In this document: in pieces, positions 1-64,000 of the stretch | How the letters are laid out: the number at the start of each line of letters is the position of its first letter | Numbering within the stretch: the stretch's first letter is position 1 | Virus record (IMG/VR): IMGVR_UViG_2909979649_000007 | Location: 23,525-87,524 of that record | Source: a virus | Taxonomy: Duplodnaviria > Caudoviricetes | Direction: 5' to 3' (one strand) | Length of the DNA stretch: 64,000 nt | The notes under the pieces: generated by a model | What the model was told of the DNA's origin: nothing | The model's database searches: none | What the model saw: only the letters and a program-made list of their open reading frames with translations | Position numbers and translations under genes: made by a program

Positions 1-333
1 CACGGTACAAGCCGGGTTTTTCTTTAAGTTACCGTTGTTATCTGTGACCATAATGCCGTGTTGTTCTATCGCTGCTTCAGCGGCACGCCAACGCGCGTAT
101 GCCGTACAAAAGATTTCCAGGTTATGAAAATCGACTTCAGTTAACACACCACTCTTGATTAACTTCGGGGCTAGATAGCCCCACAACTCCGTAGCAGTGG
201 CATCCAACCAGGCAGGCGGGTCAACATTAGTCAGTGCACCATAACTCGGTTCATCATGATTTAAAGCCCGTTTGCCGGGATTCCCTGCGAGTAACTTCTG
301 CTGGGTGGGCTTTGGTTTTCGACCTCTAGCCAT
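1..333 (-). CDS. Phage terminase small subunit, P27 family (3' end outside the window; absent from the ORF track)
   Basis: Manual translation MARGRKPKPTQQKLLAGNPGKRALNHDEP...PPAWLD...YARWRAAE...KKNPACTV; ATG at 333. Confidence 0.9.
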   Translation of the reverse strand, partial: MARGRKPKPTQQKLLAGNPGKRALNHDEPSYGALTNVDPPAWLDATATELWGYLAPKLIKSGVLTEVDFHNLEIFCTAYARWRAAEAAIEQHGIMVTDNNGNLKKNPACTV

Positions 334-354
334 CGCATGTTGTAATTTTTAATT

Positions 355-440
355 TCGCGGGAATAAAAAAATTCTTGAAACGCTCGATACCTAGCTACAA
401 GCCCCAGAGATTAACCCCGCCCCTCCCCTTGCAGGAATTT
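355..440 (-). other. Probable cos region of prophage 1
   Basis: G-rich GGGGAGGGGCGGGG followed by a T-run and CCCGCGAAATT between HNH and terS, the typical HK97-like cos context. Confidence 0.55.
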
Positions 441-494
441 AATAGCAGGACATTAATCATCTTTAGCGTTGCTTACAAAGGCTCTCAGACAGTC

Positions 495-860
495 TTAGCG
501 ACGATAATTTTTTTCTTGATCGGTTTTTTTCTGGTGGCAAGCACGACAGATAGCCTGTAGATTTTCAAGCGCATCATCACCACCTTGGCTCTTGGGTTTA
601 ATGTGGTCAACACTATTCGCAGGTGTATATTTATTCATTAATAAACACATTTGGCATAGATAAGTATCACGCTCTAATACCTGCTTTCGCAGTCTTTCCC
701 ATGGTTTGCCATAGCCACGCTGGTGGCGGTTGCCTTTGTTCTTTTGCCATTGAGTCCAGCCTGACGCCTGTTGTTTATGTTGCTCACAATAACCGTGTTT
801 TTCTCGGGTTAAACCATTGCAACCTAATGATCGACAAGGACGAGGTGTGCGCTTAGGCAT
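495..860 (-). CDS. Terminase-associated HNH endonuclease
   Basis: RGYGKPWERLR..VLERD.YLCQMC..VDHIKPKSQGG..NLQAICRACHQKKT; adjacent to cos/terS. Confidence 0.93.
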   Translation of the reverse strand: MPKRTPRPCRSLGCNGLTREKHGYCEQHKQQASGWTQWQKNKGNRHQRGYGKPWERLRKQVLERDTYLCQMCLLMNKYTPANSVDHIKPKSQGGDDALENLQAICRACHQKKTDQEKNYRR

Positions 861-962
861 GATGTTCTTTAGTGTTGCTATCTACGTCAGTAGTAGTTAG
901 TGAGTAATTAAATAGTGAAGAGACTAAAACGACTAATAAGATAAATCGCATAATAAATACCT

Positions 963-986
963 AAAAAAAAGCCCACCGAAGTGGGC
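963..986 (-). terminator. Rho-independent terminator after the antirepressor
   Basis: GCCCAC-TTCG-GTGGGC followed by T8 on the minus strand. Confidence 0.8.
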
Positions 987-1014
987 AAGCTTCCTTTTGA
1001 GTTTACTGGTTAAA

Positions 1015-1746
1015 TTAATGCACTAATAATGCTTGATTCAACTGTTTTGCTAGAAATGTTAGTCCTTTTGGGGTAACCCTAACTTGCTCAACTATCTTTT
1101 CTGTTCCATCGGAACGGTATACTTCAGTCACTTTATGTTCTAACAGGCCACGTTGAATTTTATCCTGATACGCTATCCAGTTGGCATTACCGGTCCGGCG
1201 ATATATCCATTTATTTTCAGATAACCAATTAAATAAATCTTTTGGCCTCACTTGTAAGTCTTTAGCTGCATTAGTAATGCACAATGCACCATCGGATTCA
1301 GCAATGCGATGATAGGCCTCTGCTTGCGGTTTCATTACTTCTATTTGCAGGCTTTGTTCTTGTATTTTTTCCATTGATTGAGCCAAGATACCTGCAATTT
1401 GTTGTGGATTAGACCAATCAATTTGAGTTAGTCCATAGCTGCCAGTTTTGCGAATACTTGGCAATACTTCTCCCATTACCCACTCTTCAAACTTTTGAGC
1501 CTCTGGAAGTTTAGATTTAACAATTAACCTAAATATATCACTTTCCGGAATGATCGCTAACTCTTGAACTCCACTAGTGGTGGGGAGGTAACGTTTCGTT
1601 ACCCCCTTACAATGACGACCTATTGTAGCGTTTGGATTGCTATAACCTAATAGTTTTGCAACATCTTTAGCCACAAACCAAGGTTCACCATTTTTGTCGA
1701 TAACACGAATTGATGAGTGATTAAATTCGAAAGGAATAATATTCAT
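1015..1746 (-). CDS. Phage antirepressor (Bro-N + ANT/KilAC domains)
   Basis: N-terminal IRVIDKNGEPWFVAKDVA..LGY..FEEWVMGEVLPSIRKTGSY; C-terminal ITNAAKDL..QVRVTPKG. Confidence 0.9.
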   Translation of the reverse strand: MNIIPFEFNHSSIRVIDKNGEPWFVAKDVAKLLGYSNPNATIGRHCKGVTKRYLPTTSGVQELAIIPESDIFRLIVKSKLPEAQKFEEWVMGEVLPSIRKTGSYGLTQIDWSNPQQIAGILAQSMEKIQEQSLQIEVMKPQAEAYHRIAESDGALCITNAAKDLQVRPKDLFNWLSENKWIYRRTGNANWIAYQDKIQRGLLEHKVTEVYRSDGTEKIVEQVRVTPKGLTFLAKQLNQALLVH

Positions 1747-1816
1747 AAATTACCTATCTTCTTTGTTGTTTTAAAAAAAAACCACAGGGCGTGGGCAAAG
1801 GTTGGTGGTTAGCTAT

Positions 1817-2038
1817 TTACTCTTTATCAGGTGATGATGCACCACCATACATTTCCCGATAAAAACGTTCTGTTTCACGCCTATCTTGTCGATGCTTATA
1901 AATCCAATTAACCACAACGGTAGTTGTAGTGAGAATAACACCGATGATTACACCCCAGTCTTTGACTGTCATACCTGCAATTACGGTTGCTGCACTTGCA
2001 ACATAAGGGGCATTAGAAATGATTTTTTCAGTCACCAT
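1817..2038 (-). CDS. Holin, HP1-like family
   Basis: APYVASAATVIAGMT..DWGVIIG..VNWIYKHR; one or two TM segments; in the lysis cassette. Confidence 0.7.
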   Translation of the reverse strand: MVTEKIISNAPYVASAATVIAGMTVKDWGVIIGVILTTTTVVVNWIYKHRQDRRETERFYREMYGGASSPDKE

Positions 2039-2058
2039 TGGACTAACCGTGTTGTCAG

Positions 2059-2451
2059 TTACTTTCCAAATCGTTTTGTTAAATACTGAACTAACACACT
2101 ACGCAGTATTCTTCTAAATCCAAAGGTATCAATAAATACAAGGGCTAAGGCGTATAAGTACCATTCAGGCACACTGGCTTTTAAAGCATCAAAACCATCC
2201 TGAATATAAATGCTCATACCAGGTACAAAGCAAATGACTAGCGGGAACACCGTAATAATCAACAAAAAGTCATCTTTCCAGCCACGCGACTGAATGCTTA
2301 TCGAATCAAGCTCTGAGGCACTGATATTACCTTGCTGTATTTCGTCTAATTGCTTTTGGTGAATGGCTTGTTTTAGTTCGGCTTTGTGTTGTTTGTTGGT
2401 TAAATAGGATTGAAATAAACTACTAACGGCTGTGACGATAGTGGCTATCAT
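2059..2451 (-). CDS. 3-TM (GTA-type) holin family protein
   Basis: GWKDDFLLII..FVPG..GFDAL..PEWY..FG.RR motif; lysis cassette. Confidence 0.7.
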   Translation of the reverse strand: MIATIVTAVSSLFQSYLTNKQHKAELKQAIHQKQLDEIQQGNISASELDSISIQSRGWKDDFLLIITVFPLVICFVPGMSIYIQDGFDALKASVPEWYLYALALVFIDTFGFRRILRSVLVQYLTKRFGK

Positions 2452-2593
2452 TTGGTTTGCACTTTCTATTTAAGTAGTCTTGGGAATACTTACTGCGTTG
2501 GTAATTACAGTAAACTAATAAACCAAGGGCAGGTAATGCAATGCCAATAAAGGCAGCTGCAAGAATGATGAAAAAGCTAATCGTTAATTCCAT
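2423..2593 (-). CDS. Small single-TM lysis-region protein (56 aa; start probably 2593)
   Basis: Hydrophobic N-half and basic C-tail; conserved homolog at 47922-48092. Confidence 0.6.
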   Translation of the reverse strand: MELTISFFIILAAAFIGIALPALGLLVYCNYQRSKYSQDYLNRKCKPNDSHYRHSR

Positions 2594-2999
2594 TCTGGCT
2601 ATATTTCCTAATATCCTTAACCGAAATCCACCACTCAGGCACATCAAAGTTAGGGCAGGTTTTACCCGAGTCTAAATCACAATGGCCAACCACTTCAGCA
2701 TCAGGATATTTCAATAGCCAGTCGTCAATTACTTTTCCTAAGCTAACTAACTGAGCGGAAGTAATGCAATCACGGCCAATTAAGCATACACCTAAACTGT
2801 GTTGATTGTGGTTTTTAACATGTGCGCCAGGCCAATAGTCAGGGCGTCCATTTTCAACTGTGCCATCACGTTTAATGACTTTGTGATAACCAATGCCGTC
2901 CCACCCCCGTTCTTTATGCCATCGATGGATATCCTCAGCTGATATATCTCTATCGTCGGGTGTATCAGAACAATGAACAACGAGTTTAGTGATTTTCAT
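2577..2999 (-). CDS. Endolysin, N-acetylmuramoyl-L-alanine amidase (T7 lysozyme-like)
   Basis: LVVHCSDT..IHRWH..GWDGIGYH..GAHVKNHN..GVCLIG..VVGHCDL..KTCPNFDV. Confidence 0.93.
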   Translation of the reverse strand: MKITKLVVHCSDTPDDRDISAEDIHRWHKERGWDGIGYHKVIKRDGTVENGRPDYWPGAHVKNHNQHSLGVCLIGRDCITSAQLVSLGKVIDDWLLKYPDAEVVGHCDLDSGKTCPNFDVPEWWISVKDIRKYSQNGIND

Positions 3000-3001
3000 A
3001 G

Positions 3002-3175
3002 TTAAAAAGAATTAACTTGCTCTAAAGCGGATTTAGGGAATACGTCTTTATGTGGGGTAGCGCCATCAAACCAACGACATTCGACAGCTGAAGTGTTTAC
3101 ATTAATAACAGTCATCACCGGTCCGCCTGATTTTAATCTAACAAGCGAGCCAGCATATAAGCTAGTAGTGTCCAT
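3002..3175 (-). CDS. DUF2158/YodC family protein
   Basis: GSLVRLKSGGPVMTV..VECRWFDG..FPKSAL; likely start MDTTS at 3175. Confidence 0.85.
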   Translation of the reverse strand: MDTTSLYAGSLVRLKSGGPVMTVINVNTSAVECRWFDGATPHKDVFPKSALEQVNSF

Positions 3176-3212
3176 AGTGATATCTAGTAGGGAAATGGTT
3201 TTCTGCAGGCAT

Positions 3213-3242
3213 AAAAAAAGCCCCATCGAATGATAGGGCTTT
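3213..3242 (-). terminator. tR'-like late-leader terminator
   Basis: AAAGCCC..GGGGC followed by T7; about 60 nt after the late promoter; homolog at 48919-48948. Confidence 0.75.
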
Positions 3243-3304
3243 CTTCTCAAGACTTTCTATACTCGAATGAATTTTGATTAGACGCAAAAATACATTCTGG
3301 AAAA

Positions 3305-3333
3305 ATAGTACACAATTCACCGACCTCTGTCAA
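3305..3333 (-). promoter_or_regulatory. pR'-like late sigma70 promoter
   Basis: TTGACA-N17-TACTAT directly downstream of the Q-like gene. Confidence 0.8.
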
Positions 3334-3908
3334 AGGGATTTTTTATTTTTTTCCAAATATTCACTTAAATGAAAAATAATTTGAGCATGCCATTTATGAA
3401 CTTGCTTTAAGCATACTTCATAACGTGCATACCAACGTTCACGCCAGCACTTTTCAAATATACCGCAAAACTCTGCTTGCTTCATTTTAGTTAGTGGTCT
3501 TTTGCCATCATTACAATTGCACTTTCTGAATTTATTAGATCGTTTGTCAATGCCTGTTCCTTTACATACATCACATAGGTTTTCGAATACTATTTCGTTA
3601 ATCATTAATCGGGCAAATTGCTTAAAGAACATTAAGGAGCGCTTTTTGTCATTTGGCCATGGTTCGCGCCATTTTTCCCTCACCCCCACACGAATTACAT
3701 ATTCCTGCACCAATCTATCCAATTCATGCAACACAGTCTTATCACCTGCATACTTTAACAGCCCTAATAAGTACGCCTCTCGTGGTAGGTTGCCCATACC
3801 CAATGCACCGGCAACATCTTCAGCGGTTAATTGGGGAGTACCTCCAGCTACACCTTCATAATTGATACTGCCATGGGCTAATAATGCCATTACGTTTGCA
3901 TTTACCAT
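3330..3908 (-). CDS. Late antiterminator Q-like protein
   Basis: Position before pR'/tR'; LTAEDVAGALGM..; CDVCKGTG..CNCNDG zinc motif. Confidence 0.75.
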   Translation of the reverse strand: MVNANVMALLAHGSINYEGVAGGTPQLTAEDVAGALGMGNLPREAYLLGLLKYAGDKTVLHELDRLVQEYVIRVGVREKWREPWPNDKKRSLMFFKQFARLMINEIVFENLCDVCKGTGIDKRSNKFRKCNCNDGKRPLTKMKQAEFCGIFEKCWRERWYARYEVCLKQVHKWHAQIIFHLSEYLEKNKKSL

Positions 3909-4147
3909 ACTTCACTCCTTCAAGGGTTTATTCGTTCTTACTAATATGGTCTTAGCCTCTCTAGCACGATAAGTAGCGGCAAATTGGAGGCTTTATTCTT
4001 GTTGTTGGTTTTCTTGATTTATGCTTGTTGATTTGGTGTTAGCCGCTCTAATTCAGGTATTAGCAGCTGATTTAGGCTTAATACGTTGTACTTAGTTTAT
4101 TGTGTGTTCCACCCCCTAATTCGGTCTCAGGCTGTCTAGCACGCCTA

Positions 4148-4465
4148 CTAGGAACTAGCAGACAACAGCTTTTGTATCAGTTCTACCGCTCGGCCACTGT
4201 GGATTAGCTCGCTGTTGCAGCGGTAGATGTTCCAGCCGAGGCTCATTGCTTCGTGGTATTTCTCCATATCGCTGGCAAAGCCTTTACCCCGGTTGTGCCT
4301 TCCGTTTACCCATCCGCCTCCTTCTACCTCTACTGCTAACTTTTTATCTGGCCAAGCAAAGTCAAAGCGCCACTTTCTTGTGGGATGGAACTTGTATTCG
4401 CTTACTGGCATGGGGAGCTTGTGGGCTTTTAAGTAAAGTTCTAAGGTTAACTCCAATTGACTCAT
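4148..4465 (-). CDS. PD-(D/E)XK/Vsr-like small endonuclease (nin region)
   Basis: EYKFHPTRKWRFDFAWPDKKLAVEVEGG..D.EKY..A..GW. Confidence 0.85.
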   Translation of the reverse strand: MSQLELTLELYLKAHKLPMPVSEYKFHPTRKWRFDFAWPDKKLAVEVEGGGWVNGRHNRGKGFASDMEKYHEAMSLGWNIYRCNSELIHSGRAVELIQKLLSASS

Positions 4466-4640
4466 ATCAAACCCTGGGTTGTTTTATGACTTACCATTCA
4501 TTTATTGTTAGCCAAGTAGACTTCACATGTTGTATTGTCTGGCTCGATTTGTATAAGACACTTAAAGCCATTCGTTATGGTGCATTGCCTCAGCCTTCCT
4601 TCTGTTCGTCCGTACTTTTTTGCTGAGGTAATGCTTTTTT

Positions 4641-4922
4641 TTAACATCGCTCTATCGAATGACCACATAACTGGCTTAGTTTTAAATACACCTCATACAT
4701 AGCTTGAGCTTCATTATCTGGTTCACTGCGGGTATGCCATTCAACTACTCCATCTAGGCTGTATGTGTTGCCTTTTCCGTCTTCCCATACCCACTGACCG
4801 GGCTTTACGTTTATTGCAGTTTTACTGACTGCAGGTTTGGCTAACTGCTTGAACATTGATTTTGGAAACTGCTGTTTTATGAGTGGCAAGTTGATGCTTG
4901 TCATTTTGTTTCCCTTATCCAA
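4641..4922 (-). CDS. Hypothetical nin-region protein
   Basis: Co-oriented and overlapping with the neighbouring genes. Confidence 0.5.
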   Translation of the reverse strand: MDKGNKMTSINLPLIKQQFPKSMFKQLAKPAVSKTAINVKPGQWVWEDGKGNTYSLDGVVEWHTRSEPDNEAQAMYEVYLKLSQLCGHSIERC

Positions 4923-5263
4923 GTTTTTAATCCTTCTGGTAGAGGACAGTGGTTTTTAGCAAGTAGGTGTAAGCATTCGATGTACAGCTGGTGTTGGGTA
5001 CCGTAGCGTTTTTCAAATCGGGTTTTGTATGGGTGAATTGCCCAGCCTTTTAATATGTTATGGCCGGTGCCGTCTTGGTGGTGTCCAGCACATAGAGGCA
5101 ATACATACCAATGAGCGTGGTCTTTTGTTCTGCCATCTATGTGGTGGATTGATACCCAGTTGTTGTGGCAACCAGCTTTTCTACATGCAATACAGCCGAC
5201 GTGTTCTGCCAAGGCATCATGAAATAGCTTTTGTTCTTTGGTTACTGTACGTCCAGATAGCAA
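4901..5263 (-). CDS. Ref-like (recombination enhancement) HNH nuclease
   Basis: GCIACR..IHHIDGRTK..AH..VLPLCAGHHQ..HPYKTRFE.RYGT. Confidence 0.85.
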   Translation of the reverse strand: MLSGRTVTKEQKLFHDALAEHVGCIACRKAGCHNNWVSIHHIDGRTKDHAHWYVLPLCAGHHQDGTGHNILKGWAIHPYKTRFEKRYGTQHQLYIECLHLLAKNHCPLPEGLKTWIRETK

Positions 5264-5380
5264 TTTGTTGCTCCTGAATCTAAATTGAAAAAATAAACTG
5301 GTTTAAAACCGAGGAATTAGATTAATTATGAAGGGAAAAAAGAGTTGTGTTTAGGTGCAACGTTGCACTTTCGTAATTTT

Positions 5381-5407
5381 TTAAGCGAACTGTTTTAGTT
5401 CGCTTAA
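5381..5407. repeat. Inverted repeat/hairpin downstream of the NIPSNAP gene
   Basis: TTAAGCGAACT-N5-AGTTCGCTTAA. Confidence 0.6.
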
Positions 5408-5441
5408 ATTATTTTTTGCAACAACTATCAAAAGACTGTAT

Positions 5442-5762
5442 TTACTGTAGAAATGATTGCGGGGTAGGCTTTAGCATATTGACTCGTGTCTTCTCACGAA
5501 TAATCATATCTGCAATTTTGGGACGTATATTATTTTTCCAATGATCACTACCATACACTCGGTCATACAGCTGTTGTTTCTCTTCCTTATTTTTATACCT
5601 ACGCAACCAAATATAACAGTTCTCGTCTTCAGTATCGATAAAGCTTCCAATTACTAGCATACCTTGAGATAGCTGAAATGGAATAATACACGTTTCCATT
5701 ATTTTAATGAAGTCGTTTATCATGCCGGGTTGGATATAATAATATCGAAGTTCATATAACAT
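5442..5762 (-). CDS. NIPSNAP family protein
   Basis: MLYELRYYYIQPGM..GMLVIGSF..YIWLRRY..YGSDHWK..L.PT..S.LQ. Confidence 0.88.
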   Translation of the reverse strand: MLYELRYYYIQPGMINDFIKIMETCIIPFQLSQGMLVIGSFIDTEDENCYIWLRRYKNKEEKQQLYDRVYGSDHWKNNIRPKIADMIIREKTRVNMLKPTPQSFLQ

Positions 5763-5780
5763 ATTTATCTTTATTCCTAA

Positions 5781-7127
5781 CTATATAACATTAGAGATGT
5801 AGGGGTTATTAACAGGATCAATACCAAATTCTATGTCACTTCTGACTCTTTCAGATTCTAGGGCGAGGATTAGCTCAAAAGGATTCAGGTTAATGTAGTC
5901 AAGTCTTGGTAGAGGCTTTCCCTTTTTTATTAAGTCTAACAAGCTACTTGTATCGCTAATAATACCAATAAATTCACTGCTATCTAATTCACAGCCACTT
6001 CTGGGGTATGCCCAATAATGAAGTGGAGTACATTCACCAAAAGGGTTTATAAATAATTTATGAGCTACCTGGTCTTTTGGTAGACAATATCCTTTTGGAA
6101 TACTATTGAAGAAGTTGTCACGACCGAGCGAACCAGTTAAATTAACCTTAGTAACACCAAATTTTCCATCAGCAATTTCATTTTTAATTATATTCACTAT
6201 TGTCTCTAGCTGATTAAAGTAAGCATCATTCTTGTTATCAAAATAATCGCTTTTTATTTCAATGTAATCCATTTCTATATTGGAAATATCACGAACAAGC
6301 CTTTCAAGCTCGTGAAAATTAAACTCGCCAGCCACTGTATTGATACCAAGCTGAGTCTTTGACCCAATTTTATTACGAACTAACACTAGCTCCTTAAGTG
6401 TTTCCATCAACTCAGACAAACTAGCTACTTTTTTGTTTTTTATATGGTCTCCAAAATATGCTTCATTGTAGCTATTACTATCTGATGTGCTTAGACTAAC
6501 GCGTAAGTTGTCACACTGCAGAGCTAGTTTGCGATTCTTTTCAATCTTAAGTAGCATACCATTTGTGAATATTGTTGAGTTTATGCCATGCTTTCTGGAT
6601 AACTGCAAAATCCACTCTATAGTTTTAGGATCAGTAAAAGGTTCTAGGCCTCCTGAAATTTTAATATTTACCTGTACACCTTCCTCTATCATTTTTCCTA
6701 AATCATCAAATATTCTTACAAAGTCCTCATAATTCAATTTCTTTTTACCTGGTGTTTTACTTTGAAATCTAAACAGTTCACGATATCCATCTTCATGTAT
6801 TTTGACGCTTGGACAAAAATGACATCTTGCAGGACAATATAAGCCTACAAAAAAAACAACAGTGTATATTTTCCTGCCAAAGTGATTATTTACTGTATCA
6901 AAATAATCCCTATTATCTGAGCTTTTTAATTCATGTTGTAGCTTAGTTGACGATCTAATAAATTTATATATTCGATTAATTTCATATAAGTTTAACGATA
7001 AACGCTTCGATACCTCTTCTGCTTTAATGTAAGGTAACCGCTTTAACAAATTAAAGACTGACCGAATTTTATTGACAGGTATTAAACTGGAATTAAATTG
7101 AGGATCTTCTTTTAGCAACATAAACAC
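5781..7127 (-). CDS. Radical SAM enzyme, DesII-like
   Basis: CxxxCxxC (GLYCPARCHFC), SGGLEPFTDP, TIFTNG, LRVSL, DYIEIKSDY; collinear with recalled DesII motifs. Confidence 0.85.
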   Translation of the reverse strand: MFMLLKEDPQFNSSLIPVNKIRSVFNLLKRLPYIKAEEVSKRLSLNLYEINRIYKFIRSSTKLQHELKSSDNRDYFDTVNNHFGRKIYTVVFFVGLYCPARCHFCPSVKIHEDGYRELFRFQSKTPGKKKLNYEDFVRIFDDLGKMIEEGVQVNIKISGGLEPFTDPKTIEWILQLSRKHGINSTIFTNGMLLKIEKNRKLALQCDNLRVSLSTSDSNSYNEAYFGDHIKNKKVASLSELMETLKELVLVRNKIGSKTQLGINTVAGEFNFHELERLVRDISNIEMDYIEIKSDYFDNKNDAYFNQLETIVNIIKNEIADGKFGVTKVNLTGSLGRDNFFNSIPKGYCLPKDQVAHKLFINPFGECTPLHYWAYPRSGCELDSSEFIGIISDTSSLLDLIKKGKPLPRLDYINLNPFELILALESERVRSDIEFGIDPVNNPYISNVI

Positions 7128-7212
7128 TATCCAACATCCATGAAAAACAATATTTCTTTAGTCTAAGTGGATATCACAGGTTATCTCAATTTAATTAGAT
7201 ATTACACTCATT

Positions 7213-7242
7213 AATATAAAATGGAGCTTAAGTACCTATCAA
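7213..7242 (-). promoter_or_regulatory. Putative moron promoter for the radical SAM-NIPSNAP pair
   Basis: TTGATA-N18-TATATT in the AT-rich gap between Mor and the radical SAM gene. Confidence 0.35.
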
Positions 7243-7281
7243 AGAAAGTTTTTTAAATACCAAAATAGTACTATTTAGTAA

Positions 7282-7689
7282 CTAATTACTTGTAGAAATT
7301 TTTATCTTTCTTCCTCTGCAACCTATAATGTTAAACACCTGCCTTCTTGATAATGCATATTTTAATGCAACTAAGTCAGCTCTTGAGACACCTGTGCTAG
7401 GTTTTGTATTGATATACTCTTTCCTAATTAACTGATTTCTGAGTTCTTTAAATTCGTTTTTCGTTGGAAAATGAATTGTTTGCCCACTGAGACGTGCTGC
7501 AATTTTATTAGCCGCCTCATGACCAACAGCAAGGGTGATCAGATGACCCTTACCTATAACTCGGGGGATGTATAACCTAGCCCCTCCAAGGCACTGACCT
7601 AACTTGATAGCTGCTTGTTCTCCAATAGTTTCGGTTAGCTCGTTCATGATTGACATGATGTATATCCTCTTTGGATCGATATAAAGCAC
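7282..7689 (-). CDS. Mor/C-like transcription activator
   Basis: IG..AA.KL...GG.RLYIP..HL..AVG.EAA.KIA...G..I.FP; C-terminal LALKYALSRRQVFNI HTH. Confidence 0.8.
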   Translation of the reverse strand: MLYIDPKRIYIMSIMNELTETIGEQAAIKLGQCLGGARLYIPRVIGKGHLITLAVGHEAANKIAARLSGQTIHFPTKNEFKELRNQLIRKEYINTKPSTGVSRADLVALKYALSRRQVFNIIGCRGRKIKISTSN

Positions 7690-7747
7690 TAAGTGTGAAC
7701 TTCTTTAATTGGCTAGGGTCATACTGATTACACGGTAGCCCCCGTGT

Positions 7748-7807
7748 GCATTGCTTCGTTTTACCTACTACTCCCTAAACCTGCGTTGACGAAGCAGTGC
7801 TTTTTTT
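7748..7807 (+). terminator. Long-loop hairpin + T7, antisense to the lytic operon; homolog at 57560-57618
   Basis: GCATTGCTTCGTT..GACGAAGCAGTGC TTTTTTT. Confidence 0.55.
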
Positions 7808-8522
7808 AATTCCTACCCAACATGCGATATATTTCGCTCATTGCGTCCTTTGGATTATTTAATTGATCCAACCCTTTTTCTTGTAACTGTTTTTTCTGCT
7901 GATCATCGTGGTAAGCCTTGTTTCGCTCAGCAATGGTCTTTTGTACTTGGCCAGGTAACGCTTTGGGTATATCACTGATGGGCTCGCCCTTGAGTATTTT
8001 CTTGGTGATAATGTCGTAGTTTCTCGTGAAGACAGGCAGTATGTGTTTTTCTGCCATAGACTTTAATTCAAAGAAACCCGTTTGTTTTGCTGCTTCGTAT
8101 ACGGCTTGGTGTGACCATTTCGCTTTTAGTGGTTCGTGGCTATGCCTGCACGCTTCACGGTAAGCAATTTCAACCTCGGGCAATCCCAGCTCTTCAAGCT
8201 TTGGTTGGCAAAACTTAATGAATTCTGAGGGCGTAGGGACAAATGCTTTTCCCTGGTTACGCACGTTTTTGAGGCCATAGTAAATTTGAAAGTCAGTGTT
8301 AATGCCATTCTCGATAAACGCTTTTAACCATTCTTGTTTAGCTAGGTTAAGCGACTCATTATCTGGGTATGCATGACTCCAAGCCGGGCAACAACCTTTG
8401 AGCTTTTGAAAAACATCGTTAATTAGCTTAACCGCTATTTTTTTATCATCAGCTGTTAATTTTGGCTGAGGTGGCAACTGACCAGGTTTCAGGTTTTGTG
8501 TAATTTCGTTGATGCGTTTCAT
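7806..8522 (-). CDS. Replication protein P (helicase loader-like)
   Basis: FQKLKGCCPAW..AKQEWLKAFIENGI..FVPTPSEFIKFC..WSHQAVYEAA..GFFEL. Confidence 0.85.
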   Translation of the reverse strand: MKRINEITQNLKPGQLPPQPKLTADDKKIAVKLINDVFQKLKGCCPAWSHAYPDNESLNLAKQEWLKAFIENGINTDFQIYYGLKNVRNQGKAFVPTPSEFIKFCQPKLEELGLPEVEIAYREACRHSHEPLKAKWSHQAVYEAAKQTGFFELKSMAEKHILPVFTRNYDIITKKILKGEPISDIPKALPGQVQKTIAERNKAYHDDQQKKQLQEKGLDQLNNPKDAMSEIYRMLGRN

Positions 8523-9388
8523 TTGAAAACCTCCATATCGTCTGCCCAGGTTTCATCATCAAGGTCAACGGGTTTCTTAGTTGATTTACTGGCAAGGTTT
8601 TTGGTTTCTTGCTCGATGTTTTGCACTTGCTGCTGAGTTTTCTTTTCCAACGCCTGGTTAAGTTGCTGCTGCCGTTTCTGTTGGCTTTGGTAGTAAGGCC
8701 ATTGGCTGATCAGGTGTTTGATAAACTTGGCTGTCCATGATGGGTGGACGACATGTGTTCGATCAAGCCAGTAGGTTTTAAATTCTTCAAGACTCAAGGT
8801 TGCAAAAGCGGGATCAATGCCTGCCAGCATTAAACTCGCTTTAACTCGTTGCCAGTCAGGTTGCCAATCCGCAGTCATGGGATTGCCTTGGGTTTTTACT
8901 GGGGTTTCGTATTTTTTTTGAAAAATATCGGGCTCTGAATTTTTGACCTCGCGCGCGGTTGTTGTAATTGTGTTTGATGATTCTAATGATGATTCTAGGG
9001 GTACCACAGCTGTGATACCCTCCCCCTTACAGAGCTCTGATACCCCTTCTGTTATAGGGGTATCAGATTTTACCCCCTTATTTTTCTGGGGTTCCTCGGT
9101 TAGTGGCTCTTTAATGGTTGCACCGATATGCAAGAAAAAACCATTCGTGCTGGTGGCGCCATTTGCACGCGTTCTTTGTTGTTTAGTAATTAAATTTAAT
9201 TCTTCTAATGATTTTAAGTGTCGTCTAACTGTCTGCTTGGACATTGAGGATTTATTGGCAATTGTATCCATTGACGGCCAGCAGTAGCCTTGGTCATTCG
9301 CATTATCAGCCAATGACAATAAAACGATTTTTTTATAAGGGTCTAGTTTCGAAAGGGTAAATACCCAAGACATCGCTTGAATACTCAT
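8519..9388 (-). CDS. Replication initiator O-like (HTH_36 N-terminus, DnaT-like C-terminus)
   Basis: MSIQAMSWV..KIVLLSLADNANDQGYCWPSMDTIA..S..TV.RHL..LE. Confidence 0.88.
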   Translation of the reverse strand: MSIQAMSWVFTLSKLDPYKKIVLLSLADNANDQGYCWPSMDTIANKSSMSKQTVRRHLKSLEELNLITKQQRTRANGATSTNGFFLHIGATIKEPLTEEPQKNKGVKSDTPITEGVSELCKGEGITAVVPLESSLESSNTITTTAREVKNSEPDIFQKKYETPVKTQGNPMTADWQPDWQRVKASLMLAGIDPAFATLSLEEFKTYWLDRTHVVHPSWTAKFIKHLISQWPYYQSQQKRQQQLNQALEKKTQQQVQNIEQETKNLASKSTKKPVDLDDETWADDMEVFK

Positions 9389-9467
9389 AAATAACCCTCT
9401 TGAAACACTGAATTGATGTTGATTTTTTCGACAGTTTTCTGCATAATATCTACATCCTTTTGTTGTT

Positions 9468-9507
9468 AAAAAAACTGCTTCGCTTTGACGGGTAAAGCAG
9501 TTTTTTT
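9468..9507. terminator. Bidirectional terminator-like hairpin upstream of O
   Basis: A7-CTGCTT..AAGCAG-T7. Confidence 0.7.
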
Positions 9508-9886
9508 ATGCCTAAAATTTATCCCCGCCAATCTACAGCTAAGAAAATCAGCGCGTAAAAATACCCTGCCAGCAAAAACAATTTATTTGCTAGCCACTAA
9601 TTGAGCGTTAAACCCAATAATTGATAACGGTTAAGTTACCCAGACTGAGACTTTGGATTAATGCATTGTGGTTTTACTACTTCCATATCAGCGCTCCTTT
9701 ATATTGGATACTGTACAAGTAGACAGACCTTTTAGTTTCAATGACAACCAAACAGAAACTCGGTATAGTTTTTACACAACATGAGCGCTAGAACTACGAG
9801 AGCTGGGTCTAACACTCACCCCCAAACTTTGGCGTAAGGGTACCTCTCAAGCACTAGTGTTAGTGTTGATAAGGGTTTATTATGAG

Positions 9887-9920
9887 GCCGGGCTTCCTAT
9901 ATGAGAGGTCCGGCTTTTTT
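9887..9920 (+). terminator. Hairpin at the 5' end of the early lytic leader
   Basis: GCCGGGC..GTCCGGC + T6; homolog at 52982-53014. Confidence 0.55.
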
Positions 9921-9933
9921 ATTTATGAGTTGA

Positions 9934-9962
9934 ATAGTATTAATAGCGTTTTAAGTTGTCAA
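9934..9962 (-). promoter_or_regulatory. Early lytic (pR-like) promoter, divergent from the repressor
   Basis: TTGACA-N17-TACTAT. Confidence 0.8.
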
Positions 9963-10020
9963 TAACAATTGTTTTAGAATACTTAAACTAATTTCTGTTA
10001 CAGTTTGGTTACCTGTAAAT

Positions 10021-10722
10021 ATGACTGAAAAGAATAGCGAGCTTAAAGATAGAATCCGAGTATCTAGACAAGCTCTTGGCTTTTCCCAGCAAGAAGTAGC
10101 CGATAAGTTAGGAGTAACTAAGTCGGCTGTAGGTGCTTGGGAGCAAGGTAGGAATGATCCTTCAAAGCTTGTTATGAAAGAGTTGGCTAATATTCTTGAT
10201 ACCCCTTTAGAGTGGCTAGAGTCTGATGAAACTTATATTACTGATGACTGGATTGAGACAGGATTTGAAAAGAATAGTGAGTTTAAAGATCGACTAAAGG
10301 TTGTACGAAAGTTTCGAAAACTTACTCAAAAGGAGCTGGCTGAACAGTTACACATTACCCCGGCTGCCGTTGCGGCATGGGAAACTGGCCGCAGTAGACC
10401 TAATGAGGTAATAATTAAAAGGGTTAGTGAAATTTTTGATTGCCCATACAAATGGCTATCCTCTGATGAGGTTGCTCTTGGCAAGAAGTGGAAGGCAGGT
10501 ATAAACGAAGATAGCTCATCACCACCTAATATTGTCGAAGATTCCGCTTCTAAAACATACGGGCAAAAAGCTGTTGCAGATGAAGCAGGCTTTGTTGAAG
10601 AAATTAGTAAGCTATCAATAAGAATGACCAAGCTAGCATTTGAAAAACGCGTTACAGCAAGTGATATCCAGATGTTGAAAGCTTTCCTTGATGTTATTGA
10701 AAATAGGCAAGATAAAAAATAA
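10021..10722 (+). CDS. Prophage repressor with two tandem XRE HTH domains and no S24 peptidase
   Basis: Two repeats of SE(L/F)KDR..(S/T)Q.E.A..L..T..AV.AWE.GR..P. Confidence 0.85.
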   Translation: MTEKNSELKDRIRVSRQALGFSQQEVADKLGVTKSAVGAWEQGRNDPSKLVMKELANILDTPLEWLESDETYITDDWIETGFEKNSEFKDRLKVVRKFRKLTQKELAEQLHITPAAVAAWETGRSRPNEVIIKRVSEIFDCPYKWLSSDEVALGKKWKAGINEDSSSPPNIVEDSASKTYGQKAVADEAGFVEEISKLSIRMTKLAFEKRVTASDIQMLKAFLDVIENRQDKK

Positions 10723-10881
10723 CTACCTACCGCTATCTTCCTGTTCCTTTCTGAACCTCCTTGAATTTCATACAAATAGATTTTATCTATTGTTTTTTTC
10801 TTTACAATAACCAAAATAAACTTCAAATCTACTCAAATTTAACAAATTATTATATGGTTACTTTAGTGTTTTGGTATAGCT

Positions 10882-11322
10882 ATGGACAGCACAATAACTT
10901 CAGATGGACACTGGCAAGCTCACTTGGACAACCCATATTTAGCGCCACGTGAGACTGAATACTGCTTAGGTTTACTATCCGGCAAGACTGATAAAGTCAT
11001 TGCTCGTGAGCAGGGTGTAGAGCCCAACTCAGTGAGCAGCAGAATAAAAAACGTACATTACAAGCTTAAAACTGCTAATCGAGCGCATTTAGTGGCCGAG
11101 TTAATACGGCTGAAGATTGTCACCCTTAATGTTTCGCCAGTGGTGATGATGTTGTTATCTGCATTTGTCGTTAATAGTGTGCCGATGGTGGTGAATGATA
11201 ACCCTGATAAACCCAGGCAAGTCCGCATAGTACAACGGACTGGAAGACGGCTGGAGTATTTACCGTTAGATAACTCAAAAGGAGACGAGCTATGTATGAA
11301 AACGCAAATGTATATCAGCTAA
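10882..11322 (+). CDS. Phage LuxR-type HTH regulator with hydrophobic C-terminal segment
   Basis: LAPRETEY..GKTDKVIARE.GV...V..RIKNVHYKLKTANRAHLVAE. Confidence 0.8.
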   Translation: MDSTITSDGHWQAHLDNPYLAPRETEYCLGLLSGKTDKVIAREQGVEPNSVSSRIKNVHYKLKTANRAHLVAELIRLKIVTLNVSPVVMMLLSAFVVNSVPMVVNDNPDKPRQVRIVQRTGRRLEYLPLDNSKGDELCMKTQMYIS

Positions 11323-11798
11323 ATGCTAATGCTGATTATGTTGTTGAGCAGTTATTAGGTGGGGTTAGAGATGCTGAGTTTACCCCTTGTAGTAAATATC
11401 AAGAATTAAGTTATGGTTTTGTACCGGTTAAAAAAGGTAGTTATCTGGAGACACGAAAAAAATTAGCCGTATTCAAAGTTAAATTAGAGAAAAAGGTATT
11501 ATCACCTACGGTTTTAAGACAGCGTGTCATTGAAGCTGTTGAAGACCATAAAGACCTTACGGGAGAACGTTTGACTAAACAGCAAATTGAATGTGTATGG
11601 AAAGAAATTAGAACCGGGCTGATTCCTCAGGCACCCAAAATAACAACAGTGGTTGAGGTTTATATTGATACGGAGCGAGGCTGCTTAGTCGTTAACAATC
11701 AAGATATCGATTTAAATAAGTTATTTCTACAGTTATTTACACAAATAGTTAGCAGTGGCAAAACTGCCATAATGCTAAACCACATGGTGGCTGCATGA
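11292..11798 (+). CDS. Short RdgC-like protein (N-terminal half only)
   Basis: FTPCSKYQELSYGFVPV..EKKVLSP..LIPQA..VYIDT; homologous to the N-half of 54325-55239. Confidence 0.75.
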   Translation: MYENANVYQLNANADYVVEQLLGGVRDAEFTPCSKYQELSYGFVPVKKGSYLETRKKLAVFKVKLEKKVLSPTVLRQRVIEAVEDHKDLTGERLTKQQIECVWKEIRTGLIPQAPKITTVVEVYIDTERGCLVVNNQDIDLNKLFLQLFTQIVSSGKTAIMLNHMVAA

Positions 11799-12001
11799 CT
11801 ATGGCTACTCGATTACCTAAGAATGAAATAGTTATTAACCAGCAACAAAGAAGGAGAAAAACAGAAGCCGATTTGCTATGGGATAAAATAACCGAAAAAT
11901 ATCAAGCTGATTTAGCTATTCATAAAAGTCTGCGCTGTCGAATGCGGTATGTGCTTGATAAAACCCGGCATAAGTTATTTGTAGAACCAGCAACTTTTTA
12001 A
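11795..12001 (+). CDS. Hypothetical phage protein (homolog of 55236-55445)
   Basis: MATRLPK..RRRKTEA..WDKIT..SLR.R.RY.LDKT.HKL in both prophages. Confidence 0.75.
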   Translation: MTMATRLPKNEIVINQQQRRRKTEADLLWDKITEKYQADLAIHKSLRCRMRYVLDKTRHKLFVEPATF

Positions 12002-12076
12002 ACTAAATAAATAATAGTTATTAAATGCTCAATTTTGAGCCACGGCACCTTATTGCCTGAAGAAAGGAGATAATTA

Positions 12077-12571
12077 ATGAATACCCAAACCATCATCAAT
12101 GAACTTAAAGAGAAGGCTAGAGGTAGTTGGGAAGGAAAAGTCGGTGAAGACAGAGCAGTTAAACTTGAGTCCTTTTTGAATAAAATGCTTACCGAATACT
12201 CAGAAAAACTTGGCTACTCCGAGTACGAAATTATCTCTGCTATCGAAAAAACCAGAAATTATTCAGCCATTAACTATTATCAAGAGTCAAACTTTCCCAG
12301 TCTAGAAGGTGTTGATGTATATGAAACACTAAAAGACTTGAAAGCTGCAATAAAAACAGTCGCTTTCAAGTGCCCTGCATGCAATGGTATTTCAACTAAT
12401 CCTTATGAGTGTAATTCTGGTGTGAAGTCAAAAGAAGGTAAAGCGTGTGACTGGAAGTCTTATGGCTTATTTAGAACATTAGGGGAAGGCTATCGATTTA
12501 CTATCAAAGAAAGCTTTTTAGAAAAACCAAGAATTGACGAAATATTTATGCCAGTTGACCTCATTAAGTAG
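12077..12571 (+). CDS. Hypothetical phage protein with Cys (Zn) motif
   Basis: FKCPACNGISTNPYECNSG..CDWKSYGLF; SD AAGGAG. Confidence 0.7.
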   Translation: MNTQTIINELKEKARGSWEGKVGEDRAVKLESFLNKMLTEYSEKLGYSEYEIISAIEKTRNYSAINYYQESNFPSLEGVDVYETLKDLKAAIKTVAFKCPACNGISTNPYECNSGVKSKEGKACDWKSYGLFRTLGEGYRFTIKESFLEKPRIDEIFMPVDLIK

Positions 12572-12600
12572 CTAATACTATCTATTATGGAGAAATTGAC

Positions 12601-12816
12601 ATGGAAATCAATCGAATGGAGTTAACTAAAAAGAATTTAAAGCTATACGAGAAAGCCAAACAATATATTGAGTATTACACCCTCGCTAAAAATAGAAAAC
12701 CAAGACAATTACATATTACTAAAGAGCAGTTGGAAGCCTTTAAAACGAACTTAATTAAATACAATTGCAAGCCGCCGTATACCATTAATGGCGTGCGGCT
12801 TATACCCTTAAACTAA
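12601..12816 (+). CDS. Hypothetical phage protein (homolog of 60391-60624)
   Basis: MEINRM.L..YIEYYTLAK..RKP..PPYT.NG. Confidence 0.7.
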   Translation: MEINRMELTKKNLKLYEKAKQYIEYYTLAKNRKPRQLHITKEQLEAFKTNLIKYNCKPPYTINGVRLIPLN

Positions 12817-12833
12817 GGAAGACGCCGATAACC

Positions 12834-13235
12834 ATGATCAATAACGAACTGGACTTACAACCATGGAAACCACGCACCAGGGTGTTTAATTATCGTCGTA
12901 TTGATGCTAATAGTAATGAAATAGGCGTCACTGAGTTTATTCTTGATCAGTCTGCAGGTATCGCTAACCAGGCAATAGCTAAAATGGTTGCCTCAAATAA
13001 ATTAAAAAATAATGACTTTGATGCTGAAAAATTGAGTAAAGATAACCAAAAGCTAGTTAATAAAATTTACCAATACATTCAAGTTTTTGAGGCGAATAAA
13101 GGTCGTAAGCCACACTTTATTTGGCTTACTCACGACCAGATAAGAAGTATAAAAAGTGATTGCAGAAAAGCTGGAATCTCACCCCCTAAAAATTTCCGAG
13201 GGGTAATGTACACGCACTATTTAGGAGCTGTTTAA
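12834..13235 (+). CDS. Hypothetical phage protein; C-half paralogous to 12601-12816
   Basis: YQYIQVF..KGRKP.FI.LT..Q..PPKNFRGV. Confidence 0.6.
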   Translation: MINNELDLQPWKPRTRVFNYRRIDANSNEIGVTEFILDQSAGIANQAIAKMVASNKLKNNDFDAEKLSKDNQKLVNKIYQYIQVFEANKGRKPHFIWLTHDQIRSIKSDCRKAGISPPKNFRGVMYTHYLGAV

Positions 13236-13237
13236 TT

Positions 13238-13567
13238 ATGTTGACTGTAACACGTCGTATAGGTGAATCCCTGAAGGTTGGGGATTACCGGCTGGTAATG
13301 CGAGCGAGAAGAGTGGGCGGAGTAACGCTCACTACCTTGCATCGAGGTCATATAAGCATTAAAGACATTGAGTTTGGCCACCCCCTTAAGTTGAATCACG
13401 AGATAACAGTTTACCCCTACCCTAGCAATAGGGAGAGTTTATCTAAGTCAATGGGGCAGGCAAAGCTAAGTGTTAGTGCACCTAAACACATAAAAGTCGA
13501 GCGTGATGAAATTGAAACAGGCTTTAACAGGAGTAATAGTCAAACTTATTTTGGCGTAGTGACTTGA
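13238..13567 (+). CDS. CsrA/RsmA-like protein, extended or tandem fold
   Basis: MLTVTRRIGESLKVGD at the N-terminus and SVSAPKHIKVERDEI at the C-terminus, about 45 aa further apart than in CsrA. Confidence 0.75.
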   Translation: MLTVTRRIGESLKVGDYRLVMRARRVGGVTLTTLHRGHISIKDIEFGHPLKLNHEITVYPYPSNRESLSKSMGQAKLSVSAPKHIKVERDEIETGFNRSNSQTYFGVVT

Positions 13568-13606
13568 GGTTTTTACAACAACCAACAAATATAAAGGTAA
13601 TTATTT

Positions 13607-13816
13607 ATGATAAAAAAACCCAATTTATTATCAATTAAAGATTGGATTGCAACCCGCTTTATTTCAGGTGCACCCTCTATTAGCACAGTAAACCGCTTAT
13701 GTCGTGAAGGTAAACTACCCGCCACTAAAATAGGCAATACTTGGTACATTGAAGCAGATATTGAAAAGAGTATGACTGGTAATGAGCTGGTTGATAAAGT
13801 ATTAAATGGTTTGTAA
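13607..13816 (+). CDS. Excisionase
   Basis: LLSIKDW..PS..TV.RLCREGKLPATKIGNTWYI; precedes the integrase. Confidence 0.8.
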   Translation: MIKKPNLLSIKDWIATRFISGAPSISTVNRLCREGKLPATKIGNTWYIEADIEKSMTGNELVDKVLNGL

Positions 13817-13818
13817 TT

Positions 13819-14934
13819 ATGCCACCACGCAAAAGAAGTAGGAAAAATCTAGGGCTAGAGCCTAACTTATATACCTATGGACCAAAAAACGACTACTTCC
13901 GGTACAAGCACCCCCTTACTGGAAAGTACCACCCCATGGGTAAGAATCGAGCCAAAGCACAAGCGGCGGCTCGTCAGCTGAATATTAGGCTTGATGGCCA
14001 GTGTATGCTGGTCGCTCATGTGATGGACTCCGATGCAGCTAATGTTGAGCTGCTAATTGATAGGTTTAAAAAAGAGTTTTTACCTACTCGCAACCTTAAG
14101 CCTCGCAGCTTATTGAATTCTGAGTATCGATTAAATCGCATTGCCAGGGATATTGGAAAGCTGCCATTAAAAGAACTTACAGTGCCAACTGTTGCTGACT
14201 ATCTAGATAATAGTTTTTCAGGTGACTCTTACTGCCAACATCGATCAATTTTAATTCAAGTTTGTCGCTTCGGTATCACTAAAGGATTACTAACTTTCAA
14301 CCCCGCTGAAGTAACAATGAATAAAAAAGCTGAAAAAATACGGCAACGGATGACCATTGAGCAATACCACGCTATATACCAATTAGCAGACCCTTGGTTG
14401 AAAAATGCTATGGATATTGGGTTAATTACCCTTCAACGTGCAGGTGATGTTGTAAAAATGAAGTTTGAGGACATCAAAGACAACCGCCTCTTTGTTATAC
14501 AACAGAAGACAGAAAAGCATGGTGAATCAGCCTACCTGGCCATCAACATTGGCGAAGAGCTAGGTGCAGTTATTAAACGAGCAAGCGAGAGTGGTATACG
14601 TAGCCCCTACATTGTTCACAGAAACCCTGACAGGCGCAGTAGCAGCCATCGGCGTAATGACCACTGGACAGCTATTAAGCGTGATTATCTCAGCCGAGCA
14701 TTCTCTGAGGTGCGGGATAAAACTAACTTATTTAAGGAGTTAAAAGCCAGAGAGCGCCCCACCTTTCACGAAATACGATCCCTGGGTGGCTACCTCTATG
14801 AAAAAGCGGGATACGACAAGGACTTTATTAGACGACTAATGGGTCATACTTCTGAAAAAATGACATCACATTACTTAGATGGTCATGCTAATCGATGGAC
14901 AGAATGTTCAGCTGAACTAGTCATACCAGATTAG
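13819..14934 (+). CDS. Tyrosine integrase (lambda Int-like)
   Basis: Arm-binding N-terminus; LQRAGD (R), TFHEIRSL (HxxR), LMGH..MT.HY. Confidence 0.95.
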   Translation: MPPRKRSRKNLGLEPNLYTYGPKNDYFRYKHPLTGKYHPMGKNRAKAQAAARQLNIRLDGQCMLVAHVMDSDAANVELLIDRFKKEFLPTRNLKPRSLLNSEYRLNRIARDIGKLPLKELTVPTVADYLDNSFSGDSYCQHRSILIQVCRFGITKGLLTFNPAEVTMNKKAEKIRQRMTIEQYHAIYQLADPWLKNAMDIGLITLQRAGDVVKMKFEDIKDNRLFVIQQKTEKHGESAYLAINIGEELGAVIKRASESGIRSPYIVHRNPDRRSSSHRRNDHWTAIKRDYLSRAFSEVRDKTNLFKELKARERPTFHEIRSLGGYLYEKAGYDKDFIRRLMGHTSEKMTSHYLDGHANRWTECSAELVIPD

Positions 14935-15017
14935 TGGTACTATCATAAATTACATTCCCCTTGGCAACCATGTGTATATAAAAATTCGCTTCACGATTGC
15001 CAAGGCAATACATTTAT

Positions 15018-15800
15018 TTAAAGCCCATCGCTTTTCTTACTTATAACAATTACTCCAACAAGCTGATAATCCTCATTTCCATCTAGTTCATATTCCTGTA
15101 CATATGGATCATCAGGTCTAGGAAAATATCCCTCTTCAACTGTAAAAACATTTATATCTTGTGATACTTTATTTAGAATTGGCTCATGCCTTATATATTT
15201 TTTATAACGTTTTTTTATTTTTTCTTTGTTCTTATTTTTGTCTGAGTCGTTTATAGCTTTTCTAAAACTGTGAAAAGCCATAAATGCCGTAAAAGAAAGT
15301 TTTGAGACACCTGTAGTAAATTTTAAATTAAGGAGTTCACTATTTCTTTTCAAGTCTCGAAGAATATATTTTTTTACTGGATTAAACCCCTTACATTCTA
15401 TCACGCAAAGCGGATCGTGAATTATAGGATTCCTACTTTTTTTGTATACAGCAATATCAACTCTTCCTCTTCTACTTACCCTTTTTCCGGGACCATAAAC
15501 TTCCCTCGGATATAGCCAACTTTTTTTTGACATAAGAGGCCTTCTTGAAGGACGTGGTTTACACCTAGATTCTAGCTTAGCTGTCTTATGTTCTAAGAAA
15601 ATTTGGTATACCCCGCTTGTGAATGGCGTGCCTGGATCCTTGTTCAACTCATCAATTGCTTTAGCAGCATTTACTGTTAACAGGTACTCTGCTCCTATTG
15701 GCATGCTCTCATCTTGCAAGAAACGAAATGAATCCATGTGCGAAGTAAACATGGACTCTTTTAACTTTTTGATAATTTCATCTTCCATGACTAAATCCAT
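15018..15800 (-). CDS. Accessory protein with PD-(D/E)XK-like nuclease motif
   Basis: GRVDIAVY..VIECKGF; AT-rich, convergent with int, between int and att. Confidence 0.6.
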   Translation of the reverse strand: MDLVMEDEIIKKLKESMFTSHMDSFRFLQDESMPIGAEYLLTVNAAKAIDELNKDPGTPFTSGVYQIFLEHKTAKLESRCKPRPSRRPLMSKKSWLYPREVYGPGKRVSRRGRVDIAVYKKSRNPIIHDPLCVIECKGFNPVKKYILRDLKRNSELLNLKFTTGVSKLSFTAFMAFHSFRKAINDSDKNKNKEKIKKRYKKYIRHEPILNKVSQDINVFTVEEGYFPRPDDPYVQEYELDGNEDYQLVGVIVISKKSDGL

Positions 15801-16093
15801 ACAATACAGAAGGCTTTCAAACCGTCGATATCAGGGATCAAACTTCATTTACAAGTCATACCACGCTAATAGTAACGTCACAAACTGTTGTTTTTAGATC
15901 ATATAAGAATATAGCATGAAGTAGGGCTCAACTAAAAAAATAGACTTAGCGAACTAGATTACACGTCAACTGACTTCTAAAAACAGGGGTAGAATCTGGT
16001 GTTATTTACTTAAAATATACTTAATTTATACTTAAAGAAGAATGATTCTTAATTGCAGAAAGGATGTAAGTAATTGAATCTAAAGAGAAAAAA

Positions 16094-16138
16094 TGGTCGG
16101 AGTGAGAGGATTCGAACCTCCGACCCCCACAACCCCAT
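16094..16138 (-). pseudogene. 3' half of tRNA-Pro(GGG) from the anticodon loop to CCA; att core
   Basis: Minus strand ATGGGGT TGTGG GGGTC GGAGG TTCGAAT CCTCT CACTCCG ACCA; no D-arm or 5' acceptor strand upstream. Confidence 0.88.
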
Positions 16139-16662
16139 ATATATCCTATGATCTAGTATAACCTATTGATTTTATTGAAAAAAGCACCCTCTTGTCCTAC
16201 ACCCATTATAGCCATTATACCCCCTTATGAATCCTGGGCTACAAGGTGCATATTGCAGACATTCTGGGCCTTTGGGATAGGTAACACCTGTCGTGGTTAA
16301 AATTTAGGCTTCTTGTCTTTTGATCTATCGTCTAACAATCGATCCCCTACCCCACTCAGCTGGCCTCTACTTTTCATTCTGAAGACGCTCCACTTTCTAT
16401 AAATTCAGGCCATTACCAGAACCAATATTTAGATTAATTATTTATATTTATAGATGTTTTTATAACCTTAATATATCGCTTTTACGTCAATAAGGTCCTT
16501 TTGCATCAGTTAGTGAACTAAATACACAACAGATCAATTTATCGTTTGGTTCTAAAAATATTTCCTGGAAGAATTTCCCCTAATTTTTCAGTATCATAGC
16601 TTTTTAAATAGCACCAGGTGTGAATACACCCTTTTTCAATCATTGATTAACAAGGGCTAAGA

Positions 16663-16884
16663 ATGTCTGAAAATAAACCCTGGAATAATAACCAAATACA
16701 AAAGTTAATAGCTGAGTTAAACCAATCGTCGTTGACGACAGATGAGATTGGTCATGTGAGCATAGAAGAGTATAAGGAGTTAAAAAATAAATATTTAAAA
16801 GTGACTATGAAAGCTATAGAAATGGAGCAAGCTTTACGCACAATTAATAGAGCATCAAATATTGCTCTTTTGGATGAGTGTTAA
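16663..16884 (+). CDS. Hypothetical coiled-coil protein
   Basis: ORF only. Confidence 0.4.
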   Translation: MSENKPWNNNQIQKLIAELNQSSLTTDEIGHVSIEEYKELKNKYLKVTMKAIEMEQALRTINRASNIALLDEC

Positions 16885-17049
16885 TATCGAAGAATAAGTT
16901 ATCTGGTTAGCTATGGTGTTGAAGTACATAGCAAGCCGAAAAATAAGCTGTAAGTAACCGTGTTTAGTCTTGCTTCCAGCCACATCATATAGCAGGCCCA
17001 ATATTGGGTTAGCTTTCCTTTCTTGTTCCTTTTTCATGTTCTTTGTCAA
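16855..17049 (-). CDS. Hypothetical or remnant ORF
   Basis: ORF only. Confidence 0.25.
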   Translation of the reverse strand: MTKNMKKEQERKANPILGLLYDVAGSKTKHGYLQLIFRLAMYFNTIANQITYSSILTLIQKSNI

Positions 17050-17238
17050 GCTTGATTGGGTGGTATTTTCTACGTAGTTACCGAGCCATAATCACTCACA
17101 CTTATGATTAATTACTTTCCCTATAACTGAAATTAATAAACGTGAATTAAATTTGATCTTTGCTTGTGTGTGAGTAAAAATTGCGCATTTTCATGTTTGC
17201 AAAACATAGTTTTGATCGTTTCAGAAGTGGATGTGTGA

Positions 17239-18783
17239 ATGAGCATTAATGTAAAGTTGTCTTTCTTGTTGGGGGCTGGGTTAGCCTCAGTTCTTTGTTG
17301 TAGCACTCAGGCTGAAGTTAGATGGTATGCTCCTTACACTTCACATGATCCATGGAAAACAGACAGTATATCAGGTGTCTATGTAGCCACTCCCTATGAG
17401 TCTTGCATAGAGCAGATGAATTCGTATCAGCGTTCTGCAGATGCTTTTAGGAAAGATGGCCGAGGATATAGTTTTTTAGCTGTTGAAAATACTTATTGGG
17501 CAGGGAAGGTAAATCCTAATTTTAAAAAGTGCTCTTATTTATTTACTTATCCAAATGGCTATAGCTATCAATGGCACCTGAATGCAGGTCTTCAAGGAAA
17601 AGGGTGTGAGTCTCCTTTAGTCTTTGACGAGAAAGTCAGTGGTTGTATTAACAAAAATGCACAGCCTCAAAGCTGCGAGACGTTAAAAGGAAACCCTGTC
17701 AATATTGCTACAGGCAATAAAATTCAGTGGTTTACTGACTTAAGCTTGTCCAACTTATCTATTAAGCGCCTTTATCTTCAAGCAGGTAAAACGGGTAGTT
17801 GGCGTTTTAGCTTTAGTCGTAAGTTAAGTGTTTATCTCAGTGCCGATAACCTCATTGCCCACATCACTCGTGACAACGGCCAGGAAGTAGTTATGTACCA
17901 AGAAGATGGTGTTTGGCAGGATGATGATGCTAACGGTTATCAAGTTAAGGCATTGGAAAATGGTCAATACCAGCTAGTAACAGCTGCTAACTTAACCGAG
18001 ACCTATGATAATCAAGGCCGCTTAATTAAAGTTGAGTCTCCCTCACAGCAGGCAATAGAATTGGCTTATGAGGATAAAAAGTTAGTTATTAGTCAAGGCA
18101 ATTCATCGATTAACTATCACCTCAACGATAATCAGCAAATTACCCGTATTGAAAGCGGTAGTTTAGTGCGTAATTATCAATATGATGAGCAAGGTCAATT
18201 AACGAGTGCTGATTTTAATGGTAACTATAAGGAAACCTACCATTATGAGAATGATCAGTATCCTACCTTATTAACGGGTATTACCAACGCGAACAATCAA
18301 CGTTATGCTACTTGGCAGTATGATGAAAAGGGCCGTGCCACAGTTAGTAAACACGCAGGGGATGTAGATAATGTTACGTTTAGCTATCCTGATGAAAACT
18401 CAACGACTGTTACTAATCCTCTCGGTAAGAAAACCACGTATCGTTTTGAGGAAATAAATGGTTTTCGTAAAGTAAAATCAGTGGAAGGTCATGCCTCTGC
18501 TAATTGCTTAGCCGCTAATAAAGACTACGAATATTTCGATAATGGGTTATTAAAATCCAAAACCGATTGGCAAGGTGTTAAAACTACTTATCAATATAAT
18601 GATCGTGGTTTAGCAACTGAAAAAACAGAAGCGGCAGGTACACCACAAGCTCGAACAGTATCCACGGAATGGCACGAAACCTTTAGTTTACCAGTAAAGG
18701 TGACAGAACCAGGTAAAACCACCATTTACGAATATAGCGATAAAGGCCAGCTAACAAGTCAACGGCAGGAAAGCGCTAAATAA
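17239..18783 (+). CDS. Secreted Rhs/YD-repeat protein, N-terminal chain (signal peptide, Cys-rich domain, DUF6531, YD repeats)
   Basis: MSINVKLSFLLGAGLASVLCCSTQA; GNPVNIATGNK; repeated YDxxGxL. Confidence 0.88.
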   Translation: MSINVKLSFLLGAGLASVLCCSTQAEVRWYAPYTSHDPWKTDSISGVYVATPYESCIEQMNSYQRSADAFRKDGRGYSFLAVENTYWAGKVNPNFKKCSYLFTYPNGYSYQWHLNAGLQGKGCESPLVFDEKVSGCINKNAQPQSCETLKGNPVNIATGNKIQWFTDLSLSNLSIKRLYLQAGKTGSWRFSFSRKLSVYLSADNLIAHITRDNGQEVVMYQEDGVWQDDDANGYQVKALENGQYQLVTAANLTETYDNQGRLIKVESPSQQAIELAYEDKKLVISQGNSSINYHLNDNQQITRIESGSLVRNYQYDEQGQLTSADFNGNYKETYHYENDQYPTLLTGITNANNQRYATWQYDEKGRATVSKHAGDVDNVTFSYPDENSTTVTNPLGKKTTYRFEEINGFRKVKSVEGHASANCLAANKDYEYFDNGLLKSKTDWQGVKTTYQYNDRGLATEKTEAAGTPQARTVSTEWHETFSLPVKVTEPGKTTIYEYSDKGQLTSQRQESAK

Positions 18784-18859
18784 AATCAATTAATTTAAAT
18801 TGCTAGGCGGCACTAGACCGCCTTGGCCAGGTTTTAAATTTATTTTGAGTAGTCATATT

Positions 18860-21490
18860 ATGCAGTTTAAACAGACTTTATTAGCCGGGGCTTTATCGTT
18901 AGTTATTTCCCCGTTAGCGCTTTCAGCGATCACTACTAATACCAGCTATCAATATAATGACCAGAACAAGGTTAGCCAAATTGATGGTCCACGCACTGAT
19001 GTGCAAGATATCACTCAATTTCGTTACAACAATGAAGGGCAATTAACCGAAGTTGTTAATGCACTGGGACATTCGACACAATTATCTGACCATAATGCCT
19101 TTGGAAATCCCCAGAAAATTACTGATGCTAATGGCACGGTAACTAATCTGTCCTATGATGAGATGGGGCAATTAACCCAATCCACTATTAAAAGTACAGC
19201 GGGTGATATCACCACTCGCTTTGAATACGATGCCATTGGCCAAGTGACAGCGATCTATTTACCCAATAGCAGTGAATTGCATTATGAATATGATGGAGCG
19301 AAACGTTTAACGGCTATTCAAAATGGTTTAGGCGAGCGTGTCGAATATCAACACGATAATGCTGGGAATATTACTAAGCAGGTCGTTAAATCTTCTACTG
19401 GCGCAGTAGTCAGCCAATTTAGCCAGGCTTATGATGAAATGAGTAGACTGTTAAAGTCTGTTGGCGCTAATGGTCAAACCAGCCGGTTTGAATACGATAA
19501 AAACAGTAATACAACAGGTGCAACTAATCCTCGTAATTATAAAAGTGGTAATGCGTATGATGCGTTAAATCGGTTAGTCACTAGCACTGATGCATTAAAC
19601 CAAAACACCCAATTTAAATACGATTCGCAAGATAATTTAACCCAAGTCACTGACCCGCGCGGCGTTACCACCACTTATCAATATGATGGTTTAGGGCGTT
19701 TGGTAAAAGAAGTCAGCCCTAGCAGTGGTGAAACGGTTTATAGCCATGATGCCGCCGGTAATGTGACTCAAAAGGTAGATGGCCGTGGTGTTGTTACCAA
19801 ATACAGCTATGACGCTTTAAACCGTCAAACCAGCCGGTCTTATCCTGCTAGTCCAGAGCTGAATGTTACTTACCTTTATGATGGCACCAATGATGGTAAC
19901 AAAGGCATTGGCCGCTTAACGGGCATTCAGGATCAATCAGGCTTAATTGCTTACCAATATGATGACCGGGGTAATGTTACCAAAACCATGCGCTCGGTTA
20001 GCTTCAATGGTAAGGATCAATTCTTTGGTGTGGCCTATGGCTACAACCTAGCTAACCAACTGACTCGTATCCAATACCCCTCTGGTTTAACTATCAGCTA
20101 CCAACGCAATAGCAATGGGCAAGTTAACCAGGTTACCGGTCAATTTAAGGGCAGCGATCAGGTCATTAATTTAGCCAACAATATTGGCTATGTACCGTTT
20201 GGCCCTGTACAACAACTGACGTGGGGTAATGGGAAAACCTTAAACCGCCAATATGATCAGGACTTACAGTTAATTCAGCAAACGGTACAAGGCATCCAAG
20301 AGCTGAATTACCAGTACGATCCAAACGGAAACATTACCGGCATTGATAACTTATTAGCTCAGCAAAACAACAGCTCATATGGTTATGATGCGTTAGACCG
20401 CTTAATCGAAGAGCAAGCTAACTATGGCCGTAAAACCTATGAATATGATCCGGTCGGTAACCGTACTAAGCGTACAACCGAAAAAGCCGGTAAAACTGAA
20501 ACCCAAAAACTAACTTATGCCGAAAACAGCAACCGCTTAATCAAGCATGAAGAAAGCAATGTCAGTTATGACGGCATGGGCAATACCCAAAATAATGGTA
20601 ATGGTTTACAGCTCCAATATGATGGTCAAGGGCGATTAAAAGCTGTTGTTAAAGGTGGAACTACCCAAGCTGAATACCGTTATAACGCGATTGGCGAACG
20701 ATTAGTAAAAGTCTTAAATAACCAAACCGTTATTTACAACTATGACCAAAACGGGCAACTGTTAGCAGAAGCTTATTACAACGCTAACAACCAGCTGTTC
20801 TACACCCGCAACTATGCATGGTTAGGTACTCAACCAATTGCCATGTTAGAGCAATGGCTAAACGACAAAGGCCAAAGCACTAAACAGCAAGTGGCGTATA
20901 TTCACAGTGATCACCTTAACACCCCGCGAGTTGCCTCCAATACAGCAGGCCAGGCTGTTTGGCAGTGGCAATCAGATGCCTTTGGGGTTGGCCGGGCCAA
21001 TGAAGATGTTGATGGCAATGGCCAGAAAACAGTGGTTGCACTGCGTTTTCCTGGGCAGGTTTTTGACCCAGAGTCAGGACTACACTACAACTACTTTAGG
21101 GATTATGACCCTAACCTTGGACGCTATGTTCAGAGTGATCCGATTGGACTTGAAGGTGGACTGAATACTTATGCTTATGTATTGGGTAACCCTCTAAAAT
21201 ACTCAGACTCTACTGGAGAGGCAGCAAATCCAGTATCAACTGCTGGAGGAGCAGTCCTTGGCTTCGGTTGGGGAGTAGTAAGTGAAGTTACTTCTCAAAT
21301 TCAAAATGGATTTGATCCAGTAAAAATCATATTATACCCGATTGCTGATGGAGTAACAGGAGCAATGGCTTGTAGTATGAATCCATATTTAATGGGAGGA
21401 GCATATCCTGCAAATACTACTATGAAGCGTGCTGCTGATGCATTATCTAATGGCTTAAAAGAAGCAATGTCAGGTATGGCAGGCAATTAA
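18860..21490 (+). CDS. Secreted Rhs repeat-associated core protein with short C-terminal extension (start 18860)
   Basis: MQFKQTLLAGALSLVISPLALSA signal; YD repeats; HSDHLNTPR, LRFPGQ, GLHYNYFRDYDP..GRYVQSDPIGLEGG.N.Y.Y..GNP...D. Confidence 0.93.
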   Translation: MQFKQTLLAGALSLVISPLALSAITTNTSYQYNDQNKVSQIDGPRTDVQDITQFRYNNEGQLTEVVNALGHSTQLSDHNAFGNPQKITDANGTVTNLSYDEMGQLTQSTIKSTAGDITTRFEYDAIGQVTAIYLPNSSELHYEYDGAKRLTAIQNGLGERVEYQHDNAGNITKQVVKSSTGAVVSQFSQAYDEMSRLLKSVGANGQTSRFEYDKNSNTTGATNPRNYKSGNAYDALNRLVTSTDALNQNTQFKYDSQDNLTQVTDPRGVTTTYQYDGLGRLVKEVSPSSGETVYSHDAAGNVTQKVDGRGVVTKYSYDALNRQTSRSYPASPELNVTYLYDGTNDGNKGIGRLTGIQDQSGLIAYQYDDRGNVTKTMRSVSFNGKDQFFGVAYGYNLANQLTRIQYPSGLTISYQRNSNGQVNQVTGQFKGSDQVINLANNIGYVPFGPVQQLTWGNGKTLNRQYDQDLQLIQQTVQGIQELNYQYDPNGNITGIDNLLAQQNNSSYGYDALDRLIEEQANYGRKTYEYDPVGNRTKRTTEKAGKTETQKLTYAENSNRLIKHEESNVSYDGMGNTQNNGNGLQLQYDGQGRLKAVVKGGTTQAEYRYNAIGERLVKVLNNQTVIYNYDQNGQLLAEAYYNANNQLFYTRNYAWLGTQPIAMLEQWLNDKGQSTKQQVAYIHSDHLNTPRVASNTAGQAVWQWQSDAFGVGRANEDVDGNGQKTVVALRFPGQVFDPESGLHYNYFRDYDPNLGRYVQSDPIGLEGGLNTYAYVLGNPLKYSDSTGEAANPVSTAGGAVLGFGWGVVSEVTSQIQNGFDPVKIILYPIADGVTGAMACSMNPYLMGGAYPANTTMKRAADALSNGLKEAMSGMAGN

Positions 21491-21596
21491 TACTACTATA
21501 ATACTAGAGCCAAGCATTGCTTGGCATCTGAAAAAAGTTTAGTTTTTAAAATTTTAAGCCATAGCAAAATATAAATTTTGGTATTCAGGATTAAAA

Positions 21597-21830
21597 GTGA
21601 AATATTTAATAAATAATATTATTACCTCAAATAATGCAAAGTACTTTGTGAAAAATAGACTAACATTGTGCTGTTGTTTGTTTGCACACTTTCTAGCTTT
21701 AGTTGGCACATTACATGGAGAAGTTACTAGTGCTATACCTTTATTTTTTATGTTTGTTTTACCTACTATTTATCTTCTAATAATGAAGGGTATGTTCGAT
21801 AAGCAAAAAATTAGTACTAACTCAGAATAA
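21597..21830 (+). CDS. Small 2-TM protein, candidate Rhs immunity
   Basis: AT-rich, directly downstream of the Rhs tip, two hydrophobic segments. Confidence 0.45.
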   Translation: MKYLINNIITSNNAKYFVKNRLTLCCCLFAHFLALVGTLHGEVTSAIPLFFMFVLPTIYLLIMKGMFDKQKISTNSE

Positions 21831-21838
21831 TTAAGTTT

Positions 21839-21975
21839 CTACAAAAAACCCCACTTTGAATTATGTTTTAAAATCAAGCTTTCCAATAAAGCTTTAGCGA
21901 TTTTAATCTCTTCCTCATCAAACTGATTGAGAGAGCCTCAAACTGGTGTTTCAGCTCTATCTCTAGGCTCTCCGT
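21839..21975 (-). pseudogene. Frameshifted C-terminal remnant of an XRE regulator of the type found beside Rhs loci
   Basis: ELKHQFEAL-(2-nt shift)-NQFDEEEIKIAKALLESLILKHNSKW. Confidence 0.65.
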
Positions 21976-22101
21976 TTGAAGATTGATTCAAGGTGGAGCA
22001 CACTAAACTACTAGTATACACTTTGATGGTAATCAAAGTAGATAAGCCCCTGCTAATCAGCGGGCTTACCTGCTCTCCCCTCCTATCGTTTATCACCTTG
22101 T

Positions 22102-22155
22102 TCATCTACTTCGTATACGCTTGCCACCCATCCAGGCAAAGATAGGCTTAGACAT
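22102..22155 (-). pseudogene. N-terminal remnant of a phage DNA adenine methyltransferase (Dam/D12)
   Basis: AAGGAG SD then MSKPIFAWMGGKR followed by an early stop. Confidence 0.7.
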
Positions 22156-22427
22156 GGAGTCTCCTTCTACAAGGTGTAGCGAACCAAATTACCGTCATAC
22201 TTTTTACCAAATTATTGGTCGTACAGTTTGGTGGTTATTTAGGGAAGGTGCGATGAAGGTTAATAAGGCTAGGGGTAATTGGCGCTTCATTCTACTGGCT
22301 GTTTTGTGTTGTCGCTTAAGTAGAATAGTAGATATTTTGAAGAAAATAAATTTTCTGGTGTTTTTTAATGGTTAGATTAATATCTTCTTGATCTCAATAG
22401 AGGATAGTTGCAATAAGCTCAACTGTA

Positions 22428-25088
22428 TTAATTTTGAGAATCCACAAGCTTAAGATCAAACTTCTTATGGTCACGATTATATTTTATGACTTCGATTTCC
22501 ACCCAATCACCTTCTTCATAACTATCCAAAGACTCTATATTTTTGAGTTTGCTTTTGTGAACTAAGCCAGTTCCATTTAAGCCAAATTCTACAAAAAAGC
22601 CATATTTTTGGATAGATACTACCTGAGCAGCAACTTGTAGTCCTGGAGGGTACTCATCTTCTAATCTTTTTACAGTACAATATTGATAATCATTTCCAGC
22701 AACTGATGTAACATAATCGTAGATATTGGATATATAGTCATCATTTATGTTAGTATCTTCTTTGAGGATTTTTGCATAACCCATAAAATAGCTTTTATGA
22801 TATGAATTCATATAATCTATAAGGTATTTAGCATTGCTAATCTGTGACTGTTTAGAGTCATTTCTAAATTTACCCCTTCCAATGAGATTATCTGCTATGC
22901 TTTTAGCTACTTGATTTTCTCTAAATAAAGTATCTTCCGATATTGCTGATAAGTAACTTATATTTTTCAACAGTTCAAGGTGGATTATACCTGCTGGTGA
23001 AATGGAAACAAGATCTTCTATATTAATATCAGATTTCTGAGCCTCAGAGCTAACACAACCTGAGAGTATTAAGCTTGATAGCTCGATTAAAATTCTTGAA
23101 TGGGAGTGACCGTAAGACTGAAGATTTTGTACCAAGCTTCCAACTTTATGGAATCCCTTTGTTTTATTAGGACCATACTCTCTAAACTTAGAGTGTAACC
23201 ACTCTAATATAGCAATTCTAACAAATGGATCTGGAAGACTATCCTCACTATCAGAGTTAAATAGATTTTTTATATGGGACTCCTGGTCACTATAGTACTT
23301 CCTCTTTCCCTTCAAAAGTATCTTAGCTATTAAATAATTAGGTAGTCGATAATCTCCATTTGACTGCCTAACCTTTAAAATTTCACTTTCGCTAATATGT
23401 CCACTTTTACAAAAATATAATATAATTTCTAGTCCTTTTCTTATATTACGACCTGCTATTCCAGATATTATTCTTTTAAACATCCTATCTTGAAAAAGAG
23501 ATGCGATCATCGACTTTAAATATTTTCCTATATCAACACGAGAGCACACAACCTTCATATCGTTTGGCAAAAAATATACGAAGTCTGTGTTCTGTTTTTG
23601 AATTTCTCTCAGCACATAATTAAGACGTTCATATATAACTCTATCCAACAGCGGAGGATCAATTCTAAATACTAAATCTTTTATTACAGTATCAAGTGGA
23701 GGTTCATTTCGAAATTGATCGTATGTAGTATCTCTAATTGGCAGAAAGACCATGGTCAAAAAACTGCTCTTTAGCCATGAAGCCACCTCAAACATAAGAA
23801 GTTGATCATCGCGATTTCGTTTGTCACAATTATCTAGCACAATGACTAATAGTTTATTTTTTTTAACAAAATAATGATTTATTATCCCTCTCAAAGTTGC
23901 ACTATGATCGTGCTGCAGCCTTGTAATTTCATTATATATTACATCTATATACTTCTCTGAATCTTTTGGATATAGTGAAGCTATTTTTTCTGTTTTCTCT
24001 AGCTCTTTAGAGTATATTTTCTTTAGCTCTTCTATACTATCAAAATCTATCTTTGAGTGATTTTTTTTAATTTCATTAATAGTTTCACTAACAATCCAAG
24101 TATATATAAGCTCTCTAGATAGAGGTGCTTTATTGAGATTTAAATTTACCCACTCAGTTGAGAGTCTTATTGACTCAGGTAATGCCTTTATGCGAAGGTA
24201 ATCGGTAAATGTTGATTTTCCTGACCCCACGCTACCAATTAGAAGACATATTTCATTTGAAATTTTTTGTGTGTTAGATAGTTGTTCAGTGATTTCTGTA
24301 GGAAATTCGGTATCTTGCAGAGACCTGGCATTAATTATATGCTCAGGTATTGCAGCTCTGACTATTTTATCAATTGGAGAGATATGGGAAAGTTTTCGTT
24401 TTGATTTTACATAAGCATTTTGAACTATTGCAGCGCGATCTTCAGCAGTATCAGGATTAAATAGACATTTGTACTCTACTGAGATATTTGCACCAAATGA
24501 GTTTTCTCCAACTGTTTCATTTTTTACAGATTTTCCGCCAAGCAAGTAAACTGGTTTATAGTATTTTGCTGACTTCTTTATTTTGAGTAATATATCTTGA
24601 CTTCTAGACAAGACAGTTTTTTTTGAAAGAAAATCAATTAATGCTGAAAAATTTGTATCAACTGAACTAAAATTTTTAGATTCGACAAAAATCTCGATTT
24701 TGTTTCTATCACAATATCCTGCCGCAACAACCATCCCATCTGTTACTACAATTTTCTCACATGGATTGATGTTTTTAGGATAAGATGCATTTATTTCATT
24801 TGCATATAGACGAGCTTCCCTTAACGCTTCGTCAATGTCTTCACCAGGTTTTTTAGCCTCAACTATTACTGAAGGCACACCGTCAACAATAATTGCATAA
24901 TCTGGATAATATAATTTTTTATTAGCGCCTTTATCAATAGCCAACTTTCTAATGTCTGGCTTCGTTCTAAAATCTGTATCCGAATAGCCTAAGCCTATAG
25001 GCTCCCCTTCTGTAAGAAGCCTATATATGAATTTCTGTTCTACATCACTCTCAGTTAACAATTCCAATTCACTATAAACTTTATACAT
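22428..25088 (-). CDS. HsdR_N-type nuclease + P-loop NTPase + C-terminal S1 domain protein
   Basis: ESDVEQK..YPDY..IVEAKKP..EARLYA..VTDG; Walker A GSVGSGKST; Walker B VIVLDNCD; S1 VVSIQKYGFFVE..GLVHKS..GDWVE.EV. Confidence 0.85.
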   Translation of the reverse strand: MYKVYSELELLTESDVEQKFIYRLLTEGEPIGLGYSDTDFRTKPDIRKLAIDKGANKKLYYPDYAIIVDGVPSVIVEAKKPGEDIDEALREARLYANEINASYPKNINPCEKIVVTDGMVVAAGYCDRNKIEIFVESKNFSSVDTNFSALIDFLSKKTVLSRSQDILLKIKKSAKYYKPVYLLGGKSVKNETVGENSFGANISVEYKCLFNPDTAEDRAAIVQNAYVKSKRKLSHISPIDKIVRAAIPEHIINARSLQDTEFPTEITEQLSNTQKISNEICLLIGSVGSGKSTFTDYLRIKALPESIRLSTEWVNLNLNKAPLSRELIYTWIVSETINEIKKNHSKIDFDSIEELKKIYSKELEKTEKIASLYPKDSEKYIDVIYNEITRLQHDHSATLRGIINHYFVKKNKLLVIVLDNCDKRNRDDQLLMFEVASWLKSSFLTMVFLPIRDTTYDQFRNEPPLDTVIKDLVFRIDPPLLDRVIYERLNYVLREIQKQNTDFVYFLPNDMKVVCSRVDIGKYLKSMIASLFQDRMFKRIISGIAGRNIRKGLEIILYFCKSGHISESEILKVRQSNGDYRLPNYLIAKILLKGKRKYYSDQESHIKNLFNSDSEDSLPDPFVRIAILEWLHSKFREYGPNKTKGFHKVGSLVQNLQSYGHSHSRILIELSSLILSGCVSSEAQKSDINIEDLVSISPAGIIHLELLKNISYLSAISEDTLFRENQVAKSIADNLIGRGKFRNDSKQSQISNAKYLIDYMNSYHKSYFMGYAKILKEDTNINDDYISNIYDYVTSVAGNDYQYCTVKRLEDEYPPGLQVAAQVVSIQKYGFFVEFGLNGTGLVHKSKLKNIESLDSYEEGDWVEIEVIKYNRDHKKFDLKLVDSQN

Positions 25089-25155
25089 TTCTTTTCTCTT
25101 ATTCCAAATAACTATTTTATGGAATTTCCTGGTTAACTAGCATGAATTCTTTGAC

Positions 25156-26136
25156 TCAACTTTTACTATTGTATGTATTAAAACCACTAGAATTACTTCC
25201 GACAAACCTGAAATTTGTTTTATTGAAAATTTTGAATAACCATTGTGTAAGTATAAGAAACTCATATATACTGTTTCCTATTTCATATTCTTTAGTTGAT
25301 TCTTTAATAACCTCATTTCCAAGTAATTTAGATGCTTCTTCAGAATCAATAACAAAGTTATGATCTTTATAATGATTAGTAAAATGATCAGCAAGAGAAC
25401 TAGCTGATAGATTTCCAGGCAGACTTTTTCCAATTAATAACCTCTCTGCATATTGAGCTGCTGATTCGTTTAGACGTTCAAACAAGCCAAGTTGTACAAC
25501 ACTAACTTTCTCTGCTAAGAATTTAGCAAACATATCTGAAGCACTTGGAAATTTAGAGGTCATTTCTGCAACTTTCTCAATTGCATTAGCTAAGCCTAAA
25601 GCAGGAAACCCCTGTATTTGAGGATCAATTGGCCCCAATTCACTCAATAATCCCATATGAACTTCATTTGCTCCTAGTGCTATTAAAGTTGCTGCTGATT
25701 TAGCTAGACGAGGTACTAAAACATTAAATTTTGACTTTGCTAATTTTTTACATGTTTTGCTAATTAAGTAAGCAGGCTCAATTTGCCCCCCATTTGAATG
25801 AAGTATCATAAGAATATCTTTATCTTTAGAATCTTTTATAGCATGATATATCTGGTTTGCGTGAAAGCTATTTATTGGGTTTTCGTCATCAAACAGGTAA
25901 ATTATATTGTAGCTAGATAGATTAGTTTCCTTAGTTAGATCACATAAATGGGCTGATATTATTTTTTTTATATTATCTTCAGGTTCTTTATTTCGAAACA
26001 TTTCAACATATTCTTCTTCGTTGAATTTTTTGCTTACAGTTTCTTTTTTATCTTGTTTGGTATTTGTTATTTTAAACTCATCTACTACTTCCTTCTTATT
26101 TTCCATGCTTGCAATGTTTTCAATTGATGAGTTCAT
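25156..26136 (-). CDS. SDH-family Clp-fold serine protease
   Basis: LHSNGG..A..I..VPRLAKSAATLIALGA..M..SELGPIDPQI..HNFVID. Confidence 0.85.
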   Translation of the reverse strand: MNSSIENIASMENKKEVVDEFKITNTKQDKKETVSKKFNEEEYVEMFRNKEPEDNIKKIISAHLCDLTKETNLSSYNIIYLFDDENPINSFHANQIYHAIKDSKDKDILMILHSNGGQIEPAYLISKTCKKLAKSKFNVLVPRLAKSAATLIALGANEVHMGLLSELGPIDPQIQGFPALGLANAIEKVAEMTSKFPSASDMFAKFLAEKVSVVQLGLFERLNESAAQYAERLLIGKSLPGNLSASSLADHFTNHYKDHNFVIDSEEASKLLGNEVIKESTKEYEIGNSIYEFLILTQWLFKIFNKTNFRFVGSNSSGFNTYNSKS

Positions 26137-26183
26137 GATGCCTCCTTGAAGACAGTTCTTTTATTTTATATAAATATTTTTCC

Positions 26184-27191
26184 TTAGTTACTTACCCCAA
26201 CAGCACTCACCGAACATCGACACCCCATCGATTTATTGCCTCTAAACATCACCCGCTCAATCGACCACTTACCTTGCATATGAGCAGGAAAACTCCCATC
26301 CAATTCGATTAATCCTTCAGCCACTAATAACGGATTAGCCGGCATTTCTAAAGAAATATTCACCCCTTTACGCCCTACTTTCCTTAATTGACGTTCACCA
26401 ATTTCTCTGGCTTTAGCTTCACTATCAAACAGGTGCCGTAGTTTTTTATAGGCAGGCTTTCCTATTTTCACTTCTCGTTCCTTAGCGGCTTTTCCATCCC
26501 ACCAGAGAGTGACCACACCATTATATTTACCTCGACTCGGTAAAGTGGCATGTGCATTAATAAAATTATGATTTGTCGGCTGGTTATTGGCAGGCAAACC
26601 CACTTTAACAGTCGATAACTTTTTACCCGATATGCTTTTCAGCTGTCCTTTTTTAGCCAGTACATACAGCTTATTGATAGGCTTAGCTACCGCATCATAC
26701 TGCCTGGCTAACCGAGTAATAAACGACATATCCGTTTCGTCGGTTTGATCGACATGACTCACTATAATTTTAGCTAATGCTGGATCGACGCGAGGTAAAA
26801 AACCGTGTTTTTTTACGATATTTTCAAATAACACACCGAGTGTATATTGCTCATAGGACTGTGACCGTCTTTTCTTAAACGCACTGTCATCTTTCACCTG
26901 AAATGGTGCTGCGGTGGCGACTATGGTTATTTCCATCGGAAATAATTTAGCGTTAATCCGAGTAATTAAAAACTCGCCTTTATCGTAGGGAACACCTTGA
27001 TAATTCAGTATTAATCCTATTCGTTCGCCTTCTTTCGGTAGTCCAGGTAGCCCTTCTGCATCGACGACTAGTTTTAATTGGTCAGACTGATGACCATCGG
27101 CATCGGTTAATTCCCAGGAAATGAGCCGTTGATTAATAATCTTGGCATGCGCCCCCGTCATGGTAGGATATACGCGATAATCTAATCCCAT
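26184..27191 (-). CDS. Phage late control/tail protein D (GpD)
   Basis: LISWELTDADGHQSDQL..HVDQTDETDMSFITRLARQYDAVAKP. Confidence 0.9.
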   Translation of the reverse strand: MGLDYRVYPTMTGAHAKIINQRLISWELTDADGHQSDQLKLVVDAEGLPGLPKEGERIGLILNYQGVPYDKGEFLITRINAKLFPMEITIVATAAPFQVKDDSAFKKRRSQSYEQYTLGVLFENIVKKHGFLPRVDPALAKIIVSHVDQTDETDMSFITRLARQYDAVAKPINKLYVLAKKGQLKSISGKKLSTVKVGLPANNQPTNHNFINAHATLPSRGKYNGVVTLWWDGKAAKEREVKIGKPAYKKLRHLFDSEAKAREIGERQLRKVGRKGVNISLEMPANPLLVAEGLIELDGSFPAHMQGKWSIERVMFRGNKSMGCRCSVSAVGVSN

Positions 27192-27394
27192 AATTGTATA
27201 ACTTGCTTTGGTTTTATCGGTTGTGGGGTGGGTACAGTGAGGGGAATACCGGCAGGTAAGATATAAGTTAGTTGTGTTATTTCTGGATTAAGCTGATAAA
27301 AAGCCTTCTCTAATTCGTCATTATCTTGCCCTAAATGCCGATACAATACATCAGCTACTGTATCACCGGCCAGGGTCGAGACGCGCATTGGCAT
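27182..27394 (-). CDS. Tail protein X (GpX)
   Basis: GDTVADVLYRHLG..NP....ILPAG..L.VP..QLWD. Confidence 0.9.
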   Translation of the reverse strand: MPMRVSTLAGDTVADVLYRHLGQDNDELEKAFYQLNPEITQLTYILPAGIPLTVPTPQPIKPKQVIQLWD

Positions 27395-27764
27395 ACTCCT
27401 CTAATGACAGGGTAAATTCAATTACTTGGGGTTCCCCGGTAGGTAATATCCGTTTATGGGTTTCGGTCACTTCCAATATTTTCCACTGCCCTAAATTGGT
27501 ACCCCGGCCATCCACTAAAAAATAAGGCTGACCGGCCAGCTGCATCTGTCGTAAACGCAATAAATTATCTTCGCCAGTCACACCAAAGACCTTACCATTT
27601 ACACTAATGGTATCTAAATTCGGGGCACTGAAGTGGCTTAATGGTTTACCATTCACCACTTCGGTATTCACCCACTTAACAGAAGATTTATATTGTAATT
27701 GCTCATACGCCGAGCGATGGGTAATACTGAATACAAAATCCCCTAATGCCATTTGTTGTCGCAT
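27363..27764 (-). CDS. Tail protein U (GpU)
   Basis: MALGDFVFS..YEQLQ..P..L..G.G..G.W.I..IEFTLSLEEY. Confidence 0.9.
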   Translation of the reverse strand: MRQQMALGDFVFSITHRSAYEQLQYKSSVKWVNTEVVNGKPLSHFSAPNLDTISVNGKVFGVTGEDNLLRLRQMQLAGQPYFLVDGRGTNLGQWKILEVTETHKRILPTGEPQVIEFTLSLEEYANARLDPGR

Positions 27765-30349
27765 TAATCGTTATTCCTATCTGAAAGCGAACCATCCAGC
27801 CGCTCAGCTAATTGACCACTGGCCATCAGCGGTAAGACTTGGGATTGCATTTGGTTCATGACGTTGTTAGCGATGGCTTGGGTATTATTGGGATCAATGC
27901 CAGGTGGCATCATAAAACTTAGGTTAAAGGTAGGCGACACTTGTTGGTGATTATTATTGGTCACGATCTGTTGTGCGACTTTTTCCGGGGAAGGTAATTT
28001 ATCGGTAATGGGTTGATTAACAATATCAGCCACCTTGGGTTTAAGCTCGACTGTTTCTTTTTCATCGTCAAACCAGCTGCCAACCCCTTCGCCAATCCAT
28101 TTACCTAAACTACTCCCAGCAATACCCCCCACTACGCTACCAATGGCCCCACCAATTACCGTACCCACGACCGGTACGACGCTTCCTACTGCCGCCCCCA
28201 TGGCACCACCTGCCATCGCCCCACTTAAACTGCCGGCTATATCGCCTATCTGTCCGCCGGCTTCTGTCGCATCACCCGCCATGGCCGCATCGGCTAAGGC
28301 AGTCGCCGCCAGTCCAACGCCTAATGGCCTGACTACACGACCTGCACCTTGTAATAAACGTCTGCCCAGTCCTGGGGGCGAAGCGGCTGCCGCAGCAGGG
28401 TTGGGTAAAACGGGTAATGTACGGCCTCTGCCGGATAGTCTCCCACGTCGGCTTCGCCCTCTGTTTCTTCTACCACGCCTTCTTCGTCTACCACCACCGT
28501 CCATCTGGCAACAACAGCAAGCACAGTTAGCGCCTAATTGTCGTCTATTGTTATTGCCTCGACCCGTACCCGCTAAGGTATTATTCAACTGTCGTAGTGA
28601 CGTATTCGCTTGTTGGGTTTGGGTGGCCGTGGTCGCTGTCGTACCGCCTAACCTGGCACGGGCTCGGCGTAAATAATTAATCCCTTGGCCAATACCGAGG
28701 GCCATTAATTTAATGGCTAATCCAGCCCCAATTAACGCCACACCACCAGCGCCAATTAAGCCGATGGTTTTAGCTACGGTTGGATATTCCTCGGCGGCAT
28801 CCGCTAATGAGTTAATAAATTCGGTGAGAGGATCAACAATGTCATTTAATACCGGCAATAACTGATCGCCCATTACTATAAATAAGCGGTCAAAACTGTT
28901 GCCTAATAATTCTAAGTTATTCGCAGTAGTGGCTGAACGGGCCTGATACTCCTTTTCCATGGAGCTAAGGTAACGACTTTCATCCCCGGTTAATTTGAAT
29001 GCATTTTTTAAATTATCCAGGTTTTTAATTAAGGGCATCACTGCCCCTTTCGATTCTTCTCCAAATAAGGCAGAGACTAAGGCGCTGATTTCTTCCTCGG
29101 GCATATCCTGAAAGGCTTCAAAGACCCGAATAATGGTGTTAGGCGCATCCTGTAGCATTTCACCGGCTAATAATTCCGGGTCAAAGCCTAATTGCCCCCA
29201 CACTTGTTTTTGGCGTTTGGAGGCCATTTTCCCTTTGGACATGGCCCCGGTGATATTTTTTAAGGCCGTAGCAGCGACTTCTTCAGCTGCACCACCGGAT
29301 AATAAGGCAGCCGAAAAACTCGCGGCCTGGACTTCTGAAAAGCCAGAGGACATCGCCACTGATCCCTGGCGTTTCATTACCCCAGCAATATCCTTGGCTT
29401 CTGCTGATAGGTTATTTGATAAATAATTAGTAGCATCCGCCAGCTTAATTGCCCGGTCTTGATTTAATCCCATTGCCGAACGCCAGGCGGCCATGGTTTT
29501 ACCGGCTTCTTCTGCCTCAATATCAAAGGCCACACCCATTTTGGCCGCCGAGGTCGCAAAGTTTAATAACTCACCTTTGGCGATATTACTTTGGCCACCG
29601 GCGGCAATAATTTCTGATAAGCCGTCTGCGGCCATCGGGATTTTAGTGGACAGCTTCAGTATGTCACTGGCCATTTGCTTGTCTTCGCCTTTGGACCCGT
29701 CAAAGTCCACGACTTTTTTTACATCGGCAAAAGACGATTCATAATCAATGGCTTTTCTGACAGGCTGGGCCATTAAATACCCGGCGGCGGCCACTTCCAT
29801 CATGGCCCCATAGACTTTGCCCCGTTCCGCCTGGTTGGCATCAATTCGGGCTTGGGCTTGATTGACCGCCTGCATCCGTTGCTGCTGAGACTCTAAGGCA
29901 TTATTGGCTTGGTTCACCGCACCCGCCATGCGGATTTGCTCAACCACTAAGCGGTTAGTATCCACACCGGCATCAGACAACTCCCGTTGTAGATGGTCTA
30001 ACCGGTTAGTTTGAGTTTGATACTGCACATTTAACTGCGAAACGGCCCGATTAACCCGTTCAAAGGTCCGCGTCAATTGTCGGCTGGGGTTTTGGGTTTC
30101 CTCCATCTGTTGGGCTAATTGCCGTTGCTCATTTCTGGCTTCCGTGAGCGAACGACTGGTGTCTTCCATTTGCCGCTGCAATCGATCATAACTGCTCATA
30201 TCCCGTTGCACGGCATTAAGCCTACGAACCTCAGAACGTTGCTCACGTAATTGTGACGTTAACTGTTCTGTAGTGCGCTGATACGACTGTAGTGGTGCCG
30301 AAAAGCGGTCTATCGCCGCAATGGCAATACTATATTGAGCGTTTGGCAT
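27764..30349 (-). CDS. Tail tape measure protein (TP901 core)
   Basis: AIDYESSFADVKKVVDF..AAKMGVAFD..ADATNYL..TTANNL; Gly/Ala-rich C-terminus. Confidence 0.93.
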   Translation of the reverse strand: MPNAQYSIAIAAIDRFSAPLQSYQRTTEQLTSQLREQRSEVRRLNAVQRDMSSYDRLQRQMEDTSRSLTEARNEQRQLAQQMEETQNPSRQLTRTFERVNRAVSQLNVQYQTQTNRLDHLQRELSDAGVDTNRLVVEQIRMAGAVNQANNALESQQQRMQAVNQAQARIDANQAERGKVYGAMMEVAAAGYLMAQPVRKAIDYESSFADVKKVVDFDGSKGEDKQMASDILKLSTKIPMAADGLSEIIAAGGQSNIAKGELLNFATSAAKMGVAFDIEAEEAGKTMAAWRSAMGLNQDRAIKLADATNYLSNNLSAEAKDIAGVMKRQGSVAMSSGFSEVQAASFSAALLSGGAAEEVAATALKNITGAMSKGKMASKRQKQVWGQLGFDPELLAGEMLQDAPNTIIRVFEAFQDMPEEEISALVSALFGEESKGAVMPLIKNLDNLKNAFKLTGDESRYLSSMEKEYQARSATTANNLELLGNSFDRLFIVMGDQLLPVLNDIVDPLTEFINSLADAAEEYPTVAKTIGLIGAGGVALIGAGLAIKLMALGIGQGINYLRRARARLGGTTATTATQTQQANTSLRQLNNTLAGTGRGNNNRRQLGANCACCCCQMDGGGRRRRRGRRNRGRSRRGRLSGRGRTLPVLPNPAAAAASPPGLGRRLLQGAGRVVRPLGVGLAATALADAAMAGDATEAGGQIGDIAGSLSGAMAGGAMGAAVGSVVPVVGTVIGGAIGSVVGGIAGSSLGKWIGEGVGSWFDDEKETVELKPKVADIVNQPITDKLPSPEKVAQQIVTNNNHQQVSPTFNLSFMMPPGIDPNNTQAIANNVMNQMQSQVLPLMASGQLAERLDGSLSDRNND

Positions 30350-30500
30350 AACGTTGTAGAGTCAGTTGATAACGACGCAGGGCTTTATCGACCGGCCAGG
30401 ATAAAATTTCCTGTTCGGTGACGTGGTAAACCAGGGGGATGGTATCGGTTAGGGTGTTAATGTCTCGACGGGAAAGCAGTCCGCCGTTTCGGTCAAAAAA
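30330..30500 (-). CDS. GpE' extension of the tail assembly chaperone (-1 frameshift product)
   Basis: TTTTTTG at 30494-30500; the -1 frame stays open as DRNGGLLSRRDINTLTDTIPLVYHVTEQEILSWPVDKALRRYQ..RSI. Confidence 0.8.
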   Translation of the reverse strand, partial: FFDRNGGLLSRRDINTLTDTIPLVYHVTEQEILSWPVDKALRRYQLTLQRYAKRSI

Positions 30501-31027
30501 TCCGTAATCCTCGTTTGAATATGCAACCAGTCAGGCATGGCTAGCCGATTAATTTCGGTTTCACTTAACCCGGTACAAGCACGGGTAATAAATAAGCCTC
30601 TTAATTCCGTGGTTTTTTGTGCTTGCATTAATTCGCTGGTTTCAACAGTGGGGATTTTTAAATCAATGTTATTAATCAGCTGATCATCATCGCCTTTAAT
30701 CGGTACCAACAACGCTGGATGGTCTTTATCAAAATCCTCGCCCAGTTTTTCAAAAAAATAATCCGCGCCTTTACTGACTAGATCAATGAGTTTGTCTTTA
30801 ATACTGTTCCAGTCGGGCGTATTTAACCGTTTAATTTCACTGATCGATAATCCACAGGATAATTGGGCTAACCGATATAAAGCTTCATTGTCTTCTGGCT
30901 TGTCTTTTAAAGCGTTAACGTGATCCTTTCGGTTAACCGGTTTTAGGGTGACTTGGGTTAAAGGCTGGTCTTTATCATCCGTAATTGCCCAGCGTAATTG
31001 ATAGACTTCGGGTGTCCATTGGGTCAT
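30449..31027 (-). CDS. Tail assembly chaperone (GpE) with two tandem domains
   Basis: Repeats CGLS.SEI.RL..PDW and TGLS..EI.RL..PDW. Confidence 0.85.
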   Translation of the reverse strand: MTQWTPEVYQLRWAITDDKDQPLTQVTLKPVNRKDHVNALKDKPEDNEALYRLAQLSCGLSISEIKRLNTPDWNSIKDKLIDLVSKGADYFFEKLGEDFDKDHPALLVPIKGDDDQLINNIDLKIPTVETSELMQAQKTTELRGLFITRACTGLSETEINRLAMPDWLHIQTRITDFLTETADCFPVETLTP

Positions 31028-31101
31028 AATAATTTACCTTTTAAATAAATAATTAAATTATGGATTTCACTTAAATTACAATGAAGTTAAATAGCTAAAT
31101 A

Positions 31102-31437
31102 TTGATCAAAAAGCATATCATTACTAAACTAAATTTATACCAACTTCTCAGTGAGAGATTTATGAGTATGTCTTGTTTAGGTGATTGTGGAAAGCTTCCC
31201 ACCTTGATTCATTCTAAAACCCATAATTCCTATCTTATTAATTGCTCTGTGTGTGGAAAATATGCTGTTTCAGAGTCTTTATGGGCAGAACAGTGTATGT
31301 CGCCTGTGCATTACTTTCAGAATGAATTTAAACAGCTCATTAACGGTACTTATAAAAACAAAGTGATTAGTTTAAATGATCTAATGACAAAAGAATTTAT
31401 GGATATTAAATTATTGAATACCAAAAATTATCTTTAA
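31102..31437 (+). CDS. Opposite-strand moron, small Cys/Zn-type protein
   Basis: CLGDC..CSVCG; AT-rich insert between the tube and chaperone genes. Confidence 0.55.
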   Translation: MIKKHIITKLNLYQLLSERFMSMSCLGDCGKLPTLIHSKTHNSYLINCSVCGKYAVSESLWAEQCMSPVHYFQNEFKQLINGTYKNKVISLNDLMTKEFMDIKLLNTKNYL

Positions 31438-31439
31438 AT

Positions 31440-31946
31440 TCAAGGTAAACCTAATCCCCGCCGATCCTCCGCAAAAATATCCCCCTGACCTAAATCGATT
31501 TTCTGGGTACGGGTATTAATATCACAGAGGGTTTTGCCATTTTCGGTTTTCTTAAAGGCGATACAGCTGCCACTGATGGTCACTTCGGGTTTACTGCCCA
31601 TCTTAATGGCTTCTTCTTTAATCCCAGTGAGTTGGCCGGATAAACTGTAGTGGATAATAAACTTACCGCCGTCTTTATCCCGTTCGGCGGCTTTAATATC
31701 TACTTGGCAGATTTCCCCGTGTTTTAGGCCGTATTGTTGTAATAGCTCTACACCCGCCCCAGCAATTTTTAATTCGAAAGTGAGTTTTTCTAACCCCACC
31801 CAGACTTCATCAGGAATAAATTTACCGCCCTGACTGTCTTCCATTTTGTGTTTCAGTTCTGGCGGGGTAAATTCTTCTACCTCAGCCATTAACGGATGCC
31901 CGTTAACATTGGCACTTAACATCGTGCGATAACGTTGTTCAGCCAT
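31440..31946 (-). CDS. Major tail tube protein (FII-like)
   Basis: VEEFTPPEL..GLEKL.F....G; follows the sheath gene. Confidence 0.9.
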   Translation of the reverse strand: MAEQRYRTMLSANVNGHPLMAEVEEFTPPELKHKMEDSQGGKFIPDEVWVGLEKLTFELKIAGAGVELLQQYGLKHGEICQVDIKAAERDKDGGKFIIHYSLSGQLTGIKEEAIKMGSKPEVTISGSCIAFKKTENGKTLCDINTRTQKIDLGQGDIFAEDRRGLGLP

Positions 31947-33112
31947 TAGCTTAAGACCTCCTCTAAGAATTCTTCGATAATATTGTCACTGGCATTCACA
32001 TGGTAAATCATGTGCTCGTTCGGACTGTAACGACCGTACTCAACCACAATATACCAACTGCCGTTTTTATAGCGGCTCACGGTATTTAACTCAGGGTGCA
32101 AGTACACCTTCCCACCGGGGATAATTTCAGCGGCCACTAAATCCTGCATAAATAAATCGACTTTGGTAATTTCCTGCTCCATGAATGACATGGTGAGGTT
32201 TTTACTCATGGCCCGCTGGCTGGCCGCTTCTAATTTACGAGCAATGGCGTCTTTTAGTCCGATATGAGAAATAAAATCCCCGGTGACCGTACGATTACCG
32301 ATTAAACGCCAGCCGTCACTGGTGCGGGCAAAATAGGAAATACCATGTTTATTGAGCAAGTTACCATCAGTGGATTTATCAATGATGTTGTAGTCAATGT
32401 GATACGACACATCCTGAATATAAATTCCTTGGTTACCCGGGCTTTCCCAGGGTTTTACCGCCGCTACCGCCCCCATCGCTAAGGTACTGGTGGGAACATA
32501 AATATTACCCTTGGCTTTTTTGCTGTAAATCGCTGGCATCGGTTCCACAATATACACCCGATCATGACCCGTGCCTTCACCACCAAACTGCTTGGAATAC
32601 TCCATGGCTTGCTTAATGTTTTGTGCAGGGCCATCAGCAATGACCCGACAACGTAATTTATTCGCCATGGATGCTAAAGCATCAACCACCGACTTTTGAT
32701 GACTAAACCCAGGAGCCGCAATTAGGGTTGGACGTTCGGGGCATAACGCCAACGCCGAAATTCCCGTTAACTGTCGGGTATCCGTATCAACCCCACCGAT
32801 AATATTTTTGGTGGTTTCTGCTTCGTCGGCCCCTTCTTCCACCACAATAAAATACTGGGGAACCCGGGTGCGTTGTAGGGTTTGAATCGCGGCATGCCAA
32901 CCGGTGCCACGCTCATCCCCCTTACTATCCAATAAAGCGGCTGTCGTGGAGTTAGAGACGCGATACGGGCGGTTTAACGGCACCGATTCATGTTTGTCTG
33001 GTGCCGTCACCACCCAAGCCACCACGTTTTCACCTGGTGGGCCTAATGGCGGTGGCGGCTCATTAGTAATAACGGTAATCCCATTATGTTCAAAATTAGT
33101 GATTTGTGGCAT
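31946..33112 (-). CDS. Tail sheath protein (FI-like)
   Basis: F.HNGITV..LIAAPGFS..A.KLR...IADGP..LN..GI..GNRT. Confidence 0.92.
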   Translation of the reverse strand: MPQITNFEHNGITVITNEPPPPLGPPGENVVAWVVTAPDKHESVPLNRPYRVSNSTTAALLDSKGDERGTGWHAAIQTLQRTRVPQYFIVVEEGADEAETTKNIIGGVDTDTRQLTGISALALCPERPTLIAAPGFSHQKSVVDALASMANKLRCRVIADGPAQNIKQAMEYSKQFGGEGTGHDRVYIVEPMPAIYSKKAKGNIYVPTSTLAMGAVAAVKPWESPGNQGIYIQDVSYHIDYNIIDKSTDGNLLNKHGISYFARTSDGWRLIGNRTVTGDFISHIGLKDAIARKLEAASQRAMSKNLTMSFMEQEITKVDLFMQDLVAAEIIPGGKVYLHPELNTVSRYKNGSWYIVVEYGRYSPNEHMIYHVNASDNIIEEFLEEVLS

Positions 33113-33281
33113 TCACTTTCTCCTTTTTCGTCGTTGGTTTAGGCGGTAGATAGTGTTTAATGTGGCCAGTTCTTAATAATTGCTGAGCTTCGCAATCCGT
33201 TAATTCGAGTATTTCATTGGGTACAGTCCACCCTTGTCGCCAAGCAAAGGCTTGGCAAACGCAGTATTTTTTAATAGTCAT
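33096..33281 (-). CDS. Small tail-region hypothetical protein
   Basis: Co-oriented and overlapping the sheath start. Confidence 0.6.
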   Translation of the reverse strand: MTIKKYCVCQAFAWRQGWTVPNEILELTDCEAQQLLRTGHIKHYLPPKPTTKKEKVNATNH

Positions 33282-33300
33282 GGATTATTCCTTAAATTAA

Positions 33301-35037
33301 TTAAAACACTTCAAATACGATTGAAGCACTTTCAATATCTTCATATTCCAGTGGTAACCCTTTTTGAACGTCTTCAATCGTTAAACGCTTTATTCCCATC
33401 GAAAAAAGTTCTTCATCACCATCAATCGTATCGTCTGGGCTAACTTTTTTCACATATTCGCTTTGATGGTTTTGCATATACAGCAAGTCATCAATGATAT
33501 CACCGGTTAATGTACTAATACTGACTTCACCGTTACTATTATTGCTTGTAAATAGAAATTTATCATCACTATCTAATTCAACATTCATGTTGTCACCATG
33601 ATTGTTTCCTCTCATGGTAAATAATGCAGTATGTGCTTTATCAACTGATTTAAACAAAACATTTCCCTGCTGCAGTTGATTTCTAATTGTGACTAATAAA
33701 CGAAAAGAACGATCACGATACCCCAAAGGTAACCGTAATAGGCCATTTCCTTTGGTATGATATCGATAGACACGCTTGGGCTTGATAATTGCCGTATAAA
33801 AAACACCATTGCCTACACCGCCCATTAATACATCGTCATAGGTACTATCAAATGATAAATCCCGTTCAGTTAACCCCTGTGGGTTATAAACGCTATCTTG
33901 CAAGTCCCGCAATTGAAAACCATTAACAGGCGACCAGCGTAAATGATAGGTTTTATTCACACTGATATAGTCAAATGCCCGCTGACTTTCAGGATAATCT
34001 GCGGTATTAAAATTTTTCCAGCCTCGCCAGCGGATGATTTGACCCGGCTTAACCGTAATCACACTACCGCGCAATTCAACAGCTAAACGATTATCCGGTG
34101 TGACAAGTTCTGGCATAATAGGAAGTAACGATAAATGTCCTGCTTGTAAAGCATATTGTGGGTGGGGATTGGGTGCTGCCTCATGGCTGGATAACTCATG
34201 TTTTAGTGCATCCACAAAGGCCACTTCTCGCCAAGGTTGCCAGTTATTTTCAATAAAACGTCGCTCGAATTTTCTATTTTCCTGAACAGGCTGTAAGCGT
34301 TGGTAAATTAAGTTATCGCCACCGGCTAATACTTCGAGATAAAATGCAGATTCAGAATCATTCACCCCATAGCCTAATGGCAAAGTACCCGCCGCTTCGG
34401 TGACATGGTAAAAGCCAAAGTTTTTAATAGCATCGATATCAGCTTTATTTTCCTGAATTAGTTCACCTAACCCAAAATCACCCACCACCGGGATTTGCCC
34501 TTTATTTTTCCCCAGCTGGCTTTTTGGAATATACTGCGGATGAGGATCAACCTGACTGACATGCATTTCAATCATGGCCGTCAGCATATCCCGAGTGGCA
34601 TAAACCGTGTCAGGATCAATGGTTAAGGTGATCTGCGCCGCATTAGCCGAAGCAATATAAAAATTAAAACCCACTTGTTTTTTAGCGCCTGAGTCCGGTT
34701 CATTTTTAAAGGTCGGGTCTACTCGACCAATGGCGTATAAATCTCCATCCGCATCATAAATACCGACTTCCCGAATAAACCAACCGCCGATATCGTGGGG
34801 GACTACTGCATTGACTTTAATCTGCGTCGGGTGTTTGCTATCAACAAATACCCCATTAACGGCGGCTCGAAATTGCTGGTTGATTAATGCCGTACGGGCA
34901 GCCACGGCTTTTTGATCATCGGGTAATTCCCCATCGCCGACGGCAAATTCCACTAATTTAATTTTGGTGTTATCCACCCGAGCACGAGCTTCTTTTTCTA
35001 AGCCTTTATTAGTAATTAAACAATAATTATCATTCAT
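33301..35037 (-). CDS. Tail fibre (P2 gpH-like N-terminus)
   Basis: LITNKGL..FAVGDG..GGWFIREVG..DG.L.A; two DPHPQY/NPHPQY motifs. Confidence 0.88.
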   Translation of the reverse strand: MNDNYCLITNKGLEKEARARVDNTKIKLVEFAVGDGELPDDQKAVAARTALINQQFRAAVNGVFVDSKHPTQIKVNAVVPHDIGGWFIREVGIYDADGDLYAIGRVDPTFKNEPDSGAKKQVGFNFYIASANAAQITLTIDPDTVYATRDMLTAMIEMHVSQVDPHPQYIPKSQLGKNKGQIPVVGDFGLGELIQENKADIDAIKNFGFYHVTEAAGTLPLGYGVNDSESAFYLEVLAGGDNLIYQRLQPVQENRKFERRFIENNWQPWREVAFVDALKHELSSHEAAPNPHPQYALQAGHLSLLPIMPELVTPDNRLAVELRGSVITVKPGQIIRWRGWKNFNTADYPESQRAFDYISVNKTYHLRWSPVNGFQLRDLQDSVYNPQGLTERDLSFDSTYDDVLMGGVGNGVFYTAIIKPKRVYRYHTKGNGLLRLPLGYRDRSFRLLVTIRNQLQQGNVLFKSVDKAHTALFTMRGNNHGDNMNVELDSDDKFLFTSNNSNGEVSISTLTGDIIDDLLYMQNHQSEYVKKVSPDDTIDGDEELFSMGIKRLTIEDVQKGLPLEYEDIESASIVFEVF

Positions 35038-35659
35038 TCGATGTTACCTGGAGTGTAATGATTTCAAGTTGGGCAAAGTGACTACCACTATAAAATTGAC
35101 TGGATGTGTTGAGTTGATCCGGTTGATAAGGAGCCACATCGATGACTTCCCAGCATTCCGTCGCGACGCCGGTTGTTAATTCGAAGGTTGCAGACCGGCA
35201 ATAATTAATACTGTATTGATCCCGAAGACTGACCGCTTCTTCCAGCCGGGCACTGATCCGTTGCTCGATATTTGCCGGGAGGTTTTTACCGTCTAAAAAC
35301 ACCAGTAATTCGAAGGTATACGGCGTTTGATTGGTTTCATACCAGGGTAATATCGTCGCTTCATAACCCAAGGTTTCCACTGCCATTTTAATCGCACAAG
35401 CGGTACCCGCCTTGCGCCGTATTGGCCAGATTGCTTCAATGGTATGACGCTTTTCTGCCTCGCTGGCTTCCATGGGCCAATCGGTGACGCCACGATCCTG
35501 GGCTAAATGGGGGAGCAACTTAGCTGATGTTTCCTTGGGATTTAATAAAGCTGGGTAAGGACAACAGGTATCTTGTAGTAATTCGTAAAACCCCACCTCT
35601 AAACCCCGCTCTAATAAGGATTTATTGTCGGGTAAAATGCTGTAATGGTCGGTACTCAT
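35030..35659 (-). CDS. Tail protein I
   Basis: LNP...A.LLPHLA.DRGV..W..EKR..I..R.AGT..A. Confidence 0.88.
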   Translation of the reverse strand: MSTDHYSILPDNKSLLERGLEVGFYELLQDTCCPYPALLNPKETSAKLLPHLAQDRGVTDWPMEASEAEKRHTIEAIWPIRRKAGTACAIKMAVETLGYEATILPWYETNQTPYTFELLVFLDGKNLPANIEQRISARLEEAVSLRDQYSINYCRSATFELTTGVATECWEVIDVAPYQPDQLNTSSQFYSGSHFAQLEIITLQVTSNE

Positions 35660-36648
35660 GACAGGGTTTTCATGGTGATGTTAATGCCCGTGCAATACGG
35701 CGCTTGTTGCTGGGTGGTGATTAAGCGTTTTTCTGGTTGAATTAAATCCACCTGCACAGCACCAGCCTGATGCAAGTCATGGTAAATTTGCCCAGCATCA
35801 ATGGCCGCGTGTAAGGTAAATTGTTGATCGGTGTATTGCTGTAAGGCTTGTTCAGCACTGTTTTTAGTTAACCCTGCGTCTGGCCCTGAATACACATAAC
35901 ACACCACATCCACCGTATAGGGGAGTAATTCAGCTAACTGTACGGTAATCTGATCGGTGGCGGGGGCGACATCATCCCGAGCAAAATAGGCGTTAGCGTT
36001 TTCTAATAACGTATCAAGCTTTTGTTTAAGTGTTTTTTTGGATGCTTCGGTTTCCGCAAAGGCTAGTTGTAATTGATCATAGGCCAATAAGGTAATAACC
36101 ACTTTGCCCGGCTCTGGCCGAATCGCGGTGGCGGATTTAATCTGACTGGCTACGCCATTGTCACGAAATTGATAGCGTAAATTAAATTCCGTGGGTGAGG
36201 TTTTTTCCAAAGTAATATCGGGTTTTTCTCCCAACATTAACGCATGGTAAACATACGCCTTGTGTGGTCCTGCGACGGAAAAGGCATAAGGCGCTAAAAA
36301 ATACCGCAGCCGTAAATCATCATCACTCTCATTGGGGTGGCGTTCTAACCCTAGATTACTCACCACCGCATCTAAATTCGAGCCTTTAGCCCACCAGGCA
36401 AACATCTGCTGGGCTTGATAATTCAGTTGTCGAATATCATGCTGACGGATATACACCAAAGCTTGTAATAGCTTAGTGATTATTTCCGCATCGTTTTCCA
36501 GGGTGGTGGCTACCTCCTTAGCCTGGGTTTGATCCTGTTTAGCAATAAACTCGACGACCCGTTGTTTATATTCCGTGAATAGGTTTTCATAATCAGGGAC
36601 TGCCAAGGCTTCAGGCATGGCCAGCTGGTTATGGCCGGGAATCATCAT
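35656..36648 (-). CDS. Baseplate protein J
   Basis: PDYE.L..AKGSNLD..ESDDDLRLRY..SVAGP..AY.YHA..VAP.TDQ.TV. Confidence 0.9.
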   Translation of the reverse strand: MMIPGHNQLAMPEALAVPDYENLFTEYKQRVVEFIAKQDQTQAKEVATTLENDAEIITKLLQALVYIRQHDIRQLNYQAQQMFAWWAKGSNLDAVVSNLGLERHPNESDDDLRLRYFLAPYAFSVAGPHKAYVYHALMLGEKPDITLEKTSPTEFNLRYQFRDNGVASQIKSATAIRPEPGKVVITLLAYDQLQLAFAETEASKKTLKQKLDTLLENANAYFARDDVAPATDQITVQLAELLPYTVDVVCYVYSGPDAGLTKNSAEQALQQYTDQQFTLHAAIDAGQIYHDLHQAGAVQVDLIQPEKRLITTQQQAPYCTGINITMKTLS

Positions 36649-36983
36649 AAGGCAAACTCCAAAGTAATTAACTGGTCTTGCCATAACCCATGTAAATAAA
36701 TGGCAAAGCCATTGTTATCGCTATTGACAGTGACCCGGCACACCTGGCACTGAAAATCCAATACGCCATTGGCTGGATTAATTAACGCTTCCAATGTATA
36801 CACCTGGGCTTTTAACGCTGCTTCGGGGCTGACATTACGGCCTAATAAATCCGGTACCCGGGAACCAAAGGCCCGGCGCTTAATCCGTGCCCCAACCGGG
36901 GTACTTAACACCTGTTGTAGACGGCTTTTTAATTGGGGAATTTCAGCCAGGGTTTTCCCGGTGGTGCGATCAATGCCAATCAT
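36645..36983 (-). CDS. Baseplate wedge W (GPW/gp25)
   Basis: MIGIDRTTGK..Q.L.TP.G.R..R..FGS..P.LL. Confidence 0.9.
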   Translation of the reverse strand: MIGIDRTTGKTLAEIPQLKSRLQQVLSTPVGARIKRRAFGSRVPDLLGRNVSPEAALKAQVYTLEALINPANGVLDFQCQVCRVTVNSDNNGFAIYLHGLWQDQLITLEFAL

Positions 36984-37270
36984 TAATCTACTACCCAATA
37001 ACTGTCACCGGTTGCCACTTGACTACCACAACTGACCGGATCACCAATGCGGCCCACAGCGTTACCATTAACCGTCATATAAGCCGAGCCCGCCGCTAAG
37101 ACACCCGCATGACAAACGGGCACCGGGTTACAATGATCCGCCCAACCATGACCGACACAATGTACCGGACGGCCATTGATCACTAAATAATGATCCGAGC
37201 CGGTATTATTGCGCGGCGGAAAATCCGCATGACCGGTACAAGAGTCGCCAAGTAAACAAATAGGTTGCAT
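36983..37270 (-). CDS. PAAR spike-tip protein
   Basis: LGD.C.GH..F.P..V.INGRPV..H..G..V.VNG.AVGR.GD...CG. Confidence 0.9.
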   Translation of the reverse strand: MQPICLLGDSCTGHADFPPRNNTGSDHYLVINGRPVHCVGHGWADHCNPVPVCHAGVLAAGSAYMTVNGNAVGRIGDPVSCGSQVATGDSYWVVD

Positions 37271-37302
37271 AGGAAAATAGGAATTAAAAAGGAAGAAAAT
37301 AA

Positions 37303-37896
37303 TTAACGTTTATTAGCGATATGCTGCTGGGCTTTTTCGGTAATAATGCCACCAATATCCAGGGTTAAATTACCAGTGATTTTAATGGTTAAATCCCCTA
37401 CATGATTAATCACGGCTTGATTGCTGTTATGGTCAATGGTGAATTTAGAGCCATTAGGATACACCCGACAATGCTCGTGTAAATTCGTGGACGGCGGTGG
37501 AAACCGATCACAATAAAACCCACACAGTGCAAATGCCTGACTGGAGTTATCTCCGGCGGCATAGTTAATTAATAAACTTTGTTCACCGACAGACGGACAA
37601 CGGTACTCTTTCACTTGGCCAGCAGCGGGCACAAAAAAACGAATAAACGGTGATAAATTATCACCATGTTTTACTTTGACTAGTGCATTTTGGGGATCAA
37701 CCGCAGCGACCGTGCCCACCCGAATTTGATTGCCTAAGCGTCGGTAAATCTCGTCGGCTTCTTCCACTAACTCGGCTATTTTATCTTGGTATTCCTGTAA
37801 ATACCGTTGCACCACCGATTCGATAATGTCAATCATGGAACCGTTCATATTCTTTTTCGTCGGCTGGATTGTTCGGATTATTGGCCCACCAAACAC
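37303..37896 (-). CDS. Baseplate spike protein V (true start probably 37836-37848)
   Basis: IRVGTV.AVD..V..G...W/F..AG..P.VGEQ.L. Confidence 0.9.
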   Translation of the reverse strand: MFGGPIIRTIQPTKKNMNGSMIDIIESVVQRYLQEYQDKIAELVEEADEIYRRLGNQIRVGTVAAVDPQNALVKVKHGDNLSPFIRFFVPAAGQVKEYRCPSVGEQSLLINYAAGDNSSQAFALCGFYCDRFPPPSTNLHEHCRVYPNGSKFTIDHNSNQAVINHVGDLTIKITGNLTLDIGGIITEKAQQHIANKR

Positions 37897-38365
37897 CTTT
37901 TACAGGGGGATCGTCTTCTAATTCACTGGGACCTAAATAAATGGTTTGAGAGAACAATACGCACCAGGACTCGTAACCGTTACTGTTATCGGGATCAAAG
38001 CCACCGGGTATTGTCCGAATATCAGTGGGGTAGTCGATTTGTTGGGTGGGTAATCCCCATAAATGACAATCAATACGACGGGCTAAGCCTATGGCTAAAT
38101 CCAGGGATTTTAATTCCGGTTGTAATTTATGGCGGCCAACTTGAATATGCAGTGCCACGTCTAATTGCACCCCATAACGGCCATCATGATTCCGTTGGAT
38201 CGCTTGGGCTTGCTCAATTTCAATTAAAATAGCGGCTTCATGTTGGCTTAGGTTAACCCGACCATAATCACTGTAGCCACTAATAAAACACGTCTCATGT
38301 AGGATACTTTGCAAGGAGGATTCAACCGCCCGGTAAAATTCAGACGGCTCATTAAGCATAGCCAT
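37829..38365 (-). CDS. Tail completion/terminator-like protein
   Basis: Synteny; YESWCV.F.QTIYLG. Confidence 0.65.
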   Translation of the reverse strand: MAMLNEPSEFYRAVESSLQSILHETCFISGYSDYGRVNLSQHEAAILIEIEQAQAIQRNHDGRYGVQLDVALHIQVGRHKLQPELKSLDLAIGLARRIDCHLWGLPTQQIDYPTDIRTIPGGFDPDNSNGYESWCVLFSQTIYLGPSELEDDPPVKGVWWANNPNNPADEKEYERFHD

Positions 38366-38924
38366 TAATTAGCACCTCAATTTCATGATCTAATAAGGTA
38401 TGAAAGCGTTGTATTAGTCGAGCTTCCCAGCGTTCCGCGATATCCCGTAACGGGGTTTCAATGTTTTCAGTGACTAACTCAATCGGCAGTCGATGACGCC
38501 GGGGCCGGCCTTTACTGTCGTGTCCTTGGGCATAACGTGCCAGGGCTTTACGCTTAAATACCAATAGCTGGCCAGACCGCATCGGCTGTATAAAAGCCCC
38601 TGGATAAGCACGGCGACCCACCTTTACCCCTTGGGCACTAAAGCGTGGTTGTCCTAACCAATGAACTCCCACCCGGTTCAGGCCAAACCAGACTTTCATT
38701 CCCCGGTTACCAAGTGGAAAGATTTGTACACGGCCTTTTATCGCGGTTCGCCGAATACTTAACTCGGTGCCTAATTCCCGCAATGAGTGGGTCCGCAACC
38801 ATTTGGCGGCTTTTTTTAAAGCGCGGTTGGTTGCTTTATCAATTTCCTTTGCTGTTAATAATTCCGTGCCGGCCTGGCTTGTTGCGGTTTGAGTAATATC
38901 AATTTCTAAATAAGGAGCCGTCAT
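38352..38924 (-). CDS. Tail completion protein (lambda Z-like)
   Basis: A..RAL.K.A.W.RT..VWFG.N..GV.VG...GAF..RLPI. Confidence 0.75.
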   Translation of the reverse strand: MTAPYLEIDITQTATSQAGTELLTAKEIDKATNRALKKAAKWLRTHSLRELGTELSIRRTAIKGRVQIFPLGNRGMKVWFGLNRVGVHWLGQPRFSAQGVKVGRRAYPGAFIQPMRSGQLLVFKRKALARYAQGHDSKGRPRRHRLPIELVTENIETPLRDIAERWEARLIQRFHTLLDHEIEVLINGYA

Positions 38925-39276
38925 AAGTCGTCTCAGGTTTTCGGTTTAATACCAACTCGACTAATTCATTATCAATGGGGTATTGATCCGCAATGACATA
39001 CAGCTGCTGATTTAATTCGATCATGAGCCCGTTTTTTTGTGGGGGCGCATCAGCTTTAAGGACTTGGAAGTAACAGGTGTGGTGGGTTTGTTTAATGCCT
39101 TTGGCCACCTCGTTAAACTTTCTGCCAAGGGTGCCATGTTGCTCAGGCACACTATCAAACCCATTAATCACTTTTTTATGACTACCATCAATTAAAGTGG
39201 CTGATGTGCCCAGCCCCAATAATGGATCAAGTAAGGCTTGATCCATGGCGGCGGTCAATTCATCAAAGCGTTTCAT
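38899..39276 (-). CDS. Head-tail joining protein (FII-like)
   Basis: Synteny after DUF2190. Confidence 0.55.
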   Translation of the reverse strand: MKRFDELTAAMDQALLDPLLGLGTSATLIDGSHKKVINGFDSVPEQHGTLGRKFNEVAKGIKQTHHTCYFQVLKADAPPQKNGLMIELNQQLYVIADQYPIDNELVELVLNRKPETTYDGSLFRN

Positions 39277-39593
39277 TAACTGACAATCACTTCCACCAGC
39301 CCATCACCGGATGACTGATAAAAGTGTCCAATGTCTAAGTTATTCTCGGCGGCACTGGTCACCGCTTTTTTGGATTTACTCCAGTAGGCTTTTTTACCGG
39401 TGACCACACTGGCCGAGCCTTCAACCGGTAACGCAAAAATGCCATAACGCATGCCCACAAAGGACTGTCCGGCGGGTGCCGTTTGTTTAGGGATAACAAA
39501 TAAATCCTCGATACAAACGGGTACCCCCGATTCCACACCACCCGAGGGTGCAATTAAATTCAACGTGTCATGATCAGCAAGATAATTTTTCAT
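39276..39593 (-). CDS. DUF2190 capsid accessory protein
   Basis: MKNY...G..L...AP..GVESG.P..I...G.F.LP. Confidence 0.85.
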   Translation of the reverse strand: MKNYLADHDTLNLIAPSGGVESGVPVCIEDLFVIPKQTAPAGQSFVGMRYGIFALPVEGSASVVTGKKAYWSKSKKAVTSAAENNLDIGHFYQSSGDGLVEVIVS

Positions 39594-39658
39594 GGTTGTA
39601 ATCCAAGCTTAGAAATAATTAAAAAATAAAAGTGAAGGAATAAAAGAAAACAGGCGCT

Positions 39659-41665
39659 TTATTTGACGCCTGGATTTTTTGATAACGTCCGATAAGACAA
39701 GGCACTGACACCGGCATCAATTCGTACTTTAAATTCGGCGCCATCCACATCCCAGCCTTGTTGCTGTTCTAAATGGGGTTTATCATTGCCATCTAAATAC
39801 GACACTTCAACTGTGTCATAGCGATTACCCGCCGCAAAGAACCAGGGCAGAGCTTTATTTTCAAAGGCGTAATCCAACCGAGAGTCTGCCACCACGGTTG
39901 CCATGCCTTTATGGGGATTAATTTTATTAAAGTTATCGCTGTCAGGGTCATAGCTATTTGTCATGTAGCTGTGGGCAATGTCTTCCAAGGCTAATGGCAC
40001 AATTAAATAAGTGGGACGAATATTTAACGGGGTACCCGTACCATCTCGTTGTAACCCCATGGCTAATTTACCTTCGCGCAACGAAATAGAATTAATGTCC
40101 GAGGCTTTTAGCAGGTTGTTATGATCCGCATGAAATAATGGCTTACCATCTCTCATCGTGGGATTTAAAATTAACACCGCATAAACTAAATTCCCGACCG
40201 TACGAATGGCCGCTTGTCCCATCATGGATGGGATTTTAGTAAACGCATCCAAATCATCATTAATAATGGTTTGGCGGGTAATCGAGAATTTACGCCCATA
40301 GGTGGCTAGTTGAAGTTGTTCACCCGTATCATTCAAGGTGGCGTATTGGTATTTACCGCCATCTTCCACTTTCTTTAATACAGGGAAGGATTCTAAGCCG
40401 ACGCGGTGCGACACTTTAAAATCACCTAAATGGCCTTTTTTAGTCCATTTTGTAAAAGTTTCCTCGGCTTCATCAACGCCTTTTAACATGGCTTTATGGG
40501 CCACATCTTTCAACACATGATTAAAATCACTGCTGGTATGCGTAAACGCACTGGCCACTAAATCCATTTTATCCATGCCATAGGCAGAGACCCCGGATTC
40601 AGTTAAAGCCAAGCGCGCCGACTCCATTAATGATAGGTTTTTATAGCGGTTTTCTTGCTCCAGCTGATCCAAACCCACCCGGGCCGCTAACATGTTGGTT
40701 AAACTGTCACGAATAATCCGGCCATTACTGGCATGAAAGCGGGCATCAATACGGTGGTTGCCGGATGCCGGTTCACTGCCTTTGCCTAACGCTTCCAGTA
40801 ATTTATCTTTGGCCGCATTTAAATCGATATCCATATCATTTAAGCAGGTTTGCTTTAATTCGCTAAATTGCGAAAACCCGTCAAATAGCGCATTAATATC
40901 CGTGCGCCGGGTTTGTTCTTTGGCTTTAAAATTTGCCTCGGCATTCGCCACATTGGCTGAATCAGGCATGGAGGTCTCCTTTGTTTCTACAATGGTGGGT
41001 GTGTTTTTAGGTTGATGGGAAGTTGGGGCTTGGTTCTTTGAGGTTTCACTAACAGGCGTTAATTGATTTACTAATGTTTTCGGTGGGTTGAAAACGGATA
41101 ATTGCTTGGCATCGAAACGCGCTTGCATTTCCACCGCATTAATCACTTCATCAGCAAAACCCGCTTCAACAATTTCATTGCCGACTAACCAGGTAGTGGC
41201 ATCACATAATTGAGCCACGTCTTCTGCCGTTTTGCCCGAGCGCTCAGCGTAGCAACCAATCATGGTTTGCCGAGCTTTTTTCATTAAACTTAAATAGCTT
41301 TCAACGTCGGTTTCTTCCCCATACACACCACCTTGTGGGTTGTGCATCATAAAATAGGCATTTTCAGGGACTTTTCGAACATCACAGGCTTGTAAAATCA
41401 CCGAGGCCATCGAAGCCGCGACACCATCAATATAACCGGTAATGGTTGCCGGATGATTGCGTAACGCATTATAAATGGCGGTACCATCAAATATAGAACC
41501 ACCGGGGCTATTCAGGTGTAATTCAATCGCTGGGGTTTTAATGGTTTTAACCGCCTCTAAAAACCCTTTAGCACTGACACCATAAGCACCAATTTCATCA
41601 TAAATATAAATGGCGGTAACACCGTCAGCTTTCGCCTCGATGCTATACCAGGTTTGTTTTGACAT
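39659..41665 (-). CDS. ClpP-like prohead protease-major capsid fusion
   Basis: IYIYDEIG..LHLNSPGGS..G.AASMAS..MMHNP; capsid HTSSDF..ATYGRKFSITRQ..NDD..VRIDAG. Confidence 0.93.
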   Translation of the reverse strand: MSKQTWYSIEAKADGVTAIYIYDEIGAYGVSAKGFLEAVKTIKTPAIELHLNSPGGSIFDGTAIYNALRNHPATITGYIDGVAASMASVILQACDVRKVPENAYFMMHNPQGGVYGEETDVESYLSLMKKARQTMIGCYAERSGKTAEDVAQLCDATTWLVGNEIVEAGFADEVINAVEMQARFDAKQLSVFNPPKTLVNQLTPVSETSKNQAPTSHQPKNTPTIVETKETSMPDSANVANAEANFKAKEQTRRTDINALFDGFSQFSELKQTCLNDMDIDLNAAKDKLLEALGKGSEPASGNHRIDARFHASNGRIIRDSLTNMLAARVGLDQLEQENRYKNLSLMESARLALTESGVSAYGMDKMDLVASAFTHTSSDFNHVLKDVAHKAMLKGVDEAEETFTKWTKKGHLGDFKVSHRVGLESFPVLKKVEDGGKYQYATLNDTGEQLQLATYGRKFSITRQTIINDDLDAFTKIPSMMGQAAIRTVGNLVYAVLILNPTMRDGKPLFHADHNNLLKASDINSISLREGKLAMGLQRDGTGTPLNIRPTYLIVPLALEDIAHSYMTNSYDPDSDNFNKINPHKGMATVVADSRLDYAFENKALPWFFAAGNRYDTVEVSYLDGNDKPHLEQQQGWDVDGAEFKVRIDAGVSALSYRTLSKNPGVK

Positions 41666-41670
41666 GTTGT

Positions 41671-43152
41671 TTACTCTTGAGCGGATGGGGTGGATTTAGC
41701 GTAATACTGGTGATAACTATCAGAAGAAAACACCAGGTTATTTTTTCGGTTTTCCTGAATTTCGCGTAACCGTTGGCGCTTAATTTCTCGGGGATTACGA
41801 GCACGGCTGCGAATCACTTCGGCCTCCGTGGAATAACCGCCTTGTACCAGTGAGTTATAGCCCTCGGCTTCTTTGGCGGGATCAATCCAAGGCATCACCG
41901 GGGGTTGATAGTGGGCATTAAAAACCGTTGATGGCTCGACATCGGCTGGAATGGTTAACCCACTTAAGGTAGCCATTTGTACCCAACGCCGGTAAGTCGG
42001 TCTTGCCCAACGAGCAATAAAAGCATTGGATAACACGCCGTAACTAACAAAGGATTCCACTAACTCTTGTCGCTGTGCACTGTAAGTGCCGTCATATTGT
42101 TTGGCTACGGTGGAAAAATTAGCCCCGGTCGCCGAACACACCGCCCGTAGCATGGCATCCCGAAACGATTGTAATAATTGGCTAGGCCGTTTGGATTCAA
42201 TCACGCCGACATCTTCCCCTGGGCGTAAATCATCAAAAATATTTCCCGGTGCAATAGGAAACGACTGTCGTTTATTGGGCTGCTCTAATTCATCGTAATA
42301 ATCAGGCAAACCTTTACGAATATAAAAGGCCATGGCAGCAGCAATTCGAGCAGCAACCAGCTCACTTTCTTCATAGCCTTGCAGCCCACTTAAGCGCTTA
42401 ATGACCGGGGCTAAAATGCTAATGCCCCGGCCTTGGTGTAACCGAGTCATTTGTTTAATGTGTTGGACTTTCCAAGCCGGAATTTCACGCAGTAGTTGTC
42501 TTGGTGAGCTTATTCCACTGCCCGGATGATCCCGGTACACATGATAGGCGACGGGTTGATTCCAGTTATTATGCTGAATCCCTTGGGTAATCTTTTTTTT
42601 CGGTTCACTAAAATCAATGGGTAAAAAGTCAGGCTCTAATACTTGTAGCGAAAAAGGCACCACTTGATTAGGGTGATGAAAGCCGTTAATTCGCCCGACT
42701 AATTGTTCACCTAGACATTCCCCATCCCGTAACCAAGTACGACAGACTAAACGTTCTAACTCTGGGCGGGTTAATTCACCTGAACTGTCGGGGGCTAATG
42801 ACCATTCCGCAAATTGTTGGCTTAAGGTATTAGCAAAATCCTCATGAATTTCGCCACCTTTGGTTAAAGGCATCGGTTCCACTCCAATCCCATTCGGTCC
42901 CACGGTATGATTCACTAGCACCGATAATAGGCCACTGACTAAATCGTGATTTTCTTCCAGCCAACGGCCTTGGCCCCGTAAACTTTTACCGGCCCATTCT
43001 ACAGTGCTATTGGCATCACTGTGGTTAGTTTTGGCTTTATGCAACCGACTAGGGCGAGCCGCTTCATACAGTTGTATTTCACAGCGGGATTTTGCCCGCG
43101 CGGCAGCCCAACTGGGAGATATCAGGGCAATGGATTTTTCTAATGGATTCAT
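41671..43152 (-). CDS. Portal protein, lambda family
   Basis: YEAA..LR.Q.R.L..N..G..LEPD..P.AYH..RG.S.LAP..SA.R.EL..WIDP.KE. Confidence 0.93.
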   Translation of the reverse strand: MNPLEKSIALISPSWAAARAKSRCEIQLYEAARPSRLHKAKTNHSDANSTVEWAGKSLRGQGRWLEENHDLVSGLLSVLVNHTVGPNGIGVEPMPLTKGGEIHEDFANTLSQQFAEWSLAPDSSGELTRPELERLVCRTWLRDGECLGEQLVGRINGFHHPNQVVPFSLQVLEPDFLPIDFSEPKKKITQGIQHNNWNQPVAYHVYRDHPGSGISSPRQLLREIPAWKVQHIKQMTRLHQGRGISILAPVIKRLSGLQGYEESELVAARIAAAMAFYIRKGLPDYYDELEQPNKRQSFPIAPGNIFDDLRPGEDVGVIESKRPSQLLQSFRDAMLRAVCSATGANFSTVAKQYDGTYSAQRQELVESFVSYGVLSNAFIARWARPTYRRWVQMATLSGLTIPADVEPSTVFNAHYQPPVMPWIDPAKEAEGYNSLVQGGYSTEAEVIRSRARNPREIKRQRLREIQENRKNNLVFSSDSYHQYYAKSTPSAQE

Positions 43153-43373
43153 TCGAATTCTGCCAGGCTAGGCCATTGACGACCGGAAGACTGCAATTGA
43201 CGAACTTTGCTTTCCCATTCTTGGCGACCTTGGCGAATTTCCGCGAGATTTTCACGGGTCCAATTACGGTCACCTTTGGTAATGGATTTTCCCGATAAAA
43301 CAGCTTGCTCCGCTTCTAAATAAAAGCGCAGCATCGATTTAGCTTCAGTTAATGTCATGTGCAAGTTAACCAA
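43149..43373 (-). CDS. Head completion protein (gpW-like)
   Basis: Y..AE.AVL.GKS....R...ENL.EIR.GR..WE. Confidence 0.8.
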   Translation of the reverse strand: MVNLHMTLTEAKSMLRFYLEAEQAVLSGKSITKGDRNWTRENLAEIRQGRQEWESKVRQLQSSGRQWPSLAEFE

Positions 43374-45421
43374 TCATTTAAGGGATCAGCCGGGGCTGAG
43401 GGTTGAGTTTTGACTTCAGGCGTAGGTGTTGAAGGAACAGAAGCTTTTTTCTTTTCTGTCGTAGTTTGATTATTGCCTTCTAATAACGGGTAAAAATCAA
43501 TATTGCGTTTAATCCGGTGCACATTCAGAATATTCGCCAAAATAAATTGCATGGCCTCACAATCTAAATAATGGTTTTCACCGACTTGTTTCCATTCGTC
43601 GTTTAACTCGTCGTATTCTTCCCCGACAATTTCCTTGCAATAATCATCCGTGGTCGCCGATGACAGTACCCACCAAGCCGGTTTGTTATAAGGGCGGCCA
43701 ATGCGACTGTGTACCCAGGCTTTTGCCCGTGAGGAATCAAAATCCCAACGGGTTTCGGTACGTTCACGACTGATCCGGCCTTGTTGGGTTACCCCGACAC
43801 GAATCATTCGAAATAGCCGATTCATTTTATCGCCACGCAATACCCGACAACGGCCACGGTGTTTACGGGCAAAGGCATAAACATCATCTGGGCGATAACC
43901 GGAATCAATGCCCATTTGTTTAATGCCATAGCCTGACCATTCCTGTTCAAGCAATAGCGATAACGCTTCCCAAACTTCCGGGTGATCGGTTTCGCCAAAT
44001 AATTCGCCATGCTCAACTAACTGGCTCCCCATGCCTGGCCACCAGGCACGCACAACATACACCAGGCGTCGTTTTTGTACGTCAACGGTACATAATAAAA
44101 ACTTAGGATTGGCAAGGACTTTACCTGGGGGAATTTGCTGGCAAATATGGTATTTCACTTCTTCCCATTTCGGCGCGTCGCCTGGCTGGTCGTAAGGTTC
44201 ACCAAAGACGGTATTAAATACACCCTGTAAGGTTTCCGGGTCACCCGTGCGAAGGGCTTCAATTAACCGCTTGGCACAATAACCATAGGTTTTTTTCGGG
44301 GAAAAAGAACAGAGCCCAGACACCCACGCAGAAAAATGCGTATTACCGGCTGTATCCGCTGTGCCAGTAATTTCCCCTTGCTGATTAACCATTTCACCGG
44401 GGGCAATAATGACACCACGCTCATTCATTTTACGGCGGTACTTGTCTTCTATTACCACTGAACAATGAGGACAACGCAAGCCGGCTTTTTTTTCTGCCGC
44501 TTCCGGGGTAACTTCGCCTTCATCCCCAATGCCGGGTGTTAATAACCCCGACCAGGGAATAAAATAATGATGGCAATGCGGGCAAGGCACACACCACTCA
44601 TGCCGGGTACCTTGTTGCCAGAGTTTCCACACTTTCGAGTGCAGTTTATCCAGCTCGGTGATTTCCCAATGGGCAGTTTTTGTCTTGGGATGGGTAAAGC
44701 GACCCACTCGACCTTTAGTAGGGGTGGCGGTATAAGCCACTTTGGAATTAGCAAAGGCATCGCCCCGGGCTTCAATGATTGTGGTGGTGTCACCTTCGTT
44801 GGTATTAACAATCCGGTCAACTTCATCCACCAGGACTAAACCAGCCGAATCAGCGGCTAATTCTGTCGGGGAACCGGCCCAGGCAAAACGGAATTTAATG
44901 CCACCGAGCCATTTAGTGTATTTAGTTGAACGCCGATGGTCGTATTTTTTGGCGAGGGTTTCACTCTGTAAAAATAACGCATCAAATTTAGGCTCGATAG
45001 TGGAGTCAATTAAATTCGAGGTGGGTGCTACATATAAGACCGGTGTTGGATCATCATCTAACCGCCAGCCCACGACATTTTCCATCGTCACCGATTTACC
45101 CATTTGGGTACCCATGACAAAAGTAATTCGGTTGTATTGAGGTTTAGCAAAGGCTGCCACTATCGGTTGCATATAAGGATTAACGCTCGGATCAAATGGC
45201 CCGGGAATCGGTGACCCTAATGGCATCACCCGATTATCACGCGCCCATTCGTCCGCTGTTCTCGGTGGCGGTCGGTCCACCATCTTGGCCATCAGACTCA
45301 CGACTGCCGTTAATTTCTGCAGTGAGTGTTTGTACTTCTGACAATAATTCGCCGGCAGTGGCTGACTGTATGCGTGCGCATTCATGTTGTAACTTGTCTT
45401 CGACTTCGGCGGGATTATCAA
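43355..45421 (-). CDS. Terminase large subunit, GpA family (true start probably ~45292)
   Basis: TQMGKS Walker A, VLVDEVD, STP-like TATPT, VDVQK, NHYLDCE. Confidence 0.93.
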   Translation of the reverse strand: MIIPPKSKTSYNMNAHAYSQPLPANYCQKYKHSLQKLTAVVSLMAKMVDRPPPRTADEWARDNRVMPLGSPIPGPFDPSVNPYMQPIVAAFAKPQYNRITFVMGTQMGKSVTMENVVGWRLDDDPTPVLYVAPTSNLIDSTIEPKFDALFLQSETLAKKYDHRRSTKYTKWLGGIKFRFAWAGSPTELAADSAGLVLVDEVDRIVNTNEGDTTTIIEARGDAFANSKVAYTATPTKGRVGRFTHPKTKTAHWEITELDKLHSKVWKLWQQGTRHEWCVPCPHCHHYFIPWSGLLTPGIGDEGEVTPEAAEKKAGLRCPHCSVVIEDKYRRKMNERGVIIAPGEMVNQQGEITGTADTAGNTHFSAWVSGLCSFSPKKTYGYCAKRLIEALRTGDPETLQGVFNTVFGEPYDQPGDAPKWEEVKYHICQQIPPGKVLANPKFLLCTVDVQKRRLVYVVRAWWPGMGSQLVEHGELFGETDHPEVWEALSLLLEQEWSGYGIKQMGIDSGYRPDDVYAFARKHRGRCRVLRGDKMNRLFRMIRVGVTQQGRISRERTETRWDFDSSRAKAWVHSRIGRPYNKPAWWVLSSATTDDYCKEIVGEEYDELNDEWKQVGENHYLDCEAMQFILANILNVHRIKRNIDFYPLLEGNNQTTTEKKKASVPSTPTPEVKTQPSAPADPLNDWLTCT

Positions 45422-45821
45422 TAATGGCTAAGGCGTTGGCATTACGGGGTGGTAATACTTGTAATTGGGTGCTAAAAATATTGGCCACCCGTAATAAAAT
45501 CTGTTCCACCACAGGAAAAGGTAATAACTCTTTTCGGGCAGTGGCGGTTTCCATTTCTACTTTTTCACGGCGTGCCCGTTTAAGTTTTAATTCTTCACTG
45601 GCTAATGAGCCTTCGACTATTTCACAGTGACCCAGCTGCTTATTGACTTCGGTTTGAATTAACCACTCAATGGCTTTAGCCGTATCAATTTTTAAGGCCA
45701 CACCACGGCCCCCACCATCCTCAATAGGAAAGTCAGGATGATTCGCAATGAGCTCGGAGATATGGCGCGGACTTTTGCCCAGGATGTCGGCAAACTCTTT
45801 TTTATTAACTAACTTACCCAT
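45237..45821 (-). CDS. Terminase small subunit (Nu1-like)
   Basis: VNKKEFADILG.S.R.I..FP..G.G..IDT..AI.W; coiled coil. Confidence 0.88.
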   Translation of the reverse strand: MGKLVNKKEFADILGKSPRHISELIANHPDFPIEDGGGRGVALKIDTAKAIEWLIQTEVNKQLGHCEIVEGSLASEELKLKRARREKVEMETATARKELLPFPVVEQILLRVANIFSTQLQVLPPRNANALAIIDNPAEVEDKLQHECARIQSATAGELLSEVQTLTAEINGSRESDGQDGGPTATENSGRMGA

Positions 45822-45822
45822 C

Positions 45823-46170
45823 AGAAAGGAGATTGAGTGAAAAACGGCAGTTGAAGTAGGCTAGACCCCCCGTTATTGCTGGCCTCGTTAAGGTCCTTTC
45901 TTATTGCTGCAGAAGGGACAATTCAGGGGTAATTTGAACACAATACAAACAAAAAGTAAGTGCATGGCACTGACTTGGCTCCTTTCTTTTTTTGCCTTCG
46001 AAACCACTAAAACCCCTGTTTTTATAGGCTAAAGTCCACTTTTGACGGTCTCAGGAGAAAGGAGGCAAAACGGGCTGTTTGTTACCCGACAAGTGGTTTA
46101 CTCCTTTCTCAACTCGGCGCTAGCCCCCGTCATTACTGAGATTCTTATGTTTTGAGAAAGGAAGAAAGGA
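45823..46170. repeat. Seven AGAAAGGA octamers in both orientations (cosB-like)
   Basis: + strand: 45823, 46056, 46155, 46163; - strand: 45894, 45980, 46102. Confidence 0.8.
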
Positions 46171-46189
46171 CCCCATTTTTGACAGTAAA

Positions 46190-46250
46190 ATGACGCGAAA
46201 CCGGCGAGTCTCACACCCGTTACGCTCGGATGCGCTGGGAGTACCTTTGT
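46190..46250 (-). other. Probable cosN region of prophage 2
   Basis: AGGTACTCCC..CGGGTGTGAGACTCGC GC-rich island upstream of terS. Confidence 0.5.
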
Positions 46251-46488
46251 AACAATCATGCAATAAATAATAACAATCAGGCATGATAATAACTGCTATT
46301 AATATCAGGATTTATGGTGGTAAGGGAATAATTAAATATTGAAGAAATAAATATTACTAACAATACAGTGTGCATAGACTAACCTATAACTGATTATTTC
46401 AATAATGTTTTTGGGTTTCCTAATAACCTAGCCTATCAGCTGTGCTTTCATTAGATGGTAGTGAACAAAAAGGGACGAGGTAAACATA

Positions 46489-47304
46489 ATGGCATTTTCT
46501 GAAGCATATTTTTTTAAACCACGAAAAAAAGGAAAAGGTCTTTTTGGAGAGCCTATAGTAAAGTACTTTTTTTGGGTATTTGTTTTTATTGCAGCATTAT
46601 CTTTCGTACTTATTTTATATACTGAAGCAAAATTTTTAACATTTGACTTTTCTGCAGATGGGTTCTCAAGGTTTATCGAACTTTTTAAGTTTCCATTATT
46701 AACAATTGGAGCACTTTTGCCCATTTTAGGGCTACTGGCTGCACATTATAGATCTAGGCAAATGGAACAACAAAACATATTTACTAATCATATAAAATAC
46801 TATGAATTATTTCATGAATATGTCGAAAAGAGAGTAAACTCTAATGAGGAGCCACCCTATATAGAGTTTCCCTCAATTATATACAATAGCCTATATCCCT
46901 TATCAAAACAGGGCTGTTTAACACCTAACCAGACTTATATAAGTGAAATAGCAGTCAGTTTTAGAAAAGCAAAAATAAAGGAGCAAAAGACTAATAAAAA
47001 CAAGCTAAAGAATGTAATTGAAAGTATTAATGAGCTGCAGAACAAAAACAATATAAGGTTATTTAAAAAACCTATTAAACAAAACTTGGCTGGACTTGAA
47101 GTTAGCATAGAAAGATCATTATTGCTTTCTGAATATCTACCCAATATTTCAAAACTTGCTGATCTTTTTTTTATATTGTTTAGCTTTGATCCAAGTATAA
47201 AGATACCTAGTGAAATTACTGAAGTTTCTCAATACAATCTTGATCAGTTTACTGAGCTTAATGGTTTACTTCACGATGTTGTAACAAATGATCAATCACT
47301 CTGA
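46489..47304 (+). CDS. Opposite-strand membrane-anchored moron protein
   Basis: Two N-terminal TM segments then NHIKYYELF..IIYNSLYP; AT-rich. Confidence 0.7.
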   Translation: MAFSEAYFFKPRKKGKGLFGEPIVKYFFWVFVFIAALSFVLILYTEAKFLTFDFSADGFSRFIELFKFPLLTIGALLPILGLLAAHYRSRQMEQQNIFTNHIKYYELFHEYVEKRVNSNEEPPYIEFPSIIYNSLYPLSKQGCLTPNQTYISEIAVSFRKAKIKEQKTNKNKLKNVIESINELQNKNNIRLFKKPIKQNLAGLEVSIERSLLLSEYLPNISKLADLFFILFSFDPSIKIPSEITEVSQYNLDQFTELNGLLHDVVTNDQSL

Positions 47305-47318
47305 CTATTAGTTAACAG

Positions 47319-47537
47319 TTATTTCTCATTAGGCTCAGACAAACCATTCATCTTCTGATAAAACAAAACCGTCTCTCTTTTATCCTGCCGATGCTTATAT
47401 ATCCAGTTAACAACAACGGTAATCGTGGTCAGAATGATACCGATAATGACACCCCAGTCTTTGAGTGTTAGACCTGCAATCACAGTGGCTGCACTAGCGA
47501 CATAAGGGGCGTTTGATATGATTTTGTCAGTTACCAT
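47319..47537 (-). CDS. Holin, HP1-like family
   Basis: Close homolog of 1817-2038. Confidence 0.7.
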   Translation of the reverse strand: MVTDKIISNAPYVASAATVIAGLTLKDWGVIIGIILTTITVVVNWIYKHRQDKRETVLFYQKMNGLSEPNEK

Positions 47538-47557
47538 GGGGCTAACCGTGTTGTCAG

Positions 47558-47950
47558 TTATTTACCAAATTTATTCGTTAAATACTGAACTAACACACTA
47601 CGCAGTATTCGTCTAAATCCAAAGGTATCAATAAAAACAAGGGCCAAGGCATATAAGTACCATTCAGGCACGCTCTCTTTTAAAGCATCAAAGCCATCCT
47701 GAATATAAATACTCATGCCAGGCACAAAGCAAATGACTAATGGCAGGACAGTAATAATCAGCAAAAAGTCGTCTTTCCAGCCTCGCGACTGAATACTAAT
47801 TGAGTCCAGCTCTGAGGCACTGATATTACCTTGCTGAATTTCGTCTAATTGCTTTTGGTGGATGGCTTGCTTGAGTTCAGCTTTGTGTTGTTTGTTGGTT
47901 AAATAGGATTGAAATAAACTACTAACGGCTGTGACGATAGTGGCTATCAT
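47558..47950 (-). CDS. 3-TM (GTA-type) holin family protein
   Basis: Near-identical to 2059-2451. Confidence 0.7.
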   Translation of the reverse strand: MIATIVTAVSSLFQSYLTNKQHKAELKQAIHQKQLDEIQQGNISASELDSISIQSRGWKDDFLLIITVLPLVICFVPGMSIYIQDGFDALKESVPEWYLYALALVFIDTFGFRRILRSVLVQYLTNKFGK

Positions 47951-48092
47951 TTGGCTTTCGTTTTCTGTTTAAGTAGTTTTGATAATGTTTACTATGTTGA
48001 TAACAAGAGTAAATTAAAACACTTAGGGAAGGTAAAGTAGTTCCAATAAAAACGGCTGCAAGAATAATGAAAAAGTTAACTGTTGTTTCCAT
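47922..48092 (-). CDS. Small single-TM lysis-region protein (not in the ORF track)
   Basis: METTVNFFIILAAVFIG..KPNDSHYRHSR; homolog of 2423-2593. Confidence 0.6.
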   Translation of the reverse strand: METTVNFFIILAAVFIGTTLPSLSVLIYSCYQHSKHYQNYLNRKRKPNDSHYRHSR

Positions 48093-48498
48093 ATTGACTG
48101 TACTCTCTTATATCTCTAACGACACTCCACCAACTTTCAACATGAAAATTAGGGCAAGTCTTTTGAGGCTCTAAATCACAATGCCCAACCACCTCAGCTT
48201 CAGGGTATTTAATGTGCCAATCGATAACCACTTTTTTTAAGCTATCAAGTTGAGCATCAGTAAACTGATCTCGACCTACTAAACAAACACCTAAGCTATG
48301 GCTATTATGGCCTTTAGCATGAGCACCGACCCAAAATTCAGGCCGACCATTTTCAATAGTGCCATCACGCTTAATTACTTTATGGTAGCCAATACCCGAC
48401 CAGCCTTGTTCAATATGCCAGCGATGAATGTCTTCGGCTGAAATATCTTTGTTGTTAGGGGAATCTGAGCAGTGGACGACGAGTTTGGTGATTTTCAT
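48076..48498 (-). CDS. Endolysin, N-acetylmuramoyl-L-alanine amidase
   Basis: MKITKLVVHCSD..GWSGIGYH..GAHAKGHN..VVGHCDL..KTCPNF. Confidence 0.93.
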   Translation of the reverse strand: MKITKLVVHCSDSPNNKDISAEDIHRWHIEQGWSGIGYHKVIKRDGTIENGRPEFWVGAHAKGHNSHSLGVCLVGRDQFTDAQLDSLKKVVIDWHIKYPEAEVVGHCDLEPQKTCPNFHVESWWSVVRDIREYSQYGNNS

Positions 48499-48600
48499 TT
48501 GAAGCTGGATTTGATGTATAAATTGAATTAGAGCCGTTATGGGAATTCCCATATCGGTCGATGGATAACTCTTTTTATGATGTGTATGGTGAGTTTAGTG

Positions 48601-48900
48601 TTAAACAACTATGGTTTTTCCGATACCTGCTTGTTTATATAAAGGCTTTGTAATTTCGTTATACCCATACTCACCAATAAGAGCGTCTTCATTGTTGTAA
48701 ACCTCAACATAGTGAACAGGCTCTTCACCTGGTTTATCTTGTGATTCAAGATGAAAAATAAACTTTCCGCTTTCTGTTTTATATAAATCTACACCCGCAG
48801 TCATTCCATTGTTCGTATATTCTGTAGTGGCTATTACTGCCCCTCGAAACTCATAATCTTGTCCTCTCGTTGGGCTTAGCTTGTAATGCTTCATATTCAT
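48601..48900 (-). CDS. Hypothetical protein, first late gene
   Basis: SD GGAG; occupies the slot held by DUF2158 in prophage 1. Confidence 0.7.
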   Translation of the reverse strand: MNMKHYKLSPTRGQDYEFRGAVIATTEYTNNGMTAGVDLYKTESGKFIFHLESQDKPGEEPVHYVEVYNNEDALIGEYGYNEITKPLYKQAGIGKTIVV

Positions 48901-48918
48901 TTACTTTTCTCCAGGCAT

Positions 48919-48948
48919 AAAAAAAGCCCCGTCATCTGACAGGGCTTT
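48919..48948 (-). terminator. tR'-like late-leader terminator
   Basis: AAAGCCCTGTCA-GATGACGGGGC + T7. Confidence 0.75.
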
Positions 48949-48991
48949 CTTGAATTGAGTGCTGTTGACATAAAAATAACAGCTTACCTGA

Positions 48992-49020
48992 AGGGTACTT
49001 TCTGGGTAATCAATTGTCAA
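48992..49020 (-). promoter_or_regulatory. pR'-like late promoter
   Basis: TTGACA-N17-TACCCT. Confidence 0.7.
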
Positions 49021-49049
49021 CACCTAAATTTAAAAAATTCAAAAAAAGT

Positions 49050-49598
49050 TTATGCCGCTTCTTGCTCAAGTGCATTACGCTCTTTTTCGCACAAGACGGA
49101 CACAGGACCTAATGCTTTACTACAGTAATCATCTAAAAAGTTTTGCATCGTGGAATAAACATCACCCCAGTCACGCGTAAAGTTTTGTTTTTTTAAATCA
49201 AGTTGCTCAGCCTTTTTAGTGGTTGGCATAAACTTACCTTTCCATTGTTGTTCTTTCCGGTCATCAATCGCAACATTACATAAAGAGATTAACCGGGCAC
49301 ACTTTATACGGCTGTTAACGATTTTATCACCATGCTTTTGTATAACCACTTTATAAAGCCTGTCAGCAATCCTTGATTTTAACTTTTCAGCTTGTGGGTG
49401 ATCAGGGGCATAACAAAACATTCCCCACTCTTTAATCGGTTGAGGAAGCTTTGCCACGATGTCTTGTACTTTACCTGCTTCCACATTCTTTGTGATACGA
49501 CCTAAGTTTGTATTAAATCCTGAAGGCGTTTTACCTACTCGACTTTCGATATCAAGAAAAGCATCATGCCAGGCGACTTTTGCACTATACCATTTCAT
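49050..49598 (-). CDS. Late regulator/antiterminator (Q position; different family from prophage 1 Q)
   Basis: SAKVAWHDA motif; directly upstream of pR'/tR'. Confidence 0.65.
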   Translation of the reverse strand: MKWYSAKVAWHDAFLDIESRVGKTPSGFNTNLGRITKNVEAGKVQDIVAKLPQPIKEWGMFCYAPDHPQAEKLKSRIADRLYKVVIQKHGDKIVNSRIKCARLISLCNVAIDDRKEQQWKGKFMPTTKKAEQLDLKKQNFTRDWGDVYSTMQNFLDDYCSKALGPVSVLCEKERNALEQEAA

Positions 49599-49645
49599 TG
49601 ATGGTTACCTCTTTTCTCTTTTTGTTGCTTCGGGTAATTAAGTAC

Positions 49646-50026
49646 TTACGCTATTTTTTTATTTTCGGGTAGCGTTAAGTAATCTTGAATCTGTTGCTTA
49701 GCCGCATCGATTCCACGACACAAGACGGCCAGATAGTCTTGACTGGCTAACCGGTTTAGCCATTCTTTTTGATTGGCTGACACTTGTGTTTTAGCTGGGG
49801 GACTGGCTTTAAACTCAATCACCAGTCCATGGTAACCACCGCGGGGCATCATGATAAAAATGTCAGGAACGCCAGCTTTAACCCCTTGCTGTTTTAATTT
49901 GTTCGCCACGGCCACATGCCGATGACCACCATTAGGCACATGAAAGGCATGACGATAAACATCAGGGTAGTTGCCATGTAACCAACGAAATAAATCAGCT
50001 TGTTCTTTTCCTTCAAGGTCGCGCAT
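49646..50026 (-). CDS. VRR-NUC domain nuclease
   Basis: FHVPNGG.R..LK..GV.AGVPD..L.IEFK..S..QKEW. Confidence 0.9.
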   Translation of the reverse strand: MRDLEGKEQADLFRWLHGNYPDVYRHAFHVPNGGHRHVAVANKLKQQGVKAGVPDIFIMMPRGGYHGLVIEFKASPPAKTQVSANQKEWLNRLASQDYLAVLCRGIDAAKQQIQDYLTLPENKKIA

Positions 50027-50032
50027 TGTTAT

Positions 50033-50251
50033 TTACTCTCCACACATACCACACTTGCCACTCTTCAGCCCCTCAGCCGTTTTTCTCACTGCTAGGGCTA
50101 GTTCTCTACTGCCATGTTCTAAACTGTCTTCTAGCTGCTCTGCGAGCCTCTCAAAGCGTTTTGCCATGGCAATCAAGTTGGTCGTTCGTTCTTTGCTTTT
50201 CATTGTTGTTATTCTCCATTCGTTATTTCGGGTTTTACGTACTTTTGACAA
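50033..50251 (-). CDS. Hypothetical protein
   Basis: Co-oriented in the operon. Confidence 0.5.
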   Translation of the reverse strand: MSKVRKTRNNEWRITTMKSKERTTNLIAMAKRFERLAEQLEDSLEHGSRELALAVRKTAEGLKSGKCGMCGE

Positions 50252-50504
50252 CCTTGTCTTTAATCTGCTTTTACTTTGTCAAAACTAAGAATCTATAAAC
50301 TATTGATATATAATATAAAAAATAATAATAAATATAATAATGACAATTTTGACAATAATGACAAGGGGGTACTTAAACCCTATTTATTAGTTTGTTTTTT
50401 AAGGCCCTGCTGCGTAATTGTCATAATTGTCAAAACTCCATTTTCCCTTTATTTTTCAGCCACTTGTTTTGACACGTTAATTGGCATAATTGTCTTTATT
50501 GTCA

Positions 50505-52766
50505 TTATTCAGCTTGCATGGCAACAAATGCATGACGAGGGCGACCAGCAATACCGTCTACACGGCCATACTTAATTAACTCAGCCGCAATGAGTGTATC
50601 TCTGATTTCCATCCTGACTTTTTTAGACCACTTAGAGAAGACACCGCGATTAAATTCGCGTTCAGTAATGCCTTTATTACCTGCGCATCGAAAAGCTTCT
50701 AATATTTCGTTGTAGTTCTTTTGATATTCACTATCCGCCATACGATGTTGGGCAGCAAATCGAGTGACATTAATACTATACGACACAAAGTCCATCGCCC
50801 ACTTTACATCATCTAATTGGATATATCTAGATTTAGGGTTATTACTGAGTGCCCTGATGGAAGCCAGTTTACTTACATGTTCAAAAGCACGCGAAAAAAG
50901 TGCACGATCAACTTCATTACCTTGTTTTAATGCTGAGTGAATGATATCACGATTATAGTGGTCCACTAATTCTTTCGCGGGCTTATCAAATAATAGCCGA
51001 ATGGGTTTGTCTGGTGATAGACCCACTAAATTACCCTCATCACCGGATAAGTTACTGACCTCTTTCCACCACTCTTTTAATTCTTCTGGTGCTTTAATGT
51101 CGATTTGCTGGAATTCATTATCAGCTGGATATTCATCACTGGTTTGGGTGATTAACATCCGACTAACAAATCCAGACAACACATTTTTTGATTCTAAGGC
51201 GCGCCAGAATTCTTCAGTGGCAGACGAACCATATAAAAACACATGAGGATACTCGATATCCTGGCGTGGCTTATTTTTTTGATCAGCATACTCAGTACCA
51301 ATAAAGATAGAAGCTGCACTGGTATATAACTGCATTAAGTTAGTAATGATCTGTGCTTCGTGGTTGGAAGCATTCGTATGCATGACCGACTGAAGGAGCA
51401 ACCCCATTTCATCAATAGGAAATAATACGTTAGGATTGTTTTTAACACGCGCTAACAACCCTTGACCACTTGCCACCCGTTCACCACCTAAGTAATCGGT
51501 TAACTGTAAATCATGCAGAATTTTTTTAAGGGCTTTACGGGGATGATCTTTACCTGAACCCGTTGGCCCCAGACACACAATATACTCATTCAGTCGTAAG
51601 CCTGTGGGTGTGCAAAATTTTCGATTCGTCAGTAAACCCACCAACATAATGGAAGCACATAACGAAAAGACCGGTTGTACTTTGGTCGCTGTGCGATTAA
51701 TTAAATCAGATACCAAGCCCAACATTCCCCCCACAGTTAATAAATGACTGGGAAATTGGGGCTGATGGTGTTCTTGCTTAAAAATCTTCTCATCAGGAAT
51801 GGTTAATTGCTCCTGCTGCTTTTTAAGTAAGTTATCCACCAAATTACTTTTGACCGGTTGTTGATTACCAGGCCAGCCACTTTCTTTAGCTCTATAAAAA
51901 AGTGTTTCTAACTGAATTTCATTAGGTCGATTACCAAAGCTTTTCCATTTAGCGGGCATCTCCTTTATAGCCTTAGCGTCATAATTACTGGCTTGACTAG
52001 ACCACTGCTGCCATAGGCTGAAACCCGTTTCATCGTTATTTAAGTTATAGAGTGCCATACCCACTTTAACCCAATCTTCATAAGGCGTGGGGTCAATGTA
52101 TTGCAAGGCATCGCATACATCCCGAAGCGTTGCCAGTGGTAAAGTCGATGCTCTATTTTTAGGAATGGTTGGCGCTTCTGGCTCGGGTACTTTAGGAATA
52201 AGACCAGAGGCTTCTATTAATTTTTCAACACTAAAAAAAGTCCCTTCATAAAATTCCGTAAAGACCTGATCTTTACGCTCAGGATGGCAAGCCGGTAACC
52301 AAAACGCACGACTCATGTCTTTACAGCTGGTATCAATATTATTCGAATCGCCACCTAATGCATTAAAAGCCCCTGTCCAAACGGCTTCCCATTCAAACGG
52401 TTTAACTGGTCGATCTAATGGAATAACCAAACGCCACTTCGGCCAGTCGTCTTGATGGCTATAAGTGGAATAACAGGCCCAGGCATAGCCCTCTAATTCA
52501 AAAGCTACATCATCAGGTAATGCCGGTGTCGTGGATTTTTCTTTGCCGACTTTATTGTCATAATCAAAAACAATAAATTGCGCGCTAATCGCATTCGCTA
52601 AACAACGGTGATTATCTTTAAAAATAGTCGGACAAAATAGCGGACCTTCTTTTAATGGTCTGACTTGGTGATTAGATAAATAGTGCTTATAAAAGTCTGG
52701 CCAGGAGTTTTCCGAGCACAGGCAGCCCTTAGCCTCATGCGAAGCGGGCAATAAGGTAAATTGCAT
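50505..52766 (-). CDS. Primase-helicase (PriCT-2 + DUF3987-type P-loop)
   Basis: FDYD..YSTYSH..WRLVIPL; YEDWVKVGMAL..W..WS; GPTGSGKD, DEMG. Confidence 0.85.
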   Translation of the reverse strand: MQFTLLPASHEAKGCLCSENSWPDFYKHYLSNHQVRPLKEGPLFCPTIFKDNHRCLANAISAQFIVFDYDNKVGKEKSTTPALPDDVAFELEGYAWACYSTYSHQDDWPKWRLVIPLDRPVKPFEWEAVWTGAFNALGGDSNNIDTSCKDMSRAFWLPACHPERKDQVFTEFYEGTFFSVEKLIEASGLIPKVPEPEAPTIPKNRASTLPLATLRDVCDALQYIDPTPYEDWVKVGMALYNLNNDETGFSLWQQWSSQASNYDAKAIKEMPAKWKSFGNRPNEIQLETLFYRAKESGWPGNQQPVKSNLVDNLLKKQQEQLTIPDEKIFKQEHHQPQFPSHLLTVGGMLGLVSDLINRTATKVQPVFSLCASIMLVGLLTNRKFCTPTGLRLNEYIVCLGPTGSGKDHPRKALKKILHDLQLTDYLGGERVASGQGLLARVKNNPNVLFPIDEMGLLLQSVMHTNASNHEAQIITNLMQLYTSAASIFIGTEYADQKNKPRQDIEYPHVFLYGSSATEEFWRALESKNVLSGFVSRMLITQTSDEYPADNEFQQIDIKAPEELKEWWKEVSNLSGDEGNLVGLSPDKPIRLLFDKPAKELVDHYNRDIIHSALKQGNEVDRALFSRAFEHVSKLASIRALSNNPKSRYIQLDDVKWAMDFVSYSINVTRFAAQHRMADSEYQKNYNEILEAFRCAGNKGITEREFNRGVFSKWSKKVRMEIRDTLIAAELIKYGRVDGIAGRPRHAFVAMQAE

Positions 52767-52981
52767 TACCTCACCTCCTTATGAGTCAGTTGACTGTGGT
52801 TACTTAGGAAACACCGGTAGTACTCCAGTTGGGTACTAGTTAGCAAAACAGTCATCTCTAGCAGTAGTGACATCAAAGACCTACTCAGATATAGTTATTG
52901 TTCAACCAAGGGATGTGCAGAGCCTTATAGCCGTGAGGCTACTCCTTATACCTCTCCCATCTCCTTTGTTGTTTCGGGTTT

Positions 52982-53014
52982 AGCCGGACTTCCCTTGGGA
53001 GGTTCCGGCTTTTT
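52982..53014 (+). terminator. Hairpin at the 5' end of the early leader
   Basis: AGCCGGAC..GTTCCGGCT + T-run. Confidence 0.55.
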
Positions 53015-53026
53015 GTTGTATTGGTA

Positions 53027-53055
53027 TTTGTAATAAAAGTATACCCAAAAGTCAA
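53027..53055 (-). promoter_or_regulatory. Early lytic promoter, divergent from the repressor
   Basis: TTGACT-N17-TACAAA; same position as 9934-9962. Confidence 0.55.
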
Positions 53056-53118
53056 GAAAGTATTTTATTTATTTGTATGTATACTATTTACATGTAACGT
53101 CTGATGTTTACTTAATGC

Positions 53119-53775
53119 ATGAGTAACAAAAAAAGCGAGCTTAAAGATAGAATTCGAACCTTGAGACAGTCGCATAAGATGTCCCAGGAAGAGTTAAGTC
53201 GAAAGTTAGGTATTACTAAGGCTGCTATATCTGCATGGGAAACAGGAAGAAATGTTCCTACAAGCCTCGTTATTAAAGAGTTAAGCGAGCTTTTTGGCTG
53301 TCCTGTTGAGTGGATTGAATCAGATACTACAGAAATCAATGACGAACTACTTGTGCTAGATATTGAGAAGCAAAGCGAGTTCAAAGACAGACTAAAAGCT
53401 GTAAGAAAATTCCGTTTATTTACTCAAGAAGAGCTGGCAAACAAGCTAGGAGTATCAACTGCAGCTGTTGCTTCGTGGGAGATTGGAAGAAGTAAACCAA
53501 AAGAGGCAAGCTTACGACAAATTTGTAAAACTCTTGATTGCCCTTATGATTGGCTGTCGTCAGATTCAAGTGATCTAGACCCATCTTGGAAAGAAAGAGT
53601 AGATAATGAGCCACCAGACAAAGTTGACGATGCTAATCAGTTTCGCAGTAGAATATTAGATGATGCAACAGAAGCATCCGTCACCATCACTCGATTAGCA
53701 TTAGAAGAAAAGCTTACCCAGTCTGACCTTAAGATGATTCTTGCTTTACTTAAAACCATTGAAGATCGTCCGTAA
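53119..53775 (+). CDS. Prophage repressor with two tandem XRE HTH domains
   Basis: Homolog of 10021-10722. Confidence 0.85.
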   Translation: MSNKKSELKDRIRTLRQSHKMSQEELSRKLGITKAAISAWETGRNVPTSLVIKELSELFGCPVEWIESDTTEINDELLVLDIEKQSEFKDRLKAVRKFRLFTQEELANKLGVSTAAVASWEIGRSKPKEASLRQICKTLDCPYDWLSSDSSDLDPSWKERVDNEPPDKVDDANQFRSRILDDATEASVTITRLALEEKLTQSDLKMILALLKTIEDRP

Positions 53776-53923
53776 CCCTCCCACTCCTTTCTCATCTCCC
53801 TTCTTAACTTTAAACAAAAGCTATTAAAAATCAATTTCTGATCAATATTATCAATTAGAAAAGTATTGGTTTTTGGGTGTAGATTTACATAAAAGTACAC
53901 TATTTATCGGTTTGAGTATAACT

Positions 53924-54313
53924 ATGGACGGTAACGTAATAGCAGAAGGACACTGGCAAGCGCACCTGAACAATCCGCATCTTGCCCCACGGGAAACGTT
54001 GTACTGCTTCGGTCTCCTAGCGGGTAAGTCAGATAAACAGATAGCCCGCGATTGCGAAGTCTCACCGGGCACAGTGACGCAACGAATTAAAACCGTACAT
54101 TACAAGCTACGGACCCATAATCGGGCACATTTAGTGGCTGAGTTAATTCGGCTAAAAGTGGTCACCCCACTGATGATGGTATTAGCTGCATTAACACTAC
54201 CTGATTTACCACTATTAACTGCCCAAGACGATGAACCGAATCAACCCCGCCAGGTTCGCATTACCCAACGACCTGTGCGGCGAGCTGATGACTTAACGAC
54301 ATTATTAGTATAA
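53924..54313 (+). CDS. Phage LuxR-type HTH regulator
   Basis: Homolog of 10882-11322; start MDGNV at 53924. Confidence 0.8.
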   Translation: MDGNVIAEGHWQAHLNNPHLAPRETLYCFGLLAGKSDKQIARDCEVSPGTVTQRIKTVHYKLRTHNRAHLVAELIRLKVVTPLMMVLAALTLPDLPLLTAQDDEPNQPRQVRITQRPVRRADDLTTLLV

Positions 54314-54324
54314 GGAGCCACACA

Positions 54325-55239
54325 ATGGCCAGTATAAAGGAAGCAACTATTTATCGATTAAAAGTCCACTCTGATATGGTGGTCGAAAAAATAATGGGTG
54401 GATTACAACAATATGCATTTCAGCCATGCGGTAAAACCCAAGAGTTAAGCCATGGGTTTACACCAGTCGTGGACGATAGCTTTGTTTTAATGGGTGATCA
54501 CTTGGTTTTATTTCGTTATAAAATCGAAGAAAAAATATTACCTAAAGCGGTGATTGAACACCATGCCCAAAGACGTATTGTCGAAGCCGAAGAAAAAAAC
54601 GGTAAACCCTTATCAAGACAAGAAAAAGATCAAATAAAAGATGCTGTCCGTTTTGAATTACTCCCACAAGCATTTAGCCTTTATAAAACCATTGATGCCT
54701 ATATTGATACCCAAAACGGTTGGTTAGTGGTGGGTAGCTGTAATACTACAGCGCTGGATTATGTCTTAGGTGCTGTTAGACAAGTAGTCAGTGGTTTTTC
54801 CAGTGAACTAATGGTGACAAAACAAGAACCCAGTTTGATCATGACCGCCTGGATATACCAGGAAGCCTTAGACTTTTCTGAATTTGAGCTAGGCGACTGC
54901 TTTAAAATCTCCAATGGTGAAGGTTCTATTACCTGTCGGAAAGAAGATTTACGCGATCAGGAAATTGTTGATTTATGTGGTACTCGCCAGGTTAAGCAAT
55001 TAACCCTTGAAAGTGTGCATTACACGTTTGATGTTACCGAAAACATGCAAGTCAAAAGACTTAAAATTGATGACGCTTACACCGATTCTTTTATAAATAA
55101 TGAGGAAGAAGACAAGCTTCATTATCTTCGGGTTAATGCGTTTGTCACTCAACAAACCATCAGTGAAATTATTAACACCTTAATTAAAGCGTTTGGTGGG
55201 TTGGTTGAGGAAAGATTGCCAGAAGAGCAAGCGGCATGA
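54325..55239 (+). CDS. rdgC: Recombination-associated protein RdgC
   Basis: FQPCGKTQELSHGF..EEKILP..ELLPQAF..G.I.C..EDL..V.QL.L. Confidence 0.9.
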   Translation: MASIKEATIYRLKVHSDMVVEKIMGGLQQYAFQPCGKTQELSHGFTPVVDDSFVLMGDHLVLFRYKIEEKILPKAVIEHHAQRRIVEAEEKNGKPLSRQEKDQIKDAVRFELLPQAFSLYKTIDAYIDTQNGWLVVGSCNTTALDYVLGAVRQVVSGFSSELMVTKQEPSLIMTAWIYQEALDFSEFELGDCFKISNGEGSITCRKEDLRDQEIVDLCGTRQVKQLTLESVHYTFDVTENMQVKRLKIDDAYTDSFINNEEEDKLHYLRVNAFVTQQTISEIINTLIKAFGGLVEERLPEEQAA

Positions 55240-55445
55240 AACCCATGGCCACCCGATTACCCAAAACTGAACTAAAAGCCAACCAAGCATTAAGAAGGAG
55301 AAAAACCGAAGCTGAAATAATGTGGGAGAAAATCACCAGGGAGTACCACGAATTATTAAAAATTAACAACAGCCTAAGAATACGATTACGCTATCAGCTC
55401 GATAAAACGAAACATAAATTACTAAGAGAACCTGCCGGGTTCTAA
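55236..55445 (+). CDS. Hypothetical phage protein
   Basis: Homolog of 11795-12001. Confidence 0.75.
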   Translation: MKPMATRLPKTELKANQALRRRKTEAEIMWEKITREYHELLKINNSLRIRLRYQLDKTKHKLLREPAGF

Positions 55446-55528
55446 ACCGAATAAAAAGCTGAATTTAAAAACGCTCAAATTAGAGCCACGGCTTCTTATT
55501 GCCCGAAGAAAGTGAAGGAGAAAACAAA

Positions 55529-55945
55529 ATGTTAGCAATCCAACAACCACAACCAACCAGCATGATAGATGAGTTAGCTACTTGCTGGGAGTTAGCCAAA
55601 CAACAAGAAACCGAAGCGATAAAAAGCCGTCGTGCTATTGAAGATAAACTGATTGAATTAATTGGCCGTAAGCCAGAAGGTACTTGTAGTAAAGCAACGG
55701 AAATATTCAAGTTAAAAACTAACTCTAAGATTAGTCGCAAAGTAGATGTCAATAAATTAGCTGATGTCGCGCAGTCCATAAATCCAACCTTATTTAATAA
55801 CTTGTTTCGGGTGAAGTATGAGGTCAATACCACAGCCTTTAAGGAGTTAATGAAAACCGACAGTAAAACCTACAATGTAGCAGCCCATGCGGTGATTTCC
55901 ACCCCAGCCAGAACCAGCGTTAGCGTTGAGCGTGTGGAGCAATAA
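55529..55945 (+). CDS. Hypothetical recombination-module protein
   Basis: SD AAGGAG; W..AK..E..A..RR.IED. Confidence 0.65.
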   Translation: MLAIQQPQPTSMIDELATCWELAKQQETEAIKSRRAIEDKLIELIGRKPEGTCSKATEIFKLKTNSKISRKVDVNKLADVAQSINPTLFNNLFRVKYEVNTTAFKELMKTDSKTYNVAAHAVISTPARTSVSVERVEQ

Positions 55946-55947
55946 CC

Positions 55948-56700
55948 ATGGCCATTTCACTTGCCAGTATATCAAAAACCAATGGGATTAAGGCCCCTCG
56001 GATATTGATTTATGGGACTCATGGTATTGGTAAAACCACTTTTGCTGCCGGGGCACCGAATCCCATATTTTTATTTACCGAAGATGGTTCCGGTCAATTA
56101 GCATTAAATTCATTTCCACTGCTGACGAATTATGTAGAAGTTATTCAAGCTTTAGCGGCTCTATACAATGAACAACACGAGTTTCAGACCGTGGTGCTTG
56201 ATTCACTGGATCATTTAGAACCCTTAATTTGGACCCATACGGCTCAGCAATGTAATAAAGACAGTATCGAAGACTTTGGCTATGGCAAGGGCTATATGGA
56301 AGCCTTACGTTATTGGCGTGAAATACTAGGTTGGCTCGATGCGTTACGCAATCAAAAAGGCATGACCTATATTTTAACGGCTCATACCCATATTAAACGT
56401 TTTGATAGTCCTGAAACGGATTCTTATGATCGTTACCAAATTAAGCTCAATGACAAAGCCAGTGGCTTAGTTCAAGAGTCAGTAGACTGTGTGTTGTTCT
56501 GTAATTACCAAGTCAACATTAATAAAGCGGATGTTGGCTTTGGTAAAGAAAAAGCCCGAGGTATTTCCACTGGACAGCGATTAATTCATACCGTGGAAAA
56601 ACCCGCTTATATCGCTAAAAACCGTTTTAACTTACCCGAAAAAATGCCCCTTGCATGGGAGGCATTTACCAATGCACTTAACCCACAACCCTCTGTATAA
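55948..56700 (+). CDS. AAA_24 ATPase (Sak4-like single-strand annealing protein)
   Basis: IYGTHGIGKTTFA..VVLDSLDHLE..GYGKGY..AKNR. Confidence 0.9.
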   Translation: MAISLASISKTNGIKAPRILIYGTHGIGKTTFAAGAPNPIFLFTEDGSGQLALNSFPLLTNYVEVIQALAALYNEQHEFQTVVLDSLDHLEPLIWTHTAQQCNKDSIEDFGYGKGYMEALRYWREILGWLDALRNQKGMTYILTAHTHIKRFDSPETDSYDRYQIKLNDKASGLVQESVDCVLFCNYQVNINKADVGFGKEKARGISTGQRLIHTVEKPAYIAKNRFNLPEKMPLAWEAFTNALNPQPSV

Positions 56701-56711
56701 GGAGAGTCACT

Positions 56712-57281
56712 ATGGCAAGTTTTGGATTTAATACAGGTGAATACGATCCTAATGCCGGTTTTGAGGTATTACCTGCCGGTGATTATATCGCTATGTTGGT
56801 AGAAGCCGATATTAAAGCGAATTCAAAAGGCACCGGCCAATTTATTAACTGTAAATGGTTAATTACTGAAGGCGAGTTTGCTAATCGTAATATTTTTGAT
56901 GCAGTCAATATTACTCACCAAAATACCATGGCGGAGAAATTAGGTCGGCAACGACTGTCGGCGATTGCCCATGCCATTGGGATTCCTGATGCCCAGGATA
57001 CTGACCAACTGCTACAAAAGCCTTGTGTATTAAATTTAGGCATAAAAAATGATAAGGAATATGGTGATAAAAATATCATTAAAAAATTCACGGCTTATCA
57101 GTTTGGTATGCAACAACCGGCATCACCAGGCAGTTATCAACAAACGGCTGTGCCAACCATGCCGCCGCAACAAACTACTACGACTCAAGCACCACAACAA
57201 CCCATGAATTTAGGTGGTCCTAATGGTCAACCAGTATTTAATACACCCTCATCTGAGCAAGCAGCAAAAATAGCGGTTTAA
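56712..57281 (+). CDS. DUF669 single-stranded DNA-binding protein
   Basis: F.VLPAG.Y..GEF.NR.IF..L..I..A.G; Gln/Pro tail. Confidence 0.85.
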   Translation: MASFGFNTGEYDPNAGFEVLPAGDYIAMLVEADIKANSKGTGQFINCKWLITEGEFANRNIFDAVNITHQNTMAEKLGRQRLSAIAHAIGIPDAQDTDQLLQKPCVLNLGIKNDKEYGDKNIIKKFTAYQFGMQQPASPGSYQQTAVPTMPPQQTTTTQAPQQPMNLGGPNGQPVFNTPSSEQAAKIAV

Positions 57282-57335
57282 TTAATCCCCACCTGCGGGT
57301 GGGAAATGACTGAATAAATAATAAGGACACACACA

Positions 57336-57554
57336 ATGGAATCATTATTAACCGCAAATATTGACACCTATATGGAAACCAGTCTGAAAGATATTTTAGA
57401 ACATATGGTATTTCAAAAAACCAGCAAAATAGAACTGAAAATCATGGGTTATGACGGAAAGCCGGAGGTCGCCATTGTGCTCGTGACAGAAAATGTGCAG
57501 ACCTATCTGGATGCGATTGAGAAAACAGAAAAGGAAATTAAGCAATCGCCATAA
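57336..57554 (+). CDS. Hypothetical protein
   Basis: SD AAGGA; in operon. Confidence 0.55.
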   Translation: MESLLTANIDTYMETSLKDILEHMVFQKTSKIELKIMGYDGKPEVAIVLVTENVQTYLDAIEKTEKEIKQSP

Positions 57555-57559
57555 GGACT

Positions 57560-57618
57560 AAAAAAGCATTGCTTCGTTAACGCGGGTTTGGGACTAGAGT
57601 ACAGCAACGAAGCAATGC
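57560..57618 (-). terminator. Long-loop hairpin + T6, antisense to the operon; homolog of 7748-7807
   Basis: A6-GCATTGCTTCGTT..AACGAAGCAATGC. Confidence 0.55.
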
Positions 57619-57738
57619 CAATATACGCAAGATTACAAACTATCTGACTGAGATAGGAGAAAAAAGTTTACCTCAACCACAGTAAAAAATTCTCCTAAAA
57701 ACGACACTTTTAATAGCCGGTAACCAGGGAGTGACCAT

Positions 57739-58779
57739 ATGCAAATTCCTGACGCCAGTAACACAACCGTTAATGCCATTTACCAACATTACGAAAAAAA
57801 TGCTGATAGTGGTTTTCGGGCACACTTGGGCGCGTCCATTATTGGTAAAGAATGCCAACGGGCGCTGTGGTATGACTTTCATTGGTGTACCCCTAGCAAT
57901 CATTCGGGTCAGCTATTGCGCTTATTTGAGACTGGCCAGTTAGCCGAAGCGCGCTTTGCTGAAAACCTAAGAGCCATTGGCGTACAAATCCATACCGTAG
58001 ACCCAAAGACCGGTTTGCAATATCGGGTCGTGGCTTGTGATGGTCACTTTGGTGGCAGTATGGATGGCATTGGTCAAGGTTTCCCTGAAGCCCCAAAGAC
58101 ACCCCATGTCGTAGAGATGAAGACTCACAGCGAGAAGTCTTTTAAGGAATTAGAAAAGAAAAAGGTTAAGGAATCCAAACCCCAGCATTACACCCAAATG
58201 CAAGTCTATATGCACCTCGGCGGATTCGAGCGAGCTTTTTATATTGCCGTGAATAAAAACACTGACGAACTTTATGGTGAACGGGTTGAATATGATCAAC
58301 AGCATGCCAGGGAGGCAATTGATAAAGCATGTAATGTGATTTTTTCGAGTGCACCACCGGCAAAAATTAACGAAGACCCGAGCTGGTTTAAGTGCAAGTT
58401 TTGCGACCACCAAGCCGTGTGCCATCAAAACAAATTACCACCGGTTAACTGTCGTACCTGTATGCATTCTACCCCAGTGGCCAATGGTCAGTGGTTATGT
58501 GAGCGTTACCAACTCAATCCGACCGATGAGCAACAACGCTGGGGCTGTCAGAGCCATATGTATAACCCACATCTGTTGTATCCCTGGGCGGAAGTACTGG
58601 ATAGCGGGGATTACTGGTATCAGTTTGCTATCAAAGCCACGGGGGAAATCATTACCACCGGGGAAGCACCGGAACACCACAAGAGCAGTGAATTAAGGGC
58701 CGTTTCTGACTTATCGTTATTAAACGATAAAAACGTTGAGGCCATTCGTGAGCACTTTGATGCCAAGGTGGTGGCATGA
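57739..58779 (+). CDS. Cas4-like PD-(D/E)XK exonuclease (solo, phage)
   Basis: ECQR.LWY..GSMDG..VVEMKT..HY.QMQVY..CKFCD...C..CRTC. Confidence 0.85.
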   Translation: MQIPDASNTTVNAIYQHYEKNADSGFRAHLGASIIGKECQRALWYDFHWCTPSNHSGQLLRLFETGQLAEARFAENLRAIGVQIHTVDPKTGLQYRVVACDGHFGGSMDGIGQGFPEAPKTPHVVEMKTHSEKSFKELEKKKVKESKPQHYTQMQVYMHLGGFERAFYIAVNKNTDELYGERVEYDQQHAREAIDKACNVIFSSAPPAKINEDPSWFKCKFCDHQAVCHQNKLPPVNCRTCMHSTPVANGQWLCERYQLNPTDEQQRWGCQSHMYNPHLLYPWAEVLDSGDYWYQFAIKATGEIITTGEAPEHHKSSELRAVSDLSLLNDKNVEAIREHFDAKVVA

Positions 58780-60401
58780 AACTTCGACCTTATCAGCAGG
58801 AAGCGATTCAGGCACTGATTGAATACTTTCATCGTGCCACTGGGAATCCGTTAATCTGTATTTCCACTGGTGGCGGTAAATCCGTGGTGATAGCCGCTTG
58901 GTGTCAGTTGGTATTAAACCAATTTCCTAATCAACGCATCTTAATACTCAGCCACGTTAAAGAAATCCTGGAGCAGAATTACAGTAAATTAAAAACCCTG
59001 GCCCCTGATGTGGATATGGGGATTTATTCGGCCAGCTTAAAACGCAAAGACAAAGACGCCAGTGTGTTATTTGCTGGTATCCAATCCGTGTATTCCAAAG
59101 CGTTTGATTTAGGTCCCTTCAATTTAATTATTGTGGATGAATGCCACTTAATTAATGCCGATAACGACACCACGATGTACAGCCAGTTTTTTACCGATGC
59201 TAAAAAGATGAATCCCAATATTAAAGTGATTGGGTTTTCAGCGACACCGTATCGGATGAAGTCAGGGTTATTAACCCATGGGGATAATGCCTTATTCCAT
59301 GAGATTGTTTATGAAACCGATATTCAGCAATTAATTGATGATGGCTATTTATCTCCTTTGGTCACCAAAGGTGGCAGGCAGAAAATCGACCTTACTGGGG
59401 TACGGACCCAAAACGGCGATTATGCCACCAAGGATATGGAAAAGGCGGTTAATAAAGATGATTTAACTGATAAAGCCTTGGCTGAAATTATGGAGTTAGG
59501 GGCTGATAGAAAAAGTTGGTTGATCTTTGGAGTATCGGTTAAGCACTGTCTAGAAATTGAAGAGAAATTAAAAAAGCAAGGTGTCTCCGTGGGGATCGTC
59601 CATGGTAAGACACCTAATAAGTTAAGGGATAGAATTATTACTTTGTTCAAACAAGGTAGTATACGTTGTCTAATTTCGCAAGGTGTTTTAACGACGGGAT
59701 TCGATGCGCCTAGAACGGATTTAATTGCGTTATTACGTTCGACTAAATCTGCTGGGCTGTATGTGCAGATATTAGGACGTGGATTACGGATATCGCCCGA
59801 AACCGGCAAGACTAATTGTTTGGTCCTAGATTATGGCGGCAATGTTGAACGCCATGGGCCGATTGATCAAATCAAAGTGAGGAATGCCGGTAAGAAAAAA
59901 GAGCCGGGGGAAATGCCAATCAAGGAATGCCCCAAGTGTCAGTTATTGATTCCCTGCTTTGAAAAAGAATGCCCAGATTGCGGGTATATTTTTCCCGCAC
60001 AAGCCCCCCATAAAGCCACAGCCAGTAACAAAGCAGTACTGTCTGCTATGCAACAGGCCGAATGGTACCCAGTGGAAGCGGTATTTTATCAACTGCATAG
60101 CAAGGCGTTTTCGAATAACTCAGTCAAAGTGACTTATCAGTGTGGCACTGAATTTTTTGATGAGTGGGTTTGTTTTGAGCACACCGGCTTTCCGAAACAC
60201 CGGGCATTAACCTGGTGGGTGCAACGGGTCGGTTATCAACCGCCATGCCCGAATGATTGTGATACGGCATTGGCCTATTTAAATAATAACAACGTTAAAA
60301 CCCCATCTGCTATTCAGGTGAAACCTGAAGGCAAATACAAAAAAATAATTAATTACGAGTTTCTACCCGAGACAATAAAGGAGATGGCTTATGGAAATTA
60401 A
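58776..60401 (+). CDS. SF2 DEAD/DEAH helicase with Zn ribbon (RadD/YejH-like)
   Basis: LRPYQ..STGGGKS..DECH..SATP..TTGFD..Q.LGRGLR..CPKC..CPDC. Confidence 0.92.
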   Translation: MKLRPYQQEAIQALIEYFHRATGNPLICISTGGGKSVVIAAWCQLVLNQFPNQRILILSHVKEILEQNYSKLKTLAPDVDMGIYSASLKRKDKDASVLFAGIQSVYSKAFDLGPFNLIIVDECHLINADNDTTMYSQFFTDAKKMNPNIKVIGFSATPYRMKSGLLTHGDNALFHEIVYETDIQQLIDDGYLSPLVTKGGRQKIDLTGVRTQNGDYATKDMEKAVNKDDLTDKALAEIMELGADRKSWLIFGVSVKHCLEIEEKLKKQGVSVGIVHGKTPNKLRDRIITLFKQGSIRCLISQGVLTTGFDAPRTDLIALLRSTKSAGLYVQILGRGLRISPETGKTNCLVLDYGGNVERHGPIDQIKVRNAGKKKEPGEMPIKECPKCQLLIPCFEKECPDCGYIFPAQAPHKATASNKAVLSAMQQAEWYPVEAVFYQLHSKAFSNNSVKVTYQCGTEFFDEWVCFEHTGFPKHRALTWWVQRVGYQPPCPNDCDTALAYLNNNNVKTPSAIQVKPEGKYKKIINYEFLPETIKEMAYGN

Positions 60402-60624
60402 CCAGATGTATTTATCAAGAGAAAACAGAAAGGTTGTTGAGCGAATGAGGGAGTATATTAACTATTATAAGCTAGCCAAAGCAGATGGACGAAAGCCTGA
60501 AAGAATACAGTTAGAAATTAAACAATATGAAAGGCTTAGGAAAAATTTACTAACAAAGACTAATGGTAAATGCAAACCACCTTACACCCTTAACAATATC
60601 CCAGTTGTACCGGTTCAACATTAA
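60391..60624 (+). CDS. Hypothetical phage protein
   Basis: Homolog of 12601-12816. Confidence 0.7.
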   Translation: MEINQMYLSRENRKVVERMREYINYYKLAKADGRKPERIQLEIKQYERLRKNLLTKTNGKCKPPYTLNNIPVVPVQH

Positions 60625-60633
60625 GGAATTGCC

Positions 60634-60939
60634 ATGTTAGCACTCTCACGAAAATACGGTCAGTCTATTTATATTGGTAACCACATCAGAATTTCATTGG
60701 GTGGGTTTAATCGGGAATCGGCCCGAGTAGGACTAGCAATCAATGAAAAACTAGAAATTAAGGAGGTGCCTTACGAACTTTATCAAAAGCTAGGTGACGA
60801 TATTACCTTCTTTATTCGACATAAAGGTGGTCAAGTGTGTTTTTATTTTAATGCACCGAGAGATGTAATCATATTACGCAGTGAGCTGGAATCAAGAAAT
60901 AAGCAAGTTAAATCCAATAAAGAGTTAACAGCCGCTTAA
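60634..60939 (+). CDS. CsrA/RsmA-like tandem-fold protein
   Basis: MLALSRKYGQSIYIGNHI..; second LGDDITF..GGQV..FNAPRDVIILRSEL. Confidence 0.78.
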   Translation: MLALSRKYGQSIYIGNHIRISLGGFNRESARVGLAINEKLEIKEVPYELYQKLGDDITFFIRHKGGQVCFYFNAPRDVIILRSELESRNKQVKSNKELTAA

Positions 60940-60949
60940 GGAGAAATCA

Positions 60950-61162
60950 GTGCGACTTATTAGCTTGGAAAATTATAGAAAAACTAAATTTCCTTTTGGT
61001 GATGGCCCTTCGATGGGATCCTTGCGACGACAGTGCCGTAGTGGTGATCTTGCTGGCGCTCGAAAGGAAGGTAAATTATGGTATGTGGATATCGATGTTG
61101 CCTCCTCGACGAGTGGTGATCCTCTGGTTGAGAAAGTATTAAGTGAAATAGGCATGCTATGA
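60950..61162 (+). CDS. Excisionase
   Basis: LISLENY..PS..SLRRQCRSGDL.GARKEGKLWYV. Confidence 0.8.
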   Translation: MRLISLENYRKTKFPFGDGPSMGSLRRQCRSGDLAGARKEGKLWYVDIDVASSTSGDPLVEKVLSEIGML

Positions 61163-62286
61163 CACCAAGACGTAGAATTAAACCGGGGCTCTGCCCCAAC
61201 CTTTACGAGTCTGATGGGCTTTACCGCTATCGCCACCCTTATAAAAAAACCTGGCATAATTTAGGGCGTGATAAGGCTAAAGCCGTCAAAGCAGCTAAAG
61301 AGTTGAATGCCATATTACTGCCCAATCATGAAACGTTAATACGTGGTGTGATGGGTTTAGACAATAAAACCATCAAAGATTTAATCCTTAAATTTAAAGA
61401 AGAAATATTACCCAAGAAAGAATTAAAAGAACGTTCACTGCATGAAATCAATTATCGCTTAAATAGAGTTGAAAAAGATATCGGCCATTGGGCATTAACG
61501 AAATTATCCACACAAAAAGTTGCTTATTATTTGGATATTAACTTTAGAGGGGATGCCTATAAACAACACCGCTCAGTATTAAATCAACTCTGTCGTACTG
61601 CAGTGGTTAAAGGTTGGATGAAAGAAAATCCCGTTGAAACCACCCTCCCTACTCTGCAAGGTGAAAAAATAAAAAAACAGAGAAGCCGATTAACCGTAGA
61701 GCAATACCAAGCGATCTATCAGTTTGCAGACACTTGGTTACAAATAGCAATGGACTTGGCACTGACCACACTGCAAAGGCGGTCAGACCTATTACAGCTA
61801 AAATTCACCGATATTAAAGACGACAGATTGTATCTCGTCCAGAGCAAAACCGAAAAACATGGGGATGCGGCTAGGCTGTCTATCCATATTGGCCATGATC
61901 TGAAAGCCATTATACAACGAGCAAGGTCGAGTGGTGTGCTCTCCCCTTTCATCATTCACCGAAAGCCACTGCAACGCCAGAGAAAGCAGCTAGAGACCAA
62001 GGAACATTGGACAGCCATCACCCCACGATACTTGTCGGATGCCTTTGCTCAAGCCCGTGATAAAACGGATTTATTTACCAACATACCACAACAACAAAGA
62101 CCCACTTTTCATGAAATTAGGGCTTTAGGTGGACACCTCTATGAACAGCACGGCAGGACTAAAGCCGAGGTACGTTCATTAATGGGCCACACTTCTGAAA
62201 AAATGACAGAGCACTACTTACAGGGGCATGTGGAAAGGTGGACAATGGTTGATGCTGATTTTAGGTTGGATTGGCTGGATGAATAA
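61159..62286 (+). CDS. Tyrosine integrase (lambda Int-like)
   Basis: LQRRSD, TFHEIRAL, LMGHT..MT.HY. Confidence 0.95.
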   Translation: MTPRRRIKPGLCPNLYESDGLYRYRHPYKKTWHNLGRDKAKAVKAAKELNAILLPNHETLIRGVMGLDNKTIKDLILKFKEEILPKKELKERSLHEINYRLNRVEKDIGHWALTKLSTQKVAYYLDINFRGDAYKQHRSVLNQLCRTAVVKGWMKENPVETTLPTLQGEKIKKQRSRLTVEQYQAIYQFADTWLQIAMDLALTTLQRRSDLLQLKFTDIKDDRLYLVQSKTEKHGDAARLSIHIGHDLKAIIQRARSSGVLSPFIIHRKPLQRQRKQLETKEHWTAITPRYLSDAFAQARDKTDLFTNIPQQQRPTFHEIRALGGHLYEQHGRTKAEVRSLMGHTSEKMTEHYLQGHVERWTMVDADFRLDWLDE

Positions 62287-62340
62287 ATAACAGTCTTGAA
62301 AAGAAAAGAGGTGAAAAATAGCAGTTTATTATGTATCAAA

Positions 62341-62362
62341 AGAGCCTAGAGATACTAGGCTC
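62341..62362. terminator. Hairpin between the convergent integrase and effector genes
   Basis: GAGCCTAG-AGATA-CTAGGCTC. Confidence 0.65.
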
Positions 62363-62385
62363 CAAAACAGGTGTAAAACGAATAA

Positions 62386-63525
62386 TTAATCTTTTGGAAA
62401 AAAAATGATATCTGAACCAAGATTACTTTTATCTAAAGAAGCAAGTGCTATTTCAGATAATGTACCTTGAAAAGGATCTCTGATTGAAATTTTATTATCA
62501 TCGACAGAGTCTACGACTATAAAATGAGGACCGTACATAACAATAGCAGCTCTATTAGGGCCATCTGCATTTAAATTTTCTTTTAAAGTTTTTAGGATGT
62601 TTTTACTATTCTCCTGAAAATCAGTTTTAGTATAGTCATTTGCTAATTCATTTAATTTATTCATGAACATACCTGATTCTGTGTCCATAACACTTCGCTG
62701 AAGTTTTGATATATCAACATTTTTATCCATTAATATCATGGCTAGTGATGTTGGACCGCATGCATTAGTAGTTCCCTGCTGAATAACATGAAGATTGTTA
62801 TGAACAGCATAGTCAAATCCATAATCACCTTCTAAAGACTGATCAAAGTTGTCAGGAGTGACTATATTATCCATGTCTTTAATATCTACTGGAACGCCAT
62901 CAAACAATTCTTGAAAATGTTTATAGTCACCTGGTTTTTTTTCAGGAAAGTACACACTGCGATCAACACCATCGGAATCTGGGATAGTGATTTTGGTAAT
63001 ATCAAAAAGATTACCTTTACCATCTTCATCATCATCAAATGACCCAAATATACCGTCATCCTTAGGCGCAAAGTGTTGTAGCAATTGGCTGGTAAGAGAT
63101 GATTTATTATTTATATCAATTTCTAAATATTGATATCCACCCTCTTCAGAGTCATAGTACTCAATTTCTGCAGTGCCTTTTTCGGGTAAACTTTGCAAAG
63201 CAAGAGGAAAACCTGCTGGCTTTGCTGCTGTAGCTTTCGTATCAGATTCTTGCGATATTTTATTTAATCTAGCCTCTAAACCAGCTAGTGTTGCGTTAAT
63301 TTCTTTTCCTTTGGTGATGTCGTGAATATGCAAATGTTGCAATAGCTTAGAAAACTTTGAGTAAAGTTTGTTCAAATTACCACTAACTTGAGCATCAAGG
63401 TTATGTGAAATTTTGTATTTAACTCCATTAACCTCAATTTTACTGTTTGAATCTTTTGCTGCAATTAAATCTGAGTTTGAAAGTGATGGGATAGAATTAG
63501 CTTGGATAGCACTAATATTCGTCAT
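62386..63525 (-). CDS. Putative type III effector with C39-like papain cysteine protease domain
   Basis: Ser/Asn-rich N-terminus; QQGTTNACGPTSLAM, HFIVVD, IRDP; downstream of a CesT-like chaperone. Confidence 0.7.
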   Translation of the reverse strand: MTNISAIQANSIPSLSNSDLIAAKDSNSKIEVNGVKYKISHNLDAQVSGNLNKLYSKFSKLLQHLHIHDITKGKEINATLAGLEARLNKISQESDTKATAAKPAGFPLALQSLPEKGTAEIEYYDSEEGGYQYLEIDINNKSSLTSQLLQHFAPKDDGIFGSFDDDEDGKGNLFDITKITIPDSDGVDRSVYFPEKKPGDYKHFQELFDGVPVDIKDMDNIVTPDNFDQSLEGDYGFDYAVHNNLHVIQQGTTNACGPTSLAMILMDKNVDISKLQRSVMDTESGMFMNKLNELANDYTKTDFQENSKNILKTLKENLNADGPNRAAIVMYGPHFIVVDSVDDNKISIRDPFQGTLSEIALASLDKSNLGSDIIFFPKD

Positions 63526-63538
63526 AAAAAAACCTATA

Positions 63539-64000
63539 TTAAACACGCATAGAGTGATTCTGAGATGTTATATTGGTGTGACTAACTTCAGGATTATTTA
63601 TTGATCTCTCACTTTGTAGCCATTTTATCTGCCATTCTATAAAATAGGCGACAGATGCTTCTAATGAGTCCACTGTTAATTTATCGAGATCAAGATGAAG
63701 GAAAGCAACTAACGAATTTGATTCTGGATGTTTTCCTATACCTGGTTCATTTTCGTTGAAGCTGTTAAAAGCTGTATTTAGCACTAATGTCAGCCAGGTT
63801 GTTGTAATACTCTTCGGATTAATAGTTGATAGTTCACTAAACAGTGTTATACGTTTACTATTCGAGCTGTAGCGTAAAGACAAAGGGTATTTATTATTTA
63901 TAACTAAATGACAGAGCCCATCCTCATTAAGTGAAACATCAGATAAATTTGCCCTATCAGCAAACTCTTTTAGAAGTTGTTCGATATAATTATGAAACAT
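63539..64000 (-). CDS. CesT/SycE-class type III secretion chaperone
   Basis: LLKEF....L....LNEDG.C.L.I..L..N..GIG....LV.F..L..L....F; start at the window edge. Confidence 0.8.
   Translation of the reverse strand: MFHNYIEQLLKEFADRANLSDVSLNEDGLCHLVINNKYPLSLRYSSNSKRITLFSELSTINPKSITTTWLTLVLNTAFNSFNENEPGIGKHPESNSLVAFLHLDLDKLTVDSLEASVAYFIEWQIKWLQSERSINNPEVSHTNITSQNHSMRV

What the first reader, a model, noticed from the sequence alone, without database searches (positions are those of the whole stretch)
22428..25088. Nuclease-NTPase-S1 protein: candidate NLR/Avs-like anti-phage factor with an RNA-binding sensor
Seen: an 886-aa protein with an N-terminal HsdR_N-type PD-(D/E)XK nuclease (PDY..EAKKP..EARLYA), a central P-loop NTPase (GSVGSGKST; VIVLDNCD), a helical region and a C-terminal S1/OB domain. 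There is no hsdM/hsdS or helicase, so this is not a type I R-M subunit. Established: effector-NTPase-sensor is the layout of Avs/STAND defence proteins, and S1 binds single-stranded nucleic acid. Inference: a prophage-borne abortive system sensing phage RNA/ssDNA or mimicking ribosomal S1. I do not recognise this domain combination from a named system.
Basis: partly seen in the sequence, partly recalled or inferred. Interest (0 to 1): 0.85.

Follow-up and report, generated by a model that had tools for sequence, protein, structure and literature searches.

The report
Prophage nuclease-ATPase with RNA-binding tail
A prophage cargo gene encodes one 886-residue protein that joins a restriction-type nuclease, an ORC/STAND-like ATP switch and an RNA-binding S1 domain. 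It belongs to a rare, widely transferred and unstudied family that is probably a single-protein immune system read out through RNA.

Summary
Window 22428-25088 (-) is an intact 886-codon gene with three modules:
- an HSDR_N-type PD-(D/E)XK nuclease;
- a P-loop ATPase whose predicted fold is closest to ORC/Cdc6 and CED-4/NB-ARC;
- a C-terminal S1 domain.

The family is real: 521 clusters at 50% identity score E<=1e-30, across many phyla. It is rare (2 of 400 sampled genomes of the phylum) and sits on prophages, ICEs, plasmids and defence islands. It matches no PADLOC model, and I found no paper on it. This scan had already met the family on other genomes.

- In a large sub-clade the S1 domain is replaced by one or two RRM domains on a core about 50% identical. 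RNA binding therefore appears to be the selected function of the tail.
- Tail-less relatives sit inside SNF2-helicase/DUF1156-methylase operons or directly after type I R-M genes.
- A 95%-identical sister prophage in the same genome loses homology exactly at the gpD stop codon, so the gene lies in a variable cargo slot.
- The adjacent ClpP/SDH-like protease is not a partner; it is absent from all 97 other loci examined.

Best reading: an Avs-like single-protein immune nuclease gated by RNA binding. It works like Avs but is not a member of that family. No experiment has tested it.

The parts
22428..25088 (-). Whole gene, 886 aa plus stop: nuclease, conserved linker, ATPase, lid/winged-helix/helical region, S1
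   Evidence: ORF list and translation. Pfam. phrog_14719 matches residues 7-768 at E 1.2e-126. Full-length relatives at 36-69% identity.
24594..25088 (-). Residues 1-165: HSDR_N-type PD-(D/E)XK nuclease domain, with catalytic candidates D63 and E77-A78-K79
   Evidence: Pfam HSDR_N above its cut-off. E13, D63, E77, A78, K79 and Y95 are invariant in 27 sequences down to 19% identity. Residues 1-165 align to the N-terminal nuclease of the type IIL enzyme DrdV, Z 10.9.
24324..24593 (-). Residues 166-255: strongly conserved linker of unknown role. Residues 231-252 are modelled with low confidence.
   Evidence: Many invariant residues, including N196, F198, G199, E205, Y206, N211, P212 and R218. Residues 231-252 have pLDDT below 50.
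23649..24323 (-). Residues 256-480: P-loop ATPase core. Walker A is G285-x4-G290-K291-S-T293, Walker B is D419-N420-C-D422, and the sensor-1 candidate is R452.
   Evidence: These residues are invariant across the superfamily. The nearest folds are ORC2, Cdc6, CED-4 and NB-ARC.
22674..23648 (-). Residues 481-805: helical lid (G-R-N-I-R550 motif), winged-helix-like region and helical connector
   Evidence: Archaeal Orc1/Cdc6 chains 2qby_A and 1w5s_A align over residues 201/202-713. R488 and R550 are invariant. Secondary structure.
22431..22673 (-). Residues 806-886: S1 (OB-fold) RNA-binding domain
   Evidence: Pfam S1. PDB profile hit to ribosomal protein S1 domain 4, E 1e-24. Z 11.5, rmsd 2.4 A. 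The consensus keeps the aromatic residues and histidine of the S1 binding face.
25156..26136 (-). Neighbouring ClpP/SDH-type serine protease gene, 67 bp upstream on the same strand. It is co-cargo, not a conserved partner.
   Evidence: Pfam SDH_protease E 2.9e-14. No homologue was found in 84 genomic loci or 13 viral loci that carry the family.
26184..27191 (-). gpD-like tail gene, the last conserved gene of the P2-like tail module. Its stop codon marks the start of the variable cargo slot.
   Evidence: Pfam Phage_GPD, with gpX, gpU and tape-measure genes upstream. Identity of 95% with the sister prophage ends at the gpD stop.

Best explanation
The gene encodes a stand-alone, horizontally mobile immune protein carried as prophage cargo. 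It probably protects the lysogen against other phages or mobile DNA.

Proposed mechanism:
1. The C-terminal S1 domain binds single-stranded RNA. Relatives use one or two RRM domains instead.
2. RNA binding releases or drives the ORC/STAND-like ATPase switch. This step probably involves ATP-dependent self-association.
3. The switch activates the N-terminal HsdR-type PD-(D/E)XK nuclease, which cuts DNA.

Shown here:
- The domain anatomy.
- Invariance of the nuclease and ATPase catalytic residues.
- Exchange of unrelated RNA-binding folds at the same position.
- Carriage on mobile elements.
- The lack of any conserved partner gene.

Inferred only:
- The defence function itself.
- RNA as the trigger.
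- Oligomerisation.
- DNA as the substrate.
- The outcome for the cell.
For: - **Architecture.** Nuclease, ATPase and S1 in one chain.
- **Active sites under selection.** D63, E77, K79, Walker A, Walker B D419/D422 and R452 are invariant in 27 sequences down to 19% identity.
- **Tail swap.** S1 is replaced by RRM_1 (E 1e-13 to 1e-24) in L028, L029, L033, L049 and L081. The same holds in more than 100 clusters at 90% identity, where S1-bearing proteins are still 51-52% identical in the core. On a tree of core columns the RRM forms are nested among S1 forms.
- **Mobility and rarity.** The gene sits in a low-GC slot (31-35% against about 45% for the prophage). A 95%-identical sister prophage diverges at that point. 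Relatives lie on an ICE and on 13 IMG/VR viral contigs, and one is named as a plasmid protein. The family was not found in 40 relatives and was found in only 2 of 400 other genomes of the phylum.
- **Company.** The closest homologues sit next to a SMODS cyclase gene and an AAA_15/21 ATPase. About 15-17 of 134 immediate neighbours hit PADLOC strongly. These include SoFic, pAgo with SIR2, HmaA/B, DrmD, BrxH, DolB, Ppl, type I and III REases, PDC-S11 and PDC-S18.
- **Embedding.** Tail-less relatives lie between an SNF2 helicase and a DUF1156 methylase, with a 10-bp gap to the methylase gene, or 182 bp after hsdR. Genes embedded in Hma systems were validated as defences in 7 of 9 tests (10.1101/2024.01.29.577857).
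- **No conserved partner gene**.
Against: - No experiment exists for any member, and I found no paper on the family.
- No PADLOC model matches.
- My distance control failed as a negative control. ORFs 6.5-10 kb away also carried R-M and MADS hits, so enrichment over genome background was not measured.
- Many neighbours are ordinary metabolic genes.
- S1 and RRM domains can also bind ssDNA, and PD-(D/E)XK enzymes can cut RNA. Both trigger and substrate are therefore open.
- Nothing here explains how self RNA would be told from foreign RNA.
Confidence: 0.5

Rival explanations
1. RNA-targeting enzyme. The S1 or RRM tail holds the substrate rather than a signal, and the PD-(D/E)XK domain is an ATP-regulated endoribonuclease. 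It would degrade phage or bulk transcripts, halting infection or inducing dormancy.
For: Three kinds of classical RNA-binding module are seen or suggested at the C-terminus. S1 and RRM are shown. A CSD-bearing cluster is only suggested by the ESM Atlas. A restriction-like family carrying RNA-binding domains has been predicted to target RNA (CoCoNuTs, PMC11090510, abstract). From general knowledge, some PD-(D/E)XK nucleases cut RNA.
Against: The nuclease is closest in sequence and fold to DNA restriction nucleases, namely HSDR_N and DrdV. A winged-helix region of the ORC/Cdc6 type suggests contact with duplex DNA. Tail-less relatives keep the nuclease and ATPase without any RNA-binding domain.
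Confidence: 0.2
2. Accessory nuclease module of restriction-like systems. The core (nuclease, ATPase, winged helix) works together with type I R-M, Hma/DISARM-like or BREX-related machinery. The stand-alone S1 forms would be derived versions that depend on host systems encoded elsewhere.
For: Tail-less relatives are embedded co-directionally in an SNF2-helicase/DUF1156-methylase operon (L054, L055) or follow hsdR (L078). S1-class forms (including L065, whose tail has no Pfam hit) sit inside or beside type I R-M operons in L016 and L065. An HsdM-like neighbour cluster occurs in 6 of about 80 loci. ORC-like DUF499 ATPases with C-terminal RRM-fold domains are core parts of BREX-related systems (PMC12839542).
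Against: No partner gene is conserved; the largest neighbour cluster covers 12 of 83 loci at scattered positions. In the window, on the ICE and in most other loci the gene stands alone. Embedded genes are usually independent defences. There are no matches to HmaC or BrxC models.
Confidence: 0.1
3. Two-gene system with the upstream ClpP/SDH-like protease, as in the sister notes e1-5897427 and e1-5897437. The protease would gate or process the nuclease-ATPase.
For: The two genes share a strand, lie 67 bp apart and share a low GC content.
Against: No protease homologue (phmmer E<=1e-3) was found among the called ORFs of at least 60 aa in the up to 10 kb of flank held on each side of any of 84 other genomic loci, and none (phmmer E<=1e-5) in any of 13 viral loci. 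The closest homologues, at 64-69% identity, have other neighbours.
Confidence: 0.05
4. A function that serves the phage rather than defence. Examples are host or competitor nucleic-acid degradation during lytic growth, or a selfish addiction module that stabilises the element.
For: The gene lies directly downstream of the late tail operon on the same strand, with no terminator-like site in between. It belongs to a PHROG of unknown function. It is found on viral contigs.
Against: Most members are not in phages. They lie on ICEs, plasmids and chromosomal islands next to defence genes. Prophage cargo slots behind tail genes commonly hold defence genes (general knowledge). No antitoxin-like partner is conserved.
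Confidence: 0.1

Closest known systems
Avs / AVAST antiviral STAND proteins with N-terminal nuclease effectors
   Same: A single polypeptide with an N-terminal PD-(D/E)XK-type nuclease, a central P-loop switch ATPase of the ORC/STAND lineage and a C-terminal sensing module. It stands alone and is carried on mobile elements and defence islands.
   Different: No Avs model matches. The nearest folds are ORC/Cdc6, ahead of the apoptotic and NLR ATPases. The C-terminus is an 80-residue S1 or RRM nucleic-acid-binding domain rather than a large TPR-like repeat sensor for phage proteins. Oligomerisation has not been shown.
DUF499 / BrxC-like ORC-Cdc6 ATPases of BREX-related (Hma-type) systems
   Same: A defence ATPase of the STAND/ORC-Cdc6 type followed by winged-helix domains and a variable C-terminal RRM-fold domain proposed to bind foreign nucleic acid (PMC12839542). 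Tail-less relatives of the present family lie inside such helicase/DUF1156-methylase operons.
   Different: There is no sequence match to the PADLOC HmaC or BrxC models. The present family carries its own nuclease and mostly stands alone. Its RRM is the canonical RRM_1 family, or is replaced by S1.
Type I restriction enzyme HsdR (nuclease domain), and the type IIL enzyme DrdV
   Same: The N-terminal domain is an HSDR_N family member with an intact D...EAK catalytic motif. Structurally it aligns to the DrdV nuclease. NCBI annotates relatives as 'type I restriction endonuclease'.
   Different: There is no SF2 translocase, and no HsdM or HsdS in the locus. The ATPase belongs to a different class. 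The public annotation is therefore misleading.
CoCoNuT type IV restriction systems (predicted RNA-targeting)
   Same: A restriction-type nuclease combined with an NTPase and canonical RNA-binding domains. Its authors also read it as RNA-linked immunity (PMC11090510).
   Different: CoCoNuTs are multi-gene McrBC-type GTPase systems with coiled coils. They show no homology to the present ATPase or to its architecture.
phrog_14719 (phage protein family of unknown function)
   Same: It matches residues 7-768 at E 1.2e-126, so phage-borne members are already grouped.
   Different: The PHROG carries no functional annotation, and the match ends at residue 768, before the S1 tail.

Membership tests
Avs / AVAST | Central STAND NTPase recognised by Avs/STAND family models | tested here: inconclusive
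   PADLOC gives no Avs hit. Pfam AAA_16 scores 19.1 bits against a cut-off of 32.6. CED-4 and NB-ARC are among the fold matches, but ORC/Cdc6 ranks first. A 24%-identical tail-less paralogue family does hit NACHT and nSTAND_NTPase5.
Avs / AVAST | Large C-terminal repeat (TPR-like) sensor that binds a phage protein | tested here: not met
   The C-terminus is an 80-residue S1 domain. Relatives carry RRM_1 or nothing.
Avs / AVAST | N-terminal effector such as a PD-(D/E)XK nuclease | tested here: met
   HSDR_N above its cut-off. D63, E77 and K79 are invariant.
Avs / AVAST | Ligand-induced oligomerisation that activates the effector | not testable with these tools
Type I R-M HsdR subunit | HSDR_N nuclease domain | tested here: met
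   Pfam PF04313, E 1.5e-8, 35.2 bits against 25.1.
Type I R-M HsdR subunit | SF2 helicase/translocase motor (ResIII, Helicase_C) | tested here: not met
   No such domain is found in the protein. A true HsdR next to relative L078 shows these domains clearly.
Type I R-M HsdR subunit | hsdM and hsdS genes in the locus | tested here: not met
   None are found among the neighbours in the window. An HsdM-like neighbour occurs in only 6 of about 80 related loci.
ORC/Cdc6-STAND lineage of AAA+ switch ATPases | ATPase core, helical lid and winged helix, with Walker A, Walker B and an arginine after strand 4 | tested here: met
   Foldseek E 7e-7 to ORC2. VIA Z 12-13 over about 250-330 residues, extending to residue 713 on archaeal Orc1/Cdc6 chains. 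The motifs are invariant.
S1 domain (PF00575) | OB-fold S1 domain scoring above the family threshold | tested here: met
   36.5 bits against 22. E 1e-24 to ribosomal protein S1 chains. Z 11.5, rmsd 2.4 A.
Hma / BREX-related ATPase (HmaC, DUF499, BrxC) | Sequence match to the family models | tested here: not met
   The only PADLOC hits, for the window protein or for tail-less relatives, are P-loop-level ones with E above 1e-4.
Protease-gated two-gene system | Conserved co-occurrence of the ClpP/SDH-like protease with the nuclease-ATPase | tested here: not met
   0 of 84 genomic loci and 0 of 13 viral loci hold a protease homologue.

The most novel reading that the evidence does not exclude
This family would be a bacterial ORC/NLR-like innate immune receptor that uses canonical RNA-binding domains as its sensor. 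S1 and RRM are shown here, and a cold-shock domain is possible. It would be a prokaryotic single-protein counterpart of cytosolic RNA sensing. It might detect naked or abnormal transcripts made during infection and answer by ATP-driven assembly and DNA cleavage.
Probability: 0.3. Interest if true: 0.85.

Novelty: new variant of a known kind. Interest (0 to 1): 0.66.

Why it matters
Known bacterial STAND/NLR-like immune proteins sense phage proteins through large repeat domains. In this family the sensor position is instead filled by small textbook RNA-binding domains that have been swapped between unrelated folds. That points to RNA as an infection signal read without a guide, which outside CRISPR type III and a few other systems is barely explored in bacteria.

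The family is compact (one gene) and has clear catalytic residues and natural domain-swap variants, so it is directly testable. The result also corrects a misleading public annotation ('type I restriction endonuclease'). Finally, it shows that the neighbouring protease need not be cloned with the gene.

Tried and rejected
- **Protease partnership.** Rejected. No homologue was found in 84 genomic or 13 viral loci.
- **Known defence system.** The PADLOC scan of the window protein and of nine relatives gave only P-loop-level hits. HEC-01 to HEC-09 have other architectures.
- **Phage GenBank records.** tblastn found no match.
- **Literature.** Six searches found no description of the family.
- **Distance control for defence enrichment.** ORFs 6.5-10 kb away still carried R-M and MADS hits, so this was not a usable negative control.
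- **CSD-bearing variant.** The ESM Atlas suggests one. None of my 507 fetched proteins matched a CspA query, and none turned up in the searches. The lead remains untested.
- **tRNA fragment at about 16.0-16.2 kb**, proposed by other first-reader notes. ARAGORN and Rfam gave no tRNA match, so it is neither confirmed nor excluded.
- **Promoter and terminator scan of 21400-26400.** It gave nothing above shuffled expectation.
- **Sequencing runs.** None was listed.
- **'Mimic of ribosomal S1'.** The best match is to S1 domain 4, which is ordinary domain similarity. I did not pursue it.
Full report
**1. Observation.** Window 22428-25088 (minus strand) is one open frame of 886 codons. Pfam places HSDR_N at residues 56-122 and S1 at 818-879, both above their curated cut-offs. 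The P-loop region reaches only sub-threshold AAA_16 and AAA_22 scores. NCBIfam adds nothing beyond S1-domain similarity. PADLOC has no model for the protein. PHROGs already groups phage-borne relatives as phrog_14719, of unknown function, which matches residues 7-768 at E 1.2e-126.

**2. Structure.** I folded the protein with an alignment of 38 relatives. The model has mean pLDDT 83.6 and pTM 0.78, and only residues 231-252 are unreliable.
- Foldseek puts archaeal ORC2, Cdc6/Orc1, CED-4 and a plant NB-ARC domain on top, with E from 7e-7 to 1e-4.
- The second-look aligner gives Z 12-13 over residues of about 200-600. On archaeal Orc1/Cdc6 chains the alignment extends to residue 713, so it covers the ATPase core, lid and winged helix.
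- The same table aligns residues 802-883 to S1 domains (Z 11.5, rmsd 2.4 A) and residues 1-165 to the nuclease of the type IIL enzyme DrdV (Z 10.9).
- A profile search of PDB sequences hits ribosomal protein S1 at E 1e-24, best on its fourth domain.
- The ATPase is therefore an ORC/Cdc6-STAND-lineage switch. The data do not allow it to be called a canonical Avs or NACHT module.

**3. The family.** The word-indexed search found 897 relatives. The best 120 are nearly all 875-910 residues long and 48-69% identical. The exhaustive profile search of 1.84 billion representatives found 521 clusters at E<=1e-30.
- Members come from Pseudomonadota, Bacteroidota, Bacillota, Spirochaetota, Planctomycetota, Verrucomicrobiota, Acidobacteriota, Cyanobacteriota/Melainabacteria, Deinococcota and a Parcubacteria MAG.
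- On a tree of the core columns, the window protein's nearest relative is from a Legionella MAG (64% identity), followed by an Acetivibrio (Bacillota) MAG. The gene tree therefore does not follow organismal descent (FastTree only).
- The family is rare. It was not found in 40 relatives of the genome, and it was found in 2 of 400 other genomes sampled from the phylum.
- In a deliberately broad alignment of 27 sequences (down to 19% identity) a short set of residues is invariant. These are E13, D63, E77-A78-K79 and Y95 in the nuclease; G285, G288, G290, K291 and T293 (Walker A); D419, N420 and D422 (Walker B region); R452; R488; and R550. Both catalytic centres are thus under purifying selection.

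**4. The C-terminal module is exchangeable, and always for an RNA binder.** This is the main new result.
- Among 80 genomic loci, about 65 proteins end in S1. Some of these S1 domains are divergent and seen only by Pfam.
- Five proteins end in RRM_1 instead: one RRM in L029 and two in L028, L033, L049 and L081 (E 7e-13 to 1e-24).
- Seven proteins have tails of 13-78 residues with no detected domain, and three have unassigned tails of 113-124 residues.
- A search seeded with an RRM form listed mostly RRM_1-bearing proteins among its best 120 hits (90%-identity clusters), of about 985 residues (two RRMs) or about 890 residues (one RRM). S1-bearing proteins (P0232, P0236) are still 51-52% identical to that query's core.
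- On the core-only tree the RRM forms fall in two groups inside a clade that otherwise consists of S1 forms. Tail-less forms arise at least four times.
- S1 (OB barrel) and RRM (beta-alpha-beta sandwich) are unrelated folds whose shared property is binding single-stranded RNA. Their substitution at one position on a conserved core argues that RNA binding is what selection maintains there.
- The ESM Atlas also lists a 973-residue neighbour cluster in which 74% of members carry a cold-shock domain and 30% carry HSDR_N. I could not retrieve a member, so this remains a lead.

**5. Genomic setting in the window.** The gene follows a P2-like tail module on the same strand: tape measure, gpU, gpX and gpD at 26184-30349. 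It is separated from gpD only by a ClpP/SDH-type protease gene.
- The stretch 22-26 kb has 31-35% GC, against about 45% in the prophage structural genes.
- The same genome holds a second prophage whose tail module is 95% identical over 6.9 kb. Identity stops at the gpD stop codon, and about 9.6 kb of unrelated genes follow.
- Further left in the window lie Rhs genes, a lambda-type integrase (13819-14934) and a CI-like repressor. Short patches of that left region reappear beyond the sister prophage's cargo.
- The gene therefore sits in a variable cargo slot between the last tail gene and the integrase/att region. I did not map the exact prophage ends.

**6. The protease is not a partner.** phmmer with the protease found it only in the window itself. 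No homologue appeared among the called ORFs of at least 60 aa in the up to 10 kb of flank held on each side of 84 other loci, or in 13 viral contigs. The closest homologues of the nuclease-ATPase have other neighbours:
- At 69% identity, the gene lies just downstream of a cluster that includes a SMODS cyclase gene.
- At 64% identity, the neighbours are an AAA_15/AAA_21 ATPase and a Y1 transposase.
- A Pseudomonas syringae-group copy lies inside an ICE transfer region.
- An Advenella copy lies near a TIR_2 gene.
- A Rheinheimera copy lies next to a HEPN gene.

All-against-all clustering of 1333 neighbouring ORFs found no conserved partner. The largest cluster covers 12 of 83 loci at scattered positions.

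**7. Company of the relatives.** I pooled the nearest flanking ORFs of at least 150 residues, giving 134 proteins.
- Pfam tallies were led by phage integrases (6), ResIII (3), N6_Mtase, HSDR_N, Eco57I, Fic, SNF2 and AAA_21.
- PADLOC at E<=1e-15 hit SoFic (2), type I methylase (2), mad2 (2), HmaA, HmaB, pAgo, SIR2-Aga, type I and III REases, DolB, DrmD, Ppl, BrxH, PDC-S11 and PDC-S18. By my count that is about 15-17 proteins, or roughly 12% of the set.
- ORFs 6.5-10 kb away looked mostly like housekeeping genes by Pfam, but they still included R-M and MADS hits. I cannot give a clean enrichment figure.
- Tail-less members in Verrucomicrobiota are the most telling. In L054 and L055 the gene sits between an SNF2 helicase with NOV_C and a DUF1156 methylase, 145 bp and 10 bp away. 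In L078 it starts 182 bp after a complete hsdR gene.
- Genes embedded in Hma systems have been tested, and seven of nine were active defences (10.1101/2024.01.29.577857). None of those nine resembles this protein.

**8. Mechanism.**
- *Shown:* the three-module anatomy with intact catalytic residues, a tail that binds RNA judging by family and by substitution, independence from neighbouring genes, and mobility.
- *Inferred from ORC/STAND biology and from Avs:* ligand binding at the C-terminus controls nucleotide state and self-association, which licenses the nuclease.
- *Inferred from HSDR_N and DrdV similarity and the winged helix:* the substrate is DNA.
- *The strongest rival:* RNA is the substrate rather than the signal.
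- *Unresolved:* I see no basis yet for how foreign RNA would be discriminated from self RNA. Possibilities such as ribosome-free transcripts are speculation.

**9. Comparison with known systems.** The protein works like Avs (effector, switch ATPase, sensor) but fails two membership features, namely family-model recognition and a repeat sensor. It is not HsdR, because it has no translocase and no M or S subunits. The closest published parallel for an ORC-like defence ATPase with a C-terminal RRM-fold sensor is DUF499 of BREX-related systems (PMC12839542), which is not homologous by the PADLOC models. CoCoNuTs are a conceptual parallel for RNA-binding domains in restriction-like systems.

**10. 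Earlier notes of this scan.** Earlier follow-up notes of this scan had already found S1-bearing members on five windows of other genomes and reached the same general reading. Those summaries do not mention the RRM swap, the tail-less embedded forms or a protease test.

**11. Verdict.** The feature is real. It is a new variant of a known kind of system, and it has not been tested by experiment. My confidence that it is a defence or anti-mobile-element gene is about 0.7. My confidence in the specific model of an RNA-gated DNase is about 0.5 or less.

Noticed in passing
window 25156-26136 (-): A ClpP/SDH-type serine protease of 326 aa. It hits PF01972 and phrog_11747 (unknown function) and scores 69 bits on the NCBIfam SDH Clp-fold model against a cut-off of 250. 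It is carried as separate cargo right after gpD, and its own role is unknown.
   Followed up: partly
G000:C1:2672000-2690000 (locus L109): A second prophage in the same genome has a tail module 95% identical to the window's. Different cargo follows gpD: small membrane proteins, an IS3-like two-ORF transposase, and a 230-aa ORF. The C-terminal half of that ORF looks TIR-like by eye (not tested), and the transposase ORFs begin about 40 bp after its end.
   Followed up: partly
window 22102-22155 (-): A 17-codon ORF (MSKPIFAWMGGKR...) resembles the N-terminal WxGGK motif of Dam-type D12 methyltransferases, judged from memory. It may be a remnant of an earlier cargo gene. Another first-reader note also calls it a Dam remnant.
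   Followed up: no
window 17239-21490 (+): Two adjacent Rhs-repeat ORFs of 514 aa (DUF6531 plus RHS repeat) and 896 aa (10 RHS repeats plus RHS core) lie between the integrase region and the cargo genes. They could be a split gene or a true two-gene Rhs toxin.
   Followed up: no
window 13238-13567 (+), 5781-7127 (-), 10021-10722 (+): The early region of the left prophage holds a 109-aa protein with a partial CsrA match, a 448-aa radical-SAM enzyme and a double-HTH CI-like repressor.
   Followed up: no
L104 (G001:C140), ORF 793-3300: A same-genus genome carries an 835-aa tail-less paralogue that is 24% identical (hhalign probability 99.8). It hits Pfam AAA_16, NACHT and nSTAND_NTPase5. NCBI names the identical protein as coming from Spartinivicinus poritis, which suggests that the window's genome belongs to Spartinivicinus.
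   Followed up: partly
L054 6254-18607 and L055 6181-19505: Verrucomicrobial operon in this order: SNF2 helicase with NOV_C, the tail-less nuclease-ATPase, a DUF1156 methylase, and then a gene of about 1114 aa. It looks like an Hma/DISARM-type system with an embedded family member.
   Followed up: partly
window 15985-16132 (+): A sub-threshold Rfam match to HPnc0260 (50.4 bits against 59, E 2e-4) lies at the spot where other notes propose a tRNA-Pro fragment and a prophage junction. No tRNA was detected by ARAGORN or Rfam.
   Followed up: partly
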